From the NCBI GenBank assembly GCA_009103225.1, contig RHPI01000401.1:184300-248299 (forward strand): a stretch of 64,000 nucleotides of DNA. Direction: 5' to 3'. The stretch comes from Chlorokybus atmophyticus (lineage: Eukaryota; Plantae; Mesostigma and Chlorokybus algae). Under the pieces are notes generated by a model, which made no database searches, was not told where the DNA came from, and saw nothing but the letters and a program-made list of their open reading frames with translations. Of this stretch, positions 1 through 64,000 are shown piece after piece; the first letter of the stretch is position 1, and every line of letters begins with the position of its first letter. Both the position numbers and the translations under genes were made by a program.

Positions 1-2
1 TC

Positions 3-419
<417 letters not shown>

Positions 420-876
420 ATGTTGTTTAATCTGCGCTTAGGATACGTGTAGTATAGTTTTTGGATGATTTGGTAACACATGATGCATGCGCTGTCCCTG
501 CATTGAGAGTACAGTGCACACTGCAGACTGATGTTCTGACCAAAGCAATGAGTCGAATGGAGGCTCCAAGTTTAAGTGCAAGTGATGGACGTTTTCGCTG
601 GGAGTGCCGTCTACACGTTGTTGACTCAATTGGCAGCAGCTCTGAACTGCTTGCCACGGACTTCCATAGCAGTTGGGTAGGTGGCTACACGTTTGTAGCT
701 GTAATCGGTGTGGTTGGGGGCTCTGGCTGGTGCATTTGTGCAAGGAGTATGACCATGACATCATGTTTGGCGTTCTCTTCTCTCTCTGGTTGGCGTCCAT
801 ATCCTTGGAGCTGGTGCGTTCGCTGCATGGCGATCACATGCACTCAGAGGTGATAGCATGTGATGGTGTCTAGGGT

Positions 877-1577
877 TGTGTACAAAAGGGGTGTGCTACT
901 ATGCTGGCATGCATCGTGTGCTGAGACATGCAAGTGACAAGCATCACACTCATGGGTAAACACATTGCATTCACCACCGGGCTAGTATCTTCTATGCTAT
1001 GCCAACTCTAGCCTGCCCCGTTAGCCATGCTGTCAGCATGCAGAATTGTAGTGACCTTTGCAGCGGTGGTAGTCTGCGTCATGTGTAGTCCTCGTAGTTG
1101 ACACGGGCAGAGTTCACTGCTCCCATGTACTTGCACGTATGGATTCGCCTATCGTGTGGTCTTCGCTGTCTGTCATCTTCAGCACTGCCCTGCATGACCA
1201 AACAGGGCTACGCATGCAAGGTGCTCCCGGTCATGCACCCCTACCACTATGACAGTCACACACTCCCAGACCAACCATTGCATTCGCATTCACCACACGA
1301 CATGCACCCCTCTGCAAAGCAACAGAGGGTAGAAAGGAAGCTATCCCAAATATCGGGTAAGCTTGCCCTGCTTGCCGCTGGCATGTGAAATGCCGTAGAC
1401 CGGCCAGGGCGTGGTGTGTACAAAAGGGGTGTGCTTATGCCGGCATGCATCATGTGCCGAGACATGCAAGCGACATGCATCACACTCATGGGTAAACACA
1501 TTCCATTCACCACCGGGCTAGTATTTTCTATGCTATGCCAACTCTACCCTGCCCCGTTAGCCATGCAGTCAGCATGC
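877..1577. repeat. Dispersed direct repeat of ~165 bp (877-1041 and 1415-1577)
   Basis: Both copies run TGTGTACAAAAGGGGTGTGCT...GCCCCGTTAGCCATGC..TCAGCATGC with scattered substitutions; no TSD, PBS or PPT found. Confidence 0.85.
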
Positions 1578-3684
1578 TTGTATTCACCTGCACCATGGCT
1601 GCGGTTAGCGGTCAGCCTCCACAACAATGTCGACAGCAACAGTAGACTGTAGGACTCCCCCCGCCCTCCTCTCCCATGTTGAGTGGTGTTGTGATAAAAA
1701 GATGCAAGCTGCATCACGCATGCAAAGCACACTGCATGCAAAACACACTCACATGTCACATACCAACTCAGCACACCGCATGTGATGTATAAGCTTATCT
1801 GGTAGTCCAAATGCAAAGCATTAGCACTACAAAAGGCTAACTAAGCGCACAAGGCAAAGCACAAGCACAAGCCAGGCAAGGACTTTATTATAATAGGGGC
1901 AATGCAAACTTAAAGCTATGTGCACTGCCTAAGTGCGTGCAAGTGGGATGGAGGAAAGTGGGGCAGGCAGGTAGCAACAACCAACCAACCTGTGGCAAGC
2001 AGCGCCTGGGTTTGGAGAGGTAGGCAAGGCACATGGCAACATGCAGCAAGAGCAACAGGCCAAGGCATGAGCGCATGTGAGCGTGGGGATGCGATGCTGT
2101 GCAGTGCTGAATATGTATGCGGTTAAGCATGGTGGGCAAATCTGACAGCCACCGCTTGCATGTCAATGATAAAGTATTGTGACAACGTTATCTTAGATGC
2201 GGTAGTATGCCAATCACATCTGCTCAACCCACTTTTATAGCTATGAATCCTGTGGTGCATTATTGTTTAACTTGGCATGGCGTACCTCCTACTGGTTTCT
2301 TGTGCCGTTAAATGTTTCCCTTTTATGTTAAGCCTCCTACCATACACCTCAGTATAGCATCTGACATGATGCTTGGGTCGTGGGTGTGCGCTTGCTGCGG
2401 GTCTACTAATTAATTAAGCTTACAGCATCATGCACATGCGAAACGGTTGACCTCCGAAAGTGGTAACATCATGAGAGTGGTGATATCATGTGGAATGTGC
2501 GTTCTCTTGGGATTTCAAACAAGCGGTTTGCAACCACCTCATCACGCGCACGCGACTCGCGCTCGGAGAGAGGGAGAGAGAGGTAAAGAGAGAGAGAGAG
2601 ACAGAGAGGCGCGAAACGCTAACCATGGAATAATCATGGTATGCTAACCGCTGCGCTTTACATTTTTATACACATTAAGCTCCGGCACACGTGTGTATGT
2701 GTGTGTGCATGTGTGCATGTGGTATAGGAATTAGGAGTGCGTATATGTGCGTGTAGGCAGAAAAAGTGTGTGTGTGCGCGCGCGCGTGCTCGTTCTGCTG
2801 ACATGCAAGCTTGCTGGTAACTCTGTCCATAAGAATGCGCGCATGTTGGCTTATGTACCACAAATGCAATGCCGTGTGCGCGGTATACAGAAGATGTCGA
2901 ATAGCTTCGGGCTCGAATGGACGGCTTTTTATCTACTTTTGTAATTAGTAAATACAAAGAATGGTGGCAGTTGCCCTAGCCGACCTCATACACGAATTAA
3001 TACAAGTTAAGTGGTAACGTTGCATTCAAGTCAAGCACGGTCATCCGACCATTCGGCTGACCGTGTGTACGGCGAGCGGCCAATCCGTTTAAGACTTGGA
3101 CTGCAAGACATTAACTTGGTCCAGTTGAGTCAGAGGCTACACTTGCCTAACTGCTATGTTCCTTAATGATGAAGCTATTGCAGTAATACATGTCTAAGTA
3201 AAAAATGTTTCACTCGATAATGTTGCCTCACTTCTTATAAACCTCAAGTAATCTATTACATATTTTACTACCTACGACTTAAGTATGTGCAAATATCCAT
3301 TATAGACAATGTTATGTTATTACGTTAAGTATCAATATATGTAGTATTCGTTTTTATATTTGGTGTGCGAAAGCGCAAAATGAGACAAAGTACGTTATAT
3401 ATGCATACTTAAATTTTCTATGGCTCATGCAATTCCTGTCTTATACTGACATACTTACTCTTTACAATTAATCACCATCATCACATATGTATACATTTTA
3501 GATTAAGTTATAAAAATATTTCACATCAGATTAGTGGAACAGAACAAATACCACACTCTACAATACAATGGCGTGGGTGATTAACTCAGGAAGTTTACAC
3601 ATATAACTACTTCATGCGCGCAAAGCGCGTAATATACTTTGAATATTACGTACAGTGTTTTATCACATTGGTCTTCTTTATTAT

Positions 3685-4056
3685 ATATCTTTATAACTAC
3701 GTTATGTTAATAAAGCGGGTTATAGAAATACAGAACTTGATCGCGACTTGCTACCTTAATAAGCTTATTTATCCTAAACATATATGTTTCATCAACTTTA
3801 ATATGCATTATTATAATCGTATGGCACGCTGTTGCACCACGTCTCCTCGACTGCCATATTACCTTGATGCATATCTTTATAACTACGTTATGTTAATAAA
3901 GCGGGTTATAAAAATACAGAACTTGACCGCGACTTGCTACCTTAATAAGCTTATTTATCCTAAACATATATGTTTCATCAACTTTAATATGCATTATTAT
4001 AATCGTATGGCACGCTGTTGCACCACGTCTCCTCGACTGCCATATTACCTCGATGC
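3685..4056. repeat. Tandem duplication, 2 x 186 bp, in an AT-rich intergenic block
   Basis: Unit ATATCTTTATAACTACG...CCATATTACC(T)TGATGC starts at 3685 and again at 3871; only a few substitutions between copies. Confidence 0.93.
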
Positions 4057-6642
4057 ACCCATTAGCACATGTCGACCATGCTGCTAGTTATACACAACAT
4101 TGCAACTTCATGCAATGTATGCTCCTTTTACTTATACATTAGCATGTCTAGCTACATGTGTAATGAACAGGCTACACGAGGGTGATGATGATGACCTCCT
4201 CTTTGTAGATGTACTTGCTAAGCATGGCACAATGGTAGGCGCTAGTGTCACACGCTTACACAATAACAATCTCAGCTAAGGCACCAGTTGCATACAACAC
4301 ACGAAGATGTATTGCACTAGTGTTATGGCACTTGTATGGCACTTATGGTAACTTGCTGACCAGATAGCTACATCTGTTCAGTCACACTATTTATACTATG
4401 AACAAGTCAATGACACATGTCTTAATCTAGCACAATCAACTAAAAATGCACTAGACCATGGTCAAAGCTACTTAGACTTGCTCTCCTCCAGCTCCAGCTC
4501 TAATCCACGCCTCCAATGATGAGTAGATCGTCTCCACGACCAGCTATTGACTGCCACATGGATGCCCACTTCTGCCACCAGTCCTTCTCCACTCACAACT
4601 TCCGAACTAGTTTCGATTACACCCATCAGATCTGAGTTACACTGATGTCCGGTTACATTAACTGTAACTCGCTAAATGCACTTCCCCTCACTCAATAACA
4701 TCCTCATCTACCTTCCCCATCATAAAACCCAATAAACATTATTGTCTAAATATGCTTCTACAAGCATATCTAACTACCTCATGCCTACAATCAGCCCACA
4801 GTCTGTTGTTCCCCTGCATTTAGTCATATCACGAGACAACATAGCTCAAATCCTTCACTAGCATAACAAGGCTTAAGCATAGTATATGCATAGTCACACA
4901 TAAGCATCAATACATATTCAACGCAATAAATAAACGCACGCATGCTTTTTCACATTTTACATGCCAGATGCACATCCATCTGTTTCGAGTTCATTTATTA
5001 CAACAGTTGCTTGCTAAACGTTGTTGAAAAGATCACAAAGATAACGATTCGTTTTTATGTGCGTGAAGCGCGCAAGCTTTTGCACATCTTATATGCTATA
5101 TAAGTAGGAATGTGTAAATGCATGAAACGCACTTTCTGGTCGTTTAAAGGGTTGTTTCTCAAATCTCTTCAAATAATGTGTTTTGGTGAAGTAGATGTAT
5201 AAAGCTCTTGCAATTGTCATTGCAAATTGCTAACACATGCATACACAACTTTGATGTTATTGTATTATATACTATGTATGAAACGCATCGGTACTACATG
5301 TAACCATGTAGTCATCTTGATTATATATTGTAATAGGTTATGACAGCGGCTTGTAAATTGTGTAAAAAGACAAAAAGTAAAATCTTAGACGTGCGTGATA
5401 CGCACAAGCTTTAAAACACCTTATAACCGCAATGCATCGGATTTGCTTTTTGCATGGGCTGCTTTAACTTGGCAAGCATGTGTACCATGCATATACTAAT
5501 AGTGCCATATTTGGTTGAGACGTTACTGTAAACACTTGCGAATGTTAACGTCCGCCGTCAAGAATATATTGTTATTAGAGCGGCGACCATAGTAGTTTAC
5601 TGCAGTCATGAGCCGGACAACTTGAACAAATTGAGGTTCGCCCCGAAAACCTTCCAGTCGGTGACCCGCAGTGCACTGAAAAGCGAAGCTTCGTTGCAGA
5701 ATTGCTTGTTTCCCGGCGCTGTGTTTACTCGAAGTTGGGCCCGAAATACTAAATAAAAGCCCACACGGTGCGGCAGCGTTGGGTCGGGGTGGATTGTGAC
5801 GAATTGTCACATTGACTCGACATGAAGAACATGTACCGGTACTCACCTTGTGTGCGTTATTGAACGCACCACCACGCGTGCCCTTGGAATGTCCTGTACG
5901 CCGCTGCCAAGCCGCTATTGGTTACAGCACGCACGGTACGCCGCGGCGGCCTCTCAAGTGGCTAAGCACGCTTTCCACGTCACCTGAGGCGGGCTTTTCG
6001 CGGGCCTTTTTCGGCTGTTTTTCCTTTCCAATTCTTCGTGCGTGCTTATCCCTGCCAGCCGACACGGCGGCGGCAGGCTGTCGGCGCCCGTGACAAATTT
6101 TTGTGCAGCGAGGATTGATTTGTTTCCTCGCGCAGCGTCATGCTCCAACACAGCTTAGAGTCAAGCAGCATGACGCTGCATGACGCATATCAGTGTGGGC
6201 CTAGGCCAGGCTAGCGCAGCCTATACAAGACTGCCTTTGATCAAACTACGTCTTCATGCCAGCATGGTCCATGACTTATCGCACTCCTTGAGTGTCTCGC
6301 TTCGCGCCCGACAAATGTGTCAAATTTGGCGGTTATTGTCCAAAAAGTTTGCGCGGGAGTGAGATGCTGAGCTGAGCTGAGCTGAGCTGACGGGTCCGTA
6401 GCTTAGCAGGCTGCGGCGTTGCCATTTTGGCGCAACTGCACTGCTGCGTTGAGAGAATACAGCCGAGGCACCCCGCCGCCGGCGGCGGCTGCCTCGGTCG
6501 GGGCGGCGGGATGATGTCGCTGACAGGTTGTTGGAAGAGCTAAGGGGGTTACTGTGGAGAGAGAGGCTGAGCGATGGGCGTGGAGCTGGATCGGCCTGGG
6601 ACAGCGGTGTTTGGCAGGTCCATGTGAGGGGAGCAGTGCAGG

Positions 6643-7962
6643 TTGGATTGGCTTAGCTTGGCTTGCTTCAAGGGAGCCAGCATGGGAGTGCACAGGCTTG
6701 ACACGGGTGAAGCACGGGTGATGGAGGGCCCGGCCTCACTAAGCATGACACAGACCCAGCGCTGCCGAGTGCTGGATGATGAGCGAGAGCTGGAGTTGGG
6801 CGGAAAGACCTCCCCGCCCCCTCGCCGGCGCACGCCGCCGCCCTCCCCGCGCCAGCCTCAGCGACAACAGCAACAGCAGCAGCAGAAGCAGCCGCATTAC
6901 GCCCTGGAGATGGCGGGCGACCTCGCCTCTGCCGCCGCCGCCTCATTCGCTGTCTCTCCCTTCATCGCCATCGTAGACAAGAGCATCGTCAGCAATGCCA
7001 GCGGTCGCCAGGTACTTGTCGGTAGGCTGTCAATGCACCCTCATTGGATGTAATATCACAAGCCCTATGTGAGCAGCGCCATGATGTTGTAGTCTATGAG
7101 TGCATTGGAAGCCCTGCTTGTTGATTGCAGCTGATTGTCTGTTGTGCAGGCGTTGTGGCCTGCATTGGTAACTGGAGCTAAGGACGCTTGCCTGAGACCG
7201 CACAAGTTCTTGCGCAGACCGGAGTTCTGGTGGATTGCTGGGCTTTACACGGCAACGTAAGCACGCGCCTGTTCGCGGCATTGCCTTCGGCAGCTGTCTG
7301 ATGGATGAATGTCTCTTGCAGCTACATGGCCGCCAACAGTGTGGACACTTTCTGTCGGAGGCGCAAGGTGGAACCGACACTCCCCAAGTTTTTGGCCACA
7401 ACCGGTGTGAACATGCCTTTCTGCATTGCCAAGGACCGCGCCTTTGCAAGACTGTTTGGGGTGATCGCTGCCAAGGTACAATGCAAGTCTTTTGCACCAG
7501 CTGTATATGCGGTCATGGGCTTCTGCAAAACCTTGCTGTGTTGTCTGCATTGAGGCCAACATGTTGTGTCTGTTGCAGCCGCTGCCACTGCCATCTTACG
7601 GGCTCTTTGCCGTGCGCGACTCCATGACCATCGCAGCTTCCTTCAGTGCCCCGCAGCACGTGTCCGGCTGGCTTCAGCAGAAGGGTGTGAAGCAGCAGCA
7701 CTCTGACGTGATCGCGCAGCTGCTCTGTCCAGCCATAGTGCAGGTTGTGTCCACGCCGCTTCATCTGCTCGGCCTGGACCTTTATAACAATGGACAATCG
7801 TCGGCGGCTGCGCGCTCTGTCTTTATTCAAAGGGAGTACACTAAGAGTGTGCTGGCGCGAGTGGCGCGTATCGGTCCGGCTTTTGGTATTGGTGGCGTTG
7901 TCAACAAGCGGCTGAGAGACATGACACGGAGTTCCATTGGGGCAGCACCCCCTTTGAGGTAG
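6643..7962 (+). CDS. Mitochondrial-carrier-like membrane protein, 4 exons (to 7011; 7150-7256; 7322-7475; 7579-7962); start codon uncertain (6643-6909)
   Basis: GT-AG introns join in frame to give AAASFAVSPFIAIVDKSIVSNASG...YGLFAVRDSMTI...STPLHLLGLDLYN...ARVARIGPAFGIGGVVN, which I recall from an uncharacterised fungal/protist membrane-protein family. Confidence 0.75.
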
Positions 7963-8981
7963 ATTGAAAGAAGTGTCCAATTTTCATGCAGGGGGCCTGT
8001 TCAACTGCAGTTGAACACAGCTCCATGCCATCCAGTTTTGTTTATAATTTTGTTTTAGCTATTCCGGATGTTCACTCATTTTATGGCCGTGCCAAGTTTG
8101 TGACCATTGCATACGTCTATGGCATTGGCTCTTCTGTCAGCTATCTGTATGCCAAGAGCAGTATTCTCGTGGGGCATGTGTCAGTACATGTCAAGGCGCC
8201 TAGGTTCGGTTTGTTCAACCAACCAACGGTCAAACACAACGACATTGCCAGGATTACCCTGCAGGACAGGAGCCAATGTCACAAAGCTAGTCAGGTTGGA
8301 ACAATCAGGCCCGGAAGGTGTGCACGAACCAATGCAGCACCTATATGTAATGCTTGCCATATTTGCACACTGTGACATGAGGCATGGGCGCGGAGATAGT
8401 GATGTAAAGAGCAATGGCAGTGTTATACTTCTGGTAGCAAGCCCACCAGACCCAAGCAGGCTGGTGAGGAAGTAAGTCCCGATTGGTTGTAAGGCGTCAT
8501 ATGCACAAGTAGTAAGATGATGTGCAGCAACACCACCTTAGATCAAGTTTGCGTTCTGGCTTCAATCAGAACTCACTAACCCAAAGAAGCATGAATGCGT
8601 ACTCAAAACCATACAATACTTCACCGGTCTTGAAATGCTGCAACTATACTGCAACAACGTCTTCAATTTTATGTGCACACGCTAGTTTATACCGCTCTAG
8701 AACAGGGCACGAGATGATAAACCACTGAATCCACTGACCTTGAAAACTCAGCAACGGTGCTGCACATCAAGGTCCCACTTGACTTTATGTCTGCATGTAG
8801 ACACTGTGCATAGACAGCACGATGCCTTGACATGCGCTTGGCGTTTGCAAGTTGCACGCAGAGCACTGCACGCGACAACTTGTGCCAAACCTCCCCCGCC
8901 AGCCGTCATGGTCGCAATGACTGTACACCAGCGCTACAAGGTCAAAACGGAACCCCCACAAACTACACAGCCACTAAGCCC

Positions 8982-10863
8982 TTATCGCGCAGGCGCATTC
9001 TTGGACATGGCAATGAACGTCACCACGAGTCCCGTCAGCACAACCCAGCCAATGATGTCATACTTCAGTGTGGACTTCTTTTTGCGCCCCTGCACATTGA
9101 CCCGAATGGCACTCTCAGCTTTTGAATCACTCGCAGCCCTATACCATGCTGACACTGGCACACAACAACAGCGTGCTAACAGCAACGTACCCTTCCACCA
9201 GCTCCGCTCAACAGACTCCCAAAGCCCCCCGCGCCAGCACCCTCACCGCCGTCCCCGAGCTGCAAATGATGCTGTTGCTGCTGCTGTTGCTGCTGCGCAA
9301 GAGCCCGTTGTATCTCCATGTGTAGGGCAGGTGCCTATAAACAAGAACGACAGCTCAGTGAGGAGCAGCAGTAAACGCAATGCACCAAGGGAGGGCGATG
9401 TTTCCTGTTTCATGCAAGCAACACGCTGGGAAGACAATTACGACAATATACACCACTTGTATGCCTTGCAGACGACTTCACTTGCACCTCACCTGTGCAC
9501 AGGAGTCCAGTGACTTCTTGTAAAGCTCGTTGGATGGATCCTGTCGGACAGTTGCGAGGCAGTCAGCATTCACAAACTCGCAAGCAAGCATGCAAACAGG
9601 AGGGCAGCTGATGGCGAGGTGATCAGCGCACGCAGCAAGCACCCATGCAACCATGAAACAAGCGTGTATGCCTGCTGCGAGGTGCCAAACAGCGTTACCT
9701 TCTCCAGCGCCTTTGCAAAGCAGTTGCGCGCTCGCTCAAAATATCTACCAGCCCGCGACGGCTCCGTGTACATGAAACCCTGCGGGACGGACATCATGTG
9801 AGGCGCCTGGCCAATGCTGCTACCTTCTGCCTTGCATGGCTGAGCAATGCAACTACATGCCTGCGCTGTTAGGCAGTTGCCCATGCACCACAATGCATCA
9901 TGCTTGTCGGCCTCAATCTTCAAGGCCTCATCCAACCGCTTCTCCGCCTCTGCAACACAAGGATACCACATCAACACATGGACGCAACTTGTAGCACTGG
10001 TCTAACTTACAAGTGCACTGTATGCCATGAGTACGACACACAGCCGAGCTACATGCATGCACCACTTACCTTAAAGATGACATGCATGCAGCAGTGCAGC
10101 ATTGTGGGGTAGACTTGACGGTTGCTATTATGCAATGCTGGAAAGCAGAAACCAAGAAAAAAGACTGTCTCATGTTGCGTACCTATAACCAACTCCAGTG
10201 CATCGGGTCCCTGCCGAAAATGTGCCAGCTCCAGCAAGGCGCCGCCCCATCTGGTCAAGTTCTGACCAAAAACAACGAGATAAATGAGTAACATATGCAC
10301 ACAAGCATGATTTGCAGAGACACCAACTGCAGTCAAGCCACACTACCACCTGCACTTATCATTACACAAACCGTTGCTTTGGCAGTTTCCCCCATGCGCA
10401 TTAAATATGTTTCACAGTGCATGTGTGCAATGTGTAGGCTTTCGTCAGGTGATCACAAGCCTCCCACTCTTTGGGGGGGGGGGATAGCCACTGACATAGC
10501 TTGTGATGAGACAGGTGGGGAGCAGCAAGACAGCAGCAATTGAATTCAACACTGCACACAACAACCAGGACAACAACTGCAAGCGAACATGCTTCTGACA
10601 GCATCGTCATCACCATCACCAATATCATCATCAACAACACAGACATCATCACCGCCGGCACGCATGCAAGCAAGCAAACGTGTAACTGTAGAGTACGGAC
10701 ACAGCGCATGTGCATGGCGCTAGTGTGCGCGCAAGGAGACAGACAGCCGGACGACATTCACCTCGGCGTCCTTGTCATTGCGGCGGTACTCCTGCTCCGC
10801 CTGCTCGCGCACATGCTCAAAGAATATCAGCCTCTCCAAGTGCTCCCTCGGCAGCGCCTCCAT
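8982..10863 (-). CDS. TOM20: Plant-type mitochondrial import receptor TOM20, 7 exons (10863-10762, 10261-10183, 9949-9861, 9779-9699, 9540-9493, 9334-9191, 9089-8982)
   Basis: Motifs LERLIFFEH, NLTRWGGALLEL, KHDALWCMGN, DPSNELYKKSL, APALHMEI and a C-terminal anchor KYDIIGWVVLTGLVV; all exon phases join in frame. Confidence 0.93.
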
Positions 10864-11387
10864 CCCAGATCAAGCTACAATCTACCACTCCACAACCACA
10901 CGTCTCTGGCCACAGCTGAGGCACACTCCACACCACTCGCGTCAAGCGATCCCAAGACAGCCAAGCCGCTGACAATCACACACGCAGCCCCCGCGTATAT
11001 CCCCAACAACCCGCACGTCGCCGCCGCCGCCACCGCCGCCGCCGCCACGTCAGACCGTGACGGTGGAGCCAAGAAAACCCTAGATAACCAGTACATAACG
11101 CTACCTGAGCACGTTGACTGACCTTTGTTCGCCGCTGCTACGCACGTGAACGTGACTCACATTTGCAAATCTGCAATAGCGCACCTCATCGAGTAACCCA
11201 GCTTGGGTGACGTGATCAGTGCTGCGAACGATTACGATGATCTGGATGACGTAACCAGAACTCGTTTGGTGCTATTTTCGGCAACACACAAAAGAAGGCG
11301 GCGGCGGTGTCGTCGTCGCTACCCTCCTCACTCATCTCTCGGTGCTGAGGTGAAAGAGACATATCAGCCGACACACGCACGCGTGCG

Positions 11388-13452
11388 ATGCTGTCTGCAT
11401 TGTGGCGGTGGTTGCTCCGTCGCCGTGGCCGCCGGCGTCCTTGCGGTGGTCGCCGCCGCCGCCGCCGCCGCCACCCACCTGCAGTCCTTCTCTTAGGTCT
11501 CGACGGCGCCGGCAAGACTTCCCTTTTATCCTCCCTCATACACTCCTCCACACACTCCTCTTCCTCGTCGTCCTCGTCCTCGTCCTCGTCCTCCTCCTCC
11601 TCCTCCTCCTCCTCCGCCTCCGTCGCCCCCGCCTCCCTGCCCTCCGTGGCCCCCACGTTCGGCTTCAGCTGCGAGAAGGTCAAGGTCGGGAAGAAGCAAC
11701 GAGTGATGGTTTATGACGTGGGAGGAGCCGCGAGAGTGAGGGAAGCGTGGCAGACGTACTACGCAGAGGTGGGTGCGGGTACACACACACACACACACAC
11801 ACACCAGTGCAGTCCAAACACACATGCACAATCACATCTCGTCGGACTACTAGCTCACCAGCAGAAATCACTCCAAGGAGCATAGCAACTCACACTCAAC
11901 TGCATGCATGTGTGAGATTCAACCTACACTTCACCAGAGAGGGGCTGTCTCAAGTAGTCTTGTCAGCTGGGGGAGAGCGCTGCTGCTGGGGAGCGTGTGT
12001 GCACACATGCACAACATCGCGTTCATTATCTGTGGCTGTAACACATCACGCTCCTGGCAGGTGTTTGGCGTGGTGTTTGTGGTGGACGCCTCCGACCCCG
12101 CTCGCTTCCCCGAGGCTGCCGACGCCCTCAAGGCCGCCCTCGCCGACCCACGCATCGCAAGCAAACCCCTCCTACTCCTCGCCAACAAACAGGCAAGGCG
12201 CTGGGACTGTACCACTCAGGCTGCAACAATCAGAACAACAACAGCAACTATAACAACAACCATGTGCAGGATGTCCTCGGTGCCGTGTCAGCCGAGGAGG
12301 TTGCCTCGCAGCTTGGTTCAGCTGGAGTTTCGACCAACACTAGAGTTGTGCCGTGCGTGGCGCTCATCTCAGACCAGGTGCGCCCACTTTGCTTAACTGC
12401 TGTATCGGACAACAATCTCTCCTCAACCTTGTGCTTGTTGTGTGTACGTGATGTGACGATGGATCGTACACAGACGGATGCGAAGAAGAAGGGTGGTGAG
12501 GGTGAGGCGGGGACGCTGAGTGCCGGCGTGCGATGGCTCGTTGAGCGCATCGATGAGGAGTATGTGGAGCTGGCTGAGCGCGTGCAAAGCGACACGGCAG
12601 CACAGGTGAGTCAGCAGAGTTGAGACGGAAGTAGGGAGAGCGAGCGTGTGTCTTTGTGTGTATTTCCATCGCGCATGCAGATGTGCGTGGGGTGCGTTCG
12701 TCGGTGTGTGCATGCATGTATGTGCCGGCCCACTGTGCGTGCGCGCATGCGCGCGTGAGTACTTGCTGGAGTCAACCTTCCCTCTTTGCGTCCAGCGTGC
12801 TGAGGAGGGGCGCAGGAAGTTGGAGCGTAAGGCCCGCGTTGACGCCATGAGGGTGAGAAGCGTGGTCTCCCAACAGCGACATTGCGGCTTCGAGCCAGTG
12901 TGCTGATCGAGTGTTTGTTGACAACCTCATCTCACGCAGGCGGAGGAGCGGTTACAAGAGCAAGCGCTGCTGTCCATCGCGCCCAACGCCGTCGCACCCG
13001 AACCCAGTGCCATCAGTGATGCACCCAATCCTGTACATAAACCAACCAAACCCGCAGTCACCATCGCCTTCGCTGAGACAACTTCCAACCCACAACCACA
13101 CCCACATCCAACAACACATTCAGAGCAGCGTCCCACCCAACATCGGACGCACGACGTTGACACCCACAACGGGGATACCACGCAAGTGGTGTATGTGGAC
13201 AACGACGACGACGACGATGGCGCTAGGCTGCGATCACTATCAATGCCAACAACAACAACAACAGGAGTTGAAGAACATCATGGTGGTGATGAGGTCAACA
13301 ATGGTGGTGTTGGTGTTGGTGTTGGGTTGTCGCTGTTGCTGCGTGTAGATACTATACCGGGAGCGGCGCCCACCTCGCCGTATGGTGAGAAGGGTGTGCT
13401 CTCTCCAACCCACAGGACACCTCATCTGTTGTTGCCTCCATTGGTGAGGTAG
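11388..13452 (+). CDS. ARL13: ARF-like ciliary GTPase ARL13, 6 exons (11388-11768, 12061-12192, 12270-12377, 12474-12605, 12796-12852, 12940-13452)
   Basis: GLDGAGKTS, PTFGF, YDVGGA (catalytic Gln absent, as in ARL13), VVFVVDAS, LLLANKQD, then GVRWLVERIDEEYVELAERVQSDTAAQ plus a charged coiled coil typical of ARL13B. Confidence 0.88.
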
Positions 13453-13900
13453 CAGAAAGATACGTGTTGTGGTGAGGTAATTTGTCAGCGGTGAGATAGG
13501 CTAGAGCTAGGCTAAGGCAATCTGCATGTATCAGAACCAAGCAGTTGCAGTGTCACGACGAACATCACCTTAGAGCAGGTTGGAAACAGTGTTGGTGTGA
13601 CACATACAAGCACTAACAGGTCATCTGAGATACAGCGATTGAACCACGCACGGACAAGGCAGGGTTGCGTGCGTGCATGCATGCATGCGTGCGCGTGTTG
13701 CACACGTGCAACTGGTTCGCATCCACAACCATGGCAGGCTTGTGTGTGGTCATCAGAGCTCCTTCATCTCCAGCATCTATTAGTCGCCCTCTCCGTGCAG
13801 TATCTCAACCCGCAATCGAGTATCTATCCCAACAACCAAATGCGCTCGCTCTCAAATCTCCTCAACACGTGCTGCGACCTAGTCAATACTCCCAACCATG

Positions 13901-15736
13901 CTATCGCATGGCCCCGGCACGCAGCACGTCCACCATGTCATAAATCTTCTTCTCAGCACCCTCCTTTATCTGCGACAACAAAGACACACATAGCACACAT
14001 GGTCAAGAGTAGTAGTAGCGCAAAGCCAACATGTCATCGAACTCCCTGCTCCCACCCTGCTCACCCGCTGATGGAGGAACAGCACGGCGTCGACGGTGCC
14101 CTGCGCGTATATGCTTCGTCCGCACACGTTGTGTTGAAACTCGAACGTCACGCTGCGTGTCACAACAAGACCGGTGAGTGTCTTGCACGAGGCGACAGTG
14201 ATATGAGTTAACACATGCGTGTTGTGTACCTGCCGTCGGGGGCGACCAGCTGATACGTGTGGAAGGCGTGGCCGGTGAGGTGCTCCTGCGGCACCTTCAT
14301 GCGCTCCTGCTGCTCGACGGGATCACGCACCATCTCGATCTGCGAACAAAGACTACATCGGGCACAGCAAGATGCACATGCACACATGCACGCACGTGCG
14401 CAAAAGTGCTCACGCATACGCACACGCATGCGCACCTCCTCCACGTCGAATTCAACTCCCAGCTTCTGAAACGACGCGACGATGGCTTTGGCTGTGCCCG
14501 AGGTGTCGACCTTGGTGCTCTGGTGCGACTCCGTCACGTGGAGGGCGTAACCCTTGAACGCGCCGGGGAAGTTGTCGGCCATGATGGACATCGCGGCCTG
14601 GAACGCAACGACCTGGGAGGAACTGTAGAGTGAGACTCAGTGTCGACACACGCACACTTGCACGCGCACGCACGCGCACGCGCGCATACACGCACTTGTT
14701 TCCCCATTTGCGGTGCGACGACGGCGTATACTCCGGACTCTTGTACGTTGCGCATGAGGCGCGCGCGGTCCCCGCCCGTGGTGCCCATCACGAACGGCAC
14801 TTTGTGCTGCACGTAGAAGTCCGCGTTCTCTGGCATACGACACAGACACAATCAGTACGCACACGCACACATCGTGCATCGTGTTATAGATCTGCACCAA
14901 AGTGCATTGTTGACTTCAACCCACCGTTGACGGCTGCGGGCAGCGTGAAGTCGACGACGACGACGTTTGGGTACTCGTCCCTGACGGCTCTTATCACCTC
15001 CTCCTTGTGCTTCGCGTTCTTGCAGCGCACGGCCACGCCACCACATGCCACGACGCTGTCCGAACCACCTGGCATGGATCACTTCCACCGATGAGTTGAG
15101 ACGTCCGTCGCGTGCGTGCGTGCGCGCGTGCAAGTGGGCAGAGGCGTGAACACGTAGATGCGTGTGCGTGTGCGTGTGCGTGTGCGTGTGTGTCTGTCTC
15201 CCTCACCGGTGATCGCGTGCGGCACGAGCGTGAGTCCCGCCTCAACGGCGGCCTCCGCGACCGCGTGGCCCATGCGACCGCTGCAGTCGTTCACCATCAC
15301 ACACACCTCGCTCGCGGCAACAACCGACGACGACATCATCACCGTGGCAGTGGAGGATGATACCGCTCTACTCCTCCTCCTCCTCCGGATGCTGGTAGCT
15401 GACCACACAAAACGCGTTGTGGCCGTCGTTGTTGTGACTGTAAACTAGCTTGCTGAGATTCAAGTATTTTAGCTCATTGTGTAAAGCAGCATTGCACATT
15501 GGACACACATTGTTGCTTTACTTACTCTCCATGTGTGATGAGTGAGAGGGCGAAAGGGAGTGGAAGCTCTTGTGCGGGTATGATGATGATGATGATGATG
15601 ATGATGATGGCCGCCGCCTGGCCTGGGCCGTGCGCCTCGCCAATGGTGGAGCAGGAGCAGCATGACACGTGGCATACGCTGCTTGAACGACGAGTCTGCC
15701 GCCGCATGCGACGGCGACACCGCCGCCGCCAACCAT
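13901..15736 (-). CDS. DAPB: Plastid 4-hydroxy-tetrahydrodipicolinate reductase, 8 exons (15736-15526, 15437-15207, 15068-14925, 14829-14696, 14612-14436, 14339-14230, 14152-14065, 13969-13901)
   Basis: VMVNDCSGRMG, VVDFTLP, VPFVMGTTGGDR, ESHQSTKVDTSGTAKA, GHAFHTY, FEFQHNVCGRSIYAQGTVDAV, IYDMVDVLRAGAMR; Ser/Ala/Arg-rich transit-peptide-like N-terminus; phases consistent. Confidence 0.95.
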
Positions 15737-15830
15737 CCCGCCACCGCCGCCGCCACCACCCACTGACTGAAACTTCCCAAAACAAAATTCCGCGAGTGTT
15801 TGTTTGAGCAGGTAGGCGGGGGGCGCCATC

Positions 15831-17164
15831 ATGGCGGCGGCGGCGGTGAACGAGGAGGTGGTGGAGGTGAGCAAGGAGGTTGCTGGGCAGAGGCGGCGGG
15901 AGCTGCGTCGCGCCGTGGCGGATCTGCGACGACGCGGGCTCTACGAAGGCGCCAAGTGGTGGGTGCATACACAAGCGGCTTGTTTGACGTGACGTGAAAC
16001 AGTTGCGGTGGTGTCTGTGGATACATCGTGTAAGTCCAAGTAGTAGTAGTGCAGTGTCATCCATCTGTATCATATGAGAGCAAGCAACACCTGATGAGAG
16101 GAGTGATACTGAGAGTCGCATGATATATCTGCATGCATGTTTGTGACACTCGCTTAGAGGGCAGTGATACAATCAGCGTGAGCGTGATTGACAAGGAGGA
16201 TGCTGTGACACACTCATGATCATAGCGCATACGCATAGACAGAAAGCAACGCACTTCAGGGCTGCGGAGCAGCTGGTGGGTTTGGGTTTGCCACAGCAGC
16301 AGCGCGGAGTGGATGAGAGCGAGAAAGCCAGCACGGCGGGTAAGGCCGCATGTTGGGGGGGAACACTTGTTGGTATGTTGTGGATGCACGCACAGCGGAT
16401 GATAGATCAAGTACCACATGTATGACAGAGCGGAGTAGCGGTGATGATGTTGATGATGATGATGACGATGACGACGACGATAGCATGCTGCTTGCGCGCG
16501 CGTACTTTGACACGCGCGAGTACAGCCGCGCCGCGCACGTGCTCAAGAAGAGTAGCCGCCTCACCGGTCGCGAGCACCCGGCGGCCGTGTTCCTACGCTG
16601 CTACGCGCTCTACCTAGCAGGTGGAGTGTGTTTCCTGCTTGGCCCCAATGCTGCGTGTGCAACAGTTTCACGCACAGGCATGTCGCGGAGCTGTAGTTAC
16701 ACCCATGGCGCGGAAGTGTGAACACATGTGGATGCGCTGATGCACATGCACATACATGCACTGACCCCCACCCGCATGCTCGCGTGTCACATGCGAGAGA
16801 GAGAGCCATAGGGGCACGCGCATGTGGGTGTGTTGGATCCGACGCATGCGATGCTCTGTCATGCGCAGGCGAGAAGCGAAAGGAGGAGGAGGTAATCGAA
16901 GTGGCCGGTCCCACGGGGCGCGGAGAGGTGAGAGAGACGGTTAGCCAGCATCACACTGTCGCAAGCAGTCACGACTCTCTCTCTCCCCTCGACACAGCAA
17001 TCACTCCAGCTCTGTTTGCGCGCAGCAGAATGTGGTCAACCGCCAGCTGCCTGCGCTGGAGTCTGAGCTGACCCACCTGCACAAGACGGGCCAAGCCGAC
17101 GCCTTCTGCACGTTCTTGTGCGTGTGCTGCTACCACGCACCATGTAAACTCAACACGCTGACAC

Positions 17165-17201
<37 letters not shown>

Positions 17202-19269
17202 CTCGCACATGATGTTCTCTCCCCATCCAATCTCCCACCTCCCACCCCTTCTCTTAGGTACGGTCTTGTCCTCCGCGACCTGGGTCGTTCTTCGGACTCC
17301 CGCTCCGCCCTGTGCGCCTCCGTCTCCGCGTACCCCTGCAACTGGCCGGCGTGGCAGGCGCTCACGGGACTCCCCGCCACCGACAGGAGGGTCGTGGAGG
17401 GGATGACGCTGGAGAACCACTGGATGAGGGGGTTCTTCACGGCGGCGGTGTGTGTAGGCATGCGTGGTGACACGAGAGTGGCTTGCCGTACGCACACGCG
17501 TCCGCATGCGCGCGACTCATTCTCACTCACCCACCCCACCCCTCACCTCCTCAGGTCAGCTTGGAGTTGCAGCACAACACGGAGGGTCTGGCGCAGTACC
17601 AGGCTCTGAAGGAGGAGTTCCCCGGCAGCGACTACGTCCTCGCGCAGACGGCCGCGGCGCACTACCACCTCAGAGACTTCGACCAGGCGGAGGTACGGGT
17701 GCATGTTTGAGTGGGATTGTTGTTACAAACAACATGTACTGATTGTCTTTCCCCGCAGGTGCTGTTTCAGGATCTGCTGCAGAGCGATCCCCACCGCGTG
17801 GAAGGGATGGACACGTACTCCAACATACTCTATGTCAAGGAGGATCTACCGGCGCTCTCGCACCTAGCGCACCGCGTCGTTGTTACGGACAAGTACCGAC
17901 CAGAAACTTGCTGCATAGTTGGCAACTACTACAGGTAGGAGTGTGGACGGGTGCGTGTGTGTGACGTATACACGCACATATGCCCGCGCAGGGTCGCGCG
18001 TGCGCACGCATGTATGCATGTGCATACGCGTGAAGATGTGTGCGTCTGGTGTTCACGTGCGTGTGTGTATCTTGTGCCGGTGATTCGGCTACTATAAAAA
18101 CTCACCTTGGTGGCACTGACACCACCTCCATTGCAGCTTGCGGTCGCTCCATGAGAAGGCTGTGACATACTTCCAGAGGGCTCTCAAGCTCGACCGGCGT
18201 TACCTCTCCGCGTACACGCTGATGGGTCACGAGTACGTGGAGCTCAAGAACACCGCCGCGGCCATCGAGGCCTACAGGTGCGGGTTGGGCTGCTGATTGA
18301 GGCTATGGGTTGTTGTGTCGAGTTGCTTGATATGTGGGCATGTGGGCGTAGGCGTGCGGTGGATGTCAACGCCCGTGACTACCGCGCGTGGTACGGACTC
18401 GGACAGACGTACGAGCTGCTGGCCATGCCGTACTATGCGCTGTACTACTACAGAAGAGCAACGGAGCTGAGACCTCAGGTGGGTGGCTGTTGGTGGGTGG
18501 ATGCGCGCACGTGTGTATATGTGCATTTGTGCGCGGATGTGGGTGTGTGCATGCGCCCCAACCACTTGTGTGCATGGACGCGGCGTCATGCGTCTGAGGT
18601 GAACAGAGGGTAACGAGACAAGCACATCTGTTGTGACAGGATGCGCGCATGTGGTGTGCGATGGGTCAGTGCTACGAGCACGAGCAGCTCGGCATGCACG
18701 CCGCCGCGATCCGTTGCTACCGTCGCGCCCTATCCCACGACGACCGCGAGGGCCTCGCCCTCCACAAGCTGGCGGGTCTCCACGCCGCCCTCTCCCAATC
18801 CTCCCACGCCGCCTTCTACTACAAGGCCAACCTCCGCCGCCTCGACGCCCACGGGGCACACGGGCAGGACCTCGTGGACGCACTGAAGTACCTCGCCGTG
18901 TACCACCGCAACCGCACAGACCTGTCCGAGGCGGAACATTACTGTTTGAGGTTACTCGATGCGTCTGTTGGGGCGGGTGCGGGACCGGAGAAGGAGGATG
19001 CGAAGGCGCTGCTCAGGGAGATACGCAGCATACAACAACATGGTGGACACGCTGTTTCGAGAGGGGGAGCCACGCCGACACGGCTCATGCTGTCGCCGCT
19101 GCCGGATCATGCGGCGGCTATGATGATGCCTGTGCATGGTGGGGGAGACAACATGTACAGCCATGTCACGCCCGTGCGAGGTGCGGGAGGAACAACCGGG
19201 GAGGGGCTGTCACCAGAGGGGTATGTTGGCTCGCCTGTGCCTGACATGGATGAGTCCTTGTCGCCGTGA
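15831..19269 (+). CDS. CDC23: Anaphase-promoting complex subunit 8 (TPR protein), multi-exon
   Basis: [97 protein letters not shown]. Confidence 0.96.
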
Positions 19270-20777
19270 GAGCGGGTACACAATGTGGTATCGGATGTGA
19301 TTTTGTGTACAGTGGTGGCTGTGTAGTGTTGCGCATTGGTCGCATGTGCGAGTAAGCTGTTTATGTTGCAATTGTGATTGCAGCAGTCACGTGCACTGTC
19401 ATGTACATGTGATGCTATGAAAGGTCACAATGACAATTGCCAACAACATATGGTAGACAACAGAGAGCCATTGCATGGTGTGGTTGCAGCGGCTACAGCT
19501 ACACAGTATACGTAGAGCAGGGCACAGTCAGTAATGTCGTTTACTTACTGCGATGCAATGTTCCATGCAATTAGGACGACTTCCATGCAACTTGTTCCAT
19601 GCAACTCGTTTGCAGTGGACATAAGTCCTTTGCCTGCTTCACCTCTTGCTCAAGCTGTTGCACACGGCCCTTTTCACCATAGTGGATGCTTGGTACAATT
19701 TTATGAATGCATCCAAGAATGCGTTCATAAAGATTCATGTGCGCCCCATTCCAGATAGTTGTATCTCTGATTCAATGCATATGAATTGCGTAAGGTACCA
19801 TATAGGCTGTAAGCTCGTGCCAGCATATCGCTTATTGCAATTCAGAAAGTGCTGTTTTCACAACCGTAATGCATGACCCTTTTCATGTGCTGTTGTTGCA
19901 CACACACAGACACACACACGCACGCACACGTACACGCCTTGCATGCATGATTAATATGTACGTCGACCATTTGTACGCACGACACTTCATCACAAAACGA
20001 GAAGAGTAAAGTGGTCATGGAAAATGTCTTCAAGAAAAAATTGGATATGACTACATCGTGCATGATTGAAACCCGAGCCCTGTTGTTAATAATATTATAT
20101 ATAAGTTTATGTGTGCGTATGGCAATTGCACATTGCCAAGGGGATTCGTCAGCGAAAGACAGTGGTAAGCTACAGAGATACAGCAGACTATAATTAAGGC
20201 ATGCGCATTGGCTATATGTGTATCAAAGCTACTAGCGTGATATCTGCGTGTAAGTGAGGCGGAGCGAAGCAGGCAGCAGGAAGGCAGTAGTACAAGGCAG
20301 TAGTACAAGCAGTGCGGAGTGATCACAACAAACCTGCAACACACGAGGCTAATGTGACATAACATGTGGATCCACGTAAACTGTACCTATATACATTGAA
20401 TCAAATAGCTTTAAAGCTTGCCAATGTGATGTTGCTCTTCCAGTGATTTCAAATACATAACATAACATAGCACGAGCGTTTCGCGTATGTGCTACCTCAA
20501 TGTCATTGCTTGATTTATGAGTCTTTATTGCTCATGCCATGATTCACACGCCTGCCGTGCTTAGGATGTTTCACACCAGCGCCTTTACCAACACCACTCT
20601 ACACCAAGTCTTGGGAACTTGACAGCGATGGTTGAGGCTTTTCGGCCCAGCCAGTGCCGTAGGCCTATGCATTTCCCCCTTCAGCAAAAAGCAAAAAGGT
20701 GCTCGCTCACTGCTGACGTGGACCTCGCTCATAGGGCTGCAAGTCGCTCTAAGCCTGCGCGCGCGCAGAAAGGCAAA

Positions 20778-20786
20778 TTAGGGTTT
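20778..20786 (-). promoter_or_regulatory. Telo-box (AAACCCTAA) upstream of the XRN gene
   Basis: TTAGGGTTT lies ~290 bp before the ATG at 21078; telo-boxes are established in plant ribosome-biogenesis and translation gene promoters. Confidence 0.5.
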
Positions 20787-21077
20787 CACCCGCCCCTGAT
20801 CCACCCCAACGCCGGCGGCGGCGAAGGACGAGGGGGAGGAGGCCTTGGAGGAGCAGGACGAGGAGGAACAGGGGATCGAGTAGGGAAGAAGCGGAGCATG
20901 GGCGGAGCGTTGTTGTTGACAGCAAGGCGACGGGGTTGTTGTTCTTGGAGGAAAGGAGATGTGCGGCAGTGTGTAGTGGTTAACAAGAACAGTGGTTGAG
21001 GCGTTGGGTCTGGTCGTTGTTGCTGTTGGTGTTGTTGTAGGGCGTGTTGCTGGAGGAGGAGTCCTTGTCGCTCCGAC

Positions 21078-24000
21078 ATGGGTGTGCCGAGCTTTTTCCG
21101 ATGGCTGAGCACGAGGTACCCTCGGACTATCGTGGACGTGGTGGAGGCGGAACCTCACATGGTGGAGGGTGTCGCTGTTGCGCCGGTAGACGGAACTCTG
21201 CCCAACCCCAACGGCCTGGAGTACCACGCCCTGTACCTTGACATGAACGGCATCATCCACCCTTGCTTCCACCCTGAAGACCGTCCCGCCCCCACCACCC
21301 TGCTGGAGGTGTTCAGCAACGTGTTCGACTACATCGACCGCCTCTTCCTCATCGTCCGCCCCCGCCGCGTCCTCTTCATGGCCATGGACGGTGTTGCTCC
21401 CAGGGCCAAGATGAACCAGCAGCGTGCGAGGCGATTCAGGGCGGCGCAGGATGCAGCGGAGGCGGCCGCGGAGGAGGCGCGTCTGCGGGCGGAGTTTGAG
21501 GCTGCTGGGCATGGCCCTCCGCCCCCAAAGAAACCCTCAGAGGCGTTTGATAGTAATGTCATCACGCCGGGTACGCCCTTCATGAGCCAGCTAAGCGTGG
21601 CGCTGCAGTATTACGTGCACCTGAGGTTGAACCGCGACCCCGCATGGAGAGGGATTAAGGTTCTACTCTCAGACAGCTCTGTGCCTGGCGAGGGCGAGCA
21701 CAAGATTGTCCAGTATGTTCGCCAGCAGCGCAACCGCCCCGGACATGATCCCAACACGCGGCACTGTCTCTACGGACTCGACGCCGACCTTATCATGCTC
21801 TCGCTTGCCACGCACGAGGCCCACTTCTCTATCCTGCGCGAGCTGGTTGTGTTCAAGGGTGGACCTGGCGGTAACAACAATGCACAACGCTGTTTCCTAT
21901 GCAACCAGGAGGGACACATCGCTGCTGAGTGCACCGGTGCGGCCGCCGCGCAGGATGGGGAGGATGGGGATGGCAAACCTGTCATTGCAAAGAAGCCCTT
22001 CCAGTTCCTGCATATATGGGTGCTGCGCGAGTATCTAGAGAAGGACATCAACGTCCCCGACAAGGATGCCCTTGGGTTCCCGTATGACCTCGAGCGCATC
22101 ATTGACGACTTCGTGTTTATGTGCTTCTTTGTTGGCAATGACTTTCTGCCTCACATGCCCACGCTAGAGATCAGAGAGGTATGGAGCTTGGCTTGAGCAT
22201 TTTCTTGCATGCTGGCAGTAAAGTGAGTAGCTGGCATCACTTTTCTGGCATACGTTGTACACGTGTGTTGGTAATGAACACAGTGTCACATGCATGATTA
22301 TGCGTGCATGAGGCAATACTTTGAAAAACTTTGATGTTGGCTTACACCTGATGTTGATGGCCAAGGCGTGTGTGTTTGCAGAATGCCATCGATTTGCTGA
22401 TGGCCATCTACCGGGGTTCGCTGAAAGAGATGGGCGGGTACTTGTGCAACAACGGTGACGTGCACCTGGACCGGGTGGAGTACTTCATGCGCAAGGTGGG
22501 CGTGCATGAGGAGGCCATCTTCCAGAAGCGCGCCGCCCAGCACGAGCGTTCGGCCAACCGCGCTCGCAACCAGAAGGCGCAGCGGCAGCAGCGTGGGTCC
22601 GATGCTGCCCCCACACGCATGGTGACCGTCGCACCAGTTGCACGCTACGATGGCTCACGCCTAGCCTCTGCCAGCAACGGGTCCACGTACAACAGCAATA
22701 ACAACAGCAGCGGAAGTGGCAGCAACAAAGCTGCAGCTGAAGCGCTTAAGGCGTCGCTTTTGTCAAGAACGGGTGGTGGCGACAATGCTGCCCCGCAGGG
22801 CCACATAAAAAGATTGAGGTTGGATGAGAAGGGCGAGGCTCTTGACACCGGCGCTGCTGCTGAGGTACTGCTTGAATTGCTTGTCTCACGCGTTGCATGC
22901 TTGCCAGTTCTAATGTGTCATGTTGCCTTTGTATGTGTTGTTGTTTGCCTGCTGCTGAGACTTGATGTCTGCTGACAGTGGTGGGACATGTTGAAGGAGT
23001 CCAAGGACGAGAGGAACCGCAAGAAGAATTCTCAGGCGGCCGCGGAGTTCTCCCTCAAGCTCAAGAGCGCGCTCAATGACAAGGCAGACCTGCTGGACAA
23101 GGGCTACGAGGACGACGTGCGGCTCGGCCAATCCGGCTGGAAGGAGCGCTACTACAAGGCCAAGTTCGGCTTTGCATTGGACGAGCAGGAGAAGGTGCAG
23201 GACGTCGTGAAGAAGTACATTGAGGGGCTGTGTTGGGTGCTCAAGTATTACTACCAGGGCTGCGTGTCGTGGGGTTGGTACTACCCTTATTACTACGCGC
23301 CGTTCGCCTCTGATCTTGTGGGCCTTGCCGACTTGGATATCAGCTTCACGCTGGGCGAGCCGTTCAAGCCGTTTGAGCAGCTTCTATCAGTGTTGCCCGC
23401 AGCGAGCGCGCATGCGCTTCCCCCGGCATACAGGCGACTGATGACAGATAGGGACTCCTCCATCTTAGACTTCTATCCTCTTGACTTTGAGGTGGACATG
23501 AAGGGCAAGCGCTTTGCGTGGCAGGGTGTTGCGAAGCTCCCTTTTATTGACGAGCAGCGCTTGCGCATGGCCATTGAGCCCCTCGAGCACACTCTCACCC
23601 CGGACGAGCGGCGGCGCAACCGCCACATGTCGGACTTGCTGTATCTCCACAGCAGCGACAAGCTGGCACCCTACGTGTACTCGCTGTACGATACGTTTGA
23701 GCACCTGGAGGATGGGCCTGAGCGCCGGGCCGCCTGCATTGAGCTCGACCCTGAAGCCAGCCAGAGCCTCCTTGGGGCTATCTATCTCTGCGAGGGCGGG
23801 TCCTCGGCGAGCGTGCTGCGCTCCCCGCTGGCGGGCTTCGAGGACATCACCGCCAACCGCGTGCTGGTGGCCGTGTACAGAAACCCGTCAACCCAGCCGC
23901 ACGTGGCACGCCTGCAGCCAGGGGCGATTCTACCTGAGAGGATATTGACCGATCTTGACACGCCCGAGCTTCCTGTATTATGGCATGAGGACAGGTTTGG

Positions 24001-24707
24001 CAACAATCGGTCTCCAAGCCCATATGGCAGAGGAGGAGGAGGTCCTGGCTCTCGCTCGCCCTCACCCACACCCTACAACCCTGCTGTCACGCTGGCCAAT
24101 GGCGCCCACCGCATGCTGCAGCACAACCTCGGCGCGCTGCCGCAGCGGCCCGGCATGGCAACGGCACAGTTTGCGCAGGGACCCTCGGCGGGGCAGCCGG
24201 GCTTTAGTGGCGGGCGAGGGCGCGGGGGCGTGCTGCCTGCACCGCTTCACGGTCAGTACGGCCAACCTATGCAGCCTCCTCCATATGGGTATGGAATGCC
24301 TGGAGCATCACAGCCACCACTTTATGACCAGTATCATGACAGATCAATGCAACGTCCACAACAAGACCGCTATGCCTGGCAGGGCGCAGGTGTGTTAAGT
24401 TGATGTCATGCATTGCCTAACGTGTGCCTCTGGCTGTGTGTGGTTGTGTACACGCTTACTAACTCATTGCCATTGTTCAACAGGGTCGCCGCTTCCGTAT
24501 GGGCCTGTGCCACCATCAATACCCAACGCAGGATACCCCCTGTTGCAACCACAGCAGCAACATCCGCACCAACAGTTCCAGCATCAACAACAAAGACCCG
24601 GGTTTGCACGACCTCCTCCGCACGCAGGCATCGGTAGCAACAACTACTACAACGCACTGTCACGACCACCGCAGCAGGGACCGCACTACCCCCAGGGACG
24701 TAGGTAG
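21078..24707 (+). CDS. XRN2: 5'-3' exoribonuclease, plant XRN2/3/4 family, 4 exons (21078-22178, 22382-22864, 22979-~24389, 24484-24707)
   Basis: [51 protein letters not shown] knuckle [47 protein letters not shown]. Confidence 0.96.
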
Positions 24708-26284
24708 CACCCACTCAACCCGTGTGGGGTTAGGGTTACTTGCAGACAGCATGTTGATTGAGATAAGGGTGGTTGCGTGAGCACATTGCGAGGTGTACAT
24801 TGCTATGCAGCGACGCAATGTGGTGTTTCAAAATTGCACACTTGGTTGGAAACTGCTCAACCACTAGATGTGGTTGGGAAAAAAAACCAGCACTGAGTAC
24901 AGCACAATATAAAAATCTGAACCACTGCCAGCTGCAAGAGGTGTCATGACGCTGTACCTTTGCCTCTCAATGTGCCAGCAGTACGGGCACGGTTACTTGA
25001 CAATATTCACGGCAATGGCAACTGCCTGCGCGCAGAGGCGTTGCATTTTGGCAATACTCTTATTTTCAGTTGGATGGACGCGGTGGTTAGCAGGCACTAG
25101 ACTGCATTGGATCGTCCATATTCGGCGCCAGCTCTGACTACTGTTGCTGTGGTTTTGACGTTGGTTGCTGACCATCACGGTGCACAAAGGGAACTTGGCA
25201 TGTAGGCCAGCTGGAAGGCCCCGAAAGTAATTGTTGTGTTGCCCTGCCTGTCTTGCTTGCTAGGGGCTTGTGGTGTTGAAGTTCTCAATGCATGGGATGT
25301 ATTATACATCATGTATACCCTATGCACATTTTAGCATGCCATCTTTTGTACACGCACTTTGTAATAGTGTGAGTGGATGCAGTGTGTTGTAGCAACACGG
25401 GTATATGTGCAATCATGCCGTGTATTGTTAGCCGAGTTCATACTGCATCAAGGTGCACGTTTGCAGGGTATGTGAGCAACTGTTATGAACATGCATTTGC
25501 AAAGCATCAAACGAATAAGATACAATAAATGGGGCCAATGGGCAAGGCAATGCAGGTTAGGCAAGACGTTGCAGCCGGTCACACGCACTTGCATAAAGTG
25601 TACAAGTCATATAAGAAGAAGGAACCAAACAAAACAAGCAGCACCACAAGGAGCAAGCAGAGTAGGCATAGAAATAGGCAAGAGCAGCCTTTCGAATTCA
25701 ATTAAGGGGCTTTACCACTACGTGCGGCAATAGGATGCGGTGGCAAGCAGCAAGCGAGCACACACGCACGTTGCATACATGACCACCAGGCTAGCGCTAC
25801 TTATATGTCTACTTATATCTCTACTTAAACCTCTACTCTCTAGTCTACCGCTGCTCCTACCACATGTGCGTAGAGTTTGAGTACATTGCTGTAGGTCGAG
25901 TAACAGCGACCTTTTTACACTGTAAGTTATAGTGCGAACGAATATTGCGACATCGTGAAGAACGCATACAGTAAAATGGAGGGCCTTGAACTTGATCCTT
26001 GTCCTATCTATGATAGACTTTCCAATGAGACAGATGCAAAGAGGTCATGCGTCACGCATCGCACAGTCCAGCGACATACCGCACGCCAGCCGTGGGATAC
26101 GGTCAGCTCGTCACGCTGATTCAACGGCTCGATCCTTGTCATCGTGGTGGCACCAGCGCAAGGCGCACCACCAACACGCACCCAAACAGATAGGCCTGGG
26201 CAGGGACAGCGGCGGCAACGTTGTGGTGCACACCAACGACATCAACGACAACCTCCGCAGGCAACGACGACCACGACAACGAAC

Positions 26285-27926
26285 ATGGCGGCTACGGCAG
26301 CGACCATGGCGGCGGTCAGCAGCGGAGCAGTTGCTTACTGCGCCCAGCCCACTGATTCGCGGCTAAGGCAAAAAGTTGCTCCGGCGCCGGCGGTGCCGTT
26401 GAAGGCATCGTCGTCATCCTCCTTCCTGTCTCTGACAGCCTCCCGGCCCAAGCGGCGAGCACTGGCCGCCCGCGCCTCAGCGCAGGACACAGCCTCAGAG
26501 TCAGGTATGCTCGCGATTGTCAACTGCATTGTCAAGATGTAGAGATCAAACCTTACCTCACCAATACACCCACATTTCCTTGATCAGGCAGTGCGCCCAC
26601 TGGTGAGACAGCATCAGCAGCGGTAGCAAAAAAGCAGCTGGGCAAGGAATGGGTTGCTGCCGCCGATATTCAGGACCTGCCCAAGGGTGAGAGGCTTGTG
26701 GTGTCCGCGGGTGGCCGAGACATCCTCCTATTCTGGTTAGAGAATGCTATGTTATTGCATCACTGTTGTGTTTGTTGTGTTTCTCTTGCCTCATCCTTGC
26801 ATTCGTGGTGGTGCGTCCACACAGGTACAAGCAGCAGATCTACGCCATAGAGAACCGGTCTCCCGCAGAGGGAGCGTACAGCGAGGGGTTTGTGAAGGGT
26901 ATGCTCACGCAGGACGGCTGCATTGTCTGCCCAACCACAAACAGCAGCTTCTACATCAGTAACGGAAATGTCAAAGACTGGTAAGTGCACCTGCACACGC
27001 ACACGCACACACACGCGCATGTGCGCCCGTTGTGGCTGAGAGAATGGTTTCTTGATGGCTGTCTAGCTGTGTCTCTGTTTTGCAATTGATGCAGTATCCA
27101 AAGTTTCATATGTCATAAACGCAGGTACCCTGGTAACTTTGTTCTTGCTAAGCTCACGCCAGAGAGCAAGCTGCTCACTTTCCCGGTGGAGATTGATTCG
27201 CAAAACATTTACGTGAAGGTCAGCGGGGGCAATGCTGTCTCCTGGGCCGCCAATGCAAATGGTATGTTATTGCTCATCTTCAGTTGGTCTAATGTGCCTA
27301 TGCCACTATGCACATGTATGTGAAGTAAAGTAGAGTAGTCAATTGCGCTCAGCACTAATGTCTGTACTGCAGCAATGACCAGCTTCAAGGCGTCATTTGG
27401 TGGCAGCGACACATCCATCGACAAGAACAATGGTGAGTTACAGTAGCTGCTCTCAAATACTTTTGCAAGTATCGTGCAACCTGCATTGCAGGCCTAGTAG
27501 AGGAAGTTTCTGCAACCATGTTCAATTTGTGTGTACGCTTTTGAACTTTGTGTTGCACAGTCTATGCTGTGGAGCCAACCGTCTACATTGAGGGCACCAC
27601 GCCCGAACAAGGCGTTTCGGAAGATGTTGACGTCAAAGCCACGGTTAGTGTGTTTCAGCAGTCTGAGTGATACTCTTCGTCTACTTGAATGTTATCAGAA
27701 AACTTGCATTGCATGAATGTTGTTCCAAATGTTGTTATGTTCGCAGGTCAAGCCGGCGACCGTTATCACGGGGACGGTGTCTGTGGCCGTGGTGGCACTT
27801 TCTGGCACAGTGACGTGCATCTACTATGAGCAATATGTTGGGTTGGGGCTGTTCTGGATTGGGCTGTTTGCCGCCATTGCCTATTATGTCTCACAAAGCA
27901 CAGACTTGTTAGGCGATAGAAAGTAG
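26285..27926 (+). CDS. PSB33: Thylakoid Rieske-like protein PSB33/TEF5, 7 exons
   Basis: Transit peptide, then DLPKGER..ILLFWYKQQIYAIENRSPAEGAYSEGF..TQDGCIVCPTT..WYP, followed by two C-terminal hydrophobic segments. Confidence 0.85.
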
Positions 27927-29949
27927 GCTCTACTTTATCTCCAAAGGTGATTATACACAAGTTTTGGTCATATCAATCCAGTTGGCAGTTTGTCAATGTT
28001 GATGGCTTGCATGACATTGATTGTGCCAGTTTCCTGTTGTGCCATTGGTGTTGGATGGTGCTGGTAGTTGCAGGCTGAAAGTCTACGCCAGTACAAACAG
28101 CAACACCAGCACAGCCCAAAGAGTTTGCAAGCTTTGTGACTTGTTGGTCATGCTACGCACTGTTGATCTTCGCCAGAGCTTTTATTTTCCATCCCATTTG
28201 GCGAGGAGTACATGCGGGCGGTGTTGCTGTACTGCCTTTGCCTGTGTTTATTTTTAATGTGCCAGTAGTGTTTCAGCACTGCAACCCCTGTGTCGCGAGG
28301 GCACATTGCACTTGACATATCTTGTGAATGTCAGCCCAGTCGTATTACTTGACACACAAGCCTTTGAATTTTTCCAGCTTCCTTTCTGCAGTTGCTGCAA
28401 AGAAGGGGTGGTGGCATCATATATAGTACAAACGCGTCGACAGGGTGGTTTCCTAACTACAGCACACCAAAAGTGTTGTCCACATGCAGGACCAACACAT
28501 TCACTGAACAACATGATCAGTATGTACATCAGCATCCAGGGTAGCCATGCTTTGTGCCAATCGGCTAACACGACATCAACAAGTCTATGTACGCCGACAC
28601 CGACAGCAGTTCTGATAAGTACCTGCCTCACTCCAGCTATGCACCCATAGAACAGCACGTGCATGTGTGCAAGAAACAGAAACAGTTTCCCCGAGGAAGG
28701 GGTGATTAATGGCTGAATTATGGCTGGATGTCGTGGGGTTCCCAAACATCAACTTTGAGTGCTACAACGTTGTCCTTCAGAGACCCTCTGCTCGGGTCCA
28801 AGATCTCCTGCATCGTGACCTTAGGGAGCCTCCCAAAGTGCCAAACTCGGAGCAGCCTTACTCAACACCTTCTCCCTAAGCTCTGATGTCGCCGCATGCC
28901 AGCATCTTAGAGCAATGGTTACGGGGATGTGTCATTGCAAGCACCCAGAATGCAGCTGATGCACGATGTTGAGACGCCCATCCTTGTCATTGACATGGGT
29001 GAACACGCGTCTTGACACGCGGCGTGACCAACCATCCTGTAAAGCACCACTGCTGGTGGCAACAAGAGACGTGCAACTGCCGCTGACATGCACCCGCCTG
29101 TCGGGAGGACACACTCAGTTACTGGTACACGATATGCCAACAAGTGTCCATGTGAATATTTGCTTCTGAACATACCAGTGGCCATTGTCAGAGGGCTCAG
29201 TCATTTTGGTATGGTTGCTGTGTGTGCTGCAAGGTTGGGAAGTTTGTCAACCGGTAGCGACGGCAAGCGTGGTGCCATCGCGGCCGCCGGTCATGCTTGG
29301 CTTCAATCTCAGCACGGCCGGGTGGTGGTGGAAGTCGCTTGTACAGCAGAAGGCGTCCACAAGCAGCTGCAGGACAGCACTCCTTGCTTTCATGCACCAA
29401 AGGCTCTGCTGACTCTCGCTGAAGTGCATCTGTACACAGGAGTGAACAGCGACAACGACCAAGTCATCATTGCTGATGCCGAGCAACTGCCATGCCAGCT
29501 CACCGGCGGAGACATGGGCCAGCCTCGCAACAGTCAGCAGGCCTGGCAGTGCGTCTTGCCTGGCTCCAGCATCATCATGCTTCGCCTTGCCCAATCAAGA
29601 AAGAACAGCATCCAGCAGCACCTCTGCGTCCGCCACCAGGTCATCTCCGACCAACAAATTCTGGAAGAGCGTACCGCAAATTGTCTTGTAGTATTGTAAT
29701 GCTGTACCAGAGTCGCTGTTGCGATGTCGCAACAACAGCGATTCGTAATGTCAAGCACAGAGAGTCAGCACTCAGACCAGCGATGCATGTGCCATGTTCT
29801 CACGCGGAGTCCTCCAAAGGTTAGCAGCAGAAACAGGTCACTCTGGCTTGCTCTGGCACTGGCATTGTCAACCGCTGGAGGGAGGGAGCAGTAGAAAAGC
29901 TTAGGTCTCATATGTGCAGTCCCAGGTTTGCTGCCTCTGTACACATAGT

Positions 29950-30193
29950 TACTCCGGGTGCTAAGGACGGTGCATACCAGCTGGTCAAGAGTGAGTGTTT
30001 CGTGTCGAGACCTTATGCAGTTGTATGCAATGTTTTTGCAGCTGAAGTAGCATTGCGCTCTGGATGTGAAGCGCTTGTATGGCTCAGGTGGGGCCATGCA
30101 AGCAAAAACCCACTGCCACCGGAGCTGTGCACGCAGCACGGCCTCATTTTCCTTGGCCCTCCTGCTGCTCCCATGGCCGCCTTTGGAGACAAG
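29950..30193 (+). pseudogene. Isolated degenerate exon(s) of homomeric acetyl-CoA carboxylase, biotin carboxylase domain
   Basis: 30042-30193 reads EVALRSGCEALVWLRWGHASKNPLPPELCTQHGLIFLGPPAAPMAAFGDK, versus canonical VWPGWGHASENP...FLGPP..AM.ALGDK; AG/GT splice sites retained; no recognisable downstream ACC exons. Confidence 0.75.
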
Positions 30194-31651
30194 GTACTAC
30201 ACTCTCTTGTGCTCCATTGCTAGACAGCATGCAATGGAAGTTCAACGAGAGCATGAGGATGACGGCAATGATTGGCCATTCTGCAGATTGTCTGTCGAAT
30301 CTACTTGCAGTCTTGTGTGTTGCATTGTGTGCAATGTGTGTGTTGCTGTCGAACACTCTGTGCTGAACATCGTGTGCATGACAGCCGCAACTAGCACCCA
30401 CATGACGTGCTTGTTAACAGGAGAACGGCACGAGCGTGTTGCCATTACGGAAGTAGATTGCCTCAGCAGCGCTGCAGCAACTGGCTGATACCACACAGTT
30501 GGCACCTGAAGGGCAGTTCCTTGCATTGCAGCTGCGCTCGGCTCTGCAGGTGCAAAGAATCGAGGCTCTGCATGCCAGCCAGGGGAGCGCCACAGGCACG
30601 TGAGCTGATGTGCTTGTAGACGTGCAGGCATAGGTGGACCAGATACATACATGACTCTTCTGAACGACGCAGGAGAGGCAGGTTGCGCCATTGCCGCAGC
30701 TTGTCGACATATACGCAAGTGGCCTACAGCATCGTGTCCGGACTGCGGTGACCGCGGCCGGCTGACCGGCTTGAAGAGTACCTCAAGGTGGCCTTCGGTT
30801 TCCCCTGCCAGTACATGTTGGCTGCGTTGTTCTATGACCATGGAGGTGACGTGTACATGGATGATCTGTTTGGAGAGAAGCATCCTGATGCCGATGATGT
30901 TATCAACCTTCGCCAGAGCCCATTGAAAATGTGCTGGAAGTGTAACAATTGGGGCCCGACCACTAGGCTATGGTAGTAAAAGACACTACTATGAGTGAGG
31001 TTTGTCACAATTGATGTAACGATGCTCGTGCTCACATACACAGCACACAAGTCATACAACACATGTGTGCAGCTGAGCACAATCTTCACACTGGAACCTT
31101 GCCTTCACTCGCGCACGCACGCACGCGTCGAGCGCGCACACGCACACGAACACTACTACTTCTCACGCCAAGCAAGAACGCAGCAGTGTGCCTTGGACCA
31201 CAACTCCCTCAAGCATGCACCAGCATACTCACAGCAGAGAGCAGAAAACAAAGTTGGTTGCATTACACAGGGTTTTTCTATTTATACAAGCACTAGGAAG
31301 AAATAGCCTAATTAACAGGCATTTCATTATTCACTACCAAATCTAAAGGCAGGTCCAAGTGCAGGCTCCCCGCCACGCGCGTTGGGCCTTCGGCGGCTGT
31401 GTGACTGTGCACTCCGCGTCACCTGGCACTGCACAGCGCGTGTCCAGTCAGCGGCTGTGTCACAACCGCGTGGCAGGTGGGTCACGTCGCCGAATTAGCT
31501 GCTGTCGAGCAGGTCGCAGGCGAGTCGCGCGCGGCAGCAGGGGCAGGCGCCACATGGGCTTAATAAAGCTCATAAAAGCCCTCATCAAGCCAGCAAAAAA
31601 GGCAAAATAAGTACTTTATGTACAATAAAATACAAACAATGCCCCAGGCTG

Positions 31652-34600
31652 TTACACCCCTTCCCCCCCGGGGGAGCTTCGTCCTCGAAGCTGACGACTG
31701 CCTCCTTTGGCCTTGTAGTCTTGCAAGACCTGTTTGGCATTGGTAAAGCTCTCCTCGGGCTCGTATGTCGCCTCGTGCATTGGATAGCCACGCCACTTCA
31801 CCAAATACTTGCGCACGCCTCGGATCAGCTTGTCCGTGACAATTGCTTCCACTTCCCACTCAGCCTCACCTTCACGAACCACATCTGGAGGCGGACGAGC
31901 TGGTGGCTCCCCTCGATAACCTTTAAGAAGCGAGACATGAAAAACAGGGTGCACATGCATGGTATTGGGCAGCTCCAGCTTGTAGGCCACCTTCGAGATG
32001 ACCTTGATCACTTTAAAGGGCCCAAACCATCGCTCACTCAGCTTGCGCACCCCCGTGACCAGCTGCACATGCTTGGTTGAAAGCATTACAAGGTCACCCT
32101 CCTCGAACACAACATCCTTGCGACGCGCATCGGCGTATTGCTTTTGCCGGTTTTGCGCCACAAGCAGAGCCTCTCGAGCTGCCTTGGTAATGTCGGCACA
32201 CCTTTCAAGAAAGCCGTCCACGGCCTCCACATCTGAACTTTGCATGCTAGGCACCCACGCCGTCAATGGCGTCAATGGATGTTGCCCATAGTTCATAAGG
32301 AAAGGTGTCACGCCCGTGCTTGCACTCTTGTGGTTGTTAATGGTGAACTCGATCAGCTCCAGCATGTCTCCCCAATTGTCTTGCCGGCTGTTCACATAGC
32401 ACCGTAGCATGTCTTCGATGACGCGGTTGGCGCGCTCCGTTTGGCCGTCCGTTTCAGGGTGGTACGCGGTGCTGAACTTCAAGCTCGTGCCTAGAGTTGC
32501 GTGGAGAGCTCTCCAAAAGTTGCCAGTAAACCGCGGGTCTCTATCACTGATAATGCTTCTTGGAAGGCCATGAGAGCGCACCACATGCTTGATGAACAAC
32601 TTGGCAGCCTCGGGAGCTGTGCAAGTCTCCGTACATGGCGCCAATCGCACCATTTTGCTAGTCTTGTCCACAAACACCAAGATAGCATCATGCCCTTCAC
32701 GTGTCCGTGGCAGCCCCGTGATGAAGTCAAGAGTAACTTGCTCCCACTTCGTCAAAGGTATCGGCAATGGTTGGCAGCAGCCCACTGGCGCGTTGATTGC
32801 TCGCCTTCACCCTTTTACAAGTGTCGCACAATGCCACATAGTCCTTAACGTCACGATGCATCTCCGACCAGAAAAATTTCTGTTTCAACAAGGCTAGTGT
32901 CCGTTCCAGCCCTTAATGACCAGCCATTGGCACATCATGCGCTTCCTTCATCAATGCCACGCGCATGTGCGCAATGTTGGGTATGTACATGCGATCGCCA
33001 TGCCATAGCAGCCCGTCCTTCATTGCCCAAAGGCCGCTATGTTCAGTCCCTTTCTCCAACGCCTCAATGGTCTTCTCCCCGACCGCGTCCTCATGCAACA
33101 AGGCACGGATCTGGTCAATCCACTTGGGCTGCACTTGCACCACCGTTTCAAGCGCGTTGAGTTGACGGCTTAATGCGTCCGCAACCTTATTTGAAGAGCC
33201 CGGCTTGTACTTCACTTCAAAGTCGAAGAGTTGGAAGAACTCGAGCCAACGAGCTTGCCGCCGTGAGAGGTGAGGCTGCGTTTGAAGGTACCTTAATGGC
33301 GAGTGGTCCGTCTCAAGTGTGAACCGCTTGCCTTCAAGGAAACAACGCCATTGCCGTAGCGCTAGCACCTGCGCCAGCAATTCCTTCTCATGAACGGGGT
33401 AGTTGAGCTCAGCCCCGCTCATCTTCTTGCTGAAATAGGCCACCGGTTGCAAGCCGTTGCCGTGATCCTGCTGCAAAACAGCCCCAATAGCCTTGTCGGA
33501 CGCATCACACGCCACCACAAAGGGCAATTGCATGTTGGGATGCAGCAGCACGGGAGCCGATGTCAGGGCCTCTTTCAAGTCGGAAAATGCCTTTGTTGCA
33601 GCCTCCGACCAGCTCCAAGCCACCCCCTTCCTCAACAATGCCGTCAATGGTGCCGCCAAGTGCGAAAAGCCCTTTACAAACTTACGATAGTAGCCGGCAA
33701 GCCCTAGGAACGACATGACACCCTTCACGTCCTTCGGGGCAGCCCAAACGCGCACCGCGGCAAGCTTGCTTGGATCTGCGTTGATTCCTTGCTTGGATAC
33801 AATGTGGCCAAGGTACTCTACCTCTTCAAGCAAGAAGCGGCACTTGTTGAGCTGAGCAAACAACTTGTGTGTACGTGAACGCTGCATCACCTCGTGTAGC
33901 AATGCCACGTGCTCTCTCTTGCTTTTTGTGTACACAAGGATGTCGTCGAGGTACACTAGCACGCCCTTGCCAATCAGATCAGCAAAGACCTCATTCATCA
34001 AGGATTCAAAGGTTGCCGGAGCATTTGTCATGCCAAAGGACATCACCAACCACTCATAGTGGCCATAGCGAGTGTTGAAAGCCGTCTTCTCAACGTCTTC
34101 GGGCGCAACACGGATCTGATGGTAGCCACCAGCTAGGTCCAAGCTTGAGAAGAACTCAGCACCCTCGAGCTGCTCCAACAACTCATCAATGCGTGGCAAA
34201 GGGAACACATTCTTCTTGGTGATGTTGTTGAGTGGCCGATAGTCGATGCACATGCGCAAGGCTCCGCTCTTCTTACGTACAAATAGGATAGGTGCACCGT
34301 AAGGAGACTTGCTGTGCCTGATGTACCCACGTTGTAGAAGGTCCTCGACTTGGCTCCTCGCCTCTTCGAGTTCAGCCGGAGACAACTTGTACACCGGTCG
34401 GTACGGCGGCTTGTGCACGCCCTCTATCAGTTCCACACGGTGATCAACACTTCGCGTGGGTGGCAGACCAGCTGGTAGCCCATCCACCATGACGTCTTTG
34501 AACTCTTCAAGCAACCTCTGCACCTCGGGGTCCTTCGAACTCTCCGAACCAGTGCCGACCAGCTCCAAGTCCGACTTGGGAGGTGTCTCACGCACCATGC

Positions 34601-35339
34601 ACAGCCATGCATCCTTCACATTGTTCCCGGACCAGATCTGCTCCATCTTGGTCTTAGAAACTTGTGACACCAGCTCTGGAACCCCTCCCCTTGAGCTAGA
34701 AGCATGTTGTGGTGCAGCTTGCTGGCGCGCCGTCGTGTCGTGCGCGTCACGCGCATGCAGCACATTGCTAGCAGCCTCGACGCAGCTCACACGCTCTTGA
34801 ACCACACACGCGCCTTGCATTGAAGCATTGAAGCACATCAAAACCTCACCACCAGCTTCCGGGGTAGTGAGCACCCGCTTCCTCCAATCAATGGCGGGGT
34901 TATGTGACCAAAGCCAAGGCAGCCCCAAAATGCCATCAAAGCCGTTGTTCAGCTCGATGCAGCAAAACCGTAGGCGATCCTTCATCATCCCCACGTGCAT
35001 TTCAAGCTCTTTGCTTTGCTTGGAAGCTCCTCCTGCTGGCGCATAGCCGTCCGCTAGAGCCACCGAGCCGGCATTTGCCCATGACAACCACTTGTGCCGA
35101 CGCGCAACCTCACGACTCATGAAATTGCTGTTCGCGCCGCAATCCACCAGCATCTTGCACTCCATCCATGGCCCATTGCCCTCACGGATCAGAGCCATGA
35201 CTCCCAACAGCTGCCTCGCCTTGTCGGGCACTCGAACCATACCGCTTTGCGTTGCCGTTGCGCACATGCCGCCAACCGTCAACAACGCTTCCACGCCAGC
35301 CGCTGGACATTCAACATCATAGTGAGGCTGCATCACCAC
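31652..35339 (-). CDS. Chromovirus Pol (protease, RT, RNase H, integrase, chromodomain), broken by a TAA at 32913-32915 and a frameshift near 32777
   Basis: LVDCGANSNF, RMCIDYRPLN, YLDDILVY, CDASDKAIGAVL, H..C..C zinc-binding region, TAYHPETDGQTER, GPFKVI, WEVEAIV...YLVKWRGY. Confidence 0.95.
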
Positions 35340-35359
35340 CTCAGCAGGAGCCTCTCCAG

Positions 35360-36406
35360 CTACTGAGGTGAGCCGTTTCCCGGCTGCAACATCTCCTCCT
35401 CCACCATGTTCACGCGTCCACCGCTGCGAGCGTTGCGGGCATGTGCAGCAGACTTTGCCTTATAGATAGGGCAGTTGGAGCGCACGTGATCAGCAGAAGA
35501 GCACTCCCAGCACTTCCGAACAGCCTTGGCAGCCTCCCGACCCTTTGGGGCCTTCATAGCAACATGGAGCGCACCCAATTCCATTGGAGTTGGTCCCAAG
35601 CCAGCCCCCTGAGTTGCTGCAGCTCCCGAACCAGCCCCAACAGATGCGTATGAGCGATACGAACCTCCACGGAAGTGATTGTAATGTCCACGATCAGTGT
35701 TTTTGGCAGCCCCCTTGAAGTACAACACGTCCGTGCGCTCAGCAATGCGAATGGCCTCCGCGAGAGTCTTGGCGTCACGAAGCTCAACTTCCTTGCGACA
35801 AAGAGTCTTCAACCCGCGCGTGTAGCGGTCCAGCTGCTCCTCCTCAGTCATGTTCGGTACAGAGAGCACAAGACGCTGAAACGCAGAGGTATAGGCCATC
35901 ACGGACTGCGTTTGCACAAGCGTAGAGAGCTGGTCGCGTGCCGTCTTCACACTCTCCACCGGTACGAACTGTTTCTTCACCTCAGCAGCCAGCTCAGCCA
36001 CGGTAGTGAAAGGAACCTCAAGACCAGCTTCCACACGAGCACAACGATGACGCCACCACACAAGTGCAGCTCCCTCAAAGAAAGTAGCAGCCACATCGAC
36101 ACGGAGATGTATAGGTACCTCGGTGAGCTTTAACCATGTCGAAACGGCAAACACCCACTCCTCCACACAGTCACCGTCCCTCTGACCCTTGAATGGCTTT
36201 GGTTTTGGTAGCTTCACATGACGAGAGGCTGATGGGGCAACCACAGGAGCTGTAACGGGCGTGGACGCGCGCGCTTGCGCCATGGCTTGTTGAAATTGTG
36301 CCGCTTGAGCTTGGGCAGATGCTTGGACACGTTGCAGCTCCTCATGAGCAGCTACCAGCACTTGCTGAAGCTCCACAACACGTGCATCATCCATGGTAGC
36401 GTCCAT
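35360..36406 (-). CDS. Chromovirus Gag with CCHC zinc knuckle
   Basis: Retrotrans_gag-like core (LVQTQSVMAYTSAF), GPTPMELG and CWECSSADHVRSNC. Confidence 0.92.
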   Translation of the reverse strand: MDATMDDARVVELQQVLVAAHEELQRVQASAQAQAAQFQQAMAQARASTPVTAPVVAPSASRHVKLPKPKPFKGQRDGDCVEEWVFAVSTWLKLTEVPIHLRVDVAATFFEGAALVWWRHRCARVEAGLEVPFTTVAELAAEVKKQFVPVESVKTARDQLSTLVQTQSVMAYTSAFQRLVLSVPNMTEEEQLDRYTRGLKTLCRKEVELRDAKTLAEAIRIAERTDVLYFKGAAKNTDRGHYNHFRGGSYRSYASVGAGSGAAATQGAGLGPTPMELGALHVAMKAPKGREAAKAVRKCWECSSADHVRSNCPIYKAKSAAHARNARSGGRVNMVEEEMLQPGNGSPQ

Positions 36407-39400
36407 AAACAGAAAAATACCTCACACACCAAAGAGATAGTTAATATCCCCTTAAAACAAGAAACCCAACCCCTCCAAGGGCTCCGATACCACTGTAACG
36501 ATGCTCGTGCTCACATACACAGCACACAAGTCATACAACACATGTGTGCAGCTGAGCACAATCTTCACACCGGAACCTTGCCTTCACTCGCGCACGCACG
36601 CACGCGTCGAGCGCGCCCACGCACACGAACACTACTACTTCTCACGCCAAGCAAGAACGCAGCAGTGTGCCTTGGACCACAACTCCCTCAAGCATGCACC
36701 AGCATACTCACAGCAGAGAGCAGAAAACAAAGTTGGTTGCATTACACAGGGTTTTTCTATTTATACAAGCACTAGGAAGAAATAGCCTAATTAACAGGCA
36801 TTTCATTATTCACTACCAAATCTAAAGGCAGGTCCAAGTGCAGGCTCCCCGCCACGCGCGTTGGGCCTTCGGCGGCTGTGTGACTGTGCACTCCGCGTCA
36901 CCTGGCACTGCACAGCGCGTGTCCAGTCAGCGGCTGTGTCACAACCGCGTGGCAGGTGGGTCACATCGCCGAATTAGCTGCTGCCGAGCAGGTCGCAGGC
37001 GAGTCGCGCGCGGCAGCAAGGGCAGGCGCCACATGGGCTTAATAAAGCTCATAAAAGCCCTCATCAAGCCAGCAAAAAAGGCAAAATAAGTACTTTATGT
37101 ACAATAAAATACAAAAAATGCCCCAGGCTGTTACACCCCTTCCCCCNATTTACCCCAATTCGTGACATTCCTCCCCAATTTAACCCATAAGTTCCATAAT
37201 CCAATGAGGCACTAGCCCACGTCGCCGTGTTTGCGACCGTAGCACGATCGGTCTGCTCGCGGCCTGTTGGATCCGGCCTACGAATGGTCTTGACCGACCG
37301 AACGGCCATTCTCACCACGCGACCTGCCATTGGGCCGCGACCGCTTACGCGGCGTTAAGTTGAACTGGCTCGGCGCGCAGGTTGTAATCCCGCGCCCAAC
37401 CTAGGGCAAGCCGCCCCAAATGTTTTGTTTTTTGGCCTTGGATCTGCCTCAGTTCCCTACGGGAATTAAACCTGAGACGTCAAGCTCCGTTACCATTGTA
37501 ACAATTGGGGCCCGACCACTAGGCTATGGTAGTAAAAGACACTACCATGAGTGAGGTTTGTCACAATCTATCCCAATTCGTGGCAGGAAGGGCTGCTTGC
37601 GTCCACACAGCATGAATTGCAATGCACGTTATTGCAATACATTCAACGACTGCATCAGGTAGTCTTAATGGGTTTAACCGTGACACCACACGTCACTCAG
37701 ACTGAGGCATACTGCACGGTGCCATAACGAGTGGTACTTTACGGATTGTACACAAAGGATACGGCCGGAGCATAGCCACCCAGCATTGCTTTCAGCTGAA
37801 AGCATTGCTTGTCATGGACTAGCACGCAAATTGGATGTAGCATGACACTCTGGCAACCAACTAGAGTTGCATGCTGCTGCTGCTGCCTGCTCGGTCGTGC
37901 ATTGCTGATGCTTTCATGGCTGCTTAGCAAGCTTGCAAAGACGGCAAGATTGTGATGAAACATGTCGTTGAGTGACCTCCATGGAAGACGGCCTGTGCAA
38001 GGCTTTCTGAAGGTTGATCATGCAGATGGTCTGGTAGTTAGCACCTCCGCATATCCCCCCTAATTGTGCAGTTACCGTTGTTGACTGTCTGTTCAATTTA
38101 TGCGGGTTCCACACGTAATGGATAAGCCTATGCCAAGACGCTTCAAGCCAAGTTGGTGAGTGCATCGAGGAGTTGCAGAAGGCCCTTCGGGATACGACAT
38201 GTCTGGTGGCAGCCTGACTTACTTTACAGTCTGCATCATGTTGCACCGCAGTGATGGATTGTCCCCTCTACGATACACATTGCACCTTGCGTCTCTGAAC
38301 CTAGCATTACGAGCCATGGAGTTGGCAATGGCACAGCAGTTGGAACCTCCCAAACTCGCTCGCAGCTGTAAGCTCCCACTGCCATGTTCAATTGCAACTT
38401 GTTGTGCACACAAGGAAGTTTCTGAGTTAACAAGTGCATTGATGTATGGCTCTGCAAGCAAGTCGTAAACGGTCAGCCAGTCGCGCAACTGGCATTGCCA
38501 TGCACAATTAAGCCCCGCTGAAAGTGCCATAATGCCCCATTTGCAAGATCTGCCACGGGTTTACGCCCTTAGGTATTACAATCGTTAACTTTATTATAAA
38601 TATATATTATAGTGCTGATGCTTGAGATTGACTGCTTGATTGGCACTAGGAGTGTTACTTGTGTTGAGGTCTGGCAACATGGGCTGATATGCTCAACTGC
38701 AGCACACATCAACTATGTTCACACATTCCTGGCTCTTGCACCAACATTTGTGCTGCGCATGGGCAATGATGCCGCGGTGGAGGTAAAAGCACTCAAAGCT
38801 GCAGCAGCATCACTACGTACTATAGCTGCCAACATGGTGGTCTGTTTATGCGCTATGATGTAGAAGTGGATGCGGAGTTACTCAATTGGAGCTACGAGAA
38901 AAATTGCAAAGCTAGTGGTGGCCAATTGTCAAGCAATGCTAAAAATGTCCACTTGGCGCGTCGTAGCACCAAGCTTAAGCGCATATATCAACATTAAGAT
39001 AAGCACCTTGACGTTAAATGGTCTGCTGCAAATTATCTAGGTAGGTGCTTTAATACGTTTCACGCAGCATCGTTGTTATAACATGATTACATTCTTGTTG
39101 ATGTTAATTGTATTGCACGCTGCCTTGTGCTAATGTCAATGCAGGGCCAAGCCCTTGCAATCAGGACCAGTCATTATGACTTCATTGAGCAAATGGCACG
39201 AACGGATGCACATGCAGCATGCGACATACCAGCTGCGTCAACATAAGTTACACTGCCCGAAGATACGGATTTATATAAGCTGATGTGCAATGATTCCACT
39301 GCAAGGTGCGGCCGGTTGTGAAGTTAGAACCTTGCAACGCCAGCGCGGCCAGCGACAAGAGCTCGAACGACGCCGTTACCGAAATGTGTGGAGATAACAA

Positions 39401-39467
39401 TCTTAGAGAACAATTGTGCTTACAGTAATTGATACAACTAATCTATGCACGTTGATGTGACTCAACT

Positions 39468-39550
39468 GCCGAGATGGCCGAGCGGTCTAAGGCGCCACGC
39501 TCAAGACGTGGTCCACAATGTGGGCGTGGGTTCGAACCCCACTCTCGGCA
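39468..39550 (+). tRNA. trnL-CAA: tRNA-Leu(CAA), intronless, 83 nt
   Basis: Acceptor GCCGAGA/TCTCGGC+A; D-loop TGGCCGAGCGGTCTAAGG; anticodon arm CCACG-CTCAAGA-CGTGG; variable arm CCAC-AAT-GTGG; T arm GTGGG-TTCGAAC-CCCAC. Confidence 0.96.
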
Positions 39551-39553
39551 AAA

Positions 39554-39739
39554 GTTGTTCCGACATTTAGCACCGCGATTTGTGGGCTCTTTGCCCTGCA
39601 CGCCTGGGTGGAACAATCTTGCAAACGTCTTACCGCGCGGAATGCCGACGTTGTTCCGACATTTGACACCGCGATCTGCGGGCTCTTGCCCTGCACGCCT
39701 GGGTGGAACAATCTTGCAAACACCTTACCGCGCGGAATG
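39554..39739 (+). repeat. Two ~96-bp tandem units directly downstream of the tRNA
   Basis: GTTGTTCCGACATTT...GGTGGAACAATCTTGCAAAC...CCGCGCGGAATG starts at 39554 and again at 39650. Confidence 0.9.
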
Positions 39740-39750
39740 TTACGGAAGTG

Positions 39751-39755
39751 TTTTT
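39751..39755 (+). terminator. First T5 run after the tRNA, candidate Pol III terminator
   Basis: No run of 4 or more T occurs between 39551 and 39750; TTTTT at 39751. Confidence 0.55.
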
Positions 39756-41342
39756 GCCGACATCGCTATTGTTTCGGCCTACGGGCTTGGCTGTATTGTG
39801 TTGTGGCAAATGACGCCTAGGGTAATCCTAACCCTACTGCTGGTAGGCTACCAGTTAACTTGTCTATTCGTATACCCATATGTCAAATATAAATAAGACA
39901 TGAGCGAGAACTATCAAATGCATGTATGCGCATAACGCAATGCGCATGTGCATTGCGATGCACTCGTTATATATAAGCTTGATCATGAGTAGTTGCAAAA
40001 TTATATCATAAAGCGTTAAGACATGACTTTTTGATCATTATGTGATCGATTGATCAACACAAAGCATGTTTGCCTTGAAGTTGGTATGTTTGCTGATATT
40101 ATATTGTCACGCAAACAAGCAAGCAACGTTTTTGATTGCTTTATTGTTTTATTATTAAATTCAAATATAATTGCTATATCCCACCTCTACCTATCGCACT
40201 ACGCACAAACAATCAATTACGCTGAAAAGCGTAAGCGTATACTTGAGACATGCGCATGCCGCTATGTTTATACATATGGCACTTCTTAAGTTGTTGAATC
40301 CTTTATGTCTCACCGAACAGTACATAGCAACTCTTTGTGAGATAATTTTACTGTTTCGACTACCAACGCTGACCAGATTTTCAACACGTAACACGTGATG
40401 AATTTCGTAAGCATCATGTGTAGCATCATTATACAGCTTGTGTGTTGCATATATAAGATATACTATCACACTTACCACCTTACTTCCTGGTGGGTGTCAA
40501 TAGCTTCATGCATAGACACAACAACTTCTGATGACGATTGATATCTCAATTAATCCTCTAGTGTTCACGTTGCAACAAGAGTGGAAGTAGAGCCTCTTCA
40601 ACTTTCCGCAAGCCACCCCACACACAAGGGGTTCTTATTATTTTTAGGATGTTCGCCATGATTAAATAGGTAGTACTTCTTTTATCTTTTAGCAAACCGC
40701 TTTCCGCAGCAGATTATACGCAACGGTTGTTGACTAGGTTTGATATGACAAACAATTGTGTCATTCCAATCTCACATAACATATCATAGCTCAATAGCTT
40801 AATGACTTTATATTGTTGATACTCTTTTAGTTGTTGATGAACTGCATTTTTAAAATGAAGACACGCATGTTTCATGCAACCGTTGTTTGCAAGTCTTCAG
40901 CAACCGATAATTGATTGCGCCTTATAGGTGCAGTATAAACACATCACTTTTTTACCCAACGCTGCACTCGGTCCTCAGACACATTGTACTCGAGCACCCG
41001 CATGTGCTTTATCGTATCCATACGAGAATACATAATAACAACTTAATACAATTCGAGTCGTGCAACTATATGACTCTAATGCAACATATTGCTACATTCT
41101 TGTGCATATGCATGCAATGTGTCAACATGCTTGCATTCACCCCAGCTTTGAAGGTCACCCATGGCATGAGTAATTATAGGAATGGTGTCGTCAATTGCAG
41201 TACAGCTGTCACAACGGTGACCCTCGACACCCACTTCTCTCTCACACTGCATAATGCACCAGAGATTGTCCTGTTGGAGCCCAAACTCAACCCGCTTTTA
41301 AACTGCCAGCAACACGCTCCGCCAACCGGGACCTAGACCCTA

Positions 41343-44300
41343 TGTTGGCGGGTCGCGCAAACAGCCAACTCCCAGCGATGGCCTCGACCACTTTCAACGC
41401 AGTCCCCATGGCGGCCGGCCGTGTTGACAGCCTACCAGGCGAAGCTCGCAGCAAGCGTCGGCAGTGAGTTGCAAGTAGACGGACTGGAGCAGATGTGGCG
41501 GTGGCACCGCCCGAGTCTAACCACGTTAGCCCACCTTGGAGCCAATGAGCGCCCGTGGCTCAGAAAAGCCAAGCCCCGCACTACAAGTAGATCAGTGATA
41601 GTTGTATACGTGCTGTGAGTGGATCGACTATTCCGACAAATGGTTGTTTACCCTCGGACTTGCCTTTGCTCGTACATTTGTAAGTGTACACTCTTTGCTC
41701 TCATGCTTGTGGCCATCGCATTTGCAACCTGCACACTGCATCAGTCTTACACTACTGTAGTGCTTGCTCGCATCTCACTCAGTGTTCATGTGTGATCGTG
41801 CTTGCTCGCACTTGCACACTTGGTGCTTGTAGTGTGTGATCTCGTCTCACTTAGCTACACATCCCCTCACACGTACACTGCACAACTGCTTTGTGCATAT
41901 TCGCAGCGTTATGACTCAAAAGCTTGCTGACTTGCAACTCACTCCACAGCGCTTAGTCAGTGCTTTGGTTGTGTGCACTCGCCTTTGCCTTGTTTGCGCG
42001 CGGTGTGCATGCCTCACAACAGTCTAGGTTTCAATTGGGGAGCACGCAAAGCAACGTCGTTCAAAGGCTTGAGGCGGGCTGAGTCTGCTACATTTCTAGC
42101 AGATGTCGCCCCAGATTCTTCTTTCTCTCCAAAAGCTGACGCAGGGTGTCGATAACCCACACAGGGCGCCCTACGCGCTGACTGTGGCGCCAAGGGTGGT
42201 CTTGCGTCCTGCACGGAAGACCACTCCCTCTCAGACAGAGGTTACGAACACTAGAAGCAGTGTGTCAGGTACTACTACCACCACCACTGCGCCCTTTATT
42301 GCACCAACGGTGCTGGCCGAGACACTTGCGGATTACGCTATAAGGTGCAAAGCAACTGTTACCACCTACGCCCTAGTATTGACGACGGCTGTTAACACCA
42401 CCGCCCCTCCAGCAGCACGTTAGCCACTAGTTGCTAAACACCTGTCTGCTATAGCATCACCGATGTAACCATGAGAAGATCTCATCACGCATTTGAACCA
42501 TCGCTTCGGGCCTACACAGCCGAGAAGGCACATGAGCTCATTCAGCTTAGACAGAAGCACAGAGAAACTCCCGTGCGATTCTACAAGCGTGCTGTCAGGC
42601 TGGTCGACGAGACCACCTTGGGCGGAATGCCCCCTATCGATGTCCAGCACTTGGCCATCGTGTATGTGGAGAATCTCGAGGAGAACTTCCGCAAGAACGT
42701 GAAGACTGATTGGCCGGCACACCCGGCTACGCTTACTTTGGCAAGCATACACCAGCACCATACATTGGCAAGAAGAGATAGTGCAGGAGCAAGCAGCCTT
42801 GGAGATAAGTGGCCTGGCACACCAGAGCAGCAGCACCATTTCAGCCGCGACCTTTGCCAGCCCAGGAACTCTTGCGCTGCCCACGCCGTCATACACATGG
42901 AAGACAACCCCCACCTGACCTGTCACAAGTGCAGCAAGGAAGGTCACTTCATCAGACAGAGCCCAATGCAACGAGCTAAACACCACTGCAACCAATGTGG
43001 CATGGACGGGCACCTGGAAGTGGTGTGCTACACGCTGCATCTTGAGCTTAGGAAAGCTCTAAAAACAAATCCCTCATCGGCTAGTGCTGGTGCCAACAAT
43101 GGCAACAACATCGAAAACGGCTACCAAAACAGCAATGACAAGTGGGGAAAGGGGAAGGAGAAGGCGACCCAAGTTTGCAACAATAAGCATAAAAGCAAAG
43201 CTGTTGAGGTGGCCTCCGTTGCCCGGGGGTTGCCCGACTTGCAAAACGAGAAGGACATTCTCCTTGCTCAGATCGAGGAGCCTCCCATTGGCAAGGATGA
43301 ACTCGATGATCTTTTCAATTTTAAAAATCACAGCTGCTTGCTTTGCTCAGTCATGGAGGTTTATGAAAACCACCTCCCGATGCGGCCGTGGAACAACCCC
43401 ACCGCGTGACCAATCACGGTCACCTCCTGCTGAGCAACAACGAGACGGATCACCAGCGGTAAATTCAGCAGCTCCCTCACCACCATGGCGAGCAGAGTTG
43501 CTGCAACAAGGCGTAGTGGACAATGCACATCGCTGGGCACTCATGCGGGCACGGTGGCAAGTGTGAACAAGAGTGTACAGGCTAACCTCTGGATGCATGG
43601 CTAAGCAATCACCCGAGCTGCCTTGGACTTATGAACAGCTGCCTGGCCACACGCTCACCTTTGCGCTCGAGTTGGCGCGTGCCTACTTTAACATTTCCCT
43701 CGCCCCAGCAGAGGAAGCGTCGCTTCGAACCTGGATCACCGTTCACCTGACCTTACTGGTGCGATGTGATCGCGAAAGAACGACCGCCTGCGAACACTAC
43801 TACAATCCTCTTGTACGCAATCTCTTAGGGCAGATGCCCAACCACCTGCCTCCCTTCACCAGCCAACGCACTCAACTGGATGCTCTCTCTGACCGACAAT
43901 ACGGAACTTGGACAGCGGACTGCGCCCAAAATAAACCGGTCACGAAGGCTAATGCAGCTTCGGCTGGCACTAGCATGGTCGAGCACCACATGGCCTTCCA
44001 CCTCTCCATTACTAAAACCGTTGCGACCACTTCATCTCAGCATTAGATACCTCGCCCTCACTCAGAAGGAGGTCGTTGCATAGTGTCGGTGGGAAGCCAC
44101 CGTCGCTCGCTATAAAGAGCTCTGGCCGACTTCGCTTGGAGAGCACCGCCGCGATGCTGCTGGTTACCGAGTGCCTGACGCTAACATGCGTAATCGGAGG
44201 TTTTGTCGCCGGCTGCAGCACCAACTCCATGAAGCCCCTTGGCTAAACGTGTGGCCTTCGCCCGAGAACGTGGAGCGCTGGACACTTTGGGTACTAGCAA

Positions 44301-45835
44301 TCCAACGTGACCTTTCCTTTGAAGGGACTGGGACGCCGTCTTGCCTGACAACGATGAGGCTGGGCTCACGTATCTTGACAATGCACGTATACCGGAACCG
44401 GCGCAACAAGTCCACCTCATTTTTGAAGGTGCTCCGCTCACCGCTTTGCTGCAACGACGGCTCGACCACCTTACAGACGCAAAGGATCGAACCATCCGAG
44501 AAGTGCTCGAGGGTATACATGTTCGGCAGAACCGAACGTACGAACCCCTAAGACGTCTTCACAGGCTAGCGCAGCATTGGCTCATTACATTAGCCAACCG
44601 TGGGACGCTGGTATACGAGCTCATGGTTAGCTAACTACTAAACGTTCGACCACGCATGGACTTCACCACCGCTGAAGCAGGATCCGAACCCTCGTGCACA
44701 GGCGCGTGCCACGGACCAACACCCTGCAGCGCTGTTGCCACCTTCTCCACCTCGACCCCCCATGGTGGTCACCAACATATCCCTACCAAATGACGCCACG
44801 CGGCTTCAGCAAGTTGTAGGTAACACGCCCACCAACGCCACTGAGCTCAACGCCTACGTGCAACAGATGCGTCACCTAGAGGCCGTGTGACGCGCTGTCT
44901 ATGACGGCACAACCACCCCTTTGCACTATGCGCGCGAGCGCGCTCGCTCTCGCGCTGGCATCATGCTCCATCGTTCGAGTCAACTACAAGGTGGCCACCC
45001 CAAGCGCTTCCATGGTGAAGCCTCTTAAGTGGCAGCACCTGAGCGCGGCTTTGCACACGAGGCCGCACGTCCATCCACTGCTGAACAAGCCACTCCAGCA
45101 TATAGCGCCGATGCCGCGCAAAACCGGCAATCAACCATGGCTTACTTGCCCGATGAGAGCCCTGTAACGCGACAAGAGGAGGACTTTCATGAGGCACTCT
45201 TGCTCGCTACCTAAGTTGCGCATCGCCGGCAACATGAGGCCACAGCCATCCGACTGTGTCGCCGCTGCTTTCACCTGGTCCACATAAAAGCGCCGTCTTC
45301 AGCGCGAGCTCTGGCTGTCCCGGCAGAGCTAGCTACTGCAAGGTGCTGCTCCTCGCACCGTTCAAGAGCGCGACGATCAGCGCACGCTTCTTGGCACGCT
45401 CACTCCTCGCATGGGAAATACAATACAGGGATCATCAGCACACCGAGACTGCATCCCCTCCGCATAAAGTTGTCCACAAGGGCAACACCACTTGCCGCAC
45501 GACCCCGGCCATTTTTGAGTACGACGCCCAAGCAAACCGATCAAAATCTCATGGAAGTCCGCACTCGTCTTTCCGATCTTCACGGGCAATTGGCCCATCG
45601 GGAGGGACCTTGAACAACTTGGTAGCGCTGGGCCGCAGTACCCTACAAATTGAACTGCGGGATCTCCTTCTCTGGCTCGCTACCCGCAACCACTCTCTTA
45701 ACCCACAACTAATTATCAGCCCCGCCTCTTACATCAATGACCTCGTGATTGTCAGGCTACCTCTCCTTCTGAACAAAGCCGAAAGCTGAACTACTGAGAG
45801 GCTCTACCCCCCACCATAGAAGCCTACGCACGTAC
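41343..45835 (+). mobile_element. 5' half of an old degenerate Ty3/gypsy-like element (LTR, gag, possible protease)
   Basis: LTR-like segment TGTTGG...CCGACA at 41343-41638 followed by AA-TGG PBS-like sequence; gag remnant with two CCHC-type knuckles (CHKCSKEGH, CNQCGMDGHLEVVC) at ~42920-43030; weak protease-end similarity (DLLLWLATRN) near 45660. Confidence 0.6.
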
Positions 45836-46049
45836 CACTGCTACACAGCGGCACATCGCGGACCAATTTTGCCTCTTCCATTGACAGAGTAGACGCAATG
45901 ATTACCATCTGCGCAATGCTTCGCGGCAGCATGTGAACAGCATGTTAAAGATCTCTCCACGGTTCACTTGTCATTGCAATGTTGCCACCAGGGCCTCATT
46001 GTGTTGAAACTGTTCGATGGCGTTCACAAACACATGGCGCCTGCAGTGC

Positions 46050-46460
46050 GTGCCGTTCACGGCACAAGCAGTCAACTTCTTCGGCGCAGACGGCACAACC
46101 AGGCTGTGCCGTCGGGACTTCCTGGTAAAAAAAGCCGTCCGCGGTCGGTACGCAGACTGCAGTCTTGTGCCGGCGTCGGCGCCTTTGCTCCCTTGTGCCA
46201 TTGACGGCACAAGACAGTCCAAGCTGAAGTCGGCACAACAGAGCTGGTGCCGTGATCGGTACAAGGTTCCACATCCCGATCACGGCACGAGACTAGCGAT
46301 CCGTTAACGGTTCGTCAATCATTGTGCCGCTACCGGTGCAGAAAACTTATGCCGAGAGCGGCACAGTAGACTTGTACCGTAGCAAAGCAGCAGCCTTCTC
46401 TCCTCCTGCGCTGTAACCGGCAGCGGATTACATCAGTGGCTTGTGCCGAGAACGGCACAA
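46050..46460. repeat. Left subterminal cluster of TGTGCCG/CGGCACA motifs
   Basis: More than 10 copies in both orientations, e.g. TGTGCCGAGAACGGCACAA at ~46442. Confidence 0.8.
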
Positions 46461-47189
46461 CACCCTCGTACCGACCAGCAGCCTTGGAGCTGAGCTGAGC
46501 TGGGTCGGAGCGGATGCTGAGCTGCATGCTTGGAGGAAGAGAAGGAGGCGGCGGCGCAGCTGCTGCTGCTGGTTTACTTGGAGAAGCCAGTGGCGTGAGC
46601 TACTGCTGCTGCTGCTGAGCTGCTTATGAGAAGAAGCTGCTTCTGCCAAGAAGCAGATCTGGCAAAAATTGCACATCAGCTGGAGCTGGAGCTGAGCTGC
46701 GGCAGGTTGGATGAAGCTGTCTGGATTCGTGGGTTCTCGAGAACAGTGAACTGAGCTGCTGCTGCGGAGCGGAGCTATTGCTGCTGCAAAGCGAAAGTGC
46801 TGCTCCTGCGGAGCAAAACTGCTGCTGCTGCGGAGCGGAGCTGCTGCTGCGGCGGAGCGGAGCTGCTGACAAGCTGCTGGGGAGAAGGAGTTATTTCTGC
46901 TCACGAGCTCTTGCTGGTAAGGCCTATGCTAGCTTGTTATTGTTGCTTGGTTTGCTCTGTCAGTGAGGCTTGGTCGAGAGTGTCTCCTTACAGTCTGTTA
47001 GCTTGCTGCTGGGCGTCTTGCATTCAGTCTCACTTGTTCAAGGTGAATGCTTGTAGTTGCTCCGTTTTCGTTTGCTAAATCCAAGATATCAGTTTCCGCT
47101 GCTGCCAATTATTAGCCCCCAAGTTGTCCGTCATATGCTGTCACTGTTAGCAGTATTCAAGTCCGACTTACACGCTATCATCTGCAGCC

Positions 47190-50100
47190 ATGGCAGGACG
47201 CATTGTTCAACAGTCTGCTGTTCTGCGCGAGCGTGAGCAGTTTGATGAAACGCTTGCACTAATCAAGCATGCTGGTGGGAAGCCACGCAAAGCCAGTGTA
47301 CGTGCTAAACGGTCACTGCTTAAAGAGATGAGGGCCGCCCAGCAAGCGCGTCCAACAAACATCAGCCCGCACCTCACTGAAGGAGGAGGTGACTGTTGAG
47401 ATCCGGACTAGCCCACTCGGCTAGCCTCGCGCGAGGCTTGCCGAGTGGGCTAGTCCGGATCTCAACAAAAGGTGCTGCCCTAGCGACCTGAGTTCAAGTC
47501 CCACCGGACGCACTGCAACATGGCAGTGAGAGAGAGCCCGATTTTTGGCACTGCTCCATAATTCGGCGCGGCAAGTGAAGCCGCCGCAGTAGCTCGCGCG
47601 CTCGTTGTAAGACAGCCAGGGACGGAGGCTACCGCGCGCCAAGCACGCCTAGGGACAGGCCGCTGCTTGACGCGGGGGGAGGTGAATTGAACAATAAAAG
47701 GCCTTAAAACGGCCGGGTCGCAGGGCCCCACCTTTTGTTGAGATCCGGACTAGCCCACTCGGCAAGCCTCGCGCGAGGCTAGCCGAGTGGGCTAGTCCGG
47801 ATCTCAACAGTGACTTGCAGCTGCCTGCACCTGCGTCTGCCTTGGAGCCCGAGCCTGCGCCTGAAGATCAACCACACCTGTCCAACCAGCAGACAGCAGA
47901 ACAATCTTCTCCAGAGATGCCGGACTTTGGAGCCGCCGAGCAAGCTGATCATTCTAGCAACCAACAGCCTGAGCCTGAGCAGCCTCCAACCTTCAGTCGC
48001 GACCTTTGCCTCTGCTCCAAGTGCAAAGGCTTGGTAAGTTGCTTCGCTTGGCCTGCGCTGATGAACAAGTGACCATGCATGCACGTTGCTTACACACCCT
48101 TACTGTGTCGCAGATCATGCAGCCGCGCTTGGTCATCAATGCGCACTTAGCCAAAGACGAGGCGGCCAGACGGCTGAGGAGCATTCCCACTGTGCAACCC
48201 ACTTTGGACAGCTTTGATGCAGACAAGTTGCCTGATCTGCAGCAGACGTCTACAACTTACCTGGACAAGATAATCGAGATCTCATCCATCCTAGACGAAG
48301 CTGGAGTCTCGCAGGACTGCTTCAACAAACTGCTCCCTGTCCTCTTTAAAGGCGAAAGCTCCCTGATGGCTTTGGCTAAGAAGGGATTGTTCGATGAGAA
48401 GAGCGAAGGCTTCAAGCTGCCTACTACTTGCAAGAGCCTGATTGGCATGTTTGAGCGCATGGGGATGCCTTCAACACTGCATTATTCTGTCTGTGCCTGC
48501 GGCCACCTGTTCGACAAGCCCTATCCAAATGCTGAGCTCGTTGTGCAAGACGAAGACTCGGTGCGCTCCAGCTACCGGCAGCGCGAGAAGGAGCGCAAGG
48601 CCATGGCAAAAGAACAGTGCCCAGACTGCAGTCAGAAACGCAAGGAAGGCACGAGTTTCTACTACCTCCCTCTCAGGTCAAGGTTGCAGCTTATGTTGGG
48701 CGTGCCAACCATCTGTCATCAATGGCTCCAGGCCTGGCTGCACCGGGAGCGGTGGCTTGACAAAGATCCAGCAATACCTCCTGCCAGTCAACATGAAGTC
48801 TGGGATGGAGCTCGTATGAGGGAGATCTCCGACTTCTTCAACCCCAAGAAGNACTGGCTGCCAGTCAGATGCGCGCCAACCATCTGTCATCAATGGCTCC
48901 AGGCCTGGCTGCACCGGGAGCGGTGGCTTGACAAAGATCCAGCAGTACCTCCCGGCAGTCAACATGAAGTCTGGGATGGAGCTCGTATGAGGGAGATCTC
49001 CGACTTCTTTAACCCCAAGAAGACCTACTGGCTGCCAGTCAGATGCGAGCACTGCCAGACAGTTCACAGACCAGGCCACCACTTCACTGAAGGCGACAGT
49101 GATGATGGGCCGCAGTGGAGGTTTCGGTGTCGCACCTGCGAGCAGGTCACCTGTCCTTTCAAGCATATGGCCTGCGGTGACCCGAGGAACCTCATCTTCA
49201 TTGGCCACTGGGACGGCTTCACCACAGCCAGCACCAGCCCCCGCAACACGCTGATGATCAACGTGGCCATCTTGAACGGAGGCAAGTTGTTGAGCGCGCA
49301 GACGTCTTCGCTTCTTCCTGTGGGTTTTGTGCCCAAAGATCAGCTTCCTAAGGGGGTTGACAACATGGACCCCTTTCTGAAGCCACCTATAGACGAGCTC
49401 GAATCACTGCTGCTTGAGGGCTTCACCTGCAATTATGCCCTCCCCACCTCTAAAGTTTGCCCTGACCTGCAGTCTCAAGCAGCCGGTGCTACCACGCGCT
49501 TGCGAGCGATGCTGCTCATCTAGGCTGGTGATCACCCAGCCCAGTGTCAGTTACTGAAGATGAAAGATGGTGGCATCTTGGGCTGCCGCAGATGCTGGTG
49601 TAAGGCCCAGCCCTACATGGAAGAAGCCCAAAGGCCTGTAAAGCGCAAGGCTGCTCCAGAGTCCGACGACGAGCAGGTGTCTGCTTGCAAGAAGGCTGTT
49701 TCCAAGTCCAGCAGCCAGGCAAAGTCTGCTAGCAGGAATAAGAAGCAGGCGGCTGAGAAGAAGAAGAAGAAGAAGAAGCAACCTGCCAGCAAGAAGCGTG
49801 CTGCTGCATCAACCAGCAATGGTCCAGCTGGTCCTAGCAACTCCCAAGCAGTGGAGCTCAACACCTACCAGAAGAAGGTCTACCGCTACGATCAGAACTT
49901 CATGCACTCAAGACATCCATGGCCCGAGAGAGAAGAACAGGAGACTCTGACCAACATTGATAAGCTGGAGACTGCTGCTACCCCTGCTATTGGAACACAA
50001 GTCAGCATGGAGACAGGTGTCACAGGCAGGAGCCAACTGTGGCGCCTCTACCATGCCTATGGCTTCAGCCCACTCAAGGACGTGGTGTACGACGTCATGC

Positions 50101-51970
50101 ACACCTTGTGTGAAGGTCTAGTGAAGGGCCTCTGCCATGCAGTTTTTGCAAAGGGAGCGCACGAAAGGGTGGTGGATGTTCCCTTGGTGGAGGCCAGGCT
50201 TAAGGACTTCACTGCAGCCTTGATCAAGGAAATGCGATCCGGGCGCTCTCCAAAGGGGATTACAGACAGGCTGGGCTGGTGGAAGGCAGAAGACTACCAG
50301 AAGTTTATGCAGGACTTTGCACCTTACGTGACAACGGGCTTGCTGACTTCGCACATGCGCGACGTCTTCATGTCCTTACACAAGCTCATCTGCCTGTTCT
50401 ATCGCCACTCCCGCTTCAATGGCTGGACCGAAGACACCCTCAGACTGGCAGACAGCTTACTGCGTTACTGGCGTATCAACTCAGAAGAATGCTTTGGCCA
50501 CAACTTGAGACCTCTAGAGCATGCTGCTGGAGCAGGTCATCTGCTGGACGATATCTTCCGCCACGGCAGCCATGATGTGTACTGGTGCTACGTCTTCGAG
50601 CGCGCTGTCTCAGATCACTTGGAGACCAGCACCAACAACAAAGAGTATGAGTTCAGCTACATACATCGACACGTACGCTTGTGGTACGAGCGGCTGCTTA
50701 CTGTCTTGCGCGAAGACCAGCGCACGGGCATGGTCTTTGCAACACGCGTTCAGCTGCAGTTGCGGTCTCATCGCGTGTCCAGCGGTGTTGGAGGTTTCTG
50801 GTACGAAGCACCCAGTCAAAGCAAGGCTTTGGAACTCTGGAAGAAGGCTGAGACGTGTCCACACCGGTCTGAGTCACAAGACATTCTTGCTCGAGGCATA
50901 CTTATTGGCCAGCTGCCAGGTCAACCCACACCACTAAGCTCAGCGGTTTGAGATGGTCAGCAGGCACATCAGAGCAGATGCTAGGCATCTCGTGCAGAAT
51001 ACGGCTTACCACTACAAGGCTGTGCTGCTTAATGGGGAGATTCACAGGTTAGATTGCTTGCTATTGTTGTCCTCACACGTGCTGTTGTGCTTGCTGTCTG
51101 ACTGCTACCAAGCTTTGTGTTCTACTGTGCAGAACAGAGTCGCCCCTAGGCATTGATAACGTTGTAACAGACGACCACAGTTACATTGCTGTGAAGCAAG
51201 TATTTGTGCATATCTACAAGAAGAAGCCTCAAGTCTTCATTGCTGGTCGCCAATACGTCATGTACACAGACACAGCTGGTGCCTTGTACCGTGACCTTGA
51301 CACAAAGTCGGCCCTGGTGAAGGCTTTGAGCTCCGACGAAGTATGTATTCCAGCTGACAAACTTCTGCGAAAGTTCATGCTGCTGCCCAGTCGGCAGACC
51401 AAAGCTGGTTCCAAGGCTGACAGAGCTCCGCAACTAGCATATGATCTGCAGAACCCTGACCTGCATGTCAAGGCCGGCGATGTTGATGTCCCCATCTGGC
51501 CTAAAGTCGGCGAGGTGGTGCAAATACGCGATCAAGCCAAGTCCGTTTGGGACTTGAAGTTGCCCACAGAACCTGCCAACGAGTTCTGCATGGAGTTGCA
51601 GGAGCAACTCAACGACAGCAATGCACGCGCAACCCAGCAGCCACGTCGCAGTAAGAGAGCAAACACGCGCAAGGCACCTGCCGTGGATAAAGACTCACAA
51701 GAAGACGCCTGCGACGAGGATGATCCCGGACCTTGGTATGCTGTGGTTAGGAACATATCAGAGGAGGACAAGCAGGTTGAGGTCGATTACCTTACACGCA
51801 TCGCGCCCGGTGTCTGGAGGGTGAACGACAACCACACTGGCAAAGTTGTCGGGAGGCTTACCTTGTGCAAGCTCATGCATTGGGTCAAGCTTGATCATGA
51901 TACTTGGCGCGAGCAGGGCCGGTCCTACCCTCACATCAGCAAGTTTCGCAACTACCATGTGTACGCGTGA
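47190..51970 (+). pseudogene. CACTA transposase (TnpD / Transposase_21-like), spliced and disrupted
   Basis: CLCSKCKGL|IMQPRLVINAHL, HYSVCACGHLF, FYYLPLRSRLQLML, EVWDGARM, HWDGF, DPFLKPPIDELESL, LLI*AGDHPAQ, YDVMHTLCEG. Lesions: 416-bp insert, TAG at 49521-49523, +1 frameshift near 50950. Confidence 0.85.
47394..47809. mobile_element. 416-bp non-coding element with palindromic 74-bp terminal inverted repeats and a 5-bp TSD
   Basis: Repeats at 47394-47467 and 47736-47809 are exact reverse complements of each other and each is self-complementary; TSD GTGAC at 47389-47393 and 47810-47814; removing it restores the transposase frame (GGD/LQLP). Confidence 0.95.
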
Positions 51971-52244
51971 TTAAGGTGAGCTGTGCCTTGGCATGCAGTC
52001 TGGTATCAAGCAGAAAAGGGCTTGTATATATGTACAGCAGCATCACTGTAAGTCGCTCCTAAGCCACGCAATCTACACATAACTATCACCAAACTAGTGC
52101 GTGTTGCAGCGTGGAGGACCACCTCGTCGTCTCGTTGGAGGTTCAGCTTCTTGTCCGCCAGTGGACTCTGCTGAAGATCCATGCATGACCAGCAAGAAGC
52201 CCCTACCTCTACCTCTGTGCCCATGTCCACGTGGAGCAGAAGGC

Positions 52245-55200
52245 TGTTGAGAGTCATTCCTACATACGATCAGCATCGACCCTCCACATAGGAGTAGAAG
52301 GTCGTAAGGACGAGCACTAGGTCCGGACTTAGCAAGATGGCGTCGTCGGACCAGACTCCGGACTCCAGACAGGAGCTTTACTAACTGCTTCGTATCTCCG
52401 CGTATACTTACTCATATTAGGCGTGTGAGAGCTTGTTGGAAAGCTCTAGTTGTAAGAAAGACAACGCAGCTTAGAACGCGTCAAAAGGCTCAGTATAGCT
52501 TACGCAGTGCTTGCAAACGTAGACGTGTGTGTAACGGGCTGGTATAAGAACCAGCGGACAACTTGTAATAGATGAATGTGATGTGACTTGTGTATGCTCT
52601 GGTGGCGGTAGCTCTGTCTCTGTGTGTCTATGCTTGCCTCAACTACATGTGCATGCTAGTCCTTCAACAGGTTATGGGCCCACACTACGCTTGAGGAGTG
52701 TGAGACTAGCTTGTGTGCATAGTAGTTCTACACTACGGTAGCTTGTTGGTAGCAGAGCCTTGGGTGTCAACTGCAAGAAAGGCAGGCTCGACAGAAATGG
52801 AGGCGACCTACGACAAGGGGCAGATTGCAAAGCTGGACACCGACAACTACAACACATGGTGCGTGGAGATGAAGGCCTTGCTCATCCACAAGAAGGTGTG
52901 GAAGTACGTTGATCCGAAGGCACCACCACCAACACCAGGAGCGAACACTGTGTGGTCAGAGCATTCAGCAGAAGCACACTCTTTGCTTGTGTTGAACAGC
53001 AAACCGCATCACTTTCCCATGCTCACTGCATGTGAAGATGGTAGACAAGCTTGGGAAAAGCTATCAGCCGTTTTCAGAGCCAAGAACAATGCCAGAAAGT
53101 TGCATCTACGCAAGCAGCTCAGCGCACTCAGGAAGGAGGCAGCAGAACCCATCACAAAGTATGTTGCGCGCGCGAGAGAGCTGTGGGCGGACCTCATCAA
53201 CGTCGGCCACAACATGGGGGAGACGGAGGTAGTGCTGGCCATTGTTGCAGGGCTACCAGCAGAGTACGAGGTCGTCGCAACCCTGCTGGAGACGTCATCA
53301 TCGGAGTTGACGTTGGACGATGTGCTACCGAAGCTGCTCACCGTGGAGCAGAGGGTTGTGAAGAAGGACGAGCAAGCTGATGCCGTCGCCTTCCACACCG
53401 GCAAGCACGCAAAGAAGAGCAACCATGAAAAGAAGTACAAGGGCAACAAGCCGGGCAATCCTCGTCACAAAGACCTCACATGCCACTGGTGTGGTTGGAA
53501 GGGGCACATTGTGAAGGACTGTAGGAAGAAACAACAGGGGCAACCTAGAGCAAGCACCAGCAACAGCGGCAACGAGCACCAACACAAGGAGAAACATGTC
53601 GCCTTCACTGCATCCAGTTCGAGGGCGGGCACAGCTTTCTGGGTGGTGGACTCTGGCTGCGATCGTCATCTCACACCAAACAAGGAGGTGATGGAGGGCT
53701 ACAGGAAGCTGACGTCCACAATCAAGGTGGCGGGCTTCGGTGGCGAAGTACTGGTGGCTGAGGGAGTTGGCAACGTACGACTCCAGTGCAAGGTTGGTAA
53801 CACACTACGCGAGGTGTTGTTACGCAACGTCCTGCATGTTCCTAAGGCTATTGCGAGTCTATTCTCTGTGAGGGTTGCGGAGCGCTTAGGCGCGGAGATC
53901 TTATTTCGGAAGGGTGGCTGCTCAGTCATCCTTGATGGGGTCGTGCACATGGTTGGAATCGCTGATCCGGGAGGGCTCTACCACGTGGAGCAGCCTCAAG
54001 ACAGAGACATTCAAGCCATGGTGGTGAAGGACAAGGAGTCGCCAACATTGTGGCATCGGAGGTTCGGGCATCTCAGCTACGTCAACCTCACTCGCCTTGT
54101 CGCTGAGAAGATGGTCAAGGGCATCTATCTCAGCACAGAAGAACTCAAGAATGCATCAGGTGCACTTTGTAAACCATGCCTAGTTGCAAAGCAGCATGCT
54201 ATGCCATTCCCATCATCCTCTTCTAGCAGTCAGCATCCTTGCGAGCTTGTGCACATGGATGTCTGTGGCCCTATGCGCATTGTGGCGAAGGGAGGGGCCA
54301 GGTACTTTGCTACGTTCCTCGACGACTACAGCAAGCTGTCCATCATCTTTCCATTGACGCTCAAGTCAGAAGTTGCTGGAGCTGTGCGCACAGTTGTGGC
54401 CTTGTTGGAGACCCAGTCTGGCAACAAGATGAAGGCAATGAGGAGTGATCGAGGAGGGGAATACATCAACAAGGAGTTGAAGGAGTTTTTCGCAAGCAAG
54501 GGCATACGCCACGAGACAACGGCACCCTACACCCCGCAGCAGAATGGAGCAGCTGAACGCCTCAACAGGACACTCTTGGAGCGTGTTCGAGCTATGCTCA
54601 ACGACACAAAGATGGAAGACAGTTTGTGGAAGGAGGCGGTACTCACTGCCAACTACATCCGCAACAGGTCTCCGGTGAGCTCAGAGCAGAAGACTCCGTG
54701 GGAGCACTTCTATGGAGCCACACCAGATGTGAGTGGTATGCGTGTGTTTGGATGCACGGCATATGCACTAGTGCCTAAACAGCTCAGGCACAAGCTGGAG
54801 CCGGTCAGCAAGAAGGGCATCTTCGTTGGCTATGAACCGGGTTCCAAGGCTTACAGGATCTTGCTCGAGGACACTCAGAAGATCATTGTGAGCAGAGAGG
54901 TGGTTTTCCACGAGGGATTATCACAACCAGAAGCAGGCTTCTTTCCTGAAGATGAAGCACAGCCGGAGCATCCTGAAACAGTGGAGGCTACAGGCAAGGC
55001 CATCATCGACGATAAGGGTGAGCAGGACTCCACTGTAGCAGACAAGCAGTCGCACCTGCAGCAGGAGCACGCAGCTCGGAGATACCCAGTGAGGGAGAGA
55101 AAGGCACCTGACTTCCTACACAAGGCACACGTCGCCAGTGTGCACAATGAGGAGCCAAGCACCTACGAGGAGGCATTGTTAGCACCAGATGCGGAGCAAT

Positions 55201-57143
55201 GGCAGCGTGCTATGGACGAGGAGATTGCGTCACTCCATGCCAACAACACTTGGTCACTGGAGCAGTTACCGCAAGGAGTGAAGACCATTCCAGTGAAATG
55301 GGTCTTCAAGGTGAAGCGTGATGGTCAGGGCAACATTGAGCGCTACAAGGCAAGACTGGTGGCAAAGGGCTTCTTGCAGCAGGAAGGTGTGGACTTCAAC
55401 GAAGTGTTTGCACCTGCAAGTAAGCATACCACCTTCCGTGCACTGCTAGCTATGGTTGCTGCTGAAGACCTAGAGCTGCATCACCTGGATGTGAAGACTG
55501 CCTTCCTCTACGGAGAGCTGGAGGAGGAGATCTTCATCGAGCAACCACCTGGATATGAAGAAGGGGAGAGAGGCACAGCGTGCAAGCTGATCAAGGCACT
55601 GTACGGGCTGCGACAGGCACCGCGTATGTGGCACATCAAGCTCACCAAGGAGCTGGAGGCACTTGGCTTCACCGCATCCTCTGCAGACCCTGGGCTCTTC
55701 ATCCATGCAGACAACAAGGTCTGGCTGCTCGTGTATGTTGATGATATCATCATCACCGCCAGGCAGGTGCACCACCTGCAGGAGACGAAACTTGCTCTAC
55801 AGCAAGCATTCTCAGTTCGTGATCTTGGAGAGGCCAAGTGGTTCCTTGGCATGGTGATTGAGCGCGACAGGGCGGCTCGCACAATCAAGATCAGTCAGGA
55901 GCAGATGGTGAGAAGACTCGTCACCAAGTTTGGGCTCACTGAAGCGAAGACCAAGACCACACCGTTGGCACTTGGCACTGCCCTCATCAAGGCAAAGGAT
56001 GAGGAGGTACTCGACAAGGCTCAGTATCCATATGGTGAGCTGGTAGGCAGCATGCTCTATCTGGCAGTGTGCACACGTCCCGATGTTGCACATGCTGTGG
56101 GAGTACTTGCTCGCTACATGTCTGCACCGAGCATGGAGCACTGGAGAGCAGCAAAGGGAGTACTACGCTATGTTGCTGGGAGCGCAACAGTTGGCATCAA
56201 GTTTGGGAGCGGGAGCACTGAGTTGGAGGGCTACTGCGACTCGGACTTTGCTGGTGACCTCAACAGCAGGAGGTCCACTACAGGCTATGTCTTCAAGCTG
56301 AACGGAGGCGTGGTGAGCTGGAACAGCAGGCTGCAGCCAACAACAGCAGCATCTACATCAGAGGCTGAGTACATGGCAGCGGCAGCAGCAGTGAAGGAGG
56401 CACTCTGGCTTCGCAAGCTCATGGCAGACTTGGAGCACCCCATGGCGTGCATCGTCATCAACTGTGACAACCAAGGAGCCATCAAGTTGTTGAAGCACCC
56501 TATCGCCTCGGCAAGGACGAAGCACATTGATGTCATGCATCACTTTGTGCGTGACAGAGTCACAAGGAAGGAGGTGGAGTTCCAGTACTGCAACACCGAG
56601 GGCATGCTGGCGGACTTCATGACAAAGCCATTGTCACCGCTCAAGTTCAAGACTTGTTGCGCAGGACTTGGCATCTGTGTTTGACTACAAGAGCAAGCGT
56701 TGGAGGTCAAGCTGCTCGCGTGGGAGTGTTGAGAGTATTCCTACATACGATCAGCATCGACCCTCCACACAGGAGTAGAAGGTCGTAAGGACGAGCGCTA
56801 GGTCCGGACTTAGCAAGATGGCGTCGTCGGACCAGACTCCAGACTGGAGCCTTACTAACTGCTTCGTATCTCCGCGTATACTTACTCATATTAGGCGTGT
56901 AAGAGCTTGTTGGAAAGCTCTGGTTGTAAGAAAGACAACGCAGCTTAGAGCGCGTCAAAAGGCTGAGTATAGCTTACGCAGTGCCTGCAAACGTAGACGT
57001 GTGTGTAATTGGCTGGTATAAGAACCAGCGGACAACTTGTAATAGATGAATGTGATGTGACTTGTGTATGCTCTGGTGGCGGTAGCTCTGTCTCTGTGCA
57101 TCCATGCTTGCCTCAGCTACATGTGCATGCTAGTCCTTCAACA
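52245..57143 (+). mobile_element. Ty1/copia LTR retrotransposon
   Basis: LTRs at 52245-52669 and 56727-57143 (TGTTGAGAG...CTTCAACA); PBS GGTTATGGGCCC; PPT-like CGCGTGGGAG; single gag-pol ORF. Confidence 0.97.
52797..56684 (+). CDS. Copia Gag-Pol polyprotein, open frame
   Basis: CHWCGWKGHIVKDC, WVVDSGCDRH, LWHRRFGH, VHMDVCGP, QQNGAAER, YKARLVAKG, LLVYVDDII, GYCDSDFAGD, RTKHIDV. Confidence 0.97.
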   Translation: MEATYDKGQIAKLDTDNYNTWCVEMKALLIHKKVWKYVDPKAPPPTPGANTVWSEHSAEAHSLLVLNSKPHHFPMLTACEDGRQAWEKLSAVFRAKNNARKLHLRKQLSALRKEAAEPITKYVARARELWADLINVGHNMGETEVVLAIVAGLPAEYEVVATLLETSSSELTLDDVLPKLLTVEQRVVKKDEQADAVAFHTGKHAKKSNHEKKYKGNKPGNPRHKDLTCHWCGWKGHIVKDCRKKQQGQPRASTSNSGNEHQHKEKHVAFTASSSRAGTAFWVVDSGCDRHLTPNKEVMEGYRKLTSTIKVAGFGGEVLVAEGVGNVRLQCKVGNTLREVLLRNVLHVPKAIASLFSVRVAERLGAEILFRKGGCSVILDGVVHMVGIADPGGLYHVEQPQDRDIQAMVVKDKESPTLWHRRFGHLSYVNLTRLVAEKMVKGIYLSTEELKNASGALCKPCLVAKQHAMPFPSSSSSSQHPCELVHMDVCGPMRIVAKGGARYFATFLDDYSKLSIIFPLTLKSEVAGAVRTVVALLETQSGNKMKAMRSDRGGEYINKELKEFFASKGIRHETTAPYTPQQNGAAERLNRTLLERVRAMLNDTKMEDSLWKEAVLTANYIRNRSPVSSEQKTPWEHFYGATPDVSGMRVFGCTAYALVPKQLRHKLEPVSKKGIFVGYEPGSKAYRILLEDTQKIIVSREVVFHEGLSQPEAGFFPEDEAQPEHPETVEATGKAIIDDKGEQDSTVADKQSHLQQEHAARRYPVRERKAPDFLHKAHVASVHNEEPSTYEEALLAPDAEQWQRAMDEEIASLHANNTWSLEQLPQGVKTIPVKWVFKVKRDGQGNIERYKARLVAKGFLQQEGVDFNEVFAPASKHTTFRALLAMVAAEDLELHHLDVKTAFLYGELEEEIFIEQPPGYEEGERGTACKLIKALYGLRQAPRMWHIKLTKELEALGFTASSADPGLFIHADNKVWLLVYVDDIIITARQVHHLQETKLALQQAFSVRDLGEAKWFLGMVIERDRAARTIKISQEQMVRRLVTKFGLTEAKTKTTPLALGTALIKAKDEEVLDKAQYPYGELVGSMLYLAVCTRPDVAHAVGVLARYMSAPSMEHWRAAKGVLRYVAGSATVGIKFGSGSTELEGYCDSDFAGDLNSRRSTTGYVFKLNGGVVSWNSRLQPTTAASTSEAEYMAAAAAVKEALWLRKLMADLEHPMACIVINCDNQGAIKLLKHPIASARTKHIDVMHHFVRDRVTRKEVEFQYCNTEGMLADFMTKPLSPLKFKTCCAGLGICV

Positions 57144-58910
57144 TCCTCCTCCTGCCTCCTCCTCTCCTCCTCCAGCTCCTGCTGGCTCCTCGCCTCCACC
57201 TCCATCGCCTCGGGTCCCGGCAGAGAATGGAAGCTACTTGTTGAAGCTTGTTGAAGACCACCCGCCAGCATACGCCTGATCTCCAAGAGGTGCTGCTCGT
57301 TGATCTTTACGGTGTTATGGGTCTCGCGCAGCAGAGCTGAGGGAGTGTTTGCCTCTTTGCGTAATCTGTCCTCCAGCACCTTGCGCTCTTTCTCCAGCTT
57401 TTCGCGTGCAGTGCGCAGCTCCTTGTGCTCCCTGGCAGCTTCTTTCAGAAGAGCCTTGGCTGCTGCCTGCAAGCACATACAACTCAAGGTGAGTGTACCA
57501 GTCAGTGTATCCCCTGCAGAATGCACAAAGAGTAAACACACCAAAGACCTTGTCCAAGTCTAGCTGTTTTCTTTCAGTCTTCAAGATTTCACGACAAGAA
57601 TTCATGTTGTCAAGAACAGTCAGCGACTGTGATCTCTCCGTTTGGATGGTGTTCCGCAATTGTTGCAAGCTCTGTTTTTCCTCAGCTGCAAGGTCTAGCA
57701 GTCTCTCCACGCGTTTAGACACTAAAGACATCTTCTTGACAGCCTGTGCCATTCGTAAATGCACCAATAAAGCGCAAACTGAAGCAATCATGACCGGGTT
57801 GTGGACTTACCTCGTTCAAGTTGTCCACAAGCTCGTCGGTGGCCAGCACCATGTCCCAGGTAGGGTGTGCCAGTTCTGTGGGCTTGACATGCGCCTGCAG
57901 GGTAGATGCATTCAGTCAGTCAGTGTGCATCCGTCAGACCCTACATCCACAAGCTTGGCTGCATGTAGCTGCTTGCTTACACTTCCAGACCGCGTTGCTT
58001 TGGTAGACTTTGCTGGCGTTTGTAGAATTGAAGGCTGGCCATTCTTCTTGGAGGATGATTCTTGTCTTGGCTTTTTTGCTGGGGTCTCAGCTGCTGGTGG
58101 TTCCTCCTCCTCTGATTCCTCCTCATCCGACACCTCCTGCTCCTCCTCCTGCTCCTCCTCCTTCCCCTTGTCCTTCTGCTCTGATGCAGCTGGATTGGGA
58201 GGATGCGTGTACACCCATTTGTGCCCGGTTGAAGTCTTCTCCAGCTTCCATCCTTCGGGGGGGCCGNTAGGTCCCCAATCTTCCTTCGGGGGGGCCGCTA
58301 GGTCCCCAATCTTCCGGTTTTGCCAAGTGCTCACCGTCATGTATGGGTAGTTACTTCAGCTTTAAAGATACATAAACAGACAGAGATGCATACACAGACA
58401 GAGATACACACAGCTAGCAGCAGCATACCTACAGCAGCAGCATACATACAGATAGCAGCTTGGACACAGACAATAAAACTTGCAAAAATGCAGCTATGTA
58501 AGCATGAACCAAGCAAGCTCACCTTTATCTGCTGCACAACTTGGTCGGTGAGCTGCTGCAACTCGGAGCCGTGAGGGAGCTTCTCCTTGGGCGTTGCTCC
58601 TGGCAGTTTCTCAAACTGTTCAGGGCCCACACGAATCTTGGTGCAGGTGAGGGAGCCAATGTGCTGCTTGACCTTGCTGACAACGGACCTCTGCAACAAG
58701 ACTTGACAATATTTGCAGCGCCAAGGCTGCTCTGCACCAGACTGCCAGTATGCACTAGCCTCTGCCTTGCCCTTCATGCTTGCTATGCTCAATACGCTGC
58801 AACAGCTCAACGCTTCACAAACCGAGGCCACCAAGCACGCCGCCGCCACACACAGGAATAGCCGTTGTATGTCCTATGTATGCTGCTGTGGCTATTTATT
58901 ACTCAGGAAT

Positions 58911-58939
58911 CCTAACCCTAACCCTAACCCTACCCTAAC
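58911..58939. repeat. Short interstitial (CCCTAA)n telomere-like tract
   Basis: CCTAACCCTAACCCTAACCCTACCCTAAC. Confidence 0.8.
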
Positions 58940-59175
58940 TTGTGCGCAGCTGACTTCTGCGCAGGAAGACTCCGAAGAAGCACAGCTGTCCGCAGTGCTT
59001 CGGCGGCGGCGGTGGCGGCGGCGGAGGTGGCGGTAGTGAAGGTGGTGGCGGGAGTGAAATCGGTGGTTGACTGTTTTGCGTCTTGGCGTTTCCGGGCCTA
59101 CTTGCTAGGTTGCGGTGCTGGAAGCTGTTTCTAGCTGCTACCAAGCTGCAAGGTTGTGTGCTGCTCTCAAGCACA

Positions 59176-61585
59176 ATGTCAGTGTATAGGATGAGCGTTG
59201 AGCTTATCTCCAAACGGGTAGCTAAATTGTTGAGAGGGGTTCCAAGTGCACAAGCAATAGCGGAGAAGTTCAAGGAGGAAGAGATTGATGGAGAAGCTTA
59301 CTACAGCCTCTCAGCAGAAATTCTTGCACAGATCACACCTAGGCTGAGCATTGCTTCGCGGATCCTTGAAGACGTGCAGAAGTTGAACAGGGATGAGCCG
59401 AGGTTGCAAGCTGAAGATGAAGAGGAGCAAGACGAGGCGGGAGCACAACCTGGGGACACAGGTGTGCTTGCTTTCAACTAGTCTGCTGCCAAGCTGCTGG
59501 TGCAACTTAATTGCTCCTGCAGCTGAAGCTCTGCTTGCTCATTGGTGTGCTTTGGTCTACAGCTTCAGTCAAGCTGAAACTACAACTCAATTGAACCTGC
59601 GGCTTGGCTGGAGCTGCAGCTTGAGTAAAAGCTGCATATCGGCTTTCTGCCAAGCAGAGCCTCAGCCAAGCCGCAGCTGCAGTTTAGCTGGAGTGGTAGG
59701 TTGGGTGAAGCTCTACTTGCTGTATTTTGTACGCTTCGGTCTGCAGCTTCAGTCAAGCAACAGCGTTAGCCAAGCCGCAACTGCAACATAGCTGAAGCTG
59801 CAGCTTGGCTAAAGCTCTGCTTGCTTTGCTCTCTTTTGCAAGTGCCATGCGCTGACTGTTGGCCTTGTGCGCAGGAGCTGTTGATGAAGTTAACTGCGAA
59901 GACGAGTCAGAGGCAGTCAAGAAGGCAAAGCTGGAGGAAAAGTGCTTTGCCCCTGTCGCTGACAAGCCTAGGGGACTAGAGCTAAATGGGCAAGCTTACT
60001 TGAAGAAGAAGGACGAGACACAGTGGAGAATACAGGAGGACAACCGCAAGCTTCTAAAGGAGAAGCTGTGGGCCAAGTTCCCAGACCACTGTGTTGGCAG
60101 GAGCTTCAATCGGGCCGGCCCAGATTATGACATGAGGGAGGAGGTGGTGGCGGATGTAATGCAGAATCACACTCCGCTGGAGATCAACGGACAGACATTG
60201 CGCTGGCCTGCAAGTAAGTAATCTGCGTCTGCCTATGTGCATGTGCGTCTATATGCCAGCTGCCACCTGCCAGATGTCTTGTGCTTCCTGCAGAATGGCT
60301 GCTCACTGCCTCTTGTTTGCAGAATGGATTCGTGAGCAAATCCGCCGGTTTGTGGATAATGCAAGACGGGGCCATCCATTAACGCCAGGCGAAACGGTAG
60401 GCTTGACCCGTGAGCAGCGCAAGGAGAAGATGCGCGCTGCACGCGCTGAGAAGCGCGCTGACGCAGAGGAGCCAGCTCCACGCCGCTCGCGCACAGACTA
60501 CGGGCTTGGCCCACATTTCACCGTTGCAGACTTTCCCTCCAGCCAAAATGCTGTGCTGCTTGCCTTGTTGACTGCTGAGCCGCCTTCTCAAGCGCAGCTG
60601 CGTGAGGACTGGGTGGCTTTCAGGTACGCCATTTATCCTCTTGCACAAGGCTTTGCACCCGCACTCGTAAGGAATTCAAATGCGGCTGGTGCTGCAGACC
60701 CGCAGGAGATGCTGCAAGCACCAGCGGCAGCAGCAGCCGCAGGGTTGTGGCTGTTGGGCGCGGTCAAGTACTGGAGGTGCTTGAGCAAGAGACTCCTTGG
60801 CGCAGCTACAAAGTGAAGGTGCTGGAGTGGTACAACGCCAAGGGTATCGGTGATCAACGCATCTACATGCCAGTACGTGACACGGACGGGTATGCTGGCC
60901 AGATGACCGGGGACGAGCACTTGTGCAGCAATGTCTTGGTGAGCGTAGTAGAGTGTGTGCTGCGGTACAGCACATTGCAAGCGTAACTGCAAGGAAGATT
61001 ATATGCGTGACATGCAATGCGGCTGCTTGAGTGATGCAGGGACGCAGTTGTGCTTGGCCTGCATCCTTGGTAGCCCCGTCTGCAGTCTGCCCTTCTCAGA
61101 CTGCTCTTCAGGCGACTGCATTGCAGAAGTCACCCCAAGATGCGTGCGCGCGCTCGTGGTTGACAAGCGCGTGCAGCCAGAAGACCTGCATGACATCAAT
61201 CAGAGGGTAAGAACGTTGCAGTGGGCTGTAACGTGTGCAGCATGCTTGCATGATGCACACTTGTAACAATTCTTGCTTGCAGATCAATCGTTGCTCTGAC
61301 CACCTCATGCACTTGGCTGGCATCTGCTGCAATACCTTGTGCGCCAATGTTCCCAACCGCGAGAGCTTGCTGGAGGTGTACACTTCCTGGAGGGGGACAT
61401 ACGGGACGCAGATTGGGAGGCTGCCGAAGGAGGACCATCTGCTTGCAAAGTTCACTGACTCGCAGATCGGTCTCATGCTTGTTACATTTGCAGTCAACAA
61501 GCGCTGGCTGGTACAGGATGACTCTGGAGAAGCACGCTATGGCTGGCACTGGAATAGTCAAGCCAAGCGCCAACCTGGTCCATAA
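59176..61585 (+). CDS. CACTA-internal SAM-domain gene, ~6 exons (59176-59461, 59875-60213, 60323-60623, 60698-~60938, ~61049-61207, ~61282-61585)
   Basis: IAEKFKEEEIDGEAYYSLSAEILAQITPRLSIASRILEDVQKL fits the SAM pattern (F.E.EIDG..L..L....L........KI...I..L); GT-AG exons join in frame. Confidence 0.65.
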
Positions 61586-61945
61586 TTGGGTACCAAGCTG
61601 AAGACCTTCGCTCATCTTTCTTGCAGCAACCAGTCTAGCTTCCATGCAGCTTCCTTGCAGCCGCCAGTCTAGCTTCCTGCTAAAAGTCTGACTTCTTCCT
61701 AACAGTTTAGCTTGCTACCAGCAGTTAGCTTCCTGGTAGCAGTTAGCTTCTTGCAAACAATTGGAGCCTATTCTAGTACTAGTTAAGAGTACATGGTACA
61801 ATGTAAACTCCATATGAGGTTAAGATTTCTTTACTATGAAAACTTCCTGCAATTTGCCTGCACATGCCTGCTATATTGTGCTGCTAATTTTGGAATGAAT
61901 GGCTGGGCCGTTATCGGCATGACTGCTGGTCCACCGAGGTCGACA

Positions 61946-62430
61946 CACCAGGAGCTGTGCCGTCAACGGCACGACTGCTGCTGCTGCTGTGCCGACGTCG
62001 GCAGAAGTGCTACTGTGCCGAAGACAGCAGAAGCGCTGCTGTGCCGAAGTCGGCAGAAGCGCTGCTGTGCCGAAGTCGGCAGAAGCGCTGCTGTGCCGAA
62101 GTCGGCAGAAGTGCTATTGTGCCGAAAATGGCAGGATCGTTGCTGTGCCGAAGACGGCAGAAGCGCTATTGTGCCGAAAGCGGCATAAGCGCTGCTGTGC
62201 CGAAGACGGTAGAAGCGCTACTGTGCCGAAGACGTTAGAAGTACTGCTGTGCCGAGGTCGGCCCAACGCAGTTTGCCCCGTCAGCGACAGTAACCAGCTT
62301 GTGCCGGCTGACAGATGGTGACTTACGATCCTCTGCCGGCACAAAGCGACTTGTGCCGTCTTGGGAGAAGAACTGCTCGCAGAACTCGAAGGCAGGTGCC
62401 GCTGACGGCACAACTGGCTTGTGCCGAGAA
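61946..62430. repeat. Right subterminal array of the CACTA element; core is ~10 tandem 26-bp units (TGTGCCGAAGTCGGCAGAAGCGCTGC)
   Basis: Period of 26 read directly (e.g. GTGCC at 62041 and 62067); each unit contains the inverted pair TGCCG-N4-CGGCA. Confidence 0.9.
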
Positions 62431-62859
62431 CGGATTCTGCTGCAGGCGCCGTGTGAAAGGCCTGGCAGCCATCCTGCATGTTGGCATGCCCGTAAAAGCA
62501 AGTACTTTTATTGCGACTCGAGCCATCAAGCGCAAAGAGCGGTGTCTCATGACCTCGTGCAGCTGCGCAAGCGATACCCGATGTTGCATTCGACGGCAGT
62601 TGCAAGCAGTCTTCGCGCACTACCTTACGACATTCGGCTCGCCTCTGACAAACATGTGAAGGCATGCGGCGGCGTAAACATCGCTGTCGCTGGTAAGAAA
62701 TGTCAAGAACACTCACGCGCCGGCAAGGGCCTCGGCCTTCACGACCCGCGGTCTGCTCTGCTTTGGTAGTTAGTTCGCGTCATTTAAACGCTTTAACGAC
62801 AGCAGCGGGACAGGCCCCCTGCATACATCGAGAATGTGTGTTTACAGATGATTATTGCA

Positions 62860-63919
62860 GCAATGTGCGTGCAGACTATGGCCTCTGAAGACTTGGAGAA
62901 CCAGCTTAAGTCGCTCGTAAAGGAACACAAGACACAGTTTGCGTATTCACTCCAAGACTTGGGTAGATGCAACCTGCATGAGTTCGATATCGACCCAAAC
63001 ACTTCTAGGCCCATTTACCACAAGCAGCACCCATTAGCCAAGGTCGAGCAGATTTTGATCGAGACCAACCGCGAAAAGCTCTTAGATGAGGGACTCATTA
63101 TGGAGGCAGCACTTAGCACATAGTATGCAGCTGTTACCGTCATGCCCTTAAAGAAGGACGAGCAATGGTCATGGACGCAGCGACGCATGTGTGGGGACTA
63201 CTGAAACTTCAAACCGTGCTAGATCGCTACCGCATGTATACCCCGACGAGATCTTCGACAGCATTCGCACCAAGTACTTCTTGGTGCTAGATGTGCACTG
63301 CGGGTTCCACCAGGATCGGCATCAAGACCAAAGAAAAGTGACAGACTGCCTTGTAGGGCAATCGAACACTATATTAGTGGAGAGTCATGTCTTTTGAATT
63401 GAAAACACCCCCGCTGCCTTTTAGCGCATGATGGTAGGACGCTGCACGGGCTCGACAACTCGAGATGCTACATCGACGACACCCTTATCTTTAGCCACAC
63501 CGCTGCAGCTCACCTTAAACATTTCAAGAGATGCTGCACAGGCTGAAGGAGTACGGCCTCACAGCACACCTTGCGAAGTGCACTTTCTTCGCAGGGTGTG
63601 CTGTGCCGACAAAATCCCCTACCTCGGCCACCTCATCGTCCCAAATGGCGAGATGGTGCAACAAGCAAAGGTGGATGCATTGCTTAAGGTGCCGCCCGCC
63701 ACTGACATATCACGCCTTCGCGCATTCCTGAGGCTTGCCAACTATTATCATCGTTTTGTCCTCCAACTTCTCTAGGGTGGCCAACCTCAACGACTTGTTA
63801 AAGAAGGCCATCACACGGCATTAGGGCAAACTGAGCAGCAAGCTTTTGAGGCGCTCAAAGCTCGCTGCCAGTCTGCCCCCATACTGGCATACCCCGACTA
63901 CAGAAAGCCCTTCATCCTG
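62860..63919 (+). pseudogene. Degenerate Ty3/gypsy RT-RNase H fragment
   Basis: DLGRCNLHEFDID, KKD..W..RRMCGDY, YFLVLDVHCGFHQ, CYIDDTLIFS, YLGHLI, LRAFLRLANYYHRFV, APILAYPDYRKPFIL; many stops and frameshifts. Confidence 0.9.
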
Positions 63920-64000
63920 TGTTGAGAGTATTCCTACATACGATCAGCATCGACCCTCCACACAGGAGTAGAAGGTCGTAAGGACGAGCACTAGGTCCGG
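63920..64000 (+). mobile_element. Start of a third LTR of the same Copia family, truncated by the window end
   Basis: TGTTGAGAGTATTCCTACATACGATCAGC... matches the LTRs at 52245 and 56727. Confidence 0.95.

Follow-up and report, generated by a model that had tools for sequence, protein, structure and literature searches.

Elements of the Ginger2/TDD type are recognized by TGTNR ends, terminal inverted repeats (TIRs) of 50–180 bp, and target site duplications (TSDs) of 4–5 bp (PMC2836005, PMC10045372), and metazoan Ginger2 elements prefer AT-rich targets of the form RTATAY (PMC2836005). For TDD-4 and TDD-5, a TSD of 5 bp was described (PMC2836005, PMC3845634, PMC10045372). The TSD lengths given for the related groups are 4 bp for Ginger1, 4–5 bp for Ginger2/TDD, 6 bp for Polinton, and 3–6 bp for LTR elements (PMC10045372). 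Non-coding derivatives of Ginger2, referred to as Ginger2_NA MITEs, with TGT ends and lengths of 531–651 bp, have also been published (PMC3845634). Furthermore, the GingerRoot/IS3EU elements, which encode an integrase-related transposase and feature TIRs of 100–150 bp and occasional TG...CA ends, were found in the plant Selaginella (PMC6839031). In routine curation, on the other hand, units of 50–500 nt with TGT...CA ends and a TSD of 4–6 bp are annotated as solo LTRs (PMC8969392).

The element described here was found in a 64-kb stretch of DNA, which was analyzed as a whole and is called the window in the following. It is well established that strand transfer by DDE enzymes of the integrase family is marked by TG...CA ends and by a short, fixed-length duplication of a near-palindromic target.

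Structure of the Miniature Element

The miniature element is non-coding, has a length of 416 bp (positions 47394–47809 of the window), starts with TGTTGAGA, and ends with TCTCAACA. It is composed of the following parts, none of which is assigned to a strand:

47389–47393, no strand: left copy of the TSD, GTGAC, read directly and identical to 47810–47814
47394–47809, no strand: whole element, 416 bp, with TGTTGAGA...TCTCAACA termini
47394–47467, no strand: left terminal palindrome, 74 bp, consisting of 37-bp arms back to back with one T:T mismatch
47468–47488, no strand: left inner part of the TIR, 21 bp, pairing with 47716–47735 with two substitutions and one indel
47489–47715, no strand: unique core, approximately 227 bp, GC-rich
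47716–47735, no strand: right inner part of the TIR, 20 bp
47736–47809, no strand: right terminal palindrome, 74 bp, with one A:A mismatch, the exact reverse complement of the left palindrome
47810–47814, no strand: right copy of the TSD, GTGAC, read directly

The observed structure is real and unusual. Both 74-bp ends are palindromes with zero spacer, the 37-nt arms being 97% complementary, and the hairpin-palindromes with one T:T or A:A mismatch each, as proposed in the preliminary description, were confirmed by pairing and folding. As single-stranded DNA, each end folds with a single position left unpaired and reaches approximately −44 kcal/mol (z about −14), and the whole element, treated as a single strand, adopts an end-to-end fold (z = −21). 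Apart from these two palindromes, scanning of the complete 64-kb window revealed none whose arms exceed 19 nt, and the 18-nt terminal word occurred four times in the window versus 0.05 occurrences expected. The motif GGACT is located at position 12 in four out of four arms.

Compared as inverted copies, the two 74-mers are identical at 74 of 74 positions with zero mismatches, whereas their comparison as direct copies, located 342 bp apart, resulted in 72 of 74 identical positions (97%), the two differences lying at mirror positions. The inverted repeat continues further inward to a total of approximately 95 bp, and all three differences are confined to the inner 21 bp. The calculated chance of finding three out of three differences within the inner 21 of 95 positions is approximately 0.01 if differences were evenly spread. 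Because the mismatch is mirrored and the inverted repeat extends inward, the ends are considered to be inverted by descent and not direct, in accordance with the preliminary description, which had put the inward extension at approximately 20 bp.

The longest ORF of the element encodes 83 aa, and the Copia-type PBS and PPT words searched for were absent in either orientation, so that the earlier statement on missing ORF, PBS, and PPT holds as well. The mirrored mismatch, the inward extension of the TIR, and the lack of a PBS and PPT likewise uphold the classification as an inverted-repeat unit and not as a TRIM. The bases immediately inside the 3' repeat are pyrimidine-rich in both orientations.

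Screening of the element for RNA genes revealed no tRNA (ARAGORN) and no Rfam family, and the core was without an RNA-family match. Matches to Rfam microRNAs (MIR1437, mir-607, and others) were far below the gathering scores and reflect hairpin shape only. The possibility that the left arm and its flank derive from a tRNA or a SINE was rejected, since ARAGORN and Rfam were negative and the alignment with the tRNA-Leu of the window scored no higher than shuffled sequences.

Insertion Site and Host Gene

The element is inserted in the following gene:

47190–51970, + strand: host gene, multi-ORF, carrying the element insertion

The TSD GTGAC, also recognized in the preliminary description, is perfect and exactly 5 bp long, and the bases next outward differ between the two sides. 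The target is near-palindromic (GT-N-AC) and lies in GC-rich coding sequence. The element sits inside an ORF, and the open frames on both sides differ by the phase expected for an insertion of 421 bp, corresponding to the 416-bp element and one copy of the TSD. The host gene is interrupted once by the miniature element. No paralogue featuring the empty site was found within the window.

Searches with the ORF pieces of the host gene, each taken singly and unjoined, yielded no Pfam match and only two remote homologues of 32–37% identity, one of them showing a weak Tnp2 match (E = 9.5e-4). The Tnp2-matching relative resides in a metagenome scaffold (L001) and features the same ORF order; conservation of the N-terminal pieces of the host gene was not found in this scaffold. 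The host gene probably belongs to another mobile element, for which it would encode a transposase-like protein. Its first large ORF contains a tandem duplication of 171 bp (48700–49022, 97% identical) located beside a single N, and a tandem array with a period of 22 bp is present approximately 500 bp upstream of the gene (46755–46868).

Neighboring Retrotransposons and Shared End Signals

The only integrases in the window are those of two retrotransposons:

52245–57143, + strand: Ty1/Copia element with one gag-pol ORF of 1323 aa, LTRs at 52245–52669 and 56727–57143
30941–37567, − strand: Ty3/chromovirus with gag, protease-RT-RNase H, and integrase-chromodomain in three separate ORFs (two interruptions)

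The gag-pol ORF of the Copia element, which is located 4.4 kb from the miniature element, is uninterrupted, and its LTRs (425 and 417 bp) are 94.6% identical. Its best relative in the protein collection is 53% identical. Within the window, this Copia element is the only integrase source with termini matching those of the miniature element; the LTR of the chromovirus starts with TGTAACAA. The 5-mers flanking the Copia element differ and no target duplication is visible; the element may be recombinant or located in a rearranged spot. At positions 63920–64000, the same Copia family is represented by the start of one more LTR, the third, which continues off the window end and is 97.6% identical to the start of the 5' LTR. 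In the chromovirus, a 71-bp copy of the LTR start is found out of order at 37497–37567, close to an N, suggesting nesting or mis-assembly.

The first 8 nt of the miniature element equal the first 8 nt of the Copia U3 end, as had been noted before, and the start of this LTR was placed at 52245. The reverse-complemented U5 end shares TGTTGA with the miniature element and, after a 4-nt indel, GGACTAGC; this match ranks within the top 0.2% of 2813 control 30-mers starting with TGT. For comparison, three independent Copia families from metagenomes with approximately 50% amino-acid identity were used. Their LTRs start with TGTTGAGAG, TGTTGAGCT, or TGTTGGAAG, end with CAACA, and are associated with the same PBS word. 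GGACT is present within the first 25 nt of three out of the six LTR ends of these families versus a background of 1.5%, where the nominal P value of 6e-5 is optimistic, since the motif was picked after being seen in the window. Because of the U3 and U5 matches and the recurrence of TGTTGAG and GGACT in these relatives, the ends of the miniature element belong to the signal family of the resident Copia lineage (TGTTGAG plus subterminal GGACT), a link that is stronger than initially claimed.

In the interior, the miniature element showed no similarity to the Copia LTRs in either orientation, nor to any other LTR compared. The stretch CTAG(G)TCCGGA, previously reported as shared with the interior of the Copia LTR, is indeed present, but amounts to an 8-mer with an indel, which is at chance level. 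By calculation, two sequences of approximately 420 bp would have approximately five 8-mers in common by chance when both strands are considered, and the shared word TCCGGACT was accordingly rejected as interior homology. The LTRs of all four Copia families (the neighboring one and its three relatives) possess inverted ends of only 5–6 bp versus approximately 95 bp in the miniature element, and LTR lengths in this lineage range between 265 and 546 bp. On one of the metagenome contigs (ERZ26692472:ctg47056, L002, positions 4152–14182), two identical related Copia elements form a tandem with a common middle LTR (LTR-internal-LTR-internal-LTR). Their LTRs start with TGTTGAGAG, as those of the Copia element in the window do, the proteins being only approximately 50% identical.

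Search for Further Copies

A second copy of the miniature element was not found in the 64-kb window. Exact and gapped patterns of the ends gave no match in viral contigs, metagenome contigs, and prokaryote genomes, and the 14-mers of the element matched none of the printed sequences in the searchable literature. Likewise, no similar architecture was present in the seven contigs fetched for comparison (approximately 79 kb), of which six carry related Copia elements, and the core was not similar to any other part of the window or to these contigs. With a single copy seen, family status, constancy of the TSD, and mobility of the element are putative. The earlier suggestion that a single hairpin may be mobile found no support, no solo palindrome being present in the collections searched.

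Comparison with Described Element Types

With regard to the Ginger2/TDD elements, TGTTG at both ends of the miniature element fits the TGTNR consensus, and its TIR of approximately 95 bp and its TSD of 5 bp are within the described ranges. However, the target GTGAC lies in GC-rich and not AT-rich sequence, the host belongs to the green lineage, as judged from its XRN exoribonuclease, no transposase partner was found in the 64-kb window, and the ends resemble Copia rather than Gypsy LTR ends. Moreover, each TIR of the miniature element opens with a 74-bp palindrome. GingerRoot/IS3EU elements differ from it by 6-bp TSDs, mostly TA...TA ends, and their nature as large coding elements. The small size (416 bp), the lack of coding capacity, and the presence of a TIR (approximately 95 bp in this case) are also shared with MITEs in general.

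Among retrotransposon derivatives, solo LTRs of Ty1/Copia elements resemble the miniature element in TG...CA ends, TGTTGAG start, CAACA end, 5-bp TSD, missing ORF, and a length within the range of the lineage, but differ in inverted ends of 5–6 bp instead of 95 bp, short inverted ends being typical of such LTRs though not strictly diagnostic; in addition, interior similarity and a full-length partner in the window are lacking. With TRIMs, the element has in common a length below 1 kb, the absence of coding sequences, TG...CA ends, a 5-bp TSD, and the reliance on the enzymes of a partner. Unlike in TRIMs, its terminal repeats are considered to be inverted by descent and look direct only by virtue of being palindromes, and a PBS and PPT are absent. 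The element also differs from tRNA-derived SINEs, as a tRNA-related promoter region was not found in it. Composite and foldback elements resemble it by two small inverted end-units around a core and by extensive self-complementarity. These families, however, depend on other enzymes and feature other TSD lengths, whereas the end-unit of the miniature element comprises just 74 bp and two end sites only.

In the preliminary description, the architecture was not recognized among the described MITE or TRIM families. This view needs qualifying, given that Ginger2-derived MITEs with TGT ends have been published (PMC3845634) and that curation would assign such a unit to the solo LTRs (PMC8969392).

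Proposed Origin of the Element

Tentatively, and at a confidence short of probable, we prefer the reading that the element represents a non-autonomous, non-coding, inverted-repeat (MITE-like) unit that was recently inserted by a DDE enzyme of the integrase family. This reading builds on features that were observed directly, namely, the structure of the element, its TSD, the phase-consistent insertion within an ORF, and end sequences resembling those of Copia-lineage LTRs. The element would move as DNA and would be inserted by an enzyme with an RNase-H fold, presumably a member of the integrase family, supplied in trans. As pointed out in the preliminary description, the element bears, in its termini and its 5-bp TSD, the hallmark of an integrase or transposase of the retroviral type. 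The enzyme would join the TG...CA ends to target strands cleaved 5 bp apart, leading to the GTGAC duplication. The functional module is predicted to be a 37-bp end site, namely, TGTTGAGA followed by GGACT at position 12, of which four copies would be present. Each 74-bp palindrome may then correspond to two end sites back to back and, hence, to a complete two-ended unit. Accordingly organized, the 416-bp element would resemble a small composite of two palindromic units around a 268-bp core, which may point to a composite origin. The hairpins would be a by-product of the back-to-back sites and not a replication intermediate. Copying through a local hairpin, as considered previously, is unsupported, and the mismatch pattern speaks against it. 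Fold-back regeneration in each cycle would make each palindrome perfect; in fact, both hairpins retain a mismatch, and it is the comparison of one end with the other that yields a perfect match.

The inverted-repeat reading is supported by the identity of 74 of 74 positions in inverted versus 72 of 74 in direct orientation, by the mirrored differences, and by the continuation of the TIR for 21 bp. Further support is provided by the perfect TSD at a near-palindromic target in combination with the preserved phase of the host ORF, by the absence of an ORF, PBS, and PPT, and by the agreement of the TGTNR ends, TIR, and TSD length with the Ginger2/TDD hallmarks, the non-coding Ginger2 derivatives providing a precedent (PMC3845634). 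It is preferred over a solo LTR because a TIR of approximately 95 bp is foreign to the LTRs of this Copia lineage. Moreover, reverse transcriptases delete direct repeats at high rates (PMC3187697, PMC3678115). Since the 74-mers are 97% identical as direct repeats and, thus, deletable during reverse transcription, the architecture may be easier to keep under DNA-level movement.

The inverted-repeat reading is weakened by the single copy seen and by the missing partner transposase, the integrases in the 64-kb window being those of Copia and the chromovirus only. The Copia-specific end motifs also count against it, because a solo LTR explains them more simply, and so does the GC-rich target GTGAC in view of the AT-rich preference of metazoan Ginger2. 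Reports on Ginger-type elements in the green lineage were not found in the searchable literature. Furthermore, excision of chromosomal DNA by a retrotransposon integrase is, to our knowledge, not known, which is a further point against the inverted-repeat reading. A more specific version of it, which we regard as unlikely, assumes that the 37-bp arm is a Copia-lineage end site and that the element is the miniature of an undescribed cut-and-paste transposon, the transposase of which descended from a Copia-type integrase. Such a transposon would be the Copia counterpart of Ginger, and the 74-bp palindromes would act as minimal units of two end sites, moving alone or, when paired, carrying the DNA between them.

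Alternative Explanations

A plain solo LTR is a serious rival to an integrase-type non-autonomous element. On this view, LTR–LTR recombination in an unsampled family of the Ty1/Copia lineage would have left the element behind as a solo LTR featuring an abnormal inverted repeat of 95 bp with palindromic ends, which is possible, albeit doubtful. The TG...CA ends, the 5-bp TSD, and the length of 416 bp compared to 417–425 bp for the neighboring Copia LTRs are in line with this origin. The same is true for the TGTTGAG starts, the CAACA ends, and the subterminal GGACT, which are common to the Copia relatives of approximately 50% amino-acid identity, and the required machinery is present in the genome, as represented by the Copia gag-pol in the window. 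The standard curation rule also gives this call (PMC8969392). However, the inverted ends of LTRs in this lineage comprise 5–6 bp and not 95 bp, the interior is unlike that of any LTR compared, and a full-length partner is missing in the window. In addition, a full element would contain four of the 74-mers, 97% identical as direct repeats, and reverse transcription would tend to delete them (PMC3187697). Considerably less credible is a retro-copied, TRIM-sized parasite of the Copia machinery, which would be transcribed, reverse-transcribed by means of its self-complementary ends (serving priming or regeneration), and inserted by the Copia integrase. We rate this scenario as rather improbable and know of no precedent for it. 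The Copia-lineage end motifs and the uninterrupted Copia ORF at a distance of 4.4 kb agree with it, and the perfect pairing of the outer 74 bp next to a diverged inner 21 bp fits end-to-end (panhandle) templating. Nevertheless, a PBS or PPT is absent in either orientation, the mismatch retained in the local hairpins indicates that these were not regenerated by fold-back copying, and deletion of direct repeats by the reverse transcriptase would erode the structure (PMC3187697).

Two further explanations were considered. It is very unlikely that the locus is not mobile at all and arose through palindromic rearrangement in place or faulty assembly, flanked by a 5-bp repeat by chance. The single copy and the isolated N bases in the window would be compatible with such an event, but, with the offset fixed, a flanking repeat matching at five of five positions is expected in approximately 1 in 1000 cases. 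In addition, the ends are exactly those of an LTR-type element, the host ORF keeps its phase relation across the insertion, and the ends are identical over 74 bp despite being 342 bp apart. Least probable of all, and hardly to be expected, is the integrated remnant of a hairpin-ended linear replicon of the rolling-hairpin or telomere-resolvase type, in which the T:T and A:A mismatches would represent flip and flop. A resemblance to such a replicon lies in the palindromic termini, each of which carries an asymmetric mismatch that is mirrored between the left and the right end. By contrast, the precise 5-bp TSD and the TG...CA ends are marks of DDE strand transfer, and neither a replication initiator nor a resolvase gene or any other ORF was found in the element. 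Relative to the terminus, the two ends do not differ in their state, and hence no flip/flop difference was seen, and the viral contig collection contained nothing similar.

Implications for Element Classification

The element is tentatively regarded as an integrase-type non-autonomous element and, as such, a variant on a known theme. If it represents a family, Copia-lineage end sites of the integrase type could serve an element bounded by inverted repeats. This family would then be a green-lineage, Copia-ended addition to the DNA elements using retroviral-type integrases (Ginger1, Ginger2/TDD, GingerRoot, and Polinton). A family of this kind would also imply a warning for annotation, since the rule by which TGT...CA ends with a TSD of 4–6 bp denote a solo LTR would misfile the element. 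If it is a solo LTR, it would be an unremarkable leftover, the ends of which happen to be duplicated in a curious palindromic manner.

Further Features of the Window

In addition to the elements described above, two genes were identified:

21078–24403, + strand: XRN2/3/4-type 5'-3' exoribonuclease with CCHC knuckle, in three long ORFs
39467–39551: tRNA-Leu(CAA), no other RNA gene being found in the window

Isolated N bases occur in the window, and the assembly is thus imperfect. A tandem array with a period of 26 bp is located at positions 61930–62319. The three XRN ORFs, also searched singly and unjoined, were closest to Viridiplantae proteins, with identities of 50–66% to those of land plants and Closterium.
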